DNA of 52,259 nt, the filler included, from Jimgerdemannia flammicorona (lineage: Eukaryota), in assembly GCA_003990765.1 (NCBI GenBank). It is 2 parts of 2 records of this genome, joined end to end, with 100 filler letters (N's around TTAATTAATTAA, not from the genome) between each part and the next. Parts side by side here need not be neighbours in the genome. Positions count along the whole stretch, not along the records: positions 26,181 to 52,259 come from RBNJ01000765.1; 1 more part is not named here. The stretch is one strand, 5' to 3'. The notes beneath the pieces were generated by a model. That model was not told the origin of the DNA and did not search any database. It worked only from the letters and a program-made list of their open reading frames with translations. This document shows, piece after piece, positions 1 through 52,259 of the stretch. A program made the translations under genes and the position numbers. Each line of letters starts with the position of its first letter. Position 1 is the stretch's first letter.

Positions 1-10
1 AAAAAAAAAA

Positions 11-1617
11 TACATCTAAGATTGCAAAAATCTTCTTCAAATCCATCTTCTATTACTATAGTCTATTATAAGTAATTATTAACAATTGTGACCTCAAGTT
101 TATCAGTCACTTTTAATAAACTCTCTTTAAGATCCTGGGAACTCAATTGGCTATATCTACTACTTTTTACCTACAAACTGATAGACAAACTGAGTGCATG
201 AATAGAACTCTAGAACAAATGCTCAGAAACTATATTTTGTATAAGTAAGATGATTGAGACCACTATCAGACTTATATAGAATTTGTATATAATAATACCA
301 TCCAATCATCTACTAGTTTTTCTCCTTTTTGGCTACTCTATGATCAAGATTTCAAGACTCCTGTAAGTCTAGTCTCTTTTAAGAAAAGCAGTCAAATATA
401 AGTCTCTACTACTAAGAACCTTACTGATAAAATGAATAAGCTACTCAAGATTGCTATTGCAAACCTCTAGAAGGCCCAATAGTATCAAGTCAAGTATACT
501 GATAAGAAGTACTATTATATTACCTATACTATTAGAGATCTAGTTCTACTGTCTACTGAGAACCTTAAGATATAATCTTAAGTTAACTATCTATCAAACA
601 AGTTTCAACCCAAGTACATTGGACTCTTTGAGATTACTGAATAAGTCTTTGCATCCTCCTATCATCTTAAGCTATCTGAAACCATAAGAGTATACTCAGT
701 CTTTTATATATTATACTTCAAGACCTAAAATCAGTCACCACCCTACCCTGGCTAAATTTCTAATCTATCTACTTCTATAATTATTAAAGGCTATATTGAG
801 TATAAGGTTGAGAAAATCCTTAATAAATGAATTCACTACTATCATTCTGAATATCTGATCAAGTAGATGGGCTACTCTGAATATAATACTACTTGGAAAC
901 TACTAATCAATCTCAAGAACTCTTAAGATCTAGTTCAAGACTTTGAGACAAAATATATTACTCAATCCCTAAAGTAACTTTCTTAGATTATTGATAACTT
1001 ATAGTAATAACTAGTATCTTATTCATCAGAAGTTTACTTTGAAACCCCGAAATTAGTAGAATATCTAGTAAACAAAAAGTCTACTAAAATGAGGCTACTA
1101 GTTGAATTCAAACTTCTCTCAGTTAGTTAGTCTGATAATAGGCCCTTTGTCCTATATAAGGATAATCAATCCTTATCAATATTAATATAAGTTTGAGAAA
1201 TTTTGATTAAGTATATTTAGTCTTATATTATCTAAGAACTCAACAAGAATATTGGTTTTTAAGGAGAGAGAGATGTAATAATTTCATAGACATATTTTAG
1301 TTTTAATACTTTTTTGTATTTTTTTACTAGTCTTTTCTTATCTTTTCTTATATATTTTACTATATTTCTATACCTTCTAAATACCTAAAAATCTTCTCTT
1401 AGCACTAAAACCTTATCAGAACATTCTTATCTTTTCTTAGTACCATATTCCTTACTCTATCTAGTTATGAAACCTTTTGGAACATTGTAAAATATTATTA
1501 ATCATCTTTGCTAAAAACTTATTTCTTGACTTTTCTCTTCTTTTCTGAGATCCTTTCAGATCTTTCTTTCAAATCTTGTATAAATATTCTTGTTCTCTGC
1601 TTAAATAAAGCTCAGAA
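11..1617 (+). mobile_element. Decayed Ty3/Gypsy chromovirus 3' part: integrase core, GPY/F region, chromodomain (about 795-950), PPT 1261-1273, truncated 3' LTR 1274-1617
   Basis: Hand translation through stops: YLQTDRQTECMNRTLEQMLRNY (integrase HPQTDGQTER motif), YIGLFEITE (GPF), EYKVEKIL..EYLIK*MGY..TTW (chromodomain). AAGGAGAGAGAGA is followed by TGTAATA. Confidence 0.85.
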
Positions 1618-2136
1618 TTAGTACTCTAAATAAGCTGATCTGGATCAGATTCAAATTTCATCTGGATTAACTCCAAATTAGATAATTAAATGTTTACATC
1701 AATAACTTAATAAATAATTATCTAATTTTGATGATCTTGATGTCATTTGAAAGCTATTAATAAGGACATTCTAATGTTATCAAGAATATTAAAATTAGAT
1801 CATACATATATTGCCAAGCTATTAAGAAAAATGTTCTTTTGAAAAAATTTCCAAAATTGGCAAGTTGGACATTTTTCTTAATAACTTAGTAATATATGAT
1901 CCAATTTCAATATTCTTGATATCATTAGAAAGACCTTATTAAGGGCTTTCAAATGACATTAAGATTATCAAAATTAGATGATTATTCATCAAGTTATTGA
2001 TGTAAATATTTAATTATCTAATTTGGAAATTAAAATAATAGTTAATTTGAATCAATCTGAATTAGCTTGTTTTTCTATCTGAGTTAATCTGAATGGGATT
2101 TGAATCTGATCCAGATTAGCTCATTCAGAGCACTAA
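1618..2136. mobile_element. Palindromic MITE/foldback non-autonomous DNA transposon (about 520 bp)
   Basis: 39-bp terminal inverted repeats at 1618-1656 and 2098-2136, plus inner inverted arms of about 160 bp (1672-1836 and 1868-2027). No ORF. Superfamily is ambiguous (TA-flanked or TAGTG terminus). Confidence 0.8.
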
Positions 2137-5100
2137 CTATGAGTAACCTTTATAATCAGGATCTTTATAATTAGAATCTTTATAATTAGAACAACTAAAT
2201 ATGTTATTAGATAATATATTACTATAGTATATTACTATAGTACCAAGTGTTCAGAGATAAGCTGAATATCATTTTCTATATTATTTATATTATTTATATT
2301 ATTTATATCATTTATTATATTTTATATATTACTCATTTATAATGTTATTACTATATTATATAATTACTTATTTATTATATTCTCTTCATTATATTTACAT
2401 CTCATCTATATACTTATTCTATTATACTCTTCTTCTCTTAAAAATCAATATCTACTTTGATTCTGAAGTTGAGAACCAGTAGAGAGATAGTGACATTTTT
2501 ATTCTTATCCTTATTGCTCTCAGATATGTAGTACTAGTTCTTATATATTGTAATATGCCTGGCTTAATAGAGGCAAATTATAAGATTTGTAATTGATATA
2601 ATTTAGCTTAGCTCTCAGTTGCTTTGTCAAAAAACAATAAAATCTTCTAAAATTTCTGAGGTCTTTAGTATTTAGTGATATATTAGTTAAGCTAGATATC
2701 TGTGAGAAATTCTAGTGATTTCCTTATTGGGATGGTTCTTAGGTATAGTGATAATTTGTATATAGTACAGTATATATGATAATCTTATATAGTGTAAGTA
2801 GATTTCTTATATAGACAATCTGGTAATTTAGCAGTTTTCTTCTTGAGTAATAGGTGATCTCTATATAGTATAATAATCTCTAAAAATATGTGATTTCTGA
2901 TATAACAATCTTGATATAATAAACTAGGTGATATTCTTTATATAGATTTAATAGATAACTCAATTTGGTATAGATTCTCCTAAATCAGCAGTCTTCTGAG
3001 AATATTGGATAACTTGATAATTCAGATAACTCAAATGATACAGATAATTCAATATCTCAGATGGTATGGATTCTTAGCAAAGTTATATCAAAGACTGGCT
3101 TTGTTTACACAGAGTTACATTGATAGACTGACTCTACTATAAAGTTGCATCAAGAGACTGACTTGTGGTAAGATTCCTATAAAGCTTTCTGGGAATAGTA
3201 AATAACTCAAAAATTGCAGATAACACAGATTCTTCCTGAATTGGTAGACTTCTTTGAAAAATAACTTTTTTAGTAAAGTTATATCAAGACTGACTTCATT
3301 TATATAAACAAGTTTACTGTAAAGTTATATCAAAAGACTGACTTTGTAGTAAGAGAGACTTCAGACTTATCTGGTAAGCAAATCAAATGTAACAGACTTC
3401 TCTTAAAAAACAGACATATTCTTTATATCAGAAAGTAGATCAGAGTGAAAAGTAAGCTCACAATCTCCTAGTAGTAGCTTTAGAGTAAGTATTTCTCTTA
3501 AGTGTTATAATTCTTCTTAGATTAATTGACTTTTAGCAGGCATATTTTTTAAAGTATAGTAGGCAGACTTGTCTTTTGCTTTGATTTTTGGACTGAGGTT
3601 TATTTATTTTTGTCTCTGGGGTATTTTATATAGTTGTGATTACTACCTGGTTACTATCTGGTTAATTATAGAATATACAGTATAGCTAAATATAGTATGT
3701 GACTTCTACTATATTCTTAGAATATAGTACCTTTAAGATATAGTACCTTTAAGGTTCAGTTATCTTAATCTGGGTATCTGGTACTATTTTATATAATTTC
3801 TGCAGCAACTAGATAACTATGAGGATAACTATGATATGTAGTCATATCATCTGAGTATCTGGTACTTATGTTGTATATCACATTAGCCCCTACTAAAGGA
3901 TGGTCTGTCTCTGGACTATCCTTTAGTTATCATCTCAGTAGGCATAAGTATCTTCTGCATCAATGCCTATACTATCATCTATATTAGAGTCAGGGTCACT
4001 CCATTCAAGATCTGAGTCTTATTGCTTGGAGAACAGGAACTCTATTTATTATAGTATACTTTGGAAGATAGCTTCATTTATCTTCTGGATATTATTGAGA
4101 TAAAACTGTACTTGGGCAAGTATTTCTTCATTGTATCTTTAGAGTATATAGATCCTTTTGGTAGCTATGTCATTTTGGTAGTTTAAATATATAGATCTTC
4201 TTATATATATGGGGTCTTAAAGAACTTATCCAATAAAGAAGTAAGCTTGTAGCTAGTGGATCTGCAGCAATCTCTAAGCTATGGCTAGATTTTTGAGGTG
4301 CTCTTGAATTTATCTGTCTGGAGTTCTATGGGATTAGCAGAATGTGGGCATGGGAATGAGCAGAGACTACAGAGAACTAAGGATAAGGGTCTGAAGATAC
4401 TGGTCAATCCTCTGATTCATGGTGTGGAGAAAGATATATCTTGAGATAATTGATATATACTGATGTCTACAGGGTTTGCCCATTCATGATTCTTAAATAG
4501 ATACTGATTCCTCTGATATTATATATAAGATAAGATCCTTTCAATTTGGATTTCAATTTGGTAGTAAAGTTTGTTTTGATTATACTTCTCCAAACTAGTA
4601 CTTGATCTCCAATATTGATCTTCTGATCCTTTTGCTTCTGGTTATAGTACTTCTTTTGTCTTTCTCAAGCCTTGACAATCTGAACTTGGGCTTGATTATA
4701 TAACTACTCTGTCTTCTTGAAGAGATCTCTAAGGTTCTCATGATTAGTAGTTCTAGTCCTCTTAGTAAACATCATCTCAAATGGCTTTTATTTAGTAGAG
4801 GCAGTAGCAGTATTCTGAATTTCCCATAGGATCTCAGATAAGCAGAGATCCCAGTTGGTAGGATTGACTTGGGTAAGTTCTTTCTTGAGGGTCTGATTCA
4901 TTCATTCTGTCATACTATTGATCTGGAGTAGTATAATATAGTTCACTTGAGATAAATCTTATAAATTTAGATATAACTTATAATTATATTATTGATGAAT
5001 TCTGTGCCTTAGTCAGAGATAAGTTCTTCTGGGGGTTTATATCTGAGTGTGAGTCTATAGAGGAGGCTAATGATGATCAGGGCATCTGTGATTTCTATTA

Positions 5101-8100
5101 GAAAAGCTTTGGGCCATTTGGTTAAATATTTCACAAATACATACTAGGATATGTATACTTATTCCTTCTTAGTATAACTGGTAGAGGTCTAATTACATAT
5201 TGTCTGGTGGTATAATTTTTTGTAATGGTACTTGATAATTCTTCTTTCCTTGGTACTTCTGGCAGATATCACATTTCTTAAGTATGTCTCAGACTTATGT
5301 TCTGAGATTGGGCCAATGTTAGTATATTATTTATAGTTTTTCTTCTATATTTACCTATCTTTGGTGAGTTTTCTAATATTCTTTTTGGATAAGATCTTTT
5401 TGTACTTTGATGGTTAGAGACACTTTCTTTAGAGTATAGTTTCTTAGTATACCCTTCTTCTAGTTCATTAGAGTTAGTGAGAAAGTACAACAATATTATT
5501 GTAAGCTTTCTCTGTTTTATAGATAATAGTTATTTTATAATCCTAAAAAATAAGGATCTAGCAGGCCAAGATTCTGGTAGGTTTTTTGTAGTTGAATAGC
5601 TATTTGAGGGTAGCATGGTCAGTTATTAGAGTAATTTTTTTTCTAATGAGATAATACTTGAATAGAGTAATAGCCTATATAACTATAAGGCATTCTAATT
5701 TGATACTGCCATAGTTTATCTGCTGCTGATTGGTAGCTTGGCTTATATATACATACTATCATATGGTATTGTTAGTCTAGTCCTTCTTGGGCTAGAACTA
5801 CTCCCAGGTCATCTTTGGAGATATCTGTATATAAGATAAATGGCTTTTATAAGTTGGGCCAAATAAGAATTGGTGCTGTGGTTATCTGATGCTTGAGTTC
5901 TTTGAAGGCTAGTTTTTGTAATCCTGTCTATTTATAAGATACTTCTTTCTTGAGAAGGATTTTGATTGGAGTAGTAATTCAGATAAAGTTCTTGATAAAC
6001 CTTCTATTGTAAGACACTAGTATCAAAAATGATAGTATTTCCTTTAGAGTCTTAAGTACTGGCCAATTGTTGATCTTTTTAGTCTTCTTTAGATCTGCAT
6101 GAGTTTCTTCTTTTGAGACTATGAATTCAAGAAATTTGAGTTTCTGTTTTCCAAAGTAGTATTTCTTAGAATTGAGTCTTAGATAATTCTTACAGATAAG
6201 CTTGAAGAATTCTTTGAGGTGGTGTAGGTGTTCTTTAAAATTTGCTGAATAGATATTAGAATCATCTATATATATAATTAAGTAGTAGTAGATCAATAGG
6301 CTATAGACTGAGTTTATCATTCTCTAGAAGGTAGAAGATATATTGTAAAGTCCAAAGAGTATTTGGAGGTACTCAAATAGTTTTTCTAGAGCATGAAAGA
6401 CTATCTTCTGAATGTCTTTGGGATCTATGGAGATCTTATGGAATCCTGTAAAAAGATCTATACTGCTAAAGTATTTGGCATCTTGTAATTGGTTCAAGAG
6501 ATTATTGATTCTAAGCAAAGGATAGATATTCTTTTTAGTGACTGAATTGAGTTTCCTGTAGTCTATATAGAGTCTCTATTCTCCTTTCTTTGGTGCAATA
6601 AGTATAGGGCTGGCCCAAGGGCTAATAGAGAGTCAGATGACTCTATTATCTAAGAGTTCTTGAATATATTCCTTTCAAATATCTTTAGATAATGGGGTAT
6701 TCTATAGGGTTTCTGTCAGATGGGTGTTATATTTTCTATATTTATACTATAGTGATATAATGTGTTGTATAGCAGATTGCTATAATTGATATGAAGATAT
6801 CTCAATATTTGTTAAAGAGTTCTACTAGTTATTACTATTACTGAGATGTTAATTCTTCTCTAATATTAGTGGAAGGCTTTACTATCTCCTGGGTTACAGA
6901 GGGGCCTTTTCTTTTTTCTGAGACCTTTTATCATTTCTTGACAGGTTTAGCCTATAGACTTCTCTGTAGATTTGGTTGAGAAAGAGCATTAGATATCCTA
7001 TAATAGTTCTTTTTGACAAGATGATACTTTCTCAGCTCTGATTGCTCAGGAGTACACTGGATTCATTTTGTCAGAGAATGTATGTCCCTCAATATTCAGG
7101 TTTGGAATATCTTTATTAGAGATTTCTGGAGTCAAGTGGTGCAAATATTTCAAAGGTGGTCTGCTCTCCTGGCTCTAGGATAAGATTCTTATACAATTTG
7201 ACTAACTAGCAATATACTTGCTGGGGGGTATCCTTTTTGAGGTAGTTGACCTAAAGGAGATGTATTTCTTTCTTGTCTAAGCTTCCAAATTCTTCAGTCT
7301 ACCTTGTTTCTTCAGTCAGTCTGGAGACTTCTTATAATTGAGATATCTTAACTTCTATAAAGACTGCTTGGACAATCTTCTATCCTCTGATAATTTGATA
7401 CTATTCTATGCTATTGTTATGTAGAATGATCTTGATTTCACCTATGTATCCTAGGTCTATAATTCCTCTTTCTATAGTTATTCCTTACCTAGCAAGTCCA
7501 GACCTTGAGGTTAGTTGGATATAGGTTTCTTTGAGTGGCTATATGATCAGTCTGGTTCTGAACATCAATATTCTTCCAGGCTTAATGGATTTATCCTCCA
7601 GACTATAGAGGTCATATCCTATATCTTCTTAGTGAGCTTTGGTTGGGGGTTTGACCTTGGAATATAGTAGAATATACTGAGCAATATTCTTACTGAGTTT
7701 AGACTGTTCTTGGGCTGAAGATCTACTAGTAGAGAGCCTCTAAGCTCTGAGGTTAAGATGTGACCACCTGGCTCTAGTAGAAGAATATCAGAGATAATTG
7801 ATTTCTTTCTTTTCTATAAGGTCTAGGGCTTCCATAAAGTTGGTAGCATCTTCTATCTATTCTTTGTAAGTTGTATATCTAATGAGAGCTAGAATATCTT
7901 CTCTCAAATTATAGATTTTAAAAATCCTTCTTCTTGGTTTCTTGGTCTGGCTTTTTCAGATCTACATTTTATTATCTCTTCTCTTTAGAGTGTAGACTGC
8001 AACACCTTGGCTGAGGTGAATCTTCTGGTGCCTACAATCTCAGTAGTCTGGATATCTTCCATGGTTGTAATATCCTATTGCTCAAAAATGCTGTTCTCAG

Positions 8101-8129
8101 TTATTGATCTCTTATTGTCTTGGGAATCA
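2137..8129 (-). mobile_element. Decayed Ty3/Gypsy retrotransposon with dUTPase: dUT (about 7280-7680), RT (about 5950-6720), RNase H (about 5550-5900), integrase (about 4520-5300), about 2 kb 3' region, PPT 2427-2439, partial 3' LTR 2137-2426
   Basis: ORFs 6324-6518 (YFSSIDLFTGFHKI..FEYLQILFGL) and 5979-6320 (IYIDD..EHLHHL) are Gypsy RT. The PFILYTD-like RNase H and integrase motifs read through stops. The LTR remnant is homologous to 34383-34649. Confidence 0.85.
7280..7680 (-). pseudogene. Retrotransposon-encoded dUTPase domain (decayed)
   Basis: Reads PTKAH*EDIGYDLYS...QLTSRSGLAR*GI..GIIDLGYIGEIKII..KIVQAVFI..TR*TEEFGS, matching dUTPase motifs 1-5 in order. Confidence 0.85.
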
Positions 8130-10793
8130 GGGCTGTATGGCTGTACTGTCAGAGACTGGAAGAGAGGGAGAGGCCCTCTAAGTATCTTTTGAGGCTTCTG
8201 TAGGTAAGAAAGGTGAGATAGTGGTGAGAGGGAGTACTGGGCTCTGATGAGCTGTTGGTGTATAGCTAACAAAATATTTTTGGATTGCTAAAGGAGAGAT
8301 GGAGCAGTTTATAGAATGAGGAGAAGAGTGGGGCTGATGCAGCCACCATCAAAACCACTTTAGAGGAGTGGTACTCACCACAAGTAGATAGGCTAGATGA
8401 TTTGATATTACTAGTTCAGAAGGAGGAGATCCTCCAGATTCTTGCCACAACTTTACTGAGTACCACACCAGGTAAGGATAGTCTATCCTGGGACTTCTGA
8501 AAGAAGATGGTGGAAGTCTCTGAGGTTCTGAGAGAGATGACAGCACTTTGCATCTTGATATTATAGTCAGAGAAGTGGGTGGGGGAGCAGGATCTGGAGT
8601 TGATAGCACTGCTGTATAAGGACAAGGACAGGAGAGAGAATTAGAAGAACTGGTGACTGATTATATTTCTAGACATAGACAGAAAGATGGTCACCAAGGT
8701 AGTTATGGTAAGACTGCAGAAGATGGCTCAGCAAGTTCTGAGTAAGGAGTAACAGAGCTTTGTTGTGGGCCAGCTCATCAGAGATAGCATAGCTTGGGTT
8801 CATGGTATTGTTGAGGGAGCTTAAGCCTATAGACTAGATGGAAGATTAGTCTTTCTAGATCAGAAGAAGGCATATGACCATGTCCAGCAGGTCTGGTTGA
8901 CAGAGATACTAGATAGAATTAGAGTTCTCTAGCTATTCTAAAAGTTAATGATCAGTCTACTGAAAGGGAGTCAGATAGCACTTATGTGTAATAGTCATCA
9001 GGGGATAGTATTCTCTCTGGATAGAGATGTTCTCCAGAGGGACCCACTGTCTCCTATATTGTATACTTTGTCCTTAGAGCTATTGATAGATAGGATTTGG
9101 CATAAGGTGGTAGAGCTTTCTGTATTTGAAATTATCTAGAAGGTTGGGGTCTTTGCAGATAATATAGTAGTAGACCTTGGGTCAATTATTGATGTGAGAG
9201 CTCTTCAGAAAACAGTAGAGTGGTATGAGATACACTCTGGGGCAAAACTCAACTAACATAAGTATGAGACAATAGTGTTAGACAATGGTCTGATAAGAGG
9301 AGATATTATTGGAACAATTGTTCCTACTAGAGATACTATAAGATACTTGAGTATTTTTCTCTCTATCTATGGATCTATTCTGTTTAGAACTTGGTAGGAG
9401 CAGAGGATTACTATTTGGAGAGAGGCTCTAAGAGCTGAGAAGGCTGCTATATCTTTTTGACAGACTGTGTTTCAATCCTGAATATTTACTGGCTTCTAAA
9501 GCTATGATATCTGGTATATTACTTGAACTTTCTGACTTGAGTGGTGAAGAGGCTTTTGAAGCTAGCCAAAGACTGGATCTGGGCTGGAAGAAGGAGTCAG
9601 ATTAGTTGGGAGATTCTGTCATTATCAGTAAAGAGAGGAGGTCTTGGGCTAGTTGACTTTCTAAAGAGACTTCATTGTCTGCAAGTATAGTAGCTAAAGA
9701 GAGCTGTAAAACTAAGAGAGGGGGGGCTAGATACCTCTGATGCAAAAGGTCTAAGAGATGAGGTTTTCATCATAAGGCTTGTCTAGAGATCTATTGTCCT
9801 TAGTTGGGCTTAAGAGTAATGAGTATATGTAGTATAAGAACTTCTGGTGAGAGGTAGTTGATAGGGTACACTATATTGGTCTTCATTAGCAGGGAGCTAA
9901 GGAAGAGATACCATGGGGTCTGGCAATATAGAGATGGGACCACATATTTTTGAGAAGTATTCTACTGATTAACTTCAATATTAGTGATAGAGTAGAGTAC
10001 TAGAAAGAGTTAGGGCAGGATATATGGCCTAGTGGCTAGCAGATAGTAGATATTGGAGAGAAGTGAGACTAGAATAGAATCTGGACTTGGAGTGCAGAGG
10101 TATAGCATTAGATATCATCTAAATTCTGAGTGATATGATAGTACTTACTGAGAAGAAATATCATACTCAACTTTTGCTCCAGCCACCTTATAGAAGGGAG
10201 CTAATTTGATTATGAGGAGTGCTATAATATAAGACAGAAAGAGAGATTTATACAGATACCTGAACATTGGCTTGAGGAGTGTGAGGTACTTGGAGACTTT
10301 TGGTTATCAGTTGAAACTCAATTGAGAGTAGTGAGGAGGGGGGTTGATGAATGAGATAGATGGGGTGACTTGAAAGATAGATTGGTGGAGAGGATTGATA
10401 ATGAGTAGCTCACAGTTGAGTGAATTCTAGCTATATATGAAGTTGGCTGGACACTGGCTGTTTGTTTTTAAGGAAGAGAAGTAATTGAGTTTAAGAGAGT
10501 GACTGATAAGATGGGAAGGGTTGATGGTTGATGTATTGATAAGTTGGTGGCTGGGATAGGGTCTGCAGAAGAGTCATCAGTATTACTTAGTAGAGAAGAT
10601 CTGTAGGCAGAGTGGGAGAAGAGTTATAGTAGTAGATGGTAAGGTAGTCTTCAAGTATAAGAGGATGGAAGAGAGCCCTCTAGAGGAATTGGATAGAGGG
10701 CAGAGTGGTGGGCTGGGGTACTGTATTTGTATTTAATAGACTAGTAATAAATAGTAAAGTCCAAGAGATTATAAAAAAAAAAAAAAAAAAAAA
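8130..10793 (+). mobile_element. 5'-truncated L1/Tx1-like LINE (RT, C-terminal Cys/His region, poly(A) tail 10773-10793)
   Basis: FLDQKKAYDHV, QRDPLSPILY, FADN and EHWLEEC motifs. AATAAA is followed by A21. Homologous to the LINEs at 26181-31230 and 34650-52259. Confidence 0.85.
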
Positions 10794-11593
10794 TCATCTA
10801 TAGCAATATCATCAATATAGATAGAGTACCAGACATTGTCAATAGCAATAAAGAAAACCATATGGTTCTGCAAACTGTTAAAAGAACTTAAATTCACTCA
10901 AAAATAGAGCACTATACTATACTAGAATAACTAGTCTATAATTATACTCACCAAGAACTCAGTATATTATAGTAGAATGAAACATATCAATATACAATAT
11001 TATTTTATATGCAAATATATAGAAAACAGCACTATACACTTGGAATACATCTTCATGGAGTATATGATCATTGATTCACTTACAAAAGCCCTTCCAAAGG
11101 CAAAGTTCAAGCAGTATATTAAAGGAATGGAACTTCTCTTTTGAATATTATGAGATAATGCACCCTCTATGCCAGCTTTTTTGGTATGGCAAAGTCTAGT
11201 GGTTAATCACGGGATATTTTTCAGGCCCTCAAAAGCCTCTCTTACTGCATTTGCATTATCCACATCTGCATCTTGCATTCTTATCACATCCCTCATTTTT
11301 TACGAGTGAATACAAACATTTCTACCAGTCTCCTACTACATTCTTTATCTATTTTCATGCTTATAAGCAGGGAATTTCGACCTTTTTCGGTCATCTAGAT
11401 AGCACCCCATTGGTCATATTTCGTTTACTCTAGTTTGCTACTTTTTGGATACATATCTCGTTGAGCGGTAGTGTTGGGATGGCAACTCGATATATCAGCA
11501 CGTGACTTACACCATTCCATCAGTTTTATGTCATTCATCAGTAACGCGACCTACGCAACTTCAATAAAATCGCCTCTCTCTCTCTTTACAACA
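10794..11593 (+). mobile_element. Ty1/Copia 3' end: RNase H remnant (to about 11144), PPT-like tract, 3' LTR 11472-11593
   Basis: IEYQTLS..IWFCKLLKEL..SRMKHINIQYYFI..MIIDSLTKAL is Copia RNase H. TTGAGCGGTAG is followed by a 122-bp TGTTG...CAACA segment containing AATAAA. Confidence 0.8.
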
Positions 11594-12393
11594 GACTATC
11601 AATCTTTAGTTGAAATGATAGCTAATAGAATTTGCAATTGGTGATATCTTTGATATCTTTTGCAGATTCATCAAATTGTACCATTTGACAGTTACATCTC
11701 ACCATTAGTGGCTTAGTAGAGAATCAGGGGCACCACGAATTCACATCAGGATCTCATCGCACTACATACAAACAAAAGACTGACAATGATATCAAGATAT
11801 CATGAGATCGAAGAACGGCGGTAACAAACAGTTTATAGATGCTTGCCCACCTCGAGTGGTCGAAGAAAGCGCGGGCTTATCACGGCGAACACGCAGATAA
11901 AAAAAAATAGAGTGAGTGAGGGCTCACAAAGTGGTTGTGGAGGAAAGTAATAAAGACGGGTTTTTATTAATGTCGTATTATGTGACACTTTATAATGGAC
12001 TTGGCCACCTTCCAAATCTGGAAAAATAAATGGTGGCGTATTCATTATTGGTGTATAATTCACCCACGTGATGCAGTCTGGTTATTCATATTAAAAAACC
12101 AGATGAGCAATCATGCTTGAATGCCCACATTTTCAATTTGAATCTATTACTAGTCGTCTTTTCAATACATATAATGCAATCAATGCGACGATGCTCACGA
12201 ACGATGAAATGTTCAGAAATGACAAAGAAATTGATAAGAGTAAATATTGACACGAAAACAACGCAACATTACAAATACGGAATGACGGCAAAACGTAGGC
12301 AACAGCACATTACAATTACAACATTGCGACCGGAGTTAATTTCTATGTACGACGTTAACGATATGCGGGAAACGCGACCAGACCCAAGCTTGC

Positions 12394-15300
12394 TTACGTA
12401 TTCATGTTCCCAGAAGCATTCATCCCGCTTTTCATCCGCGCCAGTCGTTCTTTGAGTGCGGAGACAGTTTGTGCCCGATCAAGTTCTCCGGATCGTTGTG
12501 CATTGCCGTCCTGGTTTAGAGGATGGAAATGTCGGTGAATGCGAAAATTGAGTTGCGGCTCTAAAAATGTAACTTACCTCTGATGGGATAGAGATTCGTC
12601 TTGTCGAAAAACTCGTTTCTAGATTCAAGTCATCTGGGTTTCCGATCTGCGAAGAGATTGGTGAGCATAAATAATGTTGCTAATGTATGCTACTACAACA
12701 ATTGCTATACGTACCGAGTCGGTCTTATACCCAAATTTTTGCTGCAGGCGGTGGAGTTTTTCCTTGTAGGTTTCAGTTGCATCGTCTGTGCCCATTTGAA
12801 TACGAACAAATATTGTGAAATCATGATTCTCTTAACAAATTAGCAATGCAAATTAACAATGCAAATTAATCAGAACAGGGTCATACTGGATTTTGTTGCT
12901 GGTGCGACAGTTGAATGCGAGTCTACCAGCCTTTCTTCTTCTATAAAACGTTGTTTTCATGGCATTATATATCAAATTATCACTGCAATTCAGTACATTA
13001 TTTATTCATAAAAGCGGTACCTTTCAACAGAGCGCCACTTTGTGTCGGTGAAGTATTTCCGTTGGCACCACTGACATCTTCGGTAGCCAGGTTGGACAAG
13101 CCACGCCGAATGTAGCTTTGGAAGTAAGTACCTGTCTGCGCCAGGTGAGCATTCACCTTCATCTCTACACCGGGATGTTTCTTCTGGAACTCGTATAATT
13201 CGTTGATACCCTGATAGCGAACCGATGACAATAAATGTATCAAAAGGATTGCGGTTTACACAGGTCATTCAATCTGGCAACGGAAGACATCGTTATGACT
13301 TACTTGTTTCGTTTGTTCTCGCGTACCAATCTTGACGAAAATTTGAGTCAAAAGGTTGTTTATCTCGGTGTCAGACAACACTTTTGTATCGTTGTTATCG
13401 TGGCCGTTTGCCTTCGAACCGAATGATGGCGATGGCTCGCCGATGCTGGCTTTCCTGGGATGAATGCCAATATTGGATTCCCTATCAACGCCATTCAAAT
13501 GATCTCTTAGAGGTGAAATAGTTTCGGGAGCGAACACCGACGATCCATTCGACTGCAATGACGATGTCGAGGATGGGCGGCTAACAGTGCCTCTACTGAA
13601 AGAATTCCGTGCATCCTCCATGAATGATTGTGAATGGGACTTGTCCTTCTTCTTGTTGCAAGCGTCTAACATGTGATCGAGATAGGGATAGACCCAGCTA
13701 TTTTTAGGGTCTTGTATCAGATCCAATTTGTTGAAGACTTCATCACCCAAACCATTCACTAGCTCCAGTAATAAGGTCTTTACAGTTCGCAGTGGCATTT
13801 CCCCGAGGGGCACTTTTTCGGACGCCCTGCGCTTCCACTCTTGAGGAGGGGTTGCGATGAAAAAGTTATTGATTTCGAAGAGAAGTTGGTTAGGGTTCAA
13901 CGCTCCTGTGCGTAGATTCTCCTGGATGGTCTTGGCAAGTTTCCATAGACACTTCATTATCAATTCTGTGAATTTGGCCTGGTTACTCGCTACGGGTTCC
14001 TCAAGATTTCTCAGATTTGACGAGCACTTTTCAAGGATAAGGAGTAGTGCGCTGAAATCATCATATTTGATGGAGAGGAGAGGAATTGAGATTGGTAGTG
14101 ATAACGCGGTTGGTAAAATCAAGCAAATGCGAATATTATCAATACCTGACAGTTGCGTTGCGATTGCTATTCTCTAAGACTTTCACCATCGCAACATTTA
14201 AAGCCTTCGAAAGCTGAGGACCAGGTTCCAGTGCAAGCATGTTCTGGTCGAGAAGCCGGTGAGCCAGCTCCTGAAGCAACTGGTGTAGTGATTCTTGAGA
14301 TACAGTCATCGCCAGATCGCGATTCGAGAATAACAGGACCAGGGCATTCACCAAGTGTTTGCACAACCTTGTCAATGATGGTGATCGTGTGTCGAGTGCC
14401 GTATATGCGAGTCGCACTTGTAATGTGATTGCGCTCACCAGAGGGTCGACATGCGGCAAAACAATGTCCGAGGATGTGTTCAGTAATTTATCCAATTGTT
14501 TAAGGGCGTCAATGCTCTGGTATGCATCGCCGCTAGTAATTTGCGTCACAATATAGTCCATCATATACTCCTTGCGGTCTGACTGTCCAAGACGTTGTCG
14601 CGCGGCCAACTGTGACACTGGCGCAGACACGGCAGGGGAGCCTTGCGTGAACGTAGATGGGACCTCAGTATTCACATTGCATGGTTGGGAAAGATCCGAT
14701 ATATCATGTTCGAGGTTTAAATCTCTTCTGGTTTCTCCATAGCCGTCCGCAGGTTGAGATCGGCGTATTTGCTCAGGGACTTTCATCGCTTCCAACCGTT
14801 GGGCCTGCGGTCGGGATTTTAGCATCCCAGGAGGAACCCGATCAAAATTTTCTGGCTCGTCATCTTGCTCAGGTTTCGCAGGTGCAACTGGTGCTGGTGG
14901 TTTGACCCTTTTAAGTCTCTCTTCAAGCATACTCTTGTCCTTGTCTGGTAGCTGGCCAACATGCTTATAGACTTGATCACCCACCAACATATAGGCCTGA
15001 GATATTGCCCCAAGAGCAGCATTTCGGACGGTCGCATCACGGTCCCCAATATTCGCCGCAATGGCTGGCAATGCTTTGTTCGGAATTATTACGGAAATGC
15101 CGTTGCGTTGGATCAAGGCACCGAGCTCCTCAAGGCATTCCGATCGCATTCGTGAGTTTTTTGATGCCGAACTTGCTTCCAAAATGTAGTTGAACATTTT
15201 GCTGGCTGGATAGATTCTAGTCAGAGATTTCATGATGCCTCGGATCCTTGCCCTCATCCCCTCCTTAGGATCTCCAACCTACAATGACATAAAGGAGATG

Positions 15301-16633
15301 TGCGTGAACTGACTGAATAGCTAAAATTAGGGATTTCGACTGAAAATTTAAGAACTGCAAGCAATTACCTTATTGATGAAGAACGGAAGGAAAGCTGAGG
15401 CTTCGTATTCAGTCAAATGGTAACTCTCCTCGTCCAACACGGCAACCAGATGCTCCAGCAGGTCGAGGCATTTCATTAGCATAGTCGTACCGGTGTCAGA
15501 GAATCGTAGTGTCAGATACTTCAGCAGCAGATCGGCATTAGCGACATAGCGCGTTTTCATATCCGCAAAATCAACACCATACTTGTCCAGTGACACTTCT
15601 GGAGAAGCGATACAATCATCAAGCATTGCAATTGCATTGAGATTGTCTTTGTCAGCGTGGTTCCCAGTGCTAAAAAGCAGTGACCGAACCTCGCCACTGA
15701 TATTGTTTTCCATCTGCATCGATAAATGCTCAATCATGTCAGCCCGTGGTGTTTCCAACACCCATTTTCCGATATTAGTGTCCTTTTTGGCTCTTGCCTG
15801 CTTAGCGCGGCCGTCTGAAGATAAGATCGGGGCTACGCGATCGTCTGCTTCTGGAGTGGGCGCCGCAGCCGCAAGCTTCGCATTCGACGCGGACGAAGTG
15901 TTACGCTTGTTGAGAGTTAGCTTCGACTTCAGTTTCGACGGTGCCTCTTTCGTTTCAGCGGAATTGGCCGACGCAACGGAATCCGGTGTTTTCGCGACTT
16001 GTTTCGACGCGGCAATAGTGTTAGACGATGCTTTTGCAGGAGCAGCAAGGCTTCGTGCAGCATCAATCATAGGCATGACGGTTTGCTTAGAGGCAGGCTT
16101 AAGGTCACCCACCTTTTGCAATATGTTGTCATAGCCGACGTTGGTAATAAGCGCTGGGAGGCAGGTCTGTGCCGCCTTTCTCACGTCCGCACTGCGGTCC
16201 TGCAAGCAAGTCAAGGAGGGCGGTACCAATGAGGATAGATCCAAATTGGCCGGGATATCCTCTTTGAAACATTCAGCAAGCCACGTCAACAGATCCTTGC
16301 GCAACAAGGCAGAGTCGGTCAGCAAGCTAGTGGCAATTGTGGAAATCATGGGCTCCAGGCCGCAAACTTTTCGGATGCTCTCCAAGGTAATGACACCAGC
16401 GGCACGAAGATCGGCTTTACTGTCAGTCAGTACGCTAACAACAGGGCCGACAACGATCTTGACATATTTGTCGAAGGGTTTGCCCATCGCTACAGCCAAA
16501 GTTCCCGTTATTTCAAGCGCCGTTGTTTGCAAATTCTTATTCTTATCGGCCAACCGAGATTTCAACGTCGCGGGAAGTTCCCCTAGGTGGCAAATGGTGC
16601 CGATGAATGGAAATATCGCGCTTCAATGTCAAT

Positions 16634-16667
<34 letters not shown>

Positions 16668-19600
16668 CAAAAAAAAAAAAAAAAAAGTGCTTCATACCTA
16701 GATTAGGCTTAATTCTCTTGTTGGCAGCTTCAATGATGGCAACTATCTTATCCAGACCTTCCTTTCGCACCTTCCAGTTCGAATCATTACATTCCTATTT
16801 TCATTTATAAAAGTACGAATCATTATTAGTAACTTTGTTCAACACAAATGCTAACTGTTAGACTTTTTACCGCCATCCCTCGTCTTAAAAGTTTAGCGTT
16901 CCTAATAACAAACCTCAAGCAATTTAGAGTCCAACTGGGGACTAATATCCACTCGCGGAAATAAATCTTCAATCGGATCGCCACCTTGGGGTGCGTCGGC
17001 CTTTGACATTGAGTTTAGATTCATTAGATTGTGAAACAATCTCCGCAAATTTCTATGATTCCCCAAAATACGTTTATATTTTTAATTGATGTACCCACCG
17101 TTGCCTTCGTCGGTTTTGGCGGCTCCATCTCCGCGACCTTCGCAAATTCAGCCTCGATTGCGGCAAGAAGCGTTGGATTCACATCCTGCACGAAAGACTT
17201 CACCTCTAACATCCAGATACAAAAGCCGACTAGTAAGCGCTTGGATCGCCTCTCAGAACACTTCGTCAACGTTTTCACTAGTGCAAAGAATTACCTGGCC
17301 CAATATATAGGCGTAGGGCTCCAAGGACCGTGACGGCGTTGGTACGTATGGCAGCATTAGAGTTCGATAAACAGAATTTGATAAACTCGATCAGTTCGCG
17401 GACTTGTAGCCCCGTAATCCCGAACTCCATTAATGTTGCATGGATCCAAGTCAGTGAATCGGCAAGAGCTTTTGGCGCCTTCAATTTCTTCCATGGATCG
17501 TATGCTAAATATCCGTAGACAGAAGTCAGTATCTTGAACAAGATTCAACGTGTAAAAATACTGCTGAAGTTAATAGCCAATAATGCCCAGTACTAAAATA
17601 AACTGCGGAAAATTTCAAGGAAAATAGAAGCCAGGAGAACTCAATAACCGGAACCAATTGTTATTTTGTAATTAGTCTATCACTTACATTGAGTGAAAAC
17701 AAATTGCAAAGAAGTCTTCTCGACGAAGGTGGTCAAGCAGTCACCAGCTGCTTTCTTTAACTTTATATCACCAAGCTTTTCCACACAACCTTTGACGAAT
17801 AATAGAACCAGTATTAAATGCGCATACGCTCGGAGACAAGCATGTGCTGGACAGCTTTGCAATTTCGGGATATATGGCTAAGATTACCTGGTATTGCCAA
17901 AGCAGCGCTGGATTTTGAAAATGTCGGGCATTTCGACGCCAGCAACTGACACACCTCAAATACCTTGGTCAGCACCTGTTTTTGGTATGAGGTTAGTTTA
18001 GACGTCATGAACGAGAATTGAATTCGAATGTAGTACCCAACAAACCTGAAAATTTGAATCTTTCCACCCGGGTTTCTTTCCGAGGGTCCGAATCACGATC
18101 TCTGCTTCTATTTCGTCGATATCCAGACCCCCATAATCACTATAGAGAGCCTCGATACCTAGGCAGAAAATGAGGCAATAGATTTGTGTCCAAGCATGTC
18201 AAGACTTCCAATCGCTAACAAACAAGGGCTGTAATGACACACCACGGATTCCTGATGGAGGCAAAATATGACAGAATGATGGCATTCTCATTACCCGCTA
18301 GCCTCGTCTTCCACGCACTATCTGCCAACTGCGCCAATATCGCTGCCGGAATATGATCAGGTGCACGCTCCTCTGCGTCCTCTGGAGTGAATTTATACCG
18401 CAATGGCTCTTCCGGTGCGGATTTAGCGCCGCCCTTTTTAGCGGGAGGAGGCGCAGCGCTCGTAGCCTTGGCTACAGGCTTTTTTGCTGCCGGGGCACCT
18501 GCTGAGGCCTGTTAAAAGCGCCGTATGCAACAGGTCACGAACAATCACGATATACATATAGTGAATATATGACACATAATTGAGCCAAAAATAAAAAATA
18601 AAAAATAAAAAAATCTCCAGCAGATTCTACAAATCACACACTTACCGCTGCCGCCTTAGCGGGTGGTTTGCGCTTGGTAGGTGCTGGCTCGGGAGGGGGA
18701 CTCTCAGTGGAGCGATCCTCTGGCGGTTGGGCTGAGGCTTTGGCAGTAGCGGTTTTCTGAATGGGGTATAAAGCGTTCGCCCGAAATGAACAATCATACA
18801 CATTCAACTGACGAATGATTCCTCACAGCGCAAAATGCAGCGAAGAATTGAGCATAATATAGTCCACAACTTACGGTTCCCTTCGATTTGGCGGCGGGAG
18901 GTGCCGCAACTGGGGGCGACGGTTTTCTTGCTGCTGTAGCTGGCTTCGCTTTCACTTCAGCTTTTTCGAAAAACTCCTTTACTTTCGCTTTCTTGATATC
19001 TTCTAAATTTTCCATATACTGAATCATAGCCTTCTCTCCCACGCATTTCATTAACGTTCCGAGCCCCTCAGCCGATGCCTCGCGCACTGAGGCGTCACCG
19101 TCCTCATACGTTTTGAGCATCATCTCGCTCAGCGTCTTAACCTCGCCACGACTGGGAGGTTCCTTTATGGTCTTGAGACGTCGCGTGACGAGTCCGACGG
19201 TCCCAGCTCGGACTTGGGGATTCTTATGCGCAGTTCCAGCGGTAACATCTTCGATCACCTCAGTTATTGAAACCTGGCATGAGATAATGGGAAACAACGT
19301 ACTTAAATTAAGCTCGAATTCACCGCCATGCATTATGCAGAACAGTATTATCACGTTACTCACCGAGTTGAATGTGGCAACCAGTGCTCCCATAAGCGTA
19401 TCCACAACTGTTTGCTTTCTTTCCTTCAATTTCTCAATCATAGGGCCAGTCACCTGAGGTGGATCACAATTTATGGAAGTCAGGCAAGTATACAATGAAG
19501 CTAAACAATATGCAGGTTTATAAAACGCAGGATCAAAAACATTCGCACAATTTCTTACCACTGGCTTGTACTTCCCGAACGCGGAACGCAAACCCAGCGC

Positions 19601-22224
19601 CAAGGCTTCGATGCAATTTGCGGCTGTCGTCATACAGACGATGTTGGCGTCAGTCATGCGCTGTTATAAATCGTACGTCAGTACATGTGAATTTTAAACC
19701 TCTCACTCCGGAATTGGAACAATGACAGTATAATGTCTAGCTAAGCATCCGCATGAGTTGGAGATACAGCCGCCATTATCCAATTCTACTACACCAAGGC
19801 ATCCTCCTCCTACGTAACCTCCACCTTTCTGTGTCCTTCCCTGTTTTGCTTGAGCGAAGAGCACCAATCTGAAACACACTCAACTCACCTTTGCTAGAGT
19901 CGCCACCAATTCTTGATAGTTGCCGTCCACTATTCTTGGCGTCTTGAGAATCAGTAATAGGGCATCAAGCGCTTCTTTTCTATCTTTCCATTTTGGTGAC
20001 GCCTATGACGGGGGGCCGAAAAAAAAAAAAAAAAAAAAAATCAGATAAGGGATCAAAAATGAATATAACGAGAACACGAATGGTTACGCTTGTAATAAAA
20101 TAATCTCCCATGAAAGCCTACAATATGGGTGAAAAATTCCTTATCCATTTTCGCCAAAATATCCACAGGTTCTGCAAGATCGAACACGTCCACGGCTTCT
20201 TCCTCTGCAGGGGCCTCCTCTGTCGGTTAATTAGATATCTGATGTTAAAACAAAGAAGCTAAGAGTAATCTCGCAATGTCTATTGATATTCATTCCGGAC
20301 AAAAAAATATGGTTCATCGGCTAATCTTTCTTGTATATAGAACAATATCATTTTGATGGCTTTTTTTTTTTTGTTTTTGTTTTTTGGATTACAACAAAAC
20401 CACATTGTCAATCATTACCTTGCTCCGCGTCTACCGCGGCCGCTACCTGAGATCTCAGTAACCTTGCGGCCACAGGTTTATCTGCTGGTAGCTTGGCAAA
20501 ACCTTCTTCAAGCTCTTTCACCTAGGTTTAAATAAAAATATATCCACAGAGAACGAGACCGTCAATTATACGTGGATACAGCGACTGGATTCTTAACTTA
20601 TTGATAAACATGGGTTCCTTAGCGCCGTTACTCGTTGCTATTCAGATACCCTCTTTAATCATATACACACCTGAACGGGTTTCAACTCTGACAAATAACT
20701 ACTCAGCGCAGCGCCAAGCCACCGATGTACCTCCATTGTCAGTGCTGTCGCCTACCGGATTTGAGCAGGTTGTAATTACGAGTGGTTGAGATAGAGGGAA
20801 GACGTGTGTTAGCCATATCTTCGAATGCTTCCTATGCCTGGTTCCTTCTAAGATCCAGAAACCAATCCGCTGGTAACCAGCACCAGTCCGATTGGATGCG
20901 TAGCGAACCGAAACTGACCTCCGTGCGAACATTCTTGTCAACATGACCAAATATCTTGGCCAAGTGTTTCAATATAGGCTTGGGGCTGACAGTCTTAAGA
21001 CCGTATTGTCTGTAGGTGTGCGATAAATGAGAACTCACATATACGTTGCACGCGGGTTTCCCAACAAATTCACTATAGGCAAATAGTTTCGGATGAAGTT
21101 TTTGCCCACCTTACTATCTCCTTGAGTGTAAGAACGGTTTGTGCAACTAACTTCGGTTGCTTGGCGTCTAAACCAGGCAGTATGAATTCCTAAAACATAA
21201 GAAAGATAACGAAGAGAGGCTTAAACCATAATGCCGTTGAAGTAACGTAGAAATAACAAGCTGTGCCACTCACTACGACTGGATCGGCGACGTCGATCTC
21301 GATATACATGAGGATGAGTTCCAGGGCTTTCGCTTTCGTTCCGGCACGCGTCGAACCGAAGCATTTTTCGACAACGGCAGGAATGACTGTTTCACGTGTC
21401 CTTTAATATTCATAACAAGGGTCGCGATGTCAGAGGTTATGATACGGGCGTCACAAGGTCACAAGCTACAGTAACGCCCCAATCATTCACTGAATATCGA
21501 TGGGGAACACCAAACAACTATCCTGTTCATCTCTTTTCCGTTTATGCCTTAATACTACTAGTCAAAGACATTAATATGTTTTGAGATCCGTCTACCTTCC
21601 CTCACTGTTTTTGTTTGTGGTCGCCGCCTTCGGCAATACTCCCATCCGCTCACTCCACTACCATCCCTCTGCACGCTAATCATTAAACTCCAAGGCTGAT
21701 GGACTGGTTACTTGCTGCGGCACTTCGTTTGCCGTAGCAATCACAAATGAAAACAACTCACCTAGCAGCGTTAGGTGCATTCTCGACATAGTTGATCAAA
21801 GTAGTGAGGCCCGATTCTTGAGCCACAGCGTTGGCATCGACGGCCATCTTCTTCAAGCATCCATCATATTGCGTAAATTCTCGGGCATCGGCAGGATCTG
21901 CTAGGCGGAATTTCTTGGCGAGTTCCTCGTAGGCGGAAACGCGCGCTTTCCAGACCTGGAGGAGATAGTGAATAGAGCGGGAGCGGCGATTAATGGCGCA
22001 AGATCGGAGGCTGTACAAATGAGGGAGCAGTTATCTTTGTCGGCAGGAAAAAGAGTAAGCTTGAACGTTGCTGGCCATTTAGTTGTCTCATGCTATGATT
22101 CCCTTCTTTCAACGGTATCGGTAAGAATTCTGAACAGAAAAATCCTCAAGCGCAATACCTTGTGATCCAATCTTTCCTTAATCGGAATGCCAGAGAAATC
22201 TTCCTCCTCGGTAGCACCATCCAT
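12394..22224 (-). CDS. STU2: XMAP215/Dis1-family microtubule polymerase (Stu2/Alp14/CKAP5), 29 exons, about 2089 aa. Exons: 22159-22224, 21762-21955, 21274-21400, 21110-21189, 20919-21009, 20671-20751, 20419-20521, 20122-20219, 19889-20002, 19559-19660, 19364-19453, 18875-19273, 18646-18756, 18295-18508, 18046-18158, 17888-17975, 17688-17789, 17295-17504, 17099-17205, 16914-17000, 16698-16794, 15369-16582, 14146-15278, 13304-14051, 13021-13210, 12887-12940, 12715-12785, 12578-12646, 12394-12510
   Basis: Manually spliced with GT-AG introns and continuous phase. TOG-start signatures HKVWKAR, PKWKDRKE, SAWKTR and SNWKVRKE, HEAT repeats, and C-terminal LKERLARMK. The last four small exons are less certain. 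Confidence 0.93.
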
Positions 22225-22334
22225 TGTTGAATAAATGCGTAAATGTCTGAACGTCGAAGTGAGCAGTTTGTTTTGGACTTGTTATGTTATGTCATCATAG
22301 CTGCACGTGATTTTATCACGTTTTCGGCCTATCG

Positions 22335-22800
22335 ATAAATTTATTTTTTAGTTTATAAAAATCTGAATAAATTATAGCGAGTTGTCTATTAGTAATATTC
22401 TCTATTTAATATATAGATAAATATTACTTTAAAATAATAAGAAAATATTTTAAATTTATTTATATAATTAGTATTTTTAATAAGTAAATTTAAAATAAAT
22501 GAGTTATTATCTAGTAAAAATTTATAGTAAAAGTAAAAAATAATTAATAATTTTATTGGATATTAAATTAATTGTTTACAAAATATTAAAAAGAAGAAAT
22601 ATTAAAATATTTTTATATATAATTATAAAATATATAAAGTCTTTATAAATAAAAATTAAAATTACACTAAATTTATAAACTTAAACTTTTACTTAATATT
22701 TAAACAAATCACTACTATCAAATTTAAGTTTATAATAATCTAAGTCTTCAAATTAAACTATTATTGATTAACTCTAATTGTAAAAGAAATGCAATAGCTT
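22335..22800. other. Extremely AT-rich island in the divergent STU2/FBP1 intergenic region
   Basis: Composition is almost only A/T, with abrupt edges against mixed-composition flanks. Possibly a hypermutated TE relic. Confidence 0.55.
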
Positions 22801-23264
22801 TTACAATCTGAAGAGATGTTAGAAACGTTTTGCAAAAGACCATATAATTATAGTCACAGTCCCTGAAAGTCATATCTTAGCTCACATATAAGAAACTATT
22901 GAAGAAAACCCTGTCAAGGCGCGATGCAACTGTAGGCGAGCGAGATATGATTCATGGATCGTCATTTAGAATACCATGACGGCGATCAGTTTCCAGAAAT
23001 GAGCATGAATCGTCTTCACGAGGGGTAGTGGGAATGGCCCAAGCCCATTTCAAGTAAACCCCATTGTGGCTTCTGAGATAGCGGAGGAACTTGGCCGACG
23101 TGAGATGATTTCATGGAGATATGGAGCAATTCGGAAATGCAAAGAGCAGAACATGGATCTACGGACATGCCATGCGAAGCAATGGTGCGATAAAAGGGAG
23201 CTTGTTCACATGCGAATCCCACCCAGGAGGGGGTTCGGGACCCACCGTGGGACTTTTCGCCGTC

Positions 23265-23272
23265 TGACGTCA
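23265..23272. promoter_or_regulatory. Perfect CRE/ATF palindrome TGACGTCA about 100 bp upstream of the FBP1 ATG
   Basis: Exact motif match. Function is inferred only. Confidence 0.4.
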
Positions 23273-23375
23273 AATCGCAAGTCACATGCTACCTCTCTTC
23301 ATTATTTAGTGCGTGCTTGCCTCAACGTCCCCCTCTTCCGCACTCTTGTTTTTTCTACCCAACAAACCCACTTCA

Positions 23376-25355
23376 ATGGCCGAAATCGACAACGAGACTG
23401 TCTTTGAAAAGATCAACACTGGCGTCGGCACCGACCTCATCACGATGACTCGCTGGGTTCTGGATCAGCAGCGCGTATGTGTTTTCTTGACAGGGCAGTT
23501 CTCAAGTGATTGCCGTATAGCTTTCGAGTAACAAAATGTGCTCTCTTGGCCGTGTCTTTCTCAGAAAGTCCAGGATGCCTCCGGTGACCTGACCATCCTC
23601 CTAACAGCAATCCAGTTTGGCTGCAAATTTGTCGCTTCCAAGGTCAAGCAGGCCGGTTTGATTAACCTGTGAGTAGGAAATCCAGATATGTTTTCACGAA
23701 AGAATTTATGTTGCTCTCTCCGAATCGTTTTTCCGCATCACCCTCGATAGAGGTGTCGCGAATTGATTACAGGAGGCGAGGAAATGTCGTCTACGTACGG
23801 AGACGAGATCCGAGGAAAGCGTATGGTGTTTGAAACCGAGGTTCAGTGACGCTACAAATTTGGACAATGTTCACTCATCTGCAGCACATGCGTATCTTTC
23901 TACCTGTTATTCCATACTTTCTCTCACATCCAACTTAGACTGGGCCTCACAGGTTCCTCCAACGTTCAAGGCGAAGACGTGAAAAAACTGGATGTACTCG
24001 CCAACGACATCTTCAAGAACGCGCTGGTGGCCTCGGGCAAGTGCTGCTTCCTCGTCTCTGAGGAGGACGAACGAGTGATGGTGATCGAGGACCCATCTTT
24101 CCGCGGCAAGTACATTGTGACATTTGACCCCTTGGACGGATCAAGTAACATCGATTGTGGTGTGTCGATTGGGACCATTTTTGGGATTTTTAAGGTGGTG
24201 AGTAGGAAGGGGTATGGTCATATGCGATTCATTCTTTCCTAGGCGCCTGCGAGCACATTTTCACAAACACTTGTGCATATAAGCAACTTTACAAGATTTC
24301 TTATTCAATCCAATTTTCAATCTCTAGCATGACGACCACGCCCCTGGCAGCAAGGATATCATCCGCTCCGGTCGCGATCTAGTTGCTGCAGGTTACTGCA
24401 TGTATGGCTCGTATGTCGAGCTTATTGTGGTACGCATCCTCCCGACTTGTGTAGATCAGGGTTGCCTTGCTAATGTGCTATTGTAACATTTCTATCTTCT
24501 CACCGCTTCTCACCGCTTCTTCGCTCCAATAGTCTGTCGGCACCGGTCTTCATGGCTTTACACTCGACCCCGCCATTGGCGAATTCATCCTCACTCATCC
24601 TTCGGTACCCATGATGTCTTTTTATCTGCTTTGCATTTTGTATTCACTCTGTTCTTTCACTCAGCTTCCCTAAACTTGCACATTCGACTAAACAGATCAG
24701 AATTCCCTCGCGCGGAAAGATCTACTCCATCAACGAGGGCAATTACAAGTATTTTGATGAGCCCACAAAGAAGTACGTGGATTCTGTTAAGACCAAGTAC
24801 TCAGCGCGCTACGTAGGTTCCATGGTTGCTGACGTACACAGAACTGTTTTATACGGAGGTGAGTACGGGCTGGAGGAGGTAATCCTGCTTATGATATATA
24901 AGAAATGATTGTATTTTATACAACGGTGGACGTGAAGACATTTTTGGAGCATGGATTGGGTCAAGCTGTTGACAATTTTCACGAATCTTTAATGATATTT
25001 ATTTGTCGGGAACGGTATTTTTAAGGTATCTTCGGCTATCCCGCTGATTCTAAGGTGATTCTCTCTACTACTTTTGTGGACATTGTCCCATACGTTTCCT
25101 CGTGTTTTTCGAGCCAAAAATTTTGATCGATTCGATATCATATACACCTATTCCTTTTAGTCCAAAAACGGCAAACTCCGCATCCTTTATGAAGTGTTCC
25201 CGATGGCCTACCTCGTTGAACAAGCGGGTGGGCGCGCCTCGACCGGCAAGCAGGACGCACTGGACATTACTCCCCGTCATATCCATGACCGTTCGGGCGT
25301 GTGGTTGGGATCGGCAGACGACGTGGCGGATTTGGAGGCGTTTTATAGGGCTTAG
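23376..25355 (+). CDS. FBP1: Fructose-1,6-bisphosphatase class I, 8 exons, about 340 aa. Exons: 23376-23474, 23565-23668, 23939-24197, 24328-24429, 24533-24604, 24696-24858, 25026-25054, 25161-25355
   Basis: Motifs [42 protein letters not shown] and GKLRILYE. All introns are GT-AG and in phase. Confidence 0.97.
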
Positions 25356-26080
25356 ATGGGGTAGCGAGGGGGTAAAATTGTCGTGAACACAAATGCATAA
25401 AGTAATCAAGCCCTACCCTTCCTCATATCTTTTTTTTTTTTGTTCTTAGTTTCATGTTTTCTTTAATTTGATGCTCATTGAAGGCAGAATATTAAACTGA
25501 ACTGCCGGTGACAGTATATTCAATATCAAGAGCCGTGACCACAAGCTCCAGTGCCGTATCATATCAATACATGGCCGCTTAACATGTCAACTTCTAATTG
25601 AAAGAAGAAAAGAGGGAGGAGGGATCTAGAATGATAAAACAAAGAAATTTATGCAGCTGCTATAATCGGGCCGTCATTTCGTGGCAAAGCCAGATAACAC
25701 AGCAATGCCAGCGACATGACATAAGTCTTAACAAAATGCTAGGCATGAGAAAAAACAGCAATTGAACCTCAATGAGATTTTCAAGTGGAGGCCAGACCCA
25801 TATTTGGCAACTAGTATGGATTCTGACCAACCACGTTTTCGTGAAAGGAGTACCCCTTTCGCAAGGTGGGTCGAACTTTTGGCACTGTCTGTTGTCGTCA
25901 CACGAGAGACAGTTCCCCGTATCGCTACGTTGGCGGCGAGAGCTCGCCGTCTCATCAGCTCGAGCATCTGCAGCTACACGGCAACAGAAGCTACTTCAAA
26001 CCATGCAATGTGAATCTCGCTCGATTCAATCAAATACTTTATGACGAACAACTGAAGGCGGTAAAAAAAAAAAAAAAGAA

Positions 26081-26180
26081 NNNNNNNNNNNNNNNNNNNN
26101 NNNNNNNNNNNNNNNNNNNNNNNNTTAATTAATTAANNNNNNNNNNNNNNNNNNNNNNNNNNNNNNNNNNNNNNNNNNNN
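26081..26180. other. Assembly gap with artificial six-frame-stop linker TTAATTAATTAA (26125-26136)
   Basis: N runs symmetrically flank a 12-mer commonly used when contigs are concatenated. Confidence 0.95.
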
Positions 26181-29100
26181 CTCAAATATATACAGCCAGT
26201 ATCCTGCTAGCCCTACCCATATAGCCAGCACCCATCCTAAAGTAAGTCATTCTCTTCCAACCCCTCTTACCAATCTATCTCACAGATCCTCCTACCAATC
26301 CCTCATACCATCCCCCCTCTGCATAATATCCAATCTCTTCTCAACTGCTATCTAAAAGTTACTGAGCACCTCATACTCCTCTAGCTACACTCTATCAACT
26401 ACTCCCCACCAAAAGCTCTTAAACTGCAGTCTCTGAATTCCATTGAGCCCTACCAAAGAGAGTAGATCTCCTGAGGACCCTTGGGGGGAGGTTCTCATCT
26501 CCCACACCTTCTGCAGCAGAGACACCCAACCCCCTCCTTGCAGTTCAGTCACTCTCTTCAATCACTAGGTTTACAAGTAGTGCAACCTCTTAGGGAAATC
26601 CACAAGGCCAAGACCTCCATGGACCACCAGTGTTGCAAGAGTATCCCAACTGATCTGGGACCTCCTCCTTGCCCAAATCCAATCCCTAGCCACCTTTGTC
26701 AGCCTCTTCACCACCCAAGCTGGGAAGTCCAGGTGGTAGGCTACATACCATAGCTTGGGAAATCAGTATATATTCAGAATTGATACCTGCCCTGCTAGAG
26801 AGATATGATGGCCTCTCTAACCTCGAAGGGCCTCTCCCCAAATAGCCACCCTGCTCTCCCACCACACTCATGGCAAGACAGAGCCATATACAGAGAGGAA
26901 GATGCCCAGATACCATACTACCTCACCAGTAGGGACAATTGTTCCAATAATGTCCCCACCCACCAGTCCATTCTCTAGCACCATAGTCTCACACTTATAC
27001 CAGTTGAGCTTTGCCCCAGAGTGATTCTCATACTATTCCACCATCTCCTTAAGTGCCTCAACATCTGCCACAGACTTAAGGCCAACTACCATATCATCTG
27101 CAAAGGCTCCCACCTTCCACACTATGCTATAGATAGAGAGCCCTACCACCTTCTGGCGAATCCTATCCATCAATGGTTCCAATGAGATGGCATAAAGAAT
27201 AGGTAACAGGGGGTCCTTCTGAGAAACCCCTCTTCTCAAGGTAAATGCCAGACCATAGTGACCATTACACATCAGTGCTGCCTGACTGCCCTCTAGCAGA
27301 CTCAACATAGAAATCTGAAATCCTGGAGGAACACTAATATGATCCAATACCTTGCCCAGCCAGATCCACTGGACCCAGTCATAGGTCTTCTTCTGGTTCA
27401 AGAAGATCAACCTTCTATCCAGGCCACAAGCCCAGGCCCCTTCAATGATACCATGCACTCATGCAGTCTCATCTCTTATAAGTCTGCCTCCAACAAAGCC
27501 CTACTACTCCCCCCCCAGCACCTGTTGGGCAACCTTCTGTAGCCTTGCAACAACCACCTTAGTCACCATCTTTCTGTCTATGTCCAAAAGCATGATCAGT
27601 CACCAGTTCTTCCAGTCTTCTCTCCTCCCCTTGTCTTTGTACAATAAAGTCACCAGCCTGAGGTCCTGCTCTCCAACCCACTCACCACTCTGAAGAACAT
27701 GATCACAGAGAGCAGTCATCTCACCTAAAATGCCAGGGACCTTAACCATCTTCTTCCAGAAGTCCCATGGTAGTTCATCCTCCCCTAGTACTGTTCCAGT
27801 TTTAGTTGCTGCAAGGACACTCTGGACCTCCTCACCTTGCACTGGCAAGGCCAAGTCATCTAGTTCAGCCACTTACAGTGGCCTCCATTCTCCTAATGAA
27901 TCTTCATTAGCACCCCCTTCTTCCTCACTCTACAAACTCTACTATCTCTCTTTCAAAACCCCTAAGATTTATTGTGTGCCATGTACCATATCCCAATTGG
28001 CATCTAGGACTCCATCCCACCAATGTCTCACCCTCCTAGCTTTGAGCAGATGGGATAAATATCTAGTAGGCCACTCACTCTCCTCAAGCCCCTGCCACCT
28101 TAGCCTAGCAGCCATATCTCACATACACACCTCCTCCTCTTCTCTCAATATCTGTTGCAGTTCCATTATCTCCAATTTAATCTGTGCTAACCTCCAATCC
28201 TCCACCCCATCAGAAGTGAGCAAACCTGCCCAATCCATTTGCAATCTCCTCAGCCTGTTGAAAGTATACCTTGTGCACTTCCTCCTCTATCTCCCAGCTT
28301 TTCTCCCAGCTCCTCCCCAATAGACCCTTACAGCCTCTTTCAATCTCATCCAACAGACACCCACTAACAAACCCTCACACCTCCAGTAAGAAACTTTCAC
28401 CTGAATGTCCTCTATCTATGAATCCCACAACCCCTTCTCAGCCAGCAGGGAGGAGTTAAGGCACTAATGTCCAGGTCCATCTCCACTTCCCCCAAATTGC
28501 CCCTGTCTTAATAGTCTCCAGTGATCAGACCATGGGCACCATTCTACCTCCAATACCTTCCAGACATCAGACCCCCAGCATTCTGCTATCAGAATCCAGT
28601 CAATCCTTGTACCTAAGCCATTCATCCAATATGTGTAGACCCTGGAGTTGCCCCATTGTGTTCTGCTCATATCTCCTAAGGAGCTCAGCCACTCCACCTC
28701 CTCACATGCATCCAGGCCTCCACTTCTCCCTCCTGAACTCCTCCCACCATCAGTTCAGTCCAGATGCTGATCCTGAACCATATTAAAGTTCCCCTCAAGC
28801 ACATCAACCCCTTCTGCCAAGAGAATACCCTCCTCCAGCAGCTCCTTAATCTATGCAATCCTCTCACCCCTAACTGTAGGGCAGTAGCAAGAGCCAACCC
28901 TCACTGTCTCCCACTCCGGCTGATGCCAATCTCCCCAGACCAAGTGATCACCCTAGCTCCCAATACCCCCCAAGTCTCCTCTACCCTTCCTCATCAGAAT
29001 CGCTACTTTTTCAAACTAAGCAGTAGCCCTACCCCATTCCCTAGTCCACTCAACCCAATTGTCCTCATCCTCACACCAAACATTCTACAGTAAAAAGAGA

Positions 29101-31230
29101 TTGGCCTCCAATCTCTTGAGCCAATTAAAAATGTCCTTATGCTGCCCAGATCCCTTAGCCCATTCACATTTAAAGAGAAAATATTGGTTGTACTGTTCAT
29201 AAGAGAAAAAAGTTGTATTATGAACCCATCCTCTACAATTCTGCATCCTGCTCCTCCTGCAACAAATCCAAGTTATGATCAGCAGCTAGTTCTCTTTCAC
29301 CAGCTTTCTGTGCCTCCAACCCTCCCAGAAGTTCTACCATTGCCCCATCCTCTCACTCCTCAAAGTCCTCATGATATTCCAGACAGGCCTCCTACCAGAA
29401 TCACAAACCATACTGCTCTACCCAACAGTATACCACCCACTCACCAGCGACCACCACCAGCTTGGCCCTCCTCACCTCATCAACCTCATACATATCCCTC
29501 CTCCAGGAAAATCAAAAGAATCTCCCCCTTCAGTGCCTCCACCACTCCCTTGCCATGCAAAATCTATGCCCAATGCTTCTCAGGCATTACTCACAGGTTC
29601 ACTTCCCCCAAAGTCTCAGCCATGAGGTTATCCATCACCTTGCTCATCTACAGTAAGTTCCCCACCTCCTTCCCTCTTGGAGTCCCCAGCCATCTTACAT
29701 CCAATATCATAGTATCAGCCCCTATACTGGCAACCTCATCCCACTCCTCCTCAGGGATATCCACCAGCTCATCCTCACCAACTGCTACCACCTGACCCCC
29801 TTTTTCCACATCAGGGACTCCAAAGTGCACTTGCTGGGCCCCCTTCATCGGTATATCCTCTGTTGTCCATCTCTTTCCAGCCAGGCCCCTCCTGATAAGA
29901 GGGGGGGGGGTTGCATCCAGCTCCTGCTCCCAGACCTCAAAAGTGCTGTCAGTATAGAGATCCTTGCTCAGCATCTTTTCAGTCCCTTCCTTATCTGCCT
30001 CCACCTCCCCAATCCCTTTACTCACCCAAATACTGGCTTTGACACCCCCAGACCCTTCAGCTCCCACTGCCTTCTGCTTTACCCCTACTTTCATACTTGC
30101 AAGTAGCTCTCTCTGCTTCCTGTGCCCCTGTGCCCACTCTCACTACTTCCTGTCAGTATGGATGCATTTCTCATCCACAACCTCCAGATGCGTCAACTCC
30201 TCATATATCTTCCAGGCCCTTGCCCTCCTCTCCACAGCTCCACTCATCTCCTCTAGTATCTCCAACAAGTCCTCCTCCTCCTTCTCACTCCCCTTCACCC
30301 TTGACACCTTACAGATGAACACCCCCAACATCAGTACAGAAGGCCAGTCACTTGCCTTCCCCATGGCCTCCTAGTCCACCAGCCGAAACCTGACATCAAT
30401 GTCACCCATTCTGATCATTGTCCCCTCCCACACCTGAAAGCTGATGTCCACTACATCACTATACTCAATCATCACCTCCTCCACTCTCTTCCTAGTCTCC
30501 TCCTTAGTCACAGTGGGCACCCCCTTCACCAGAAGCTGCACCACCCTGGGGTCTCACCACAAGCACTACACCATGGGGACTACCACCTCCCCAACCATAA
30601 CTCCAGTCTTCAGTACCTCATCCAGTGGGCCTGCCTCCTCAAAGCCCACCTTGACCCCCTCCAGACCCTTCAAGAACTTCACTGAGACTGCCCCAGCCAC
30701 CTGCTTTGAAACAAGCCCCAGAACCATTCTCACCATCACTGCCAAGCCCCAGAAGTATAAGGTCACTGCAAACTCTGAGATCGACTTCTTGAGCAACAGG
30801 GTCACCACCAGCCCCGTTACACCATCTGCCAGGTCCCCCTTCTACATCAGGAACCCCTGCCCCACCTGGTCATCAGCTGTCATATCTTCTTTTTTTTCCT
30901 GATTCCCTGTCACACTCCTATCAACAGTCATACCCTCAGCAACAGCACCTCTAGCCCCTACACCTGTACTCCCAGCCAGAGCACCACCCCCTCTCTCAAG
31001 GCTCACCTTGCCCTTCCCCTCAGCAGCACCAGCCCTAGTACCAGCCAGCCACCCACTCCCCTTAACCTTATCTACAAAGCTCAGGAGACCAGATCTTCTC
31101 CCATTGCCACCAGACACCAGTCCCCCTCCAGAGCCTTCTCCACTCTTTGGCCCTCTGAAGACCCCCATCTCCAGGCCATAACCCCTCCCCACCTGCTGCC
31201 AGTCAAAGGCCCTAGATCCACCCAACCTAG
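26181..31230 (-). mobile_element. Near full-length decayed L1/Tx1-like LINE: ORF1 region about 31230-29260, ORF2 (APE endonuclease + RT) from 29200 towards the gap
   Basis: MNSTTNIFSLNVNGLRD, GNFN, TRIDWIL and WSDH (APE). FLNQKKTYD, GVSQKDPL and AFADD (RT). The 5' boundary is approximate. Confidence 0.88.
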
Positions 31231-31509
31231 TATGTGCACCTGTATGTTCATTGCTTTCCATATTACTAGTTGCTTTTTACCAAAAATATTGTCGAAAGTG
31301 TTGTCTGAGTCTTGTGTCACCTGAATGTTACTGGTGAAAGGTATGCACCAATGTGGAGGCATGCATGGTATTCACCAATATGTTTCATACAGTACATTCG
31401 AATAGAATGAGGGCATCATCTATATAGTACATAACTATCTACAATTCTCTTATACTAGTTTTCATCATCTTCTTTCATAGTATTGACCTTTTGAATGGGA
31501 GGTTTGTTG

Positions 31510-31905
31510 GTAGATCCAAACCCTTTCTTGCCACAGTTTATCTGGAAGAGTTTGGGGACTTCTTCAATAGTGAGATCTTGATGGATTTCTTCAATAATTA
31601 CTTGGGCAATTCTTTGGCCTGTTTTGACTTCAAATGATATATCTTCAAAATTTCATAAGATGACATGGATTTCACCAGTAAATCCTTGGTCAACTACTCC
31701 TCCTCCTAGCCCAATGTTGAACTCTTTGGCTAGGCTACTTCATTCAGCAAGATGGATGTATGTACCTCTGGGAGCTTGCATTGCAATTCCTGTTTGTACT
31801 GTAGCATTAGTACTTAGTGGGATAGTGAGGTCTTAGCTACTGTAGAGATCATATCCAGCATCAGTTGGGTGGGCCTTAGTGGGGATGGTAGCCTTATACC
31901 ATATC
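31510..31905 (-). pseudogene. Retrotransposon dUTPase domain directly after the gag zinc knuckle
   Basis: AGYDL (motif 1), *SSLA (motif 2), GVVDQGFTGEI (motif 3), RIAQVII (motif 4), KGFGST (motif 5). Confidence 0.85.
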
Positions 31906-33874
31906 TTCTGTACTTTGATAACATTCTCAGGGTTCTTCTTTCCTGGACCTTCTCTAATGACAGTAATGTTCTGATTACTGGGTTCACCTGTTCTGTTCTT
32001 CTTCTCAGGGCATCTGAATGAGATGTGTCCTGCCTTCTTGCAGATGAAGTACAATTCTTTTTTGCAGAGCTGCTTCTTTTTATCCTCAGTGGGAGGTCTG
32101 GGTCCTGTGGGGTTTCACTGATTCCTTTGATCATATCTTTGATCATATCTTTGATCATTCCTTTGATCATTTCTCCTGGTAGGATTTCTTCTATCTTGGT
32201 TATCCTTCTTGTATTCTTGATTTTGTAGGGCTTATGCAGCAAGAATTCCACAGGCTCTTCTTTGTACTTGGGCAAAATACTATGAGTAGTGGGGACATCC
32301 TTGGAGAAGACCTTATTCCTTGATCTTCTGGGTGAGCCAGTCTGGTAGGGCTACAAACAGGTGGTTGGCTCTAGTACCATTGATGGCCAAATTGTTCTCC
32401 TGGTAGGTAAGTCCAATGGTTTTAAGGTGGGCATCTATTCTGGTGACAAAGGTCTCTAGATCCTCTTTGCCATTCTTGTGAAACTTCATTTAGGACAGTT
32501 TGTTCCAAGTTTCTTGTATGTAGGCCACATTTTGGAATTTGGTCAGTAGCAAGGCCTTGAGTCCTGGGCCTACTTCGTAGTCATCCCAACCTGGTCTATT
32601 GTTGGTAGAAGCTTGTCCAATGACTTGGGGGCAGATTTCCCAGGTTACTGGGTGTTGTTCCAAGGTTCACCAGAATTCGGCTGCTGTTCCAGTAAAGAAT
32701 GTGACTACTGTTTCCACTTGTGCTACTGATGTGACAAACAGCTGTTGAAGGGTACTGTTCTGGTTGTTGGTGAGCATTTCTATAGATACTCGGTTATTAT
32801 TCTATTGATTTGCTTGGTAGCCTGTGTCAACTACATTGATGAAGTTTTCAATATCGCTGTTTTTTCTACTGAATGTTGGTATTTGCAAGGTCTTGGTTGG
32901 CTTGTTCTATTCAGCAATCTGCCCTACTATCCCTGCTAGTGCCACTAGCTGGGTAGTCAGTACTACAATGTTGATATCTACTATTGTGTTGACTATTGGT
33001 GGTGGATCTGTTGGGGTAGATTCTCCTGAAGCTTGATCTACTTGGTGGGGTTATAGTGCTGTATAGCTTAGGGTTACTTGATTCCCAGATATCAGATCAA
33101 AGAGTCCTGTGAGAGAGGGTAAACCAAACATCTGTATAGATGACTGAGTTGGTTCTGGGGTCTGATCTTCTTGACCTGTGGTTCCTTGGTAAATTCCTAG
33201 GCCTGCTGTTCCTTGTTGGCTATCATCAGACTGGTAACCTGTAGAGTCTTTGTCTGACTCCCTTCCCTGATGAGGTAGTATATCCTTGTACTGACTAGGT
33301 CCTTTGAAGAGGATATCAGTCTCTGGCTGGATAGATGGGCCTGCTTCTTATTCAGTAGTAGGGGATGGTTGGTCTGCTTGTTTGTTCTCATACCTGGTTA
33401 TAGCAGAGGCATAGTATACAACTAGCCTGTAGTAGAGGGAGGTCTTGGTAGGGGTATGATGATATCTGTCAGAGGCAATCCACTTGGCAGCTGCTTCTCT
33501 TGCAACAGGAGGTGTGATATAATCTAGAAAATCCTGGGTGGCTGTAGCAGTAGATTCTGGAGTCCTATTGGTTCCAATGTATCCTCAGAGGAGTTCATAA
33601 AACCTATGGTGGCTAACAATATTCCTAAGTCCTGGGTGGTATGTCCTAAAGACCTGGTATAGATCCTTATAAACCTGGTCAATTACAAGCTAGTGGGTCC
33701 TTGGATCTGTGGTTTCCTGGTACCACCTGGTCCTAATGACAAGGGCTTCTCTGGCTCTGGTTTGAGGATCCACAGTTGTTTCTGGGGGTTACTCCTGTCC
33801 AAGGTTGGTCTTGTTCCAACTTCAGGAGTGTATTCTTTGGTACCTTCTTGGCTGGTAAACCACTACTACCAAGT

Positions 33875-34649
33875 TGTAATAACTCTCACTTCTACCCCTC
33901 TCTTATCCTTTGGATAATTAGGGAAGTAGACTATTACTTAGGAACTTAGTATACAATGTGTACCAAGAAGCCTTCAGTTTGAGGAAGTGCTTTCTTATAA
34001 GTAGTTATAGCAGCAGTGTCTTCTATTTCAAAGGTCTTTCTCTAGTTTGTTTTCTGTTTCAAAGATCTTTCTCTTATGCCCTATTTCAAGGGTCTTGTTT
34101 CTTACTGTATACAGACTGAATTTGTCTTGGAATTCAGGTTCAATGGGTTTACTTAAGTCTTTGGGGATTTATATACCAGTCTCAGTTCTGGCAGAAGTTA
34201 GCTAGGCTTCTGGCGTTTAGTTAGAAATACTAGAGTCACTTAGATATCATTACTAAGACTCAGGGGAATGTGTGTGTAGGGGGGGGACTTGATTCTTATA
34301 TTAAGGACTGAACTAAAACTGCTTTATTTCAGATGGAAACTGGGGGGTATTTATACAAGTTAGTCTGTGATTTCTGACTAAGTATGAGTGACTAATTTGG
34401 TAACTATAATGAGGTTTGTGATTAGGACCTCAATTACTAGGCAATGATCAGCAGCTGTAGCAACTGTTGCTGTGGCACCAATTGTTGGGGATAAGCTGGA
34501 TATCATTTTCCATATCGTTTCACATCATTCATCATTTGTTATTCGTAATATCATATGCTGTGCTTTGTTCATATGATGATGTCATCACTTGCCGGGTCAT
34601 GTGATTGTTCATGATCACTCGTTGTGTTCTATCTGTCCACTCTATTACA
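33875..34649 (-). repeat. Gypsy 5' LTR (775 bp)
   Basis: Perfect 7-bp terminal inverted repeat TGTAATA...TATTACA, followed on the minus strand by TGGTAG. Its right part is homologous to 2137-2426. Confidence 0.7.
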
Positions 34650-34848
34650 ATGAACAGTCTACATATTTTATCAATCAACATCAATGGATTGCAGGATAGT
34701 GTTAAGAGATGGTGGCTTTTCAGATAGCTTAAAGTCAGAAGATATGATGTGGTATTTCTTCAGAATATTTGGGCTTATGGTAAATCAGACTATGAGATAT
34801 GGAGTAAAGAATGGTATGGCAGAGCAGGTTGGAATAAGCAGGTGGGCA

Positions 34849-36199
34849 CATCTCTCTCCGGTACAATTCATATTACACAAACTTCAAGCAATAGTTTTAT
34901 ATACAACTTGGAGAAACAAACATGGGCAACATGGGCAACATGGGCAAGACAGGCAAGATGGGCAAGATGGGCAAGATGGCAAGACAGCAAGACAGGTGAT
35001 ATGGGCAAGACAGGCAGATGGCAAGACAGGCGATATGGGCAAAATGGGCAATATGGGCAATATGGGCAAGATGGGCAAGATGGGCAAGATGGGCAATATG
35101 GGCAACACGGGCGGGCAACATGGGCAATATGGGCAACATGGGCAACATAGGCAGGCAAGATGGGCAAGATGGGCAAGACAGGTAAGTGGCAAGATGGGCA
35201 AGATGGGCAAGATGGGCAAGATGGGCAAGATGGGCAAGATGGGCAAGATGGGTAAGACGGGCAAGACAGCAAGATGGCAAGATGGGTGACATGGGCAAGA
35301 TGGGCAGACAGCAAGACAGGAGACATAGGCAAGATGGGCAAAACAGGCAAAATAGGCAAAACAGGCAAAACAGGCAAAACAGGCAACACGAGCAATACAG
35401 ACAATACTGGCAATATGGGTGGGCAACATGGGCAATACAGGCAGGCAATACAGGCAACACGGGCAACATGGGCAGATAATACGGGCAACACAGACAACAC
35501 GGGCAACATGGGCAATATGGGCAACACAGGCAACATGGGCAGGCAAGATGGGCAAGAAGGGCAAGATGGCAAGATGGGCAATATGGGCAAGACAGGTAGA
35601 TGGCAAGACAGGCGACATGGGCAAGATGGGCAAAACAGGCAAAACAGGCAAAATGAGCAACATGGGCAATATGGGCAATACAGGCAACACAGGCAATATA
35701 GGCAACATGGGCAGGTAAGATGGGTAAGATAGGCAAGATGGGCAAGATGGATAATATGGACAATATAGGCAAGACAGGCAAGATAGGCAATACGGGCAAT
35801 ATGGGTGGGCAATATGGGTAACATGGGCAACACAGGCAACATGGGTGAGTAAGACAGGTAAGACAGGCAAGATGAGCAAGACAGCAAGATGACAACATGG
35901 GCAATATGGGCAGGCAAGATGGGCTAGAGGGGCAAGACAGGAGGCACTAATAGGGATAGGTCAGGTGCACTAGATGCCAAGTACTTGAGGTGGTTGGGGC
36001 TCACAACCCATACCCACTAGGTGGGACAGGCTGGGTAGGAGGATCTAGTTACTCAGGCAATGAGGTCGCAACTTATACCCTAAAGGTGCAAGGCTGGGAG
36101 TGGGTTGAGATTGGAGTAGAATAGGACTACTGATGTTGTATGAGAATATGTGGCATGTTATAGATAGTTAATAAATGATTCACACTACAAAAAAAAAAA
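34849..36199 (+). mobile_element. Non-autonomous poly(A) retroposon carrying a 9-bp tandem repeat, with a 16-bp TSD
   Basis: AATAAGCAGGTGGGCA is duplicated at 34833-34848 and 36200-36215. AATAAA at 36170 and A-tail at 36189-36201. Confidence 0.8.
34921..35925. repeat. Degenerate 9-bp minisatellite, consensus ATGGGCAA(G/C/T), about 1 kb
   Basis: Tandem units ATGGGCAAG, ATGGGCAAC and ACAGGCAAA are visible directly. Confidence 0.95.
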
Positions 36200-36937
36200 A
36201 ATAAGCAGGTGGGCATCTTGGTTGGTGTAGGCAAAGGCAAGCTGGTAGAGATAGAGATCTATGGTGACAGATTGATTTAGGGAAGACTAAAAGGAGGGGC
36301 AGGTGATGGTTTGACAGTTGGATTGATTTACCTCCCTGCAGTTGGCAGAGAGTGAAAACAATGGGTTGAGAGAAGGTAGGCATAGGATGGTCAGGAGGTA
36401 GTTGCTTTGGACATTCTGGAGTGGGACTTCAATATGGTGTAGAGGAGGAAGAAGGCCCAGCAGGAGCCAAGAGAGCGAACCCAGAGCCAGTGTCAAAGCG
36501 AACAGAAGATATGTGGGAGAGCGTATATAAGGGGGACGAACAAAGAATGTAACCAAAAATGCATCAGCTGTTTATTGCCACATAAAAACGCGGTCCTTAT
36601 ATACAAAATATGACATCCCAAAAGGAAGGATGTGCCACAACTTGGGCCAAACCAAATTAGGAACCACATGACTGCCGGAGATAGGCAGAGATAAAGGGGG
36701 AGCCAATCCTAGTTGCAGGATAAAAATCACAAATAAACACAAACAAAACAAATACAAATCGAGATTAAAAAACATCCACAGACCCTGGAGGGGTGAGCAC
36801 AAGCGAGGGGTGAGGCCGAAACGGAGCGAGCCACAGCGAGCCTAAGTGAAGCGAGGGGCCGAAGGTAGCAGAGGGGAGCGGAGTGAGGCCAAGACCCCAG
36901 AGTGAGTGTGAGACCCCGGAGGGGGCAAGGATGTTTT

Positions 36938-38992
36938 TTAATCCTCTCTGGCAGAATCAGAGGCACCAGAAGGTGACGAAAACACAAAACGAGAGTGATG
37001 GATTGAAGAGGAAATAGAAGGAAGATGCGAACGAGCAATCAGAGGGCATTGGGAAAGAGATGAAAGTCCATGGCATGAAAGAGAAGAGCACAGGATGGTA
37101 TCAGGGCATTGAGCAACCCAGCAAGCATGATCAAATGGTACGACAAGAATCAGGGGTGGGAAAGAAGAGGGGGTATAGAGAGGGTAAGGGAGGAGAGAGG
37201 GAAGGGAGGGGGGATAAAGAGGAGAGAGTAGGGTAGAGCGAACAACAGACTATTCAACAGAAGCAAGCAGATCATGAATGATAGAAATAGGGTAGGCATG
37301 ACAATGAACCATGAAGTTGCCAAGAACCTGAACAGCAGACACCCAATCAGAACGACAGGAGTAGCATAATGCAAGATGATGAGCCTCACCCCTAATGCAA
37401 TCAAGAAGAGTGTGATGAGGATGATTGGACAAGAAGTCAGGGAACTGTTAGGAATGGGGAAAATGAGAATAAACAACAGTTCAGAAAGAAGAAAGAGAAA
37501 TGGAAAGGTCCAAAAAGGGAATACTAGTCATACTGCACACCCAGGCAATAGAATGATGGGGAGAGTAGACACCCAGGAACACACTAGGGATATCAACACC
37601 AGCAACAGTGAAGACAATAAAGTCATCAATGTATCAGTGAAAGAAGATATCCCCAGCCCGGAACACAATGGAAAGAGGTGAAGTGATATCACATAATACA
37701 TACAATTCGTGGGCCAGGCCAATGAGGTTGGCAAGAGTAGGGGCATAATTCATTTCCATGGCAATATCAGAAGTCTGGTGAAAGGAGCCAAGGGCTGACT
37801 CAAAATAATTAGAGCCACAGACAAAGAGCATAAGCTCAACAATGGAAGCCAATGAAACTGGGGAATCCAAAGGAAAAACAATGGAACCCAAGAAGTGAAG
37901 GCAAGCATTGATCTCATCAAAACGAATAGCAGTATAAAAGGAGGAGAAATCACCAGAGGCCAAGTGGGAAAAATGGTGAACAGGTACAATGGTGGAGCAG
38001 AGAAGGGTGAGCTCCTGAGTATCACGAAGAATGGTATACTCAGGCCCAAGACAGTGTTGTAAGAGAGCCATCCAGGAGAGAAAGAAGTGAGATAATCACT
38101 TCGAAATCTCGGTGGTAGGAGAACTGTAAGCAGCTGTAATAGGATGCCAAGCCAAAGTAGGCTTGTGAACTTTAGAAAGAGCATAGAAAACCAGAAGAGA
38201 AATATCCGGGGAGGACAAAGAGACCTGGAAGAAGTTAAAAATGGGGTTCACGAACAGAGAATCCGAAAGTGATCTAGTATGAGCCAGAGATACCCGAAGA
38301 AGAGTGAGAACCTCATCCAATCCAAGAGCACTAGGCTTGTAAGCCGTGGCTTGAAGGAGGGCAAAAAGGCCATCAAGGTAGAGCAACTTAGGAATAAGTG
38401 CAAAACCCTGATTCTTATCAGTGACTGTGAGCAAATACATAGGCAATTGCTTGACCGATTTAAGCATGGTACACACAGCATGGTCCAAAACCAAGCAAGA
38501 GCAAGCATGTCCAGGAACGGACAATGAGCAAGCCATGTCGAGGAATATGCAGTGTGAAGAGACATTGGGAGAGGGGACCCAATCACTAGGAACAAAATAG
38601 CGAGAGGGCATCTCACCATGATATTGAAAGAAAATGGCAAGGTCAAGAGCATGATGAAAGCATGTGAGACGAGCTGGATCGGTGAAGGAGAATTGTGAGA
38701 GAGTCGCAGAAAAAACAAAGCAAGAACCCAAGGATAAGGCAAAGACTTGAAGGAGAGAAAGGGGGCAGTCAGCCGAAGAAAAAGGAGGAGACAAAAGAGT
38801 TCCAAGAGAAGAATAAACCTGAAAATTCGGGACAAGCAACTGGGAAAGGCAAAGGGGGGACAACATGAGGAACCACTCAGGGCGCACCAGAAGCGATGAC
38901 GGAATCTGAGAAGGGATGGGGATACCGGGGGAGAACCACACTGGGGGGAAGTTTAAGAGCAGGAGGCCTTCTCCTTCTCTCTGACTTTTTTT
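36938..38992 (-). pseudogene. PLE reverse transcriptase, copy 1 (decayed)
   Basis: ORF pieces 38096-39022, 37634-38071 and 37250-37432 carry PLE RT and thumb motifs. Confidence 0.85.
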
Positions 38993-40170
38993 GAAGATGG
39001 CAAGCTCGACAAATGAGAGCACACCCCATCAGAGTGCCAGACCTTGCAGCCACAGGCTTTCGTACAGCCCTTGCATTCAGGGGCATGGGTGGAGGAGGTG
39101 GAGGAGGAACTGGCAGAGGAGGCCAAAGGCAAGCGAGTAGCCGAAGGGGCAGCAGTACGAGGAACACCACCATGAGGACAGATGGACTTGGCCAGGTGCC
39201 AGTAGGCACAGTGGAGGCAACCGGAGCAGACCGCGCAAGGCCAGGCCCCAATGGGGCGAGAACCAAGTTGGTGGCCACACTTGGGGGCAGGGGGAATGGA
39301 GGAGGAAGTCTTGGCAGGGGAGGGGGACCGGGAAGAGGCCGACGAAGCCTGATTGGGCTTGGCAGGGGTCTTGGCAGGGGTCTTGGAGGGGGCCTTAGTG
39401 GTGGCAGCAGTGAAGGAATGAATCTCAGCATGAGCAGCAGCATGAGCTTCAGTATGAATGGCCTCGGAGACCGAAACCTCAGGGGAGGCAGGCAGGGGAG
39501 TAGTGGTGGCAGTGCGAGCAGCGGTGGCAGCACGTGATGTCTCCTGCTCATGGAGGTGAGTAACAAAGGAGGTGCCAGCGAGGAGAAAATGACATACAGC
39601 ATTGATGTCAGTAGCGACAGAAGGAACGTCTTGGATGGCGAAGCCACAGAAGGGGGCAGTATCCAAAAGGTGAGAGGAGGTAAAGGCCACAAAAGCAGTA
39701 CAGGCATATTGGAAGGAGGCGGAAGCAGTGGCAGCGGAAGCAGCAGTGGCATCAGCGGTGGTGAGCTTGGCGGTGGCAGTGGCAGTGCAAACCTCTTTGA
39801 AGAGGGCTTGGCGGTGGGCCTCAGGGAGAACAGAATAGTGGATGGCAGGCAGAGTAATGACATCGACATCATGGCGGAGATGAGCCTCCTTGGCAGAGAG
39901 GGCGAGAACCGACTGAAACTGGGAAAGGAGTGGACAACCAGAGGGACAAAGGTCCAAGGGGAGGGAAAGGATGGCAGACAAGACATAGGTCTCAAACGAG
40001 ATAGTGGTGGGGGTGAAGGCGGGGGGAGGAGGAGGAGGAAGTTCCTCATCCATGAGCTCATCGATGAGGATGGTGGCCCTGAGGGCAGGTGGTACAGCAG
40101 AGGAGGAAGAAGGTCCAGCGGGAGCCAAGGGAGCGAACCCAGAGCCAGTGTCAAAGTAAATGGAAGACAT
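38953..40170 (-). CDS. PLE ORF1 (405 aa; Ala-rich helical region, Pro/Ser linker, two Cys/His clusters)
   Basis: Open in this copy. Homologous frameshifted copies lie at 40856-42071 and 48079-49300. Confidence 0.65.
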   Translation of the reverse strand: MSSIYFDTGSGFAPLAPAGPSSSSAVPPALRATILIDELMDEELPPPPPPAFTPTTISFETYVLSAILSLPLDLCPSGCPLLSQFQSVLALSAKEAHLRHDVDVITLPAIHYSVLPEAHRQALFKEVCTATATAKLTTADATAASAATASASFQYACTAFVAFTSSHLLDTAPFCGFAIQDVPSVATDINAVCHFLLAGTSFVTHLHEQETSRAATAARTATTTPLPASPEVSVSEAIHTEAHAAAHAEIHSFTAATTKAPSKTPAKTPAKPNQASSASSRSPSPAKTSSSIPPAPKCGHQLGSRPIGAWPCAVCSGCLHCAYWHLAKSICPHGGVPRTAAPSATRLPLASSASSSSTSSTHAPECKGCTKACGCKVWHSDGVCSHLSSLPSSKKVREKEKASCS

Positions 40171-40420
40171 GTGGAAGAGTGTGTATAAGGGGGATGAACA
40201 AAGAACGTAACCAAAAATGTATCAGCCATTTATTGCCACGTAAAAACGCGGTCCTTATATACAAAATACGATGTCTCAAAAGGGAGGACACGCCACAACT
40301 TGGGGCAAACCGAATTAGGAACCACATGACCACTAGAGATAGGCAGAGATAAAGGGAGAGCCAATCCCAGTTGCAGGATAAAAATCACAAACAAACACAA
40401 ACAAAACAAATCCAAATTGA

Positions 40421-40601
40421 GATTAAAAAACATCCTTGCCCCCTCCAGGGTCTCATGCTCGCTCCAGGGTCTCAGCCTCACTCTGCTCCCCTCTGCTGCC
40501 TTCAGCCCCTCACTTCGCTCGGGCTTGCTGTGGCTCGCTCTGTTTCGACCTCACCCCTCACTCGCACTCACCTCTCTGGGGTCTGTGGATGTTTTTTAAT
40601 C
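40421..40601. repeat. PLE GC-rich cassette bounded by the 15-bp inverted repeat GATTAAAAAACATCC/GGATGTTTTTTAATC (other copies: 36763-36943, 44080-44260, 47645-47825, 51274-51439)
   Basis: Five copies read directly. Two of them sit exactly at inversion centres. Confidence 0.9.
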
Positions 40602-42032
40602 TCGATTTGGATTTGTTTTGTTTGTATTTGTTTGTGATTTTTATCCTGCAACTGGGATTGGCTCCCCCTTTATCTCCACCTATCTCTGATGGTCATATGG
40701 TTCCTAATTCGGTTCGCCCTGAGTTGTGGCATGTCCTCCCTTTTGGGATATCATATTTTGTATACATATAAGGACTGCGTTTTTACGTGGCAATAAACAA
40801 CTGATGCATTTTCGGTTACATTCTTTGTTCATCTCCCTTATATATGCTCTTCCACATATCTTCCATTTGCTTTGACACTGGCTCTGGGTTTACTCCCTTG
40901 GCTCCCGCTGGGCCTTCTTCCTCCTCTGCTGTACCACCTGCCCTCGGGGCCACCATCCTCGTCGATGAGCTCATGGATGAGAAACTTCCTCCTCCTCCTC
41001 CCCTGCCTTCACCCCCACCACTGTCTCATTCAAGACCTATGTCTTGTCTGCCATCCTTTCCCTCTCCTTGGACCTTCATCCCTCTGGTTGTCCGCTCCTT
41101 TTCCAGTTTCAGTTGGTTCTTGCCCTCTCCACCAAGGAGGCTCATCTCCGCCATGATGTCAACATCATCACTCCACCCGCCATCCACTATTCCATTCTCC
41201 CTGAGGTCTGCTACCAAGCCCTCTCCAAAGAGGTTTGCGCCGCCACTGCCACCACTAAGCTCGCCACCACTGATGCCACCACTGCTTTCACTGCCACCAC
41301 TTCCACCTCCTTCCAACATACCTGTGCCACTTTTGTGGCCTTCACCTCCTCTTGCCTTTCAGATGCTGCCCCCTTCTGTGGCTTCGCCATCCAAGACGTT
41401 TCTTCTGTCACTGCCGACATTGACGCTGTACATCGTTTTCTCCTCACTGGCACCTCCTTCATTGCTCGCCTCCATGAGCAGGAGACGTCATATGCTGCTG
41501 CTGCTGCTTGCACTGCTGCCACTACTCCCCTGCCTACCTCCCCCGAGGTTTTGGTCTCTGAGGCCATTCATGCTGAAGCTCATGCTGCTGCTCATGCTGA
41601 GGTTCGTTCCTTCGCTGCTGCCGCTGCCAAGACCCCCTCCAAGACCCCCGCCAAGACCCCCACCAAGCCCAATCAGGCTTCGTTGGCCTCTTTCCAGTCC
41701 CCCTCCCCCACCAAGGCTTCCTCCTCCATTCCCCCTGCCCCCAAGCATGGCCGCCAACTTAGTTCTTGCTCTGTCGGGGCCTGGCCTTGCACAGTCTGCT
41801 CCAGTTGCCTCCACCATGCCTACTGGCACCCGGCCAAGTCCGTCTGTCCTTATGGTAGTGTTCCTCATGCTGCTGCCCCTTCAGCTGCTCGCTCACCTTT
41901 GGCCTCCTCCGGCAGTTCTTCCTCCGCCTCCTCCACCTATGCCCCTGAATGCAAGGGCTGCATGAAAGCCTGTGGCCACAAGGTCTGGCACTCTGACAGG
42001 GTGTGCTCTCATTCGTCGAGCTCGCTACCTTC

Positions 42033-44085
42033 AAAAAAGTCAGAGGGAAGGGGAAGACCTCCCGCTCTTAAACTTCCCCCTGGCATGGTTCTCCCCTAGT
42101 ATCCCTGTCCCTTCTCGGATTCCATTGTCACTTCTGGTGTACCCTGAGTAGTTCCTCATGTTGTCCCCCCTTCACCTTTCCCAGTTGCTTATCCTGAATT
42201 TTTGGGTTTATTCTTCTCTTGGAACTCTTTTGTCTCCTCCTTTTTCTTCGGCTGACTGCCCCCTTTCTCCCCTTCAAGTCTTTACCTTATCCTTGGGTCC
42301 TCACTTTGTTTTTCCTGCAACTCCCTCACAATTCTCCTTCACCGATCCGGCTCGTCTCACATGCTTTCGTCATGCTCTTGACCTTGCCATTTTCTTTCAA
42401 GATCATGGTGAGATGCCCTCTCACTATTTTGTTTCTAGCAATTGGGTCCCCCCTCCCAATGTCTCTTCACACTGCATATTCCTCGACATGGCTTGCTTGT
42501 TGTCCATTCCTGGATGCACTCACTCTTGCTTGGTTTCGGACCATACCATGCATACCACGCTTAAATCAGTCAAGCAATTGCCTATGCATTTGCTCACAGT
42601 CACTGATAAGAATCAGAGTTTTGCACTTATTCCTAAGTCACTCTACCTTGATGGCCTTTCTGCCCTCCTTCAAGCCATGGCTTACGAGCCTAGTGCTCTT
42701 GGATTGGATGAGGTTCTCACTCTTCTTTGGGTATCTCTGGCTTATGCTAGATTGCTTTCGGATTCCCCATTCATGAACTCCATTTTTAACTTCTTCCAGG
42801 ACTCTTTGTCCTCCCCAGATATTTCTCTTCCAGTTTTCTATGCTCTTCCTAAAGTTCACAAGCCTACTTTGGCTTGGCATCCTATTATGGCTGCTTATAG
42901 TTCTCCTACCACCAAGATTTCGAAGTGGTTATCCCACTTCTTTCTCTCCTGGATGGCTCTCTTACAACACTGTCTTGGGCCTGAGTATACTATTCTTCAT
43001 GATACTCAGAAGCTCACCCTTCTCTGCTCTACCATTGTGTCTGTTCACCGTTTTTCCCACTTAACCTCTGGTGATTTCTCCTCCTTTTATACTGCTATTC
43101 ATTTTGATGAGATTGATGCTTGCCTTCACTTCTTGGGTTCCATTGTTTTTCCTTTGGATTCCCCGGTTTCATTGGCTTCTATTGTTGAGCTTATGCTCCT
43201 CGTCTGTGGCTCTAATTATTTTGAGTCGGCCCTTGGCTCCTTTCACCAGACTTCTGGTATTGCCATGGGAATGAATTGTGCCCCCACCCTTGCCAACCTC
43301 ATTGGCCTGGCTCATGAATTGTATGCATTACGTGATATCACTTCACCTCTTTCCATTGTGTTCTGGGCTGGGGATATCTTCTTTTGCTGATACATTGATG
43401 ACTTTATTGTCTTCGCTGTTGCTGGTATTGATATCTCTAGTGTGTTCCTGAGCATCTACCCTCCCCACCATTCTATTACCTGGGTGTGCAGTATGACTAG
43501 TATTCCCTTTTTGGACCTTTCCATTTCTCTTTCTCCTTTCCGAACTGTTGTTTATTCTCATTTTCCCCATTCCCAACAGTTCCCTGACTTCTTGTCCAAT
43601 CATCCTTGTCACACTCTTCTTGATTGCATTAGGGGTGAGGCTCATCATCTTGCATTATGCTGCTCCTGTCATTCTGATTGGGTGTCTGCTGTTCGGGTTC
43701 TTGGCAACTTCATGGTCCATTGTCATGTCTACCCTATTTCTATCATTCATGATCTGCTTGCTTCTGTTAAATGGTCTGTTGTTTGTCCTACCCTACTCTC
43801 TCCTCTTTATCCCCCCTTCCTTCCCTCTCTCCCCCCTTACCCTCTCCATTCCCCTCTTCTTTCCCACCCCTAATTCTTGTCATACCATTTGATCATGCTC
43901 GCTGGGTCACTCAATGCCCTGATACCATCCTGCACTCTTCTCTTTCATGCCATGGACTTTCATCTCTTTCCTGACGCCCTCTGATTGCTCATTCACATCT
44001 TTCTTCTATTTCCTCTTCAATCCATCGCTCTCATTTTGTGTTTTTGTCACCTTCTGGTGCCTCTGGTTCTGCCAGAGAGGATTAA
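42033..44085 (+). pseudogene. PLE reverse transcriptase, copy 2 (decayed), no GIY-YIG domain
   Basis: ORFs 42158-43390, 43442-43873 and 43771-43974. The reconstructed C-terminus ..PLIARSHLPSISSSI..SARED* ends at the TAA inside the cassette inverted repeat. Confidence 0.85.
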
Positions 44086-47000
44086 AAAACATCCTTGCCC
44101 CCTCTGGGGTCTCGCACTCACTCCGGGGTCTCGGCCTCACTCCGCTCCCCTCTGCTGCCTTCAGCCCCTTGCTTCACTTGGGCTCGCTGCAGCTTGCTCT
44201 GTTTCGGCCTCACCCCTCACTCACGCTCACCCCTCCGGGGTCTGCAGATGTTTTTTAATCTCGATTTAGATTTGTTTTGTTTGTGTTTGTTTGTGATTTT
44301 TATCCTGCAACTGGGATTGGCTCCCCCTTTATCTCTGCCTATCTCTGGCAGTCATGTGGTTCCTAATTCAGTTCACCCTGAGTTGTAGTGCATCCTCCCT
44401 TTTGGGATGTCGTATTTTGTATATAAGGACTGCATTTTTACATGGCAATAAATGGCTGATGCATTTTCAGTTATGTTCTTTGTTCATCCCCCTTATACAT
44501 GCTCTTCCACATGTCTTCCGTTCGCTTTGACACTGACTCTGGGTTCACTCCCTTGGCTCCCGCTGGGCCTTCTTCCTCCTCAACTTTCTCATTGGCTTTA
44601 GGTGGAGCAGGACAGGGGTTTGGTGGATGGCATTTGTCAATGACAAGGGGATAAGCTAGGACCTTTTACTCAATGGCATCTGGTGGGAACAGCCTTGGTT
44701 GGGACACAAATAGATTGAGTACTAGTGGTAGAGTGCTGGGGCAATATACTGGATACTGCTGAGGTATGCTGGTGCTCTTGGTCTGATCACTGGAGAGTAG
44801 AGGTTTACAGTCAATTCCAAGCAGTAGATAGTGGCAGAGGGTGCTGGCACCTCAATATAGCCTTACTCAGGAGGAAGAAGGAGAGGGACCAATTTATGAC
44901 AGTTATGAGTCAGGAAGTAAGGTGATGACAGAATGAAGGGCAGTTGATTACAGGATGGTGGGACAAATTCAAACATCTGGCTGGTGCTTACTGGCATGAT
45001 GTTAGAGAAGTGGCTGGGAAGGAGCAGAAGGACAAGGAAAGGAGAGTAGAGAAGGGGCTGAGATGGCAATTGAAGCTTTTGGAAGAGGGGAACTTATCTG
45101 GAGAGGTCTGCCACTGATTGGTACTGGAGGTGGCAGAGCTGCAGGCGGATTTAAGAGTATCTGAGAGCAGGGTGATAGATGGCCTACTGGCCAGACTGTG
45201 AGCTAGATGGTTGGAAGAAGGAGAGAGACTGACAAAATATCTGTCTGGTGTTTTGAAGGCCAGAAGAGTATGGTATAGTTGGGCCTCAGTATTGCATGAA
45301 GATGGAGTTGAGGTCTTTGGCATTGCTGACATGCTAGAGGAGGTATCCAGTCAATGGCAAGCTCTTTGGTAGAATGATGGGAAGCATGCTGAGGTTACCA
45401 GGCCTGAAGAGGATGACAACAATATAGTGACCAATTGGCCAGTAACCAGGATATCTGAGATAGGGGAGGCAGTCATGGGGAGGTTTCTCTAGATGAAGTA
45501 TTGGAGGTACTGAGAAAGACACAGACTGGTTCATCTCCTGGGGAGGATGGACTGCTCTGGGAATTCTGGAAGGAGTTTAAGACAGAGTTTGGTAGCTGGT
45601 TGTTGGAGATGGCTAATGCTATTCTGAAGGAGGATAGTTGGATTGGCAATGGTTTCTTGGGGCTAGTTTCTCTTCTATATAAAGAAAAGGGAGATTGACA
45701 AATATGGCATAATTGGCAACCTATCATGCTGCTGAATGTGGATAGAAAACTAGTATCAAAGATTCTAGCAGGGAGGTTGCAACAGTATGTTGGTGCACTT
45801 GTTGGAGAGGAGCAGTGAGGCTTTGTCAAGAGAAGGCAGATCAGGGATAGTACTGCTTGGGTGCTGAATATCTTAGAGGGCTGTAGGAGCTGGCAGATAG
45901 ATGGCCAGATGGTCTTTCTAGATCAAGAGAAAACCTATGACAGGGTGCAGTGGAGTTACTTGGAGGCTGTTCTGAGGAGGGCAGGGTTTGGTGTCAGAGA
46001 GGCAGGGTGATTGATGGGCTTGATATGGGAATGCTGAGCAGCAGTAATGATGAATGGATGGTATGGACCAGAGTTTATGTTAGGGCATGGAGTATCACAG
46101 GGGGACCCTCTCTCCTTCCTTCTTTATGTACTTTCTCTGGAGCCTTTGCTGGTATGGTTGAAGGAGCAGCTTTCTGGACAGCAGATGGGAGATGTAGTCT
46201 GGCAGTTGGGTGCTTTTGCAGATGACATGATGGTATGGTTGAGGAGTCAGGAGGATGTCAAAGTCCTACAGGAAGGGGTTGGACAGTATGAGAGGCTGGC
46301 AGGGGCAAAGTTGAATTGGAGCAAGTGTGAGACAATGGAACTTGGTGCTGGCCTGGGGGGACATGGACAATTTGGACATTTGATAGCCACAGGGAGTACT
46401 GTTCTATATCTGGGTATCTGGTTCTCAGTGTATGAGACAGTCCTGTCAAGAGAGTAGTGATGTGGATTGATTCAGAAGCTGAAAGGTACACTGACAGGTT
46501 GGTCAGGAAGGAACTTCTCCTTGGCAGGCAGAATAGTAGTTTTGAATGTGTATTGGCTGCCCAAACTGTGGTACCTTAGTTATCATCTGGATTTTCCAGG
46601 ATGGGTGGTGCAGTGGCTGAAGAAGATTATAGAAGGATGGTTATAGTGTGGGAGACATCCACAGATTGGGTAGGAAACTCTGGTGATGAGGATTTCTGAT
46701 TGGGGCATAAGGCTGGTGGACTTCAGATGCCAGCTAAAGGTACTTAGGGGTTGGTGGGGGTGCCGAATGCTTGAACTTGGTGAGGAAGGGTGGGGCAGAC
46801 TGGCCATGGACAATTGGGAGATCTGGTTCTGCCCATGAGGTGAGGTTTGGAAGGATATATGGGGCTTACTTTAGGTTGGAAGTATAGGAAGACTGCAGTT
46901 TAAGGGGTTCTGGTAGGGTATTGTAGAGGCCTGGCTGGCCATAGAGTTGGCAGGCCCAGAGATAGAGGTGAGTGAGAACTCTGAGCTGAGATGGTAGCAA

Positions 47001-47319
47001 CTGGAAGACCTTTGCATTGATGGCCACAGTTTGAAGGAGTACTCTCTGGTTGAGGCAATGGAGTAGATCAGGTCAGGCCCTCTGGAGAGATGGCCATCTG
47101 GTTGGCAGAGAGTTGGTATTGGTGAAGACTGGGAGTGGATTCGAATCTAGAATTGGGGAGCCTCAGTATACAAGATGGTGCCGCCCAAGTACTGGGTGGT
47201 TTGGTGGTAGTTCTTAAGATGAAATATGATACTGAGCTATCAGACAGGCTGAATGGAGATAGATGGCTGTTGGGATGATGAATGGTGCAATGAGGTGGAT
47301 GGAGGGGTTGTTCAGACAC

Positions 47320-50300
47320 CAGAGGAGGAAGAAGGCCCAGCGGGAGCCAAGGGAGCGAATCCAGAGCCAGTGTCAAAGCGAATGGAAGACATGTGGAAGA
47401 GCATATATAAGGGGGACAAATAAAAAATGTAACCAAAAATGCATCAGCCATTTATTACTACATAAAAACATGGTCCTTATATATAAAATATGACATCCCA
47501 AAAGGGGGGGACGCACCACAACTCGGGGCAAACCGAATTAGGAACCACATGACCACTAGAGATAGGCGGAGATAAAGGGGGAGCCAATCCCAGTTGCAGG
47601 ATAAAAATCACAAATAAACACAAACAAAAACAAATCTAAATCGAGATTAAAAAACATCCTTGCCCCCTCCGGGGTCTCGCACTCGCTCTGGGGTCTTGGC
47701 CTTACTCTGCTCCCCTCCGCTGCCTTCAGCCCCTCGCTTCACTCGGGCTCACTGCAGCTTGCTCTGTTTCGGCCTCACCCCTCGCTCATGCTCACCCCTC
47801 CAGGGTCTGCGAATATTTTTTAATCTCGATTTGGATTTGTTTTTGTTTGTGTTTGTTTGTGATTTTTATCCTGCAACTGAGATTGGCTCCCCCTTTATCT
47901 CCACCTATCTCCGGTGGTCATGTGGTTCCTAATTCGGTTCACCCCAAGTTGTGGTGCATCCCCCCCCTTTTGGGACATCATATTTTATATATAAGGACTG
48001 CATTTTTATGTGGCAATAAATGGCTGATGTATTTTCGGTTACATTCTTTATTCATCTCCCTTATATACACTCTTCTACATATCTTCTGTTCACTTTGATA
48101 CCGGCTCTGGGTTCGCTCCCTTGGCTCCCGCTGGGCCTTCTTTCTCCTCTGCTGTACCACCTGCACTCGGGGCCTCTGTCCTTGTCAATGAGCTCATGGA
48201 TGAGGTACTTCCTCCTCCCCCTCTCCCTGCCTTCACCCCCACCACTGTCTCATTCGAGACCTACATCTTGTCTGCCATCCTTTCCCTCCCCTTGGACCTT
48301 TGTCCCTCTGGTTGTCCGCTCCTCTCTCAGTTCTGGTTGGTTCTTGCCCTCTCTGCCAAGGAGGCTCGGCTCGTCTCTGCTGTGATGTTGACATCATCAC
48401 TCCGCCTGCCATCTGCTACTCCATTCTCCCTGAGGCCTGCCACCAAGCCCTCTCTGAAGAGGTTTGTGCTGCTACTGCCACTGCCAAGCTCACTGCCGCT
48501 GATGCTGCTGCTGCTTCCATCACCACCGCTTCTGCCTCCTTTCACCATACCTGTGCTGCCTTCGTGGCCTTCGCCTCCTCTGACTTTTTGGATGCTGCTC
48601 TCTTTTGTGGCTTCGCCATCCAAGACGTTCCTTCTGTCACTACCAACATTGATGCTATATGTCATTTTCTCCTCACCGGCACCTCTTTGTTGCTCACCTT
48701 CATGAGCAGGAGATGTCACGTACTGCCGCCACTGCTCGCACTGCTGCCACTGCTTCCCTGCCTACCTCCCCCAAGGTTTCAGTCTCTGAGGCCATTCATG
48801 CTGAAGCTCATGCTGCTGCTTGTGCTGAGGTTTGTTCCTTCACTGCTGCCACCACCAAGGCCCCCTCCAAGACCCCCATCAAGACCCCCACCAAGCCCAA
48901 TCAGGCTTCATCAGCCTCTTCCCAGTCCCCCTCCCCTGCCAAGGCTTCCTCCTCCATTCCCCCTGCCCTCAAATGTGGCCATCAACTTGGATCTTACCCC
49001 GTTGGGGCCTGGTCTTGTGCTGTCTGCTCCGGTCACCTCCACCATGCTTACTGGCACCCGGCCAAGTCCGTCTGTCCTCATGGTGGTGTTCCTCACACTG
49101 CTGCCCCTTCGGCTACTCACTCACCTTCGGCCTCCTCCACCAGTTCCTCCTCTACCTCCTCCACCCATATCCCTGAATGTAAGGGCTGCACGAAAGCCTG
49201 TGGCCACAAGGTCTAGCACTCTGATGGGGTGTGCTCCTATTCGTCGGGCTTGCCACCTTCAAAAAAAGTCAGAGGGAAGGGGAAGGCCTCCCACTCTTAA
49301 ACTTCCCCTTGACATGGTTCTCCCCTGGTGTCCCCATCCTTTCTCGGATTCCGTCATCACTTCTGGTGTGCCCTGAGTGGTTCCTCATGTTGTTCCCCCT
49401 TCACCTTTCCCAGTTGCTTGTCCCGAACTTTCGGGTTTACTCTTCTCTTGGAACTCTTTTGTCTCCTCCTTTTTCTTCAGCTGACTGCCCCCTTTCTCCC
49501 CTTCAAGTCTTTGCCTTATTCTTGGGTCCTCACTTTGTTTTTCCTGCGACTCCCTCACAATTCTCCTTCACTGATCTGGCTCATCTCACACATTTTCATT
49601 GTGCTCTTGATCTTGCCATTTTCTTTCAAGATCGTGGTGAGATGCCCTCTTGCTGTTTTGTTCCTAGCAATTGGGTCTCCCCTCCCAATATCTCTTCATA
49701 CTGCATATTCCTTGACATGGCCTGCTTGCTGTCTGTTCCTGGATGCGCTTGCTCTTGCTTGGTTTCGGACCATGCTGTATATACCATGCTTAAATTGGTC
49801 AAGCAATTGCCTATGCATTTGCTCACAGTCACTGATAAGAATCAGAGTTTTGCACTTATTTCTAAGTTGCTCTACCTTGATGGCCTTTCTGCCCTCCTTT
49901 GAGCTACAGCTTATGAGCCTAGTGCTCTTGGATTGGATGAGATTCTCACTCTTCTTCGGGTTTCTCTGGCTCGTACCAGATCACTTTTGGACTCTCCTTT
50001 TGTGAACCCTATTTTTAACTTCTTCCAGGACTCTTTGTCCTCTCTGGATATTTCTCTTCTGATTTTCTATGCTCTTCCTAAAGTTCACAAGCCTACTTTG
50101 GCTTGGCATCCCATTATGGCTGCTTATAGTTCTCCTACCACCAAGATTTCGAAGTGGTTATCTCACTTCTTTCTCTTCTGGATGACTCTCTTACAACACC
50201 ACCTTGGGCCTGAGTATACTATTCTTCATGATACTCAGGAGCTCACCCTTCTCTGCTCCACCATTGTGCCTATTCATTGTTTTTCCCATTTGGCCTCTGG

Positions 50301-51765
50301 TGACTTTTCCTCCTTTTATACTGCTATTCATTTTGATGAGATCAATGATTGCCTTTGTTTCTTAGGTTCCTTGGTTTTTCCTTTAGATTCCCCAGTTTCG
50401 TTGGCTTCCATTATTGAGCTTACACTCCTCATCTGCAGCTCTAATTATTTTGAGTTGGCCCTTGGCTCTTTTCACCAGACTTCTGGTATTACCATGGGAA
50501 CAAATTGTGCCCCCACCCTTACCAACCTTGTTGGCCTGGCCCATGAACTGCGTACATTACATGATATTACTTCACCTCTTTCCATTGCATTCTGGGCTGG
50601 GGATATCTTCTTCTGCCATTATATTGATGACTTTATTGTCTTTGCTGTTGCTGGTATTGATATCCCTAGTGTGTTTCTGGGCATCTACCCTCTCCACCAT
50701 TCTATTATCTGGGTGTGTGGTATGACTAGTATTTCCTTTTTGGACCTTTCCATTTCTCTTTCTCCTTTCTGAACTATTGTTTATTCTCATTTTCTCTGTT
50801 TCCAACAGTTCCCTGACTTCTTGTCCAATCATCCTCATCGCACTCTTCTTGAATATATTTGGAGTGAGGCTCGTCATCTTGCATTATGCTGCTCCCATCA
50901 TTCTGATTGGGTGTCTGCTGTTTGGGTTCTTGGCAACTTCATGGTCTATCATCATGCCTACCCTATTTCTATTGTTCACTCTTCCCTACTCTCTCCTCTT
51001 TATTCCCCCTCTCTTCTCTCTCTCCCCCCTTACCCTCTCCATACCCCCTCTTCTTTCCCACCCCTGATTCTTGTCATACTATTCAATCGTGCTCACTGGG
51101 TTGCTCAACACCCTGATACTGTCCTGCACTCTTCTCTTTCATGGCATGGACTTTCATCTCTTTCCTGATGCCCTCTGATTGCTCGTTCGCATCTTCCTTC
51201 TATTTCTTCTTCAATCCATTGCTCTCATTTTGCATTTTCATCACCTTCTGGTGCCTCCAGCTCTGCCAGAGAGGATTAAAAAACATCCTTGCCCCCTCCG
51301 GGGTCTCGCGCTCACTCCGGGGTCTTGGCCTTACTCCACTCCCCTCTGCTGCCTTTGGCCCCTCACTGTGGCTTGCTCCATTTTGGCCTCACTCCTTGCT
51401 CATGCTCACCCCTCCAGGGTCTGCAGATGTTTTTTAATCTAGATTTGGATTTGTTTTTGTTTGTGTTTGTTTGTGATTTTTATCCTGCAACTGGGATTGG
51501 CTCCCCCTTTATCTCTGCCTATCTCCGGCAGTCATGTAGTTCCTAATTCGGTTCGCCCTGAGTTGTGGTGTATCCCCCCCCTTTTGGGACATCATATTTT
51601 GTATATAAGGACCGCGTTTTTACATGGCAATAAACAGCTGATGCATTTTTGGTTATGTTCTTTGTTTGTCCCCCTTATACACACTCTTCCACATGTCTTC
51701 TATTCACTTTGACACTAGCTCTGGGTTTGCTCCCTTGGCTCCTGCTGGGTCTTCTTCCTCCTCTG
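47320..51765 (+). mobile_element. Second PLE insertion: inverted pLTR arm 47320-47644, cassette 47645-47825, ORF1 (48079-49300), RT (49261-51279), 3' pLTR to 51765
   Basis: Same family as 36441-44581. ORF 49933-50772 contains PKVHKP, GITMG and HYIDD. The termini are inverted repeats of about 330 bp. Confidence 0.9.
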
Positions 51766-52259
51766 GCCTGCCCAGGCATGGAAGGGTTTTGGTGGAGCTT
51801 GGAAGATTACTAGGGCCCAGAGAGGTAGAGGGCAGAAGATCCAGTCAGTCTGGTGGTCAAGTGTCAGCTGGTGGGGGAGATTGGTGATATTTGGGGTGGC
51901 CTAGGCTGAGTTTTGGGGGTCTGGGTCCTGATGGCAGTACATTGGCAGTGGATTTTTGGACAGGACCCATGGATGGGAATTGGGGAGATAGTGGAGCAGT
52001 GGAGGTAGGTGATACAGGGGTGGTGGTACCAGGGGAAGCAACTTCAACCAGGGGCCTTAAATAAGATACAGAACATTGTATAGTAGAGTTGAGGGTACTT
52101 GGTGTTAGATAATTATGGGGTAAGATAGAAGGAAGGAGTTGGCTGAAGAACTCTACTACATATATTATATGATATTATGTAATGTTCATAGTGGTTGTGG
52201 TTAGTTGTTATTGTATTAGATAGTTCGTAATAATGGAGTCTAAGTGACTATAAAAAAAA

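Follow-up and report, generated by a model that had tools for sequence, protein, structure and literature searches.

In a 52,259-nt stretch of DNA from Jimgerdemannia flammicorona (hereafter the window, or 52-kb window), we found two insertions of a Penelope-like retroelement (PLE) that, judged by their sequence, are old, decayed at CpG sites and endonuclease-less, and each of them has the standard Penelope layout. An inverted copy or an inverted pLTR adjoins the 5' pLTR in both insertions, and this organization suggests that the Penelope head-to-head layout does not need an endonuclease.

Anatomy of the two insertions

BLAST self-comparison of the window defined the repeat unit as a body, a 151-nt cassette and a tail of ~340 nt, with the cassette and the tail together forming a pLTR of ~505 bp. 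Insertion 1 (36441–44581) was described in the initial annotation as an 8.1-kb palindrome with two full arms, and the self-comparison and the termini bear this out: two full copies stand head-to-head, 36442–40435 matching 44581–40587 in inverted orientation with 90.1% identity over 4,000 columns. Within the palindrome, the 151-nt central cassette (40436–40586, plus strand) alone is unpaired; it has the same orientation as arm B. Arm A (36441–40435, minus strand) is a full copy made up of a 3' tail (36441–36777), a cassette (36778–36928), a repeat arm (36929–36943), a body (36944–40098) and a 5' tail (40099–40435), the inner end of which is the 15-nt inverted-repeat arm of the central junction, GATTAAAAAACATCC (40421–40435, plus strand). 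Arm B (40587–44581, plus strand), also a full copy, comprises a 5' tail (40587–40926), a body (40927–44079), a repeat arm (44080–44094), a cassette (44095–44245) and a 3' tail (44246–44581).

Insertion 2 (47316–51765, plus strand) consists of an inverted tail followed by a full copy that carries a direct pLTR at either end. Positions 47316–51763 directly match 40094–44581 of insertion 1 (86.9% over 4,504 columns), and in the self-comparison the inverted arm aligned as 47316–47657 against 48155–47813 (88.9% over 343 columns). The coordinates of the repeat place this inverted tail (minus strand) at 47316–47659, its inner 15 nt (47645–47659) being the repeat arm; the earlier description of a full copy plus an inverted arm was right in its architecture, but the arm is 344 nt long and not 325. 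It is followed by the 5' pLTR cassette (47660–47810, plus strand; 151 nt) and the direct 5' tail (47811–48150, plus strand), which begins with a repeat arm bearing two transitions (GAATATTTTTTAATC) and carries TATATAAGG and AATAAA. The 3' pLTR (51274–51765, plus strand) contains a repeat arm (51274–51288), a cassette (51289–51424) shortened to 136 nt by a 15-nt deletion, and a tail (51425–51765). Direct pLTR pairs were thus found by self-comparison in both insertions (40421–40926 with 44080–44581, and 47645–48151 with 51274–51765), forming a partial tandem duplication; the TATA-like box of the pLTR lies downstream of the cassette. The same comparison revealed no further copy of the element elsewhere in the 52-kb window.

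A 15-nt inverted repeat flanks the cassette in all five cassette copies. Its upstream arm, GATTAAAAAACATCC, is perfect in all five, and its downstream arm, GGATGTTTTTTAATC, is perfect in two and carries one or two transitions in the remaining three. This is the longest perfect inverted repeat of the unit, and none of 200 shuffles reached even 14 nt. The orientation switches inside this repeat in both insertions, consistent with the earlier claim that the switch falls exactly at the inverted repeat bounding the cassette. At each of the four outer ends the element breaks off at an identical nucleotide, ...GGGCCTTCTTCCTCCTC(T), so that its 3' end does lie at both termini of both insertions, as had been proposed. 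The flanks outside the four termini are unrelated to one another; no inverted flank pair appeared in the window self-comparison, and neither a target-site duplication nor a break signature was readable at either insertion. A predicted RNA hairpin spans the terminus, but it showed a compensatory change in 0 of 32 pairs and was not used.

The element copies have been decayed by CpG-targeted transitions, to ~10% in both insertions. One set of indel states is common to the four tails of insertion 1 and a different set to the three tails of insertion 2, and only 5 transversions separate the two arms of insertion 1, compared with 19–22 between either arm and insertion 2. By these marks, arms A and B are sister copies, and all parts within each insertion derive from one source.

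The region around the insertions is repeat-rich. The 2.7-kb spacer between them (44582–47315, plus strand) contains a LINE-like RT fragment that is not part of the element and has collinear tblastx matches to 26.4–28.6 kb (minus) and 8.4–10.2 kb (plus). Insertion of the element into a LINE was rejected, as the outer flanks are not a continuation of the LINE: their scores fell within the shuffle range, with the control clearly above it. A search with 12 patterns found no tandem telomeric motif of at least two units in the 52-kb window, and the description of the element as non-telomeric holds within that window. With no such repeats and both orientations present, a telomeric array was ruled out for the window.

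Coding region, relatives and the missing endonuclease

The decayed coding region of arm B (40805–44085, plus strand) runs in one frame from 40805 to 43873 with three internal stops, followed by a frameshift, and its ancestral TAA stop (44083–44085) lies within the repeat arm. The ORF ends in ...ARED-TAA, with the TAA inside the upstream repeat arm, in all three copies, in agreement with the earlier statement that the RT ORF ends at the cassette. Because the sense strand of the element is 67% pyrimidine, open frames alone are little proof of coding. The RT core of arm B (42602–43606, plus strand) extends from a TDKN motif (42602) to SNHP (43606), with YIDD at 43391; the motif order is TDKN, LPKVHKP, SGDFSSFY, GIAMG, YIDD and SNHP, and all of these align with relatives (motif names are taken from PMC13159263 and recall). 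This core matched RVT_1 (E = 2e-4), the sole Pfam match with E < 1 in nine sense frames. The RT frame of insertion 2 (P0002; 49225–51168, plus strand) has two internal stops.

Upstream of the RT, the N-terminal region matched no Pfam family and gave no usable Atlas match, and both of its long frames are open solely because the strand is pyrimidine-rich. In an alternative frame, Cys-rich stretches precede the RT; they were matched to no family, and the clade profile had no sequence match among solved structures.

The absence of a GIY-YIG domain, noted in the initial annotation, was upheld by profile searches. Pfam found none in nine sense frames at E ≤ 10, and a custom PLE profile, which is not of the Naiad/Chlamys N-terminal type, reached a best score of just 0.7 bits over six frames of the whole window. 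No hammerhead motif was found in these decayed copies by Rfam at E ≤ 1 (36–52 kb) or E ≤ 10 (one pLTR), and the core pattern CTGANGA...GAAA was absent from the element; Rfam at gathering score, as a control on 20 related loci, found no hammerhead there either.

A protein library search with the RT returned 1,366 matches at E ≤ 1e-3. A C-terminal Pfam GIY-YIG domain was present in 7 of the 66 top matches, and the PLE GIY-YIG profile found such a C-terminal domain in 25 of 150. The nearest RT relatives are endonuclease-less proteins of Glomeromycota and metagenomes, the nearest named ones being proteins of Gigaspora margarita and Racocetra fulgida. In the trees, the element's RT falls outside the endonuclease-bearing clade, and the seven-row clade that contains it (starred in the tree) is endonuclease-less throughout, with the complete ORFs P0008 (622 aa) and P0172 of Gigaspora (554 aa) among its members. 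Among the metagenome relatives fetched, 12 of 76 carry (CCCTAA)3–6 downstream of the RT. Its RT relatives, its TDKN and RT motifs and the trees agree with the original assignment, and on this basis the element is a PLE; the comparison also supports the view that, like its closest intact relatives, it has no recognisable endonuclease. A DIRS-like element, considered on account of the inverted terminal repeats, was rejected: RVT_1 was the only Pfam match with E < 1 in the nine sense frames, with no tyrosine recombinase or RNase H, and an RT motif B of the Q..G..MG type and the PLE matches also speak against it.

Possible routes to the inverted arms

Taken alone, the sequence fits two routes alike, the annealing of two cDNAs primed from both sides of a break and the fold-back of a single cDNA. 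We slightly prefer the annealing of two cDNAs because the flanks are unrelated, and we regard this reading as plausible, if short of probable. The element would use a pre-existing chromosome break, with a 3'-OH on each side priming the start of a cDNA. For each cDNA the RT would start at the same fixed position within the RNA, ~130 nt past the first ATG in the tail. One minus-strand cDNA would copy the whole RNA and stop just beyond the upstream cassette, in GGATGTTTTTTAATC; the second would stop in the complementary GATTAAAAAACATCC, at a length of 340 nt or of a full unit. The two cDNA 3' ends could then pair over 15 nt and each be extended on the other to the opposite flank, and this mutual extension would accomplish second-strand synthesis and bridging of the break in a single step.

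These proposed steps resemble those of endonuclease-independent LINE-1 insertion, twin priming and template jumping by non-LTR RTs, in which a pre-existing 3'-OH, second-priming inversions and jumps at short complementarity are seen; the RT class differs. In L1 twin priming the inverted segment is the 5' part of a single copy, and no pair of element 3' ends comes to lie on the outside.

A junction at the 15-nt repeat in both insertions, four identical termini and unrelated flanks are consistent with the annealing of two cDNAs, as is the single source of each insertion indicated by shared indel states and transversion counts. The Poseidon PLE protein PAc of Anolis is described as cleaving and extending both target strands and as starting reverse transcription 111–118 nt into the ORF (PMC11167929). 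This precedent for both-strand extension comes from an endonuclease-bearing animal element, however, and not from the present clade; the proposal also draws on two decayed insertions in one window, and it offers no explanation for the exact stop of both long cDNAs past the upstream cassette. PLE RTs are not known to have an RNase H domain, so that the release of single-stranded cDNA ends is a further difficulty for the two-cDNA route.

Intramolecular fold-back, the mechanism put forward in the initial annotation, is possible but less probable. The 3' end of a minus-strand cDNA that has passed the upstream cassette would pair with the complementary repeat on the same molecule and copy itself back to the 5' end. 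Insertion 1 would result if the partner were the near repeat copy, 151 nt away, and insertion 2 if it were the distant one that lies in the 3' pLTR. When the geometry was worked out by hand, both products matched the reverse complements of the insertions exactly, including the orientation of the cassette; this part of the original claim stands, and the same architectures are equally expected from two annealed cDNAs. In the predicted DNA fold (z −4.5), and in the predicted RNA fold as well, the closing stem is made of the repeat arms, and arms A and B are sister copies, as fold-back would have it. The idea is not new: in 2013, palindromes at Penelope junctions had already led to the proposal that the element primes itself there (PMC3846280). 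The flanks argue against it. On a target-primed cDNA, the folded-back 3' end would return to the same flank and produce a hairpin cap, which upon replication would leave an inverted copy of that flank on the opposite side, whereas the observed flanks are unrelated and lack any inverted pair in the window self-comparison. A hairpin-capped chromosome end followed by replication was ruled out for this reason, and because the flanks are not inverted copies, fold-back would need an extra step that joins the product to the second break end.

Large palindromes can be seeded by short inverted repeats, and the inverted arms might in principle have arisen by rearrangement at the DNA level after an ordinary insertion, through intrastrand pairing at a short inverted repeat following a break, template switching during replication, or else recombination or gene conversion involving inverted copies close by. 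The centre of the palindrome is indeed a short inverted repeat, and the region is rich in repeats. We nevertheless consider such a rearrangement improbable, given that the outer ends of both structures coincide to the nucleotide with the element's 3' terminus, a boundary that a duplication would not respect, and that the same junction occurs in two separate structures of different arm length. An assembly misjoin of separate copies across their common pLTR is very improbable: tandem and inverted arrangements of PLEs reportedly cause problems in assembly (PMC8557442), but here the arms differ at ~10% of sites, which means that one sequence was not used twice, the tail–cassette–tail junction is present twice with different sequence, and the tails share indel states within each insertion.

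A Penelope layout in an endonuclease-less fungal element

The typical Penelope structure is described as two direct pLTRs plus an inverted pLTR that overlap at a short palindrome, which is 15 bp in Pen2a_Av (PMC3846280). The present element resembles the endonuclease-bearing Penelope/Poseidon elements, Pen2a_Av of Adineta vaga and PAc of Anolis, in its partial-tandem pLTRs and in the TATA-like box in the pLTR (PMC3846280, PMC11167929, PMC8557442). As in Pen2a_Av, its inverted pLTR is joined to the 5' pLTR at a short palindrome, and its pLTR ends slightly inside the ORF, matching the reported RT start of PAc. Unlike these elements, it lacks GIY-YIG, has an RT outside the endonuclease-bearing clade and resides in a fungal host; we also found no hammerhead motif, no optional end extension of 30–40 nt and no readable target-site duplication.

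According to PMC3846280, the inverted-pLTR organization is not shared by endonuclease-less PLEs of fungi and protists, and PMC8557442 connects the complex insertions of PLEs, with their tandem and inverted units, to properties of the GIY-YIG endonuclease. An endonuclease-less fungal PLE that has no telomeric repeats nearby and shows the layout these sources link to the endonuclease may thus be new, as seen in two insertions in one window. The case for an endonuclease-independent layout is thin, with two decayed insertions from a single window. An endonuclease-less fungal element with Penelope organization and fixed termini would shift the cause to the element's own RT and RNA, and an RT alone, together with a 15-nt repeat, would offer a simpler test system for second-strand synthesis and inverted-repeat formation by PLEs.

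A broader and rather doubtful proposal is that an endonuclease-less PLE lineage of early-diverging fungi (Endogonales and Glomeromycota relatives) left the telomere and still builds the full Penelope architecture, with no telomeric-repeat primer site. If so, the fixed internal start of reverse transcription and the strand transfers that give head-to-head copies and form pLTRs would be properties of the RT and RNA and not of the GIY-YIG endonuclease. In a bolder extension, the minus strand from 51765 to 36441 would be one cDNA, the product of a single multi-template repair of one break: synthesis would begin at a PLE RT start site, copy back to the end of the element, switch to a LINE RNA (47315 to 44582), pass from there to another start site for PLE RT (44581), and copy back again.

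Coprina elements are known from fungal hosts (PMC13159263; PMC8557442). The present element is like the telomere-associated Coprina and Athena in having no endonuclease and a single RT ORF with a DKN motif and a thumb region; it differs from them, whose mark is telomeric repeats in reverse complement close to the 3' end, in the absence of telomeric repeats from both element and window, the presence of both orientations and the inverted-pLTR layout. It would also add a case of an endonuclease-less PLE away from telomeric repeats. PLE-X (Chara, Selaginella) and MjPLE01 (kuruma shrimp), which are endonuclease-less as well, are reported to lie away from telomeres, genome-wide or at rDNA (PMC8557442), and in the 52-kb window the present element has no telomeric repeats nearby. 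PLE-X and MjPLE01 differ from it in having arisen inside endonuclease-bearing clades and in keeping hammerhead and CxC motifs; the nearest relatives of the present element, by contrast, are endonuclease-less fungal and metagenome RTs.

Anatomy of the two insertions

BLAST self-comparison of 36-52 kb and a repeat finder define the unit of this Penelope-like element (PLE) as a body of ~3.15 kb, a cassette of 151 nt and a tail of ~340 nt that contains a TATA-like box and AATAAA. A pLTR of ~505 bp (cassette plus tail) is found at either end of every full copy. Insertion 1 (36441-44581) reads, with primes marking reverse complements, tail', cassette', body', tail', cassette, tail, body, cassette, tail. 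Its inverted arms (36442-40435 and 40587-44581) share 90.1% identity across 4000 columns, leaving the central cassette (40436-40586) as the sole unpaired segment, and its direct pLTRs (40421-40926 and 44080-44581) are 88.4% identical. In insertion 2 (47316-51765) the order is tail', cassette, tail, body, cassette, tail, with an inverted arm of 344 nt; the insertion has direct pLTRs (47645-48151 and 51274-51765) that are 86.6% identical, and matches 40094-44581 at 86.9% identity over 4504 columns. All four outer ends terminate at ...GGGCCTTCTTCCTCCTC(T), and the four flanks are mutually unrelated. Self-comparison of the window revealed no further element copies in its remainder and no inverted sequence pair between flanks. 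Self-comparison, termini and junctions thus bear out the two-insertion architecture described in the initial annotation.

All cassettes are flanked by GATTAAAAAACATCC (upstream arm) and GGATGTTTTTTAATC (downstream arm). The upstream arm is perfect in all five cassette copies and the downstream arm in two, the other three carrying one or two transitions. In both insertions the inverted tail terminates in the upstream arm, so the orientation switch falls within these 15 nt. Among perfect inverted repeats of the unit this one is the longest, and none of 200 unit shuffles reached even 14 nt. The arms form the closing stem both in the predicted DNA fold of the central junction (z -4.5; 0/200 shuffles as good) and in the predicted RNA fold of one 3' pLTR (z -2.7; 2/200). 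In all three copies the ORF ends in ...ARED-TAA, and this TAA falls within the upstream arm.

Arkhipova et al. 2013 (PMC3846280) describe a typical Penelope as having two pLTRs and, next to them, an inverted pLTR that shares a 15-bp overlap with the direct one. By this comparison, insertion 2 is built like a typical Penelope and insertion 1 is a full-length head-to-head variant; the architecture itself is an already known PLE hallmark.

A reverse transcriptase without an endonuclease

The reverse transcriptase (RT) frame of insertion 2 (P0002), used as a library query with stops read as X, matched 1366 proteins at E<=1e-3, of which 109 reached E<=1e-10. The PLE motif TDKN, followed by LPKVHKP, SGDFSSFY, GIAMG, YIDD and SNHP, can be aligned with relatives. 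A C-terminal Pfam GIY-YIG domain accompanies RVT_1 in 7 of the best 66 of the 1366 matches, and a custom profile built from the domains of these seven relatives recognises 25 of the best 150. In the three sense frames of the three window copies, searched against Pfam at E<=10, RVT_1 was the sole match with E below 1, and the best score of the custom profile in six frames of the whole window was 0.7 bits; the window copies thus lack the domain by either search. The complete ORFs of two related library proteins (P0008, 622 aa; P0172, 554 aa) stop ~20-30 residues past a C-terminal motif common to the window ORF. Twelve telomere-type repeat patterns, searched at two or more units, were without a match in the window. 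Within the window, the findings support the earlier description of the element as a PLE that lacks an endonuclease and has no telomeric repeats close by.

The first tree (122 rows, quick search, LG+G4; 29 of 149 phmmer matches left out for short coverage) clusters the window copies with the library proteins P0005, P0008 and P0009 (SH-aLRT 96), outside a clade (98) holding 23 of the 24 endonuclease-bearing rows. The second comprised 126 rows, namely two window rows, two named proteins, 74 of 76 related metagenome loci and 48 of 120 earlier rows hand-picked as clade representatives. There the window copies fall into a 7-row clade (99) with the same three proteins and those of Gigaspora margarita and Racocetra fulgida, all members of which lack an endonuclease domain. 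In both trees the window rows were flagged for unusual composition.

Downstream (CCCTAA)n is a known mark of telomere-attaching PLEs. It occurs downstream of the RT, as (CCCTAA)3-6, in 12 of the 76 metagenome loci, none of which falls in the nearest clade, whose members were compared as proteins. These carriers (L002, L005, L007, L008, L018, L020, L025, L038, L048, L051, L060 and L076) are endonuclease-less. An inverted repeat of at least 80 bp was present in only 1 of the 76 loci, on short contigs that tend to break at repeats. Direct repeats occur in 34 of 76, many of these repeats being exact overlaps of 123 or 127 bp between the two ends of a contig, a pattern to be expected of tandem units or of units assembled as circles. 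The search for a hammerhead motif in the element was negative, a weak result, as the same library, applied at gathering score to 20 related loci, had no match there either. Upstream of the RT, an alternative frame (38953-40221, minus strand; 40981-42099, plus strand) has runs rich in Ala/Thr and stretches rich in Cys/His, such as C-x2-C-x2-C and C-x2-C-x3-C-G-H; no family match was obtained, and the frame may represent either a decayed nucleic-acid-binding region or a first ORF of its own.

Craig et al. (PMC8557442) suggest that endonuclease properties determine the complex tandem and inverted PLE insertions, and mention endonuclease-less PLE-X families with genome-wide distribution; according to PMC3846280, the Penelope organisation is not shared by the endonuclease-less PLEs of fungi and protists. 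For Endogonales or Mucoromycota, a literature search returned no report of PLE structure; one paper only names PLEs among Gigaspora repeats. The point that may be new is the occurrence of this architecture without an endonuclease in an early-diverging fungus.

Possible routes to the inverted structures

By a modest margin, we prefer a mechanism in which each of the two 3'-OH ends of one break would prime a cDNA at the fixed RT start site; the two cDNAs would pair through their complementary 15-nt ends, each being extended on the other. The products would be exactly those of the fold-back proposed in the initial annotation, in which one minus-strand cDNA self-primes at the 15-nt repeat and copies back. 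The cDNA of an RNA beginning at the upstream arm would end in GGATGTTTTTTAATC; if it paired with the complementary arm lying 151 nt back and was then copied back, the product would be the reverse complement of insertion 1, and pairing with the arm ending the first tail would give that of insertion 2. Both products were reproduced on the coordinates, so fold-back is geometrically sound and consistent with both architectures, but it is not distinguishable from two-ended priming and not new, as PMC3846280 already reads palindromes at inverted junctions as self-priming. Moreover, a target-primed cDNA copied back would finish beside its own flank, capping the end, and a replicated cap would put an inverted flank copy opposite, which is not seen. 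We favour two-ended priming for this reason, because its duplex would join two different flanks with no need for a distinct step of second-strand synthesis, and because it matches the both-strand extension seen in vitro, the Poseidon protein cleaving and extending both target strands in Frangieh et al. 2024 (PMC11167929). There RT also initiates internally, at fixed positions 111-118 nt inside the ORF, and without target homology; the fixed terminus of the window element lies ~130 nt past the first ATG of the tail.

Tail indel states are common to all tails within an insertion and different between insertions, and substitution comparison identifies the arms of insertion 1 as sister copies. Each structure therefore stems from a single source lineage, which fits fold-back and two-ended priming alike and argues against unrelated nested insertions. 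DNA-level rearrangement is unlikely, since both structures have the element's own terminus at either end. An assembly misjoin is improbable, arms and junctions being distinct sequences.

Read on the minus strand, the whole block from 51765 to 36441 has the polarity of one cDNA. Such a cDNA would begin at a PLE RT start site at 51765, finish a first copy-back at 47316, continue through a LINE in antisense from 47315 to 44582, and reach another PLE RT start site (44581) before a copy-back finishing at 36441. This is only a lead, because the orientations would agree by chance about one time in four and the two insertions differ in indel states.

CpG decay and surroundings

Between the arms of insertion 1 (A, minus strand; B, plus strand), 384 of 389 differing aligned sites are transitions, and the two arms differ from insertion 2 at 469 and 462 sites, including 22 and 19 transversions, giving a transition share of ~95-99% (384/389, 447/469 and 443/462). 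A G-containing column follows 197 of 338 C/T-variable columns versus 62 of 1049 fixed C columns, and a C-containing column precedes 211 of 295 G/A-variable columns versus 49 of 522 fixed G columns. The changes are CpG-targeted, and sequence divergence therefore says little about age. CpG observed/expected is 0.14-0.41 over 36-52 kb, which holds both insertions, and ~0 in the window's other repeat-like parts, versus 1.0 in gene-bearing 12-26 kb; across repeat-like 1-10000 and 26000-52259 it is 0-0.4, versus 1.0 in 12000-26000. These values point to strong CpG-to-TpG decay that is specific to the repeats of an Endogonales-like genome. The sense strand of the element is 67% pyrimidine, so long open frames are expected in several phases and are no evidence of coding.

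The 2.7-kb spacer between the insertions (44582-47315, plus strand) is a decayed LINE-like (non-LTR) RT fragment, collinear with two other such copies in the window (~26400-28600, minus strand; ~8400-10250, plus strand), and abuts PLE 3' termini on either side. The outer flanks were rejected as its continuation, their scores lying within the shuffle range (control 46, shuffle maximum 27). Exons of an XMAP215/Stu2-type TOG-domain gene occupy 13265-19663 (minus strand); one (15351-16622) is 100% identical to a partial TOG-domain protein listed by NCBI for Jimgerdemannia flammicorona and 74% to one from Endogone. N runs of 44 each lie at 26081-26124 and 26137-26180. At 1672-2027, 356 bp match their own reverse complement at 84% in a region of 27% G+C, and a minisatellite of ~100 units of 9 bp (ATGGGCAAG) lies at 34922-35941, 500 bp left of insertion 1.

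Follow-up and report, generated by a model that had tools for sequence, protein, structure and literature searches.

The window analysed here is a 52,259-nt stretch of Jimgerdemannia flammicorona DNA. At positions 40421-40601 it contains a sequence that opens with the 15 bases GATTAAAAAACATCC and closes with their exact reverse complement. The initial annotation took this sequence for a cassette resembling a viral inverted terminal repeat (ITR), in which a 15-bp closing stem and GNA-triloop mini-hairpins on the cDNA strand would form a structured single-stranded DNA terminus or primer rather than an RNA element. Two questions follow: to which element does the cassette belong, and does its symmetry serve the copying of that element?

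Organization of the element and its affinity to Penelope-like elements

Repeat analysis and end sequences define an element unit of ∼3.66 kb, whose parts follow each other in sense order as an ORF body (O), the cassette (C) and a repeat of ∼321-322 nt (P) with the 3' end ...CTTCTTCCTCCTC (Table 1). C and P together form a direct terminal repeat of ∼503 nt, or pseudo-LTR (pLTR), that flanks O on both sides. Upstream of the pseudo-LTR lies an inverted whole element in the first insertion and an inverted P in the second. The flanks of the two insertions in the window differ, the insertions being independent, and no long target duplications are detectable in the window around either of them. All copies are interstitial, with 3' termini in ...CTTCTTCCTCCTC and with unique sequence or other repeats as flanks, and the cassette holds an internal position in the unit (ORF-cassette-P), not a genome terminus.

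Table 1. Coordinates of element parts in the window and of hammerhead-like cores in related metagenome loci (primes mark inverted copies)
Feature	Coordinates	Strand	Remarks
P'	36442-36762	inverted	
C'	36763-36943	- (inverted)	3' of the ORF of the left (minus-strand) element; intact CCCC-GGA-GGGG at 36914-36924; TAA at 36938-36940 (-)
O'	36944-40099	-	ORF body
P'	40100-40420	-	boundaries +/-3; TATA-like box and long-frame start; ends ...CTTCTTCCTCCTC
C	40421-40601	+	first head-to-head junction
Left arm of C	40421-40435	+	GATTAAAAAACATCC; adjoins the inverted repeat P'
Core of C	40436-40586	+	151 nt; C-rich imperfect palindrome, ladder of G/C stems; loop of the large head-to-head palindrome
Right arm of C	40587-40601	+	exact reverse complement of the left arm
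P	40602-40922	+	sense
O	40923-44079	+	ORF body of the right element
C	44080-44260	+	3' of the ORF of the right element; GAT TAA at 44080-44085
P	44261-44581	+	sense
Unrelated DNA	44585-47320		between the two insertions; holds a LINE-like RT fragment
P'	47322-47644	inverted	
C	47645-47825	+	second head-to-head junction (P'-cassette-P)
P	47826-48147	+	sense
O	48148-51273	+	third ORF body
C	51274-51439	+	3' of the ORF of the third element; 15-nt internal deletion
P	51440-51763	+	sense; end approximate
P copies scored for the start codon	near 36560, 40230, 40795, 44450, 47440, 48020, 51635		
Hammerhead-like core, L002	2166-2205		∼80 nt past the RT stop
Hammerhead-like core, L004	2401-2440		∼80 nt past the RT stop
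Hammerhead-like core, L008	2386-2425		∼80 nt past the RT stop
Hammerhead-like core, L006	47-75		

A reverse transcriptase (RT) core with the motifs TDKN, LPKVHK..HPI, GDFSSFY, GIAMG and YIDD lies on the plus strand at 42152-43873 and is interrupted by one in-frame stop (43388-43390). An exhaustive protein search returned 1289 relatives with E-values of 1e-3 or lower, 84 among them reaching 1e-10 or lower, whereas a word-indexed protein search gave no match. The closest protein (P0001), from a short contig, shares 46-50% identity. Names are attached to three of the ten top clusters looked up, including two from fungi, Racocetra fulgida and Puccinia sorghi. Pfam detected RVT_1 in 18 of 25 scanned homologues and GIY-YIG in none of the 25, nor in the frames of the window; the consensus of these homologues contains DKNLG, LPKxHK..RPIV, GIAMGT and RYIDDIF. 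A profile search against the PDB was no help for placement, as it retrieved generic RTs only (group II intron, retron and DRT) and no telomerase at E-values up to 0.01.

Passages of a published account of Penelope-like elements (PLEs) name as their hallmarks the DK(G) motif, with the variants DKA and DK, and an architecture of a pLTR plus an inverted copy (PMC8557442). Both were found here: the RT carries PLE-type motifs including the N-terminal DK motif, and pseudo-LTRs with an adjacent inverted P or whole element occur in both insertions. The missing GIY-YIG endonuclease does not exclude membership, because endonuclease-less (EN-less) PLE clades exist. Judged by its sequence, the element is a decayed, endonuclease-less PLE of the fungus. 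With the canonical PLE insertion, as the same passages present it, our element shares direct pLTRs around one ORF, an upstream inverted 5'-truncated copy and outward 3' ends; it differs in that it has no GIY-YIG, that no 30-40-bp tail was noticed and that no hammerhead motif was found (PMC8557442). The EN-deficient Athena and Coprina elements likewise have no endonuclease domain, the named homologues in our case being fungal; in contrast to what these passages say of them, the copies described here are interstitial, end in CTTCTTCCTCCTC without reverse-complement telomere repeats and have no hammerhead core (PMC8557442).

The hammerhead motif, CUGANGA...GAAA with helix II, is absent from both strands of 36441-51765, and the sense strand of the five pLTR regions contains neither a CUGANGA-like nor a GAAAY word. 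Rfam reported nothing at gathering or E-value thresholds for the window or for 17 relatives; these blanks carry no weight, because a control on the hammerhead-like core of a related metagenome locus (L002) was also blank, even at E-values up to 10 in a 321-nt search.

The frame at 36938-37249 on the minus strand ends in ...ARED followed by TAA, with GAT TAA inside the left arm of the cassette, and its alignment to the closest intact homologue reaches residue 405 of 406 at the C-terminus. The RT stop codon had been described as part of the left repeat, and this is true at the three junctions of O with C (the 36763-36943 copy, 44080 and 51274). At 40421 the left neighbour is the inverted repeat P', not an ORF.

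The sense strand is poor in purines, which make up ∼32% of the whole element (36441-51765), 28% of the cassette core and 22.5% of third codon positions of the RT (7.5% A); 14 related ORFs have 43-53%. Low purine content leaves all three sense frames open for long stretches, so that ORF length is no evidence of coding here. The apparent start of the long frame, ATGGCT, reads ATGG in four of the seven P copies, ACAG in two and ACAA in one. This pattern fits an ancestral ACGG, and the ATG in P may thus be a product of CpG decay.

Cassette copies, inversion junctions and folding of the core

When up to two mismatches are allowed, the 15-base arm is found 10 times in the window, where 0.22 would be expected by chance, and none of 100 shuffles reaches 10. 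All 10 belong to element-linked cassettes, into which they pair up: five in total, 166-181 nt long (four of 181 nt and one of 166 nt), each bounded by the 15-base inverted repeat, which bears out the closing stem claimed in the initial annotation. The left arm is exact in all five and the right arm in two, the other three having 1, 2 and 1 mismatches. Identity among the five copies is 91%, and almost all positions at which they differ show CG in one copy and TG or CA in another. Over the three copies of the whole element the decay is strand-symmetric (257 TG, 272 CA), and the 653 singleton differences comprise 632 transitions and 21 transversions. Because the differences are of the CpG type and almost purely transitions, we regard the element copies as old, methylation-decayed repeats.

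The cassette is present at every inversion junction seen: in both insertions the head-to-head copies join as P'-cassette-P. The large palindromes (arms 40258-40435 and 40587-40764 with 151 nt between them in the first insertion; 47497-47657 and 47813-47973 with 155 nt between them in the second) enter the cassette by exactly the 15-base arms, which are their innermost part, and then stop. The palindrome of the first insertion spans whole elements of ∼4 kb and that of the second covers only P, the outward ends being the 3' terminus of the element in both. The upstream pseudo-LTR, a partial tandem copy, begins in both insertions at the first base of the left arm, and the core is sense-oriented relative to the full-length right-hand element. 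Small shares of element sequence occur in three soil-metagenome runs; no RNA run is among the sequencing runs listed as sharing sequence. A 226-nt soil contig (X3 record 13) switches strand at the arm, matching the right arm and 17 nt of P on both strands with ∼144 nt between the matches. Its sequence identifies this contig as a third such junction, from another sample; the switch was seen in this one soil-metagenome record among the records listed, whose contigs are short. The junction rule rests on the two junctions in the window and this short contig.

Between the arms, the 151-nt core is itself an imperfect palindrome. In a global alignment with its own reverse complement, the CpG-restored core has a z-score of 4.35, reached by none of 500 dinucleotide shuffles, and the five real copies score 3.5, 0.75, 4.05, 3.5 and 2.3 (four of the five between 2.3 and 4.1); by this comparison the cassette at 40421-40601 is the most decayed copy. 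When the copies are folded as an alignment, each strand forms one unbranched hairpin, with 53 pairs and -64.8 kcal/mol for the antisense strand and 52 pairs and -50.9 kcal/mol for the sense strand. The stems are short G/C blocks, the spacers between them being pyrimidine on both arms of the sense strand, and GA, GAG, GGA or GAA facing each other on the antisense strand. No covariation was found among the five copies, only 2 of the 52-53 pairs changing on both sides; it is not to be expected, because CpG decay is the only variation among copies. The G blocks paired across the core have been kept despite the low-purine pressure, which argues for a constraint on pairing. That pairs survive better on the antisense strand in the alignment folds has no explanation in a mutation bias and is given no weight here. 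A G-quadruplex on the antisense strand was considered by reading the sequence and rejected, the G runs lying 13-45 nt apart, too far for the canonical motif.

Whole cassettes exceed shuffles in stability on both strands, with z-scores of -3.2 to -7.8 as RNA and -1.3 to -4.1 as DNA, and the DNA significance is due entirely to the 15-bp stem. Under DNA parameters none of the 10 strand/copy folds of the core is stabler than shuffles (z -1.3 to +1.1), and neither is the CpG-restored core (z +1.0 sense, +0.45 antisense). With RNA parameters the antisense core reaches z -4.4 when restored, and -3.5, -1.4, -3.6, -5.5 and 0.0 in the real copies, whereas the sense core gives -0.8 when restored and +1.2 to -2.3 in the real copies; this antisense bias is due to the purine-purine internal loops. 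A strand bias is therefore visible with RNA energies but not with the DNA parameter set and its treatment of tandem G-A mismatches. These results support a description of the cassette as a strand-asymmetric long imperfect hairpin.

GCGAAGC-type mini-hairpins have a C-GNA-G loop. Among those claimed on the antisense strand, CCCC-GGA-GGGG is literally present in the minus-strand cassette (Table 1), while GCC-GAA-GGC and GC-GAA-GC appear after CpG restoration only, the heptamer GCGAAGC occurring in none of the five real copies. The real copies contain 1, 0, 1, 1 and 1 antisense GNA hairpins with a stem of at least 3, and the copy at 40421-40601 has none. The restored antisense core has three, against 0.29 +/- 0.54 in dinucleotide shuffles (1 of 200 reaches 3), or four against 1.05 with a stem of at least 2 (2 of 200 shuffles). 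GNA loops occupy three of its five triloop hairpins, with a binomial p of 0.007 if GNA trinucleotides have their overall frequency of 0.094. Counted irrespective of loop sequence, triloop hairpins show no enrichment in the restored core (5 versus 3.04; 35 of 200 shuffles reach 5), and by manual count 7 of the 12 three-base unpaired ladder segments in the restored-core structure are GNA. The enrichment arises because the ladder spacers consist of G and A only, so that any local hairpin tends to have a GNA loop, and we read the GNA triloops as a consequence of spacer composition, not as working parts. The two strongest GNA hairpins are one repeated motif, whose halves pair long-range in the ladder. 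The local hairpins are a possible alternative conformation, appearing in the predicted minimum-energy fold of the sense DNA.

Parvoviruses carry terminal hairpins and replicate by a rolling-hairpin mechanism. Like these hairpins, the cassette is an imperfect palindrome of high GC content, and by folding back it could prime synthesis and generate head-to-head dimers; it differs from them in that it is not terminal, is unbranched in the alignment folds, comes with no Rep or nicking site and has a retroelement cDNA as its template. A Pfam search, which is a partial test, revealed no Rep-like ORF in the window frames. We consider it very unlikely that extra-stable GNA-triloop DNA mini-hairpins build a branched, parvovirus-ITR-like single-stranded terminus. 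The GNA enrichment of the restored antisense core, relative to both shuffles and trinucleotide frequency, speaks for such a structure, as do the two CCCC-GGA-GGGG hairpins that flank the core like the small arms of an ITR and the presence of CCCC...GGGG hairpins in the sense-strand DNA minimum-energy fold. These points are outweighed by the ordinary number of triloop hairpins of any loop, by the long-range pairing of the halves of the two strongest hairpins, by the frequency of GNA in the ladder segments anyway, by DNA folds no better than those of shuffles, by extant copies having no or one such hairpin, and by the cassette lying away from a genome end with no Rep-like protein. The branched fold and the mini-hairpins as working parts are thus not supported.

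Proposed role in cDNA synthesis and its alternatives

We propose, with a probability of about 0.5, that the cassette forms a palindrome at the 5' end of an EN-less PLE's pseudo-LTR and acts on the minus-strand cDNA as a turn-around or annealing point. A priming role on the cDNA strand, already part of the initial annotation, is the best reading because the cassette sits exactly where minus-strand cDNA would need to turn or anneal for head-to-head copies to form; the accompanying idea of a terminus falls away with the internal position of the cassette. Reverse transcription through P and the cassette would leave the new cDNA with a 3' end that is a copy of the left arm. This copy would be complementary to the right-arm copy 151 nt behind it, as well as to the corresponding site of a second cDNA whose priming took place at the opposite side of the break. 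The 15 bases would anneal, assisted by the G/C ladder of the core, and DNA synthesis would then proceed on cDNA rather than RNA, yielding a second strand and an inverted P or inverted whole element with the core as the unpaired centre. Annealing and extension on cDNA would produce exactly the arrangement P'-arm-core-arm-P. Fold-back with copying of the entire cDNA would give the full 4-kb-arm palindrome of the first insertion, and a short partner or blocked extension would give the second insertion. We infer that annealing of the arms causes the inversion.

Several observations count against this mechanism. Simple fold-back leaves unexplained why copying halted exactly where P ends in the second insertion and at the cDNA's own 5' end in the first, so that it needs extra assumptions, or two-ended priming in its place. 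Two-ended priming accounts more easily than fold-back for the exact halt where P ends, and we keep both routes. In addition, the core under DNA parameters is no stabler than shuffles and shows no covariation, and at the stop codon none of 18 related loci has an inverted repeat of 12 nt or longer. It is also conceivable, albeit unlikely, that the cassette is a true hairpin origin, at which self-priming would complete the cDNA into a hairpin-capped duplex; copying or resolution of this duplex would generate full-length head-to-head dimers in a rolling-hairpin-like step of the retrotransposon's life cycle, the G/C stems with their tandem G-A mismatches tuning the fold specifically for the minus strand.

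Three further explanations were weighed. An RNA element, which we consider doubtful, would be a 3'-UTR hairpin of the sense transcript that recruits or positions the RT, or a strong stop that provokes template switching, the inversion being a by-product. As sense RNA the whole cassette indeed beats shuffles (z -3.4 to -5.5) and holds the stop codon within its stem. Relatives, moreover, carry an RNA structure in a similar position, 4 of the 27 loci having a hammerhead-like core ∼80 nt past the stop, and 8 of 15 have a noncoding inverted repeat, with a loop of 54-158 nt, that no more than 4 of 40 shuffles equal. However, the sense core is no stabler than shuffles with RNA parameters, restored or real, and its internal loops are pyrimidine-pyrimidine mismatches. 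Since both junctions hold a complete cassette, the RT must have passed the hairpin, with no stop before it.

The palindrome might instead be a functionless scar, the relic of an earlier fold-back or hairpin-opening event copied into the master element, with inverted repeats merely favouring template switching or recombination. The absence of covariation and the ordinary DNA stability of the core agree with this explanation, and the pLTR 5'-end palindromes vary in length (15-38 bp) between Penelope families, as by-products would, to go by the part of PMC3846280 that describes them. We regard a scar as improbable: the mismatches are pyrimidine on both sense arms, and decay from a perfect palindrome would need ∼20 transversions, whereas only 21 of the 653 singletons are of this kind; furthermore, G has been kept almost only in stems, although the strand otherwise has 28% purine. 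The cassette could also be a small transposon of the foldback or MITE-like type, unrelated to the element, that landed in the 3' UTR of the master copy. This would account for 15-bp terminal inverted repeats, a length of 181 nt and a structured interior, yet the flanks (...GAG and TCG...) show no target-site duplication, every arm match in the window is linked to the element, and the left arm provides the last codon and stop of the ORF. Such a transposon is therefore extremely unlikely.

Under the annealing model the element can be compared with known sources of inverted copies. In LINE-1 twin priming and hairpin-primed second-strand synthesis, inverted segments result from priming by a second 3' end or by that of the cDNA itself; here a built-in 15-base complementarity would fix the junction, in place of chance microhomology. 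Closer parallels are found among the Penelope elements of Adineta vaga. The relevant passages of Arkhipova et al. (2013; PMC3846280) describe palindromes of 18 bp and 38 bp at the 5' end of pLTRs, an inverted pLTR that has a 15-bp overlap with the direct pLTR (Pen2a_Av) and palindromes at inverted junctions; the authors took the palindromes as signs of self-priming and called for experiments on it. Pen2_Av, Pen2a_Av and Pen3a_Av share with our element a palindrome located both at the pLTR 5' end and where the pLTR meets a neighbouring inverted one, the latter in both insertions here, and A. vaga Penelope also shares a pLTR that contains a TATA box and the first codons (PMC3846280). Compared with the palindromes of 18-38 bp given in those passages, the present one has 15-bp arms and a 151-nt core (181 nt in total) and overlaps the stop codon; the host is a fungus, the endonuclease is missing, and the inverted partner is once a whole element (PMC3846280). 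The hairpin mechanism considered here is essentially the self-priming idea set out in that paper (PMC3846280), and the cassette represents a known PLE feature in larger form, in a family that is fungal and has neither endonuclease nor hammerhead.

The route by which PLEs acquire pseudo-LTRs and inverted copies is still unsettled. The present family offers a large, well-defined and directly testable cis element, with 15-bp arms, a 151-nt ladder core and a fixed junction, and has no endonuclease or hammerhead to complicate tests. For annotation, the cassette accounts for long palindromes centred on a C-rich 151-nt loop in assemblies of this fungus.

Related metagenome loci and surroundings of the insertions

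One metagenome scan yielded 27 related loci (L001-L027) with 24-29% identity. At least 15 of them either overlap exactly at their termini, by 60-233 nt, or contain three units in tandem (L022/L023, period 3196); these relatives are thus present as tandem arrays or circles of 3.0-3.6 kb. A head-to-head element junction occurs in none of the 27 loci; L024 has a large inverted repeat located away from the RT. None of the 18 loci with post-ORF sequence has an inverted repeat of at least 12 nt that starts within 40 nt of the stop, and L014 has an 11+11 perfect palindrome 30 nt past the stop. The best noncoding inverted repeat was evaluated in 15 loci, L018 being omitted as a near-duplicate of L017, and has arms of 10-15 nt and loops of 54-158 nt. 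It is matched by at most 4 of 40 shuffles in L010, L012, L017, L023, L026, L024, L016 and L003, and by 6 to 40 of 40 in the other seven. To judge from these sequences, a stem-closed module in the noncoding part may be common in the group, though not at the stop codon.

The hammerhead-like cores of L002, L004, L006 and L008 are minimal and have the form GGG-CUGAAGA-helix II-GAAACGUU-CCC, with a second CUGAUGA word upstream (Table 1). Telomere-like repeats of the CCCTAA type directly follow the ORF of L021 (2585-2996) and form short tracts in L010 (92-103 and 2774-2785), matching the pattern described for telomere-associated EN-less PLEs.

The window also contains other repeats. The LINE-like RT fragment between the two PLE insertions (46038-46457; RVT_1, E-value 5e-10) shows a distant resemblance, confined to short pieces of 68-85%, to a minus-strand element at ∼26700-28550, and the region of the latter (26.7-28.5 kb) has a strongly negative GC skew. 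An array of 9-nt tandem repeats of the TGGGCAAGA / TGGGCAACA type occupies 34968-35874, ∼570 nt to the left of the first insertion. Positions 1-8000 are AT-rich, with 27-34% G+C compared with 44-53% in the repeat-rich right half.
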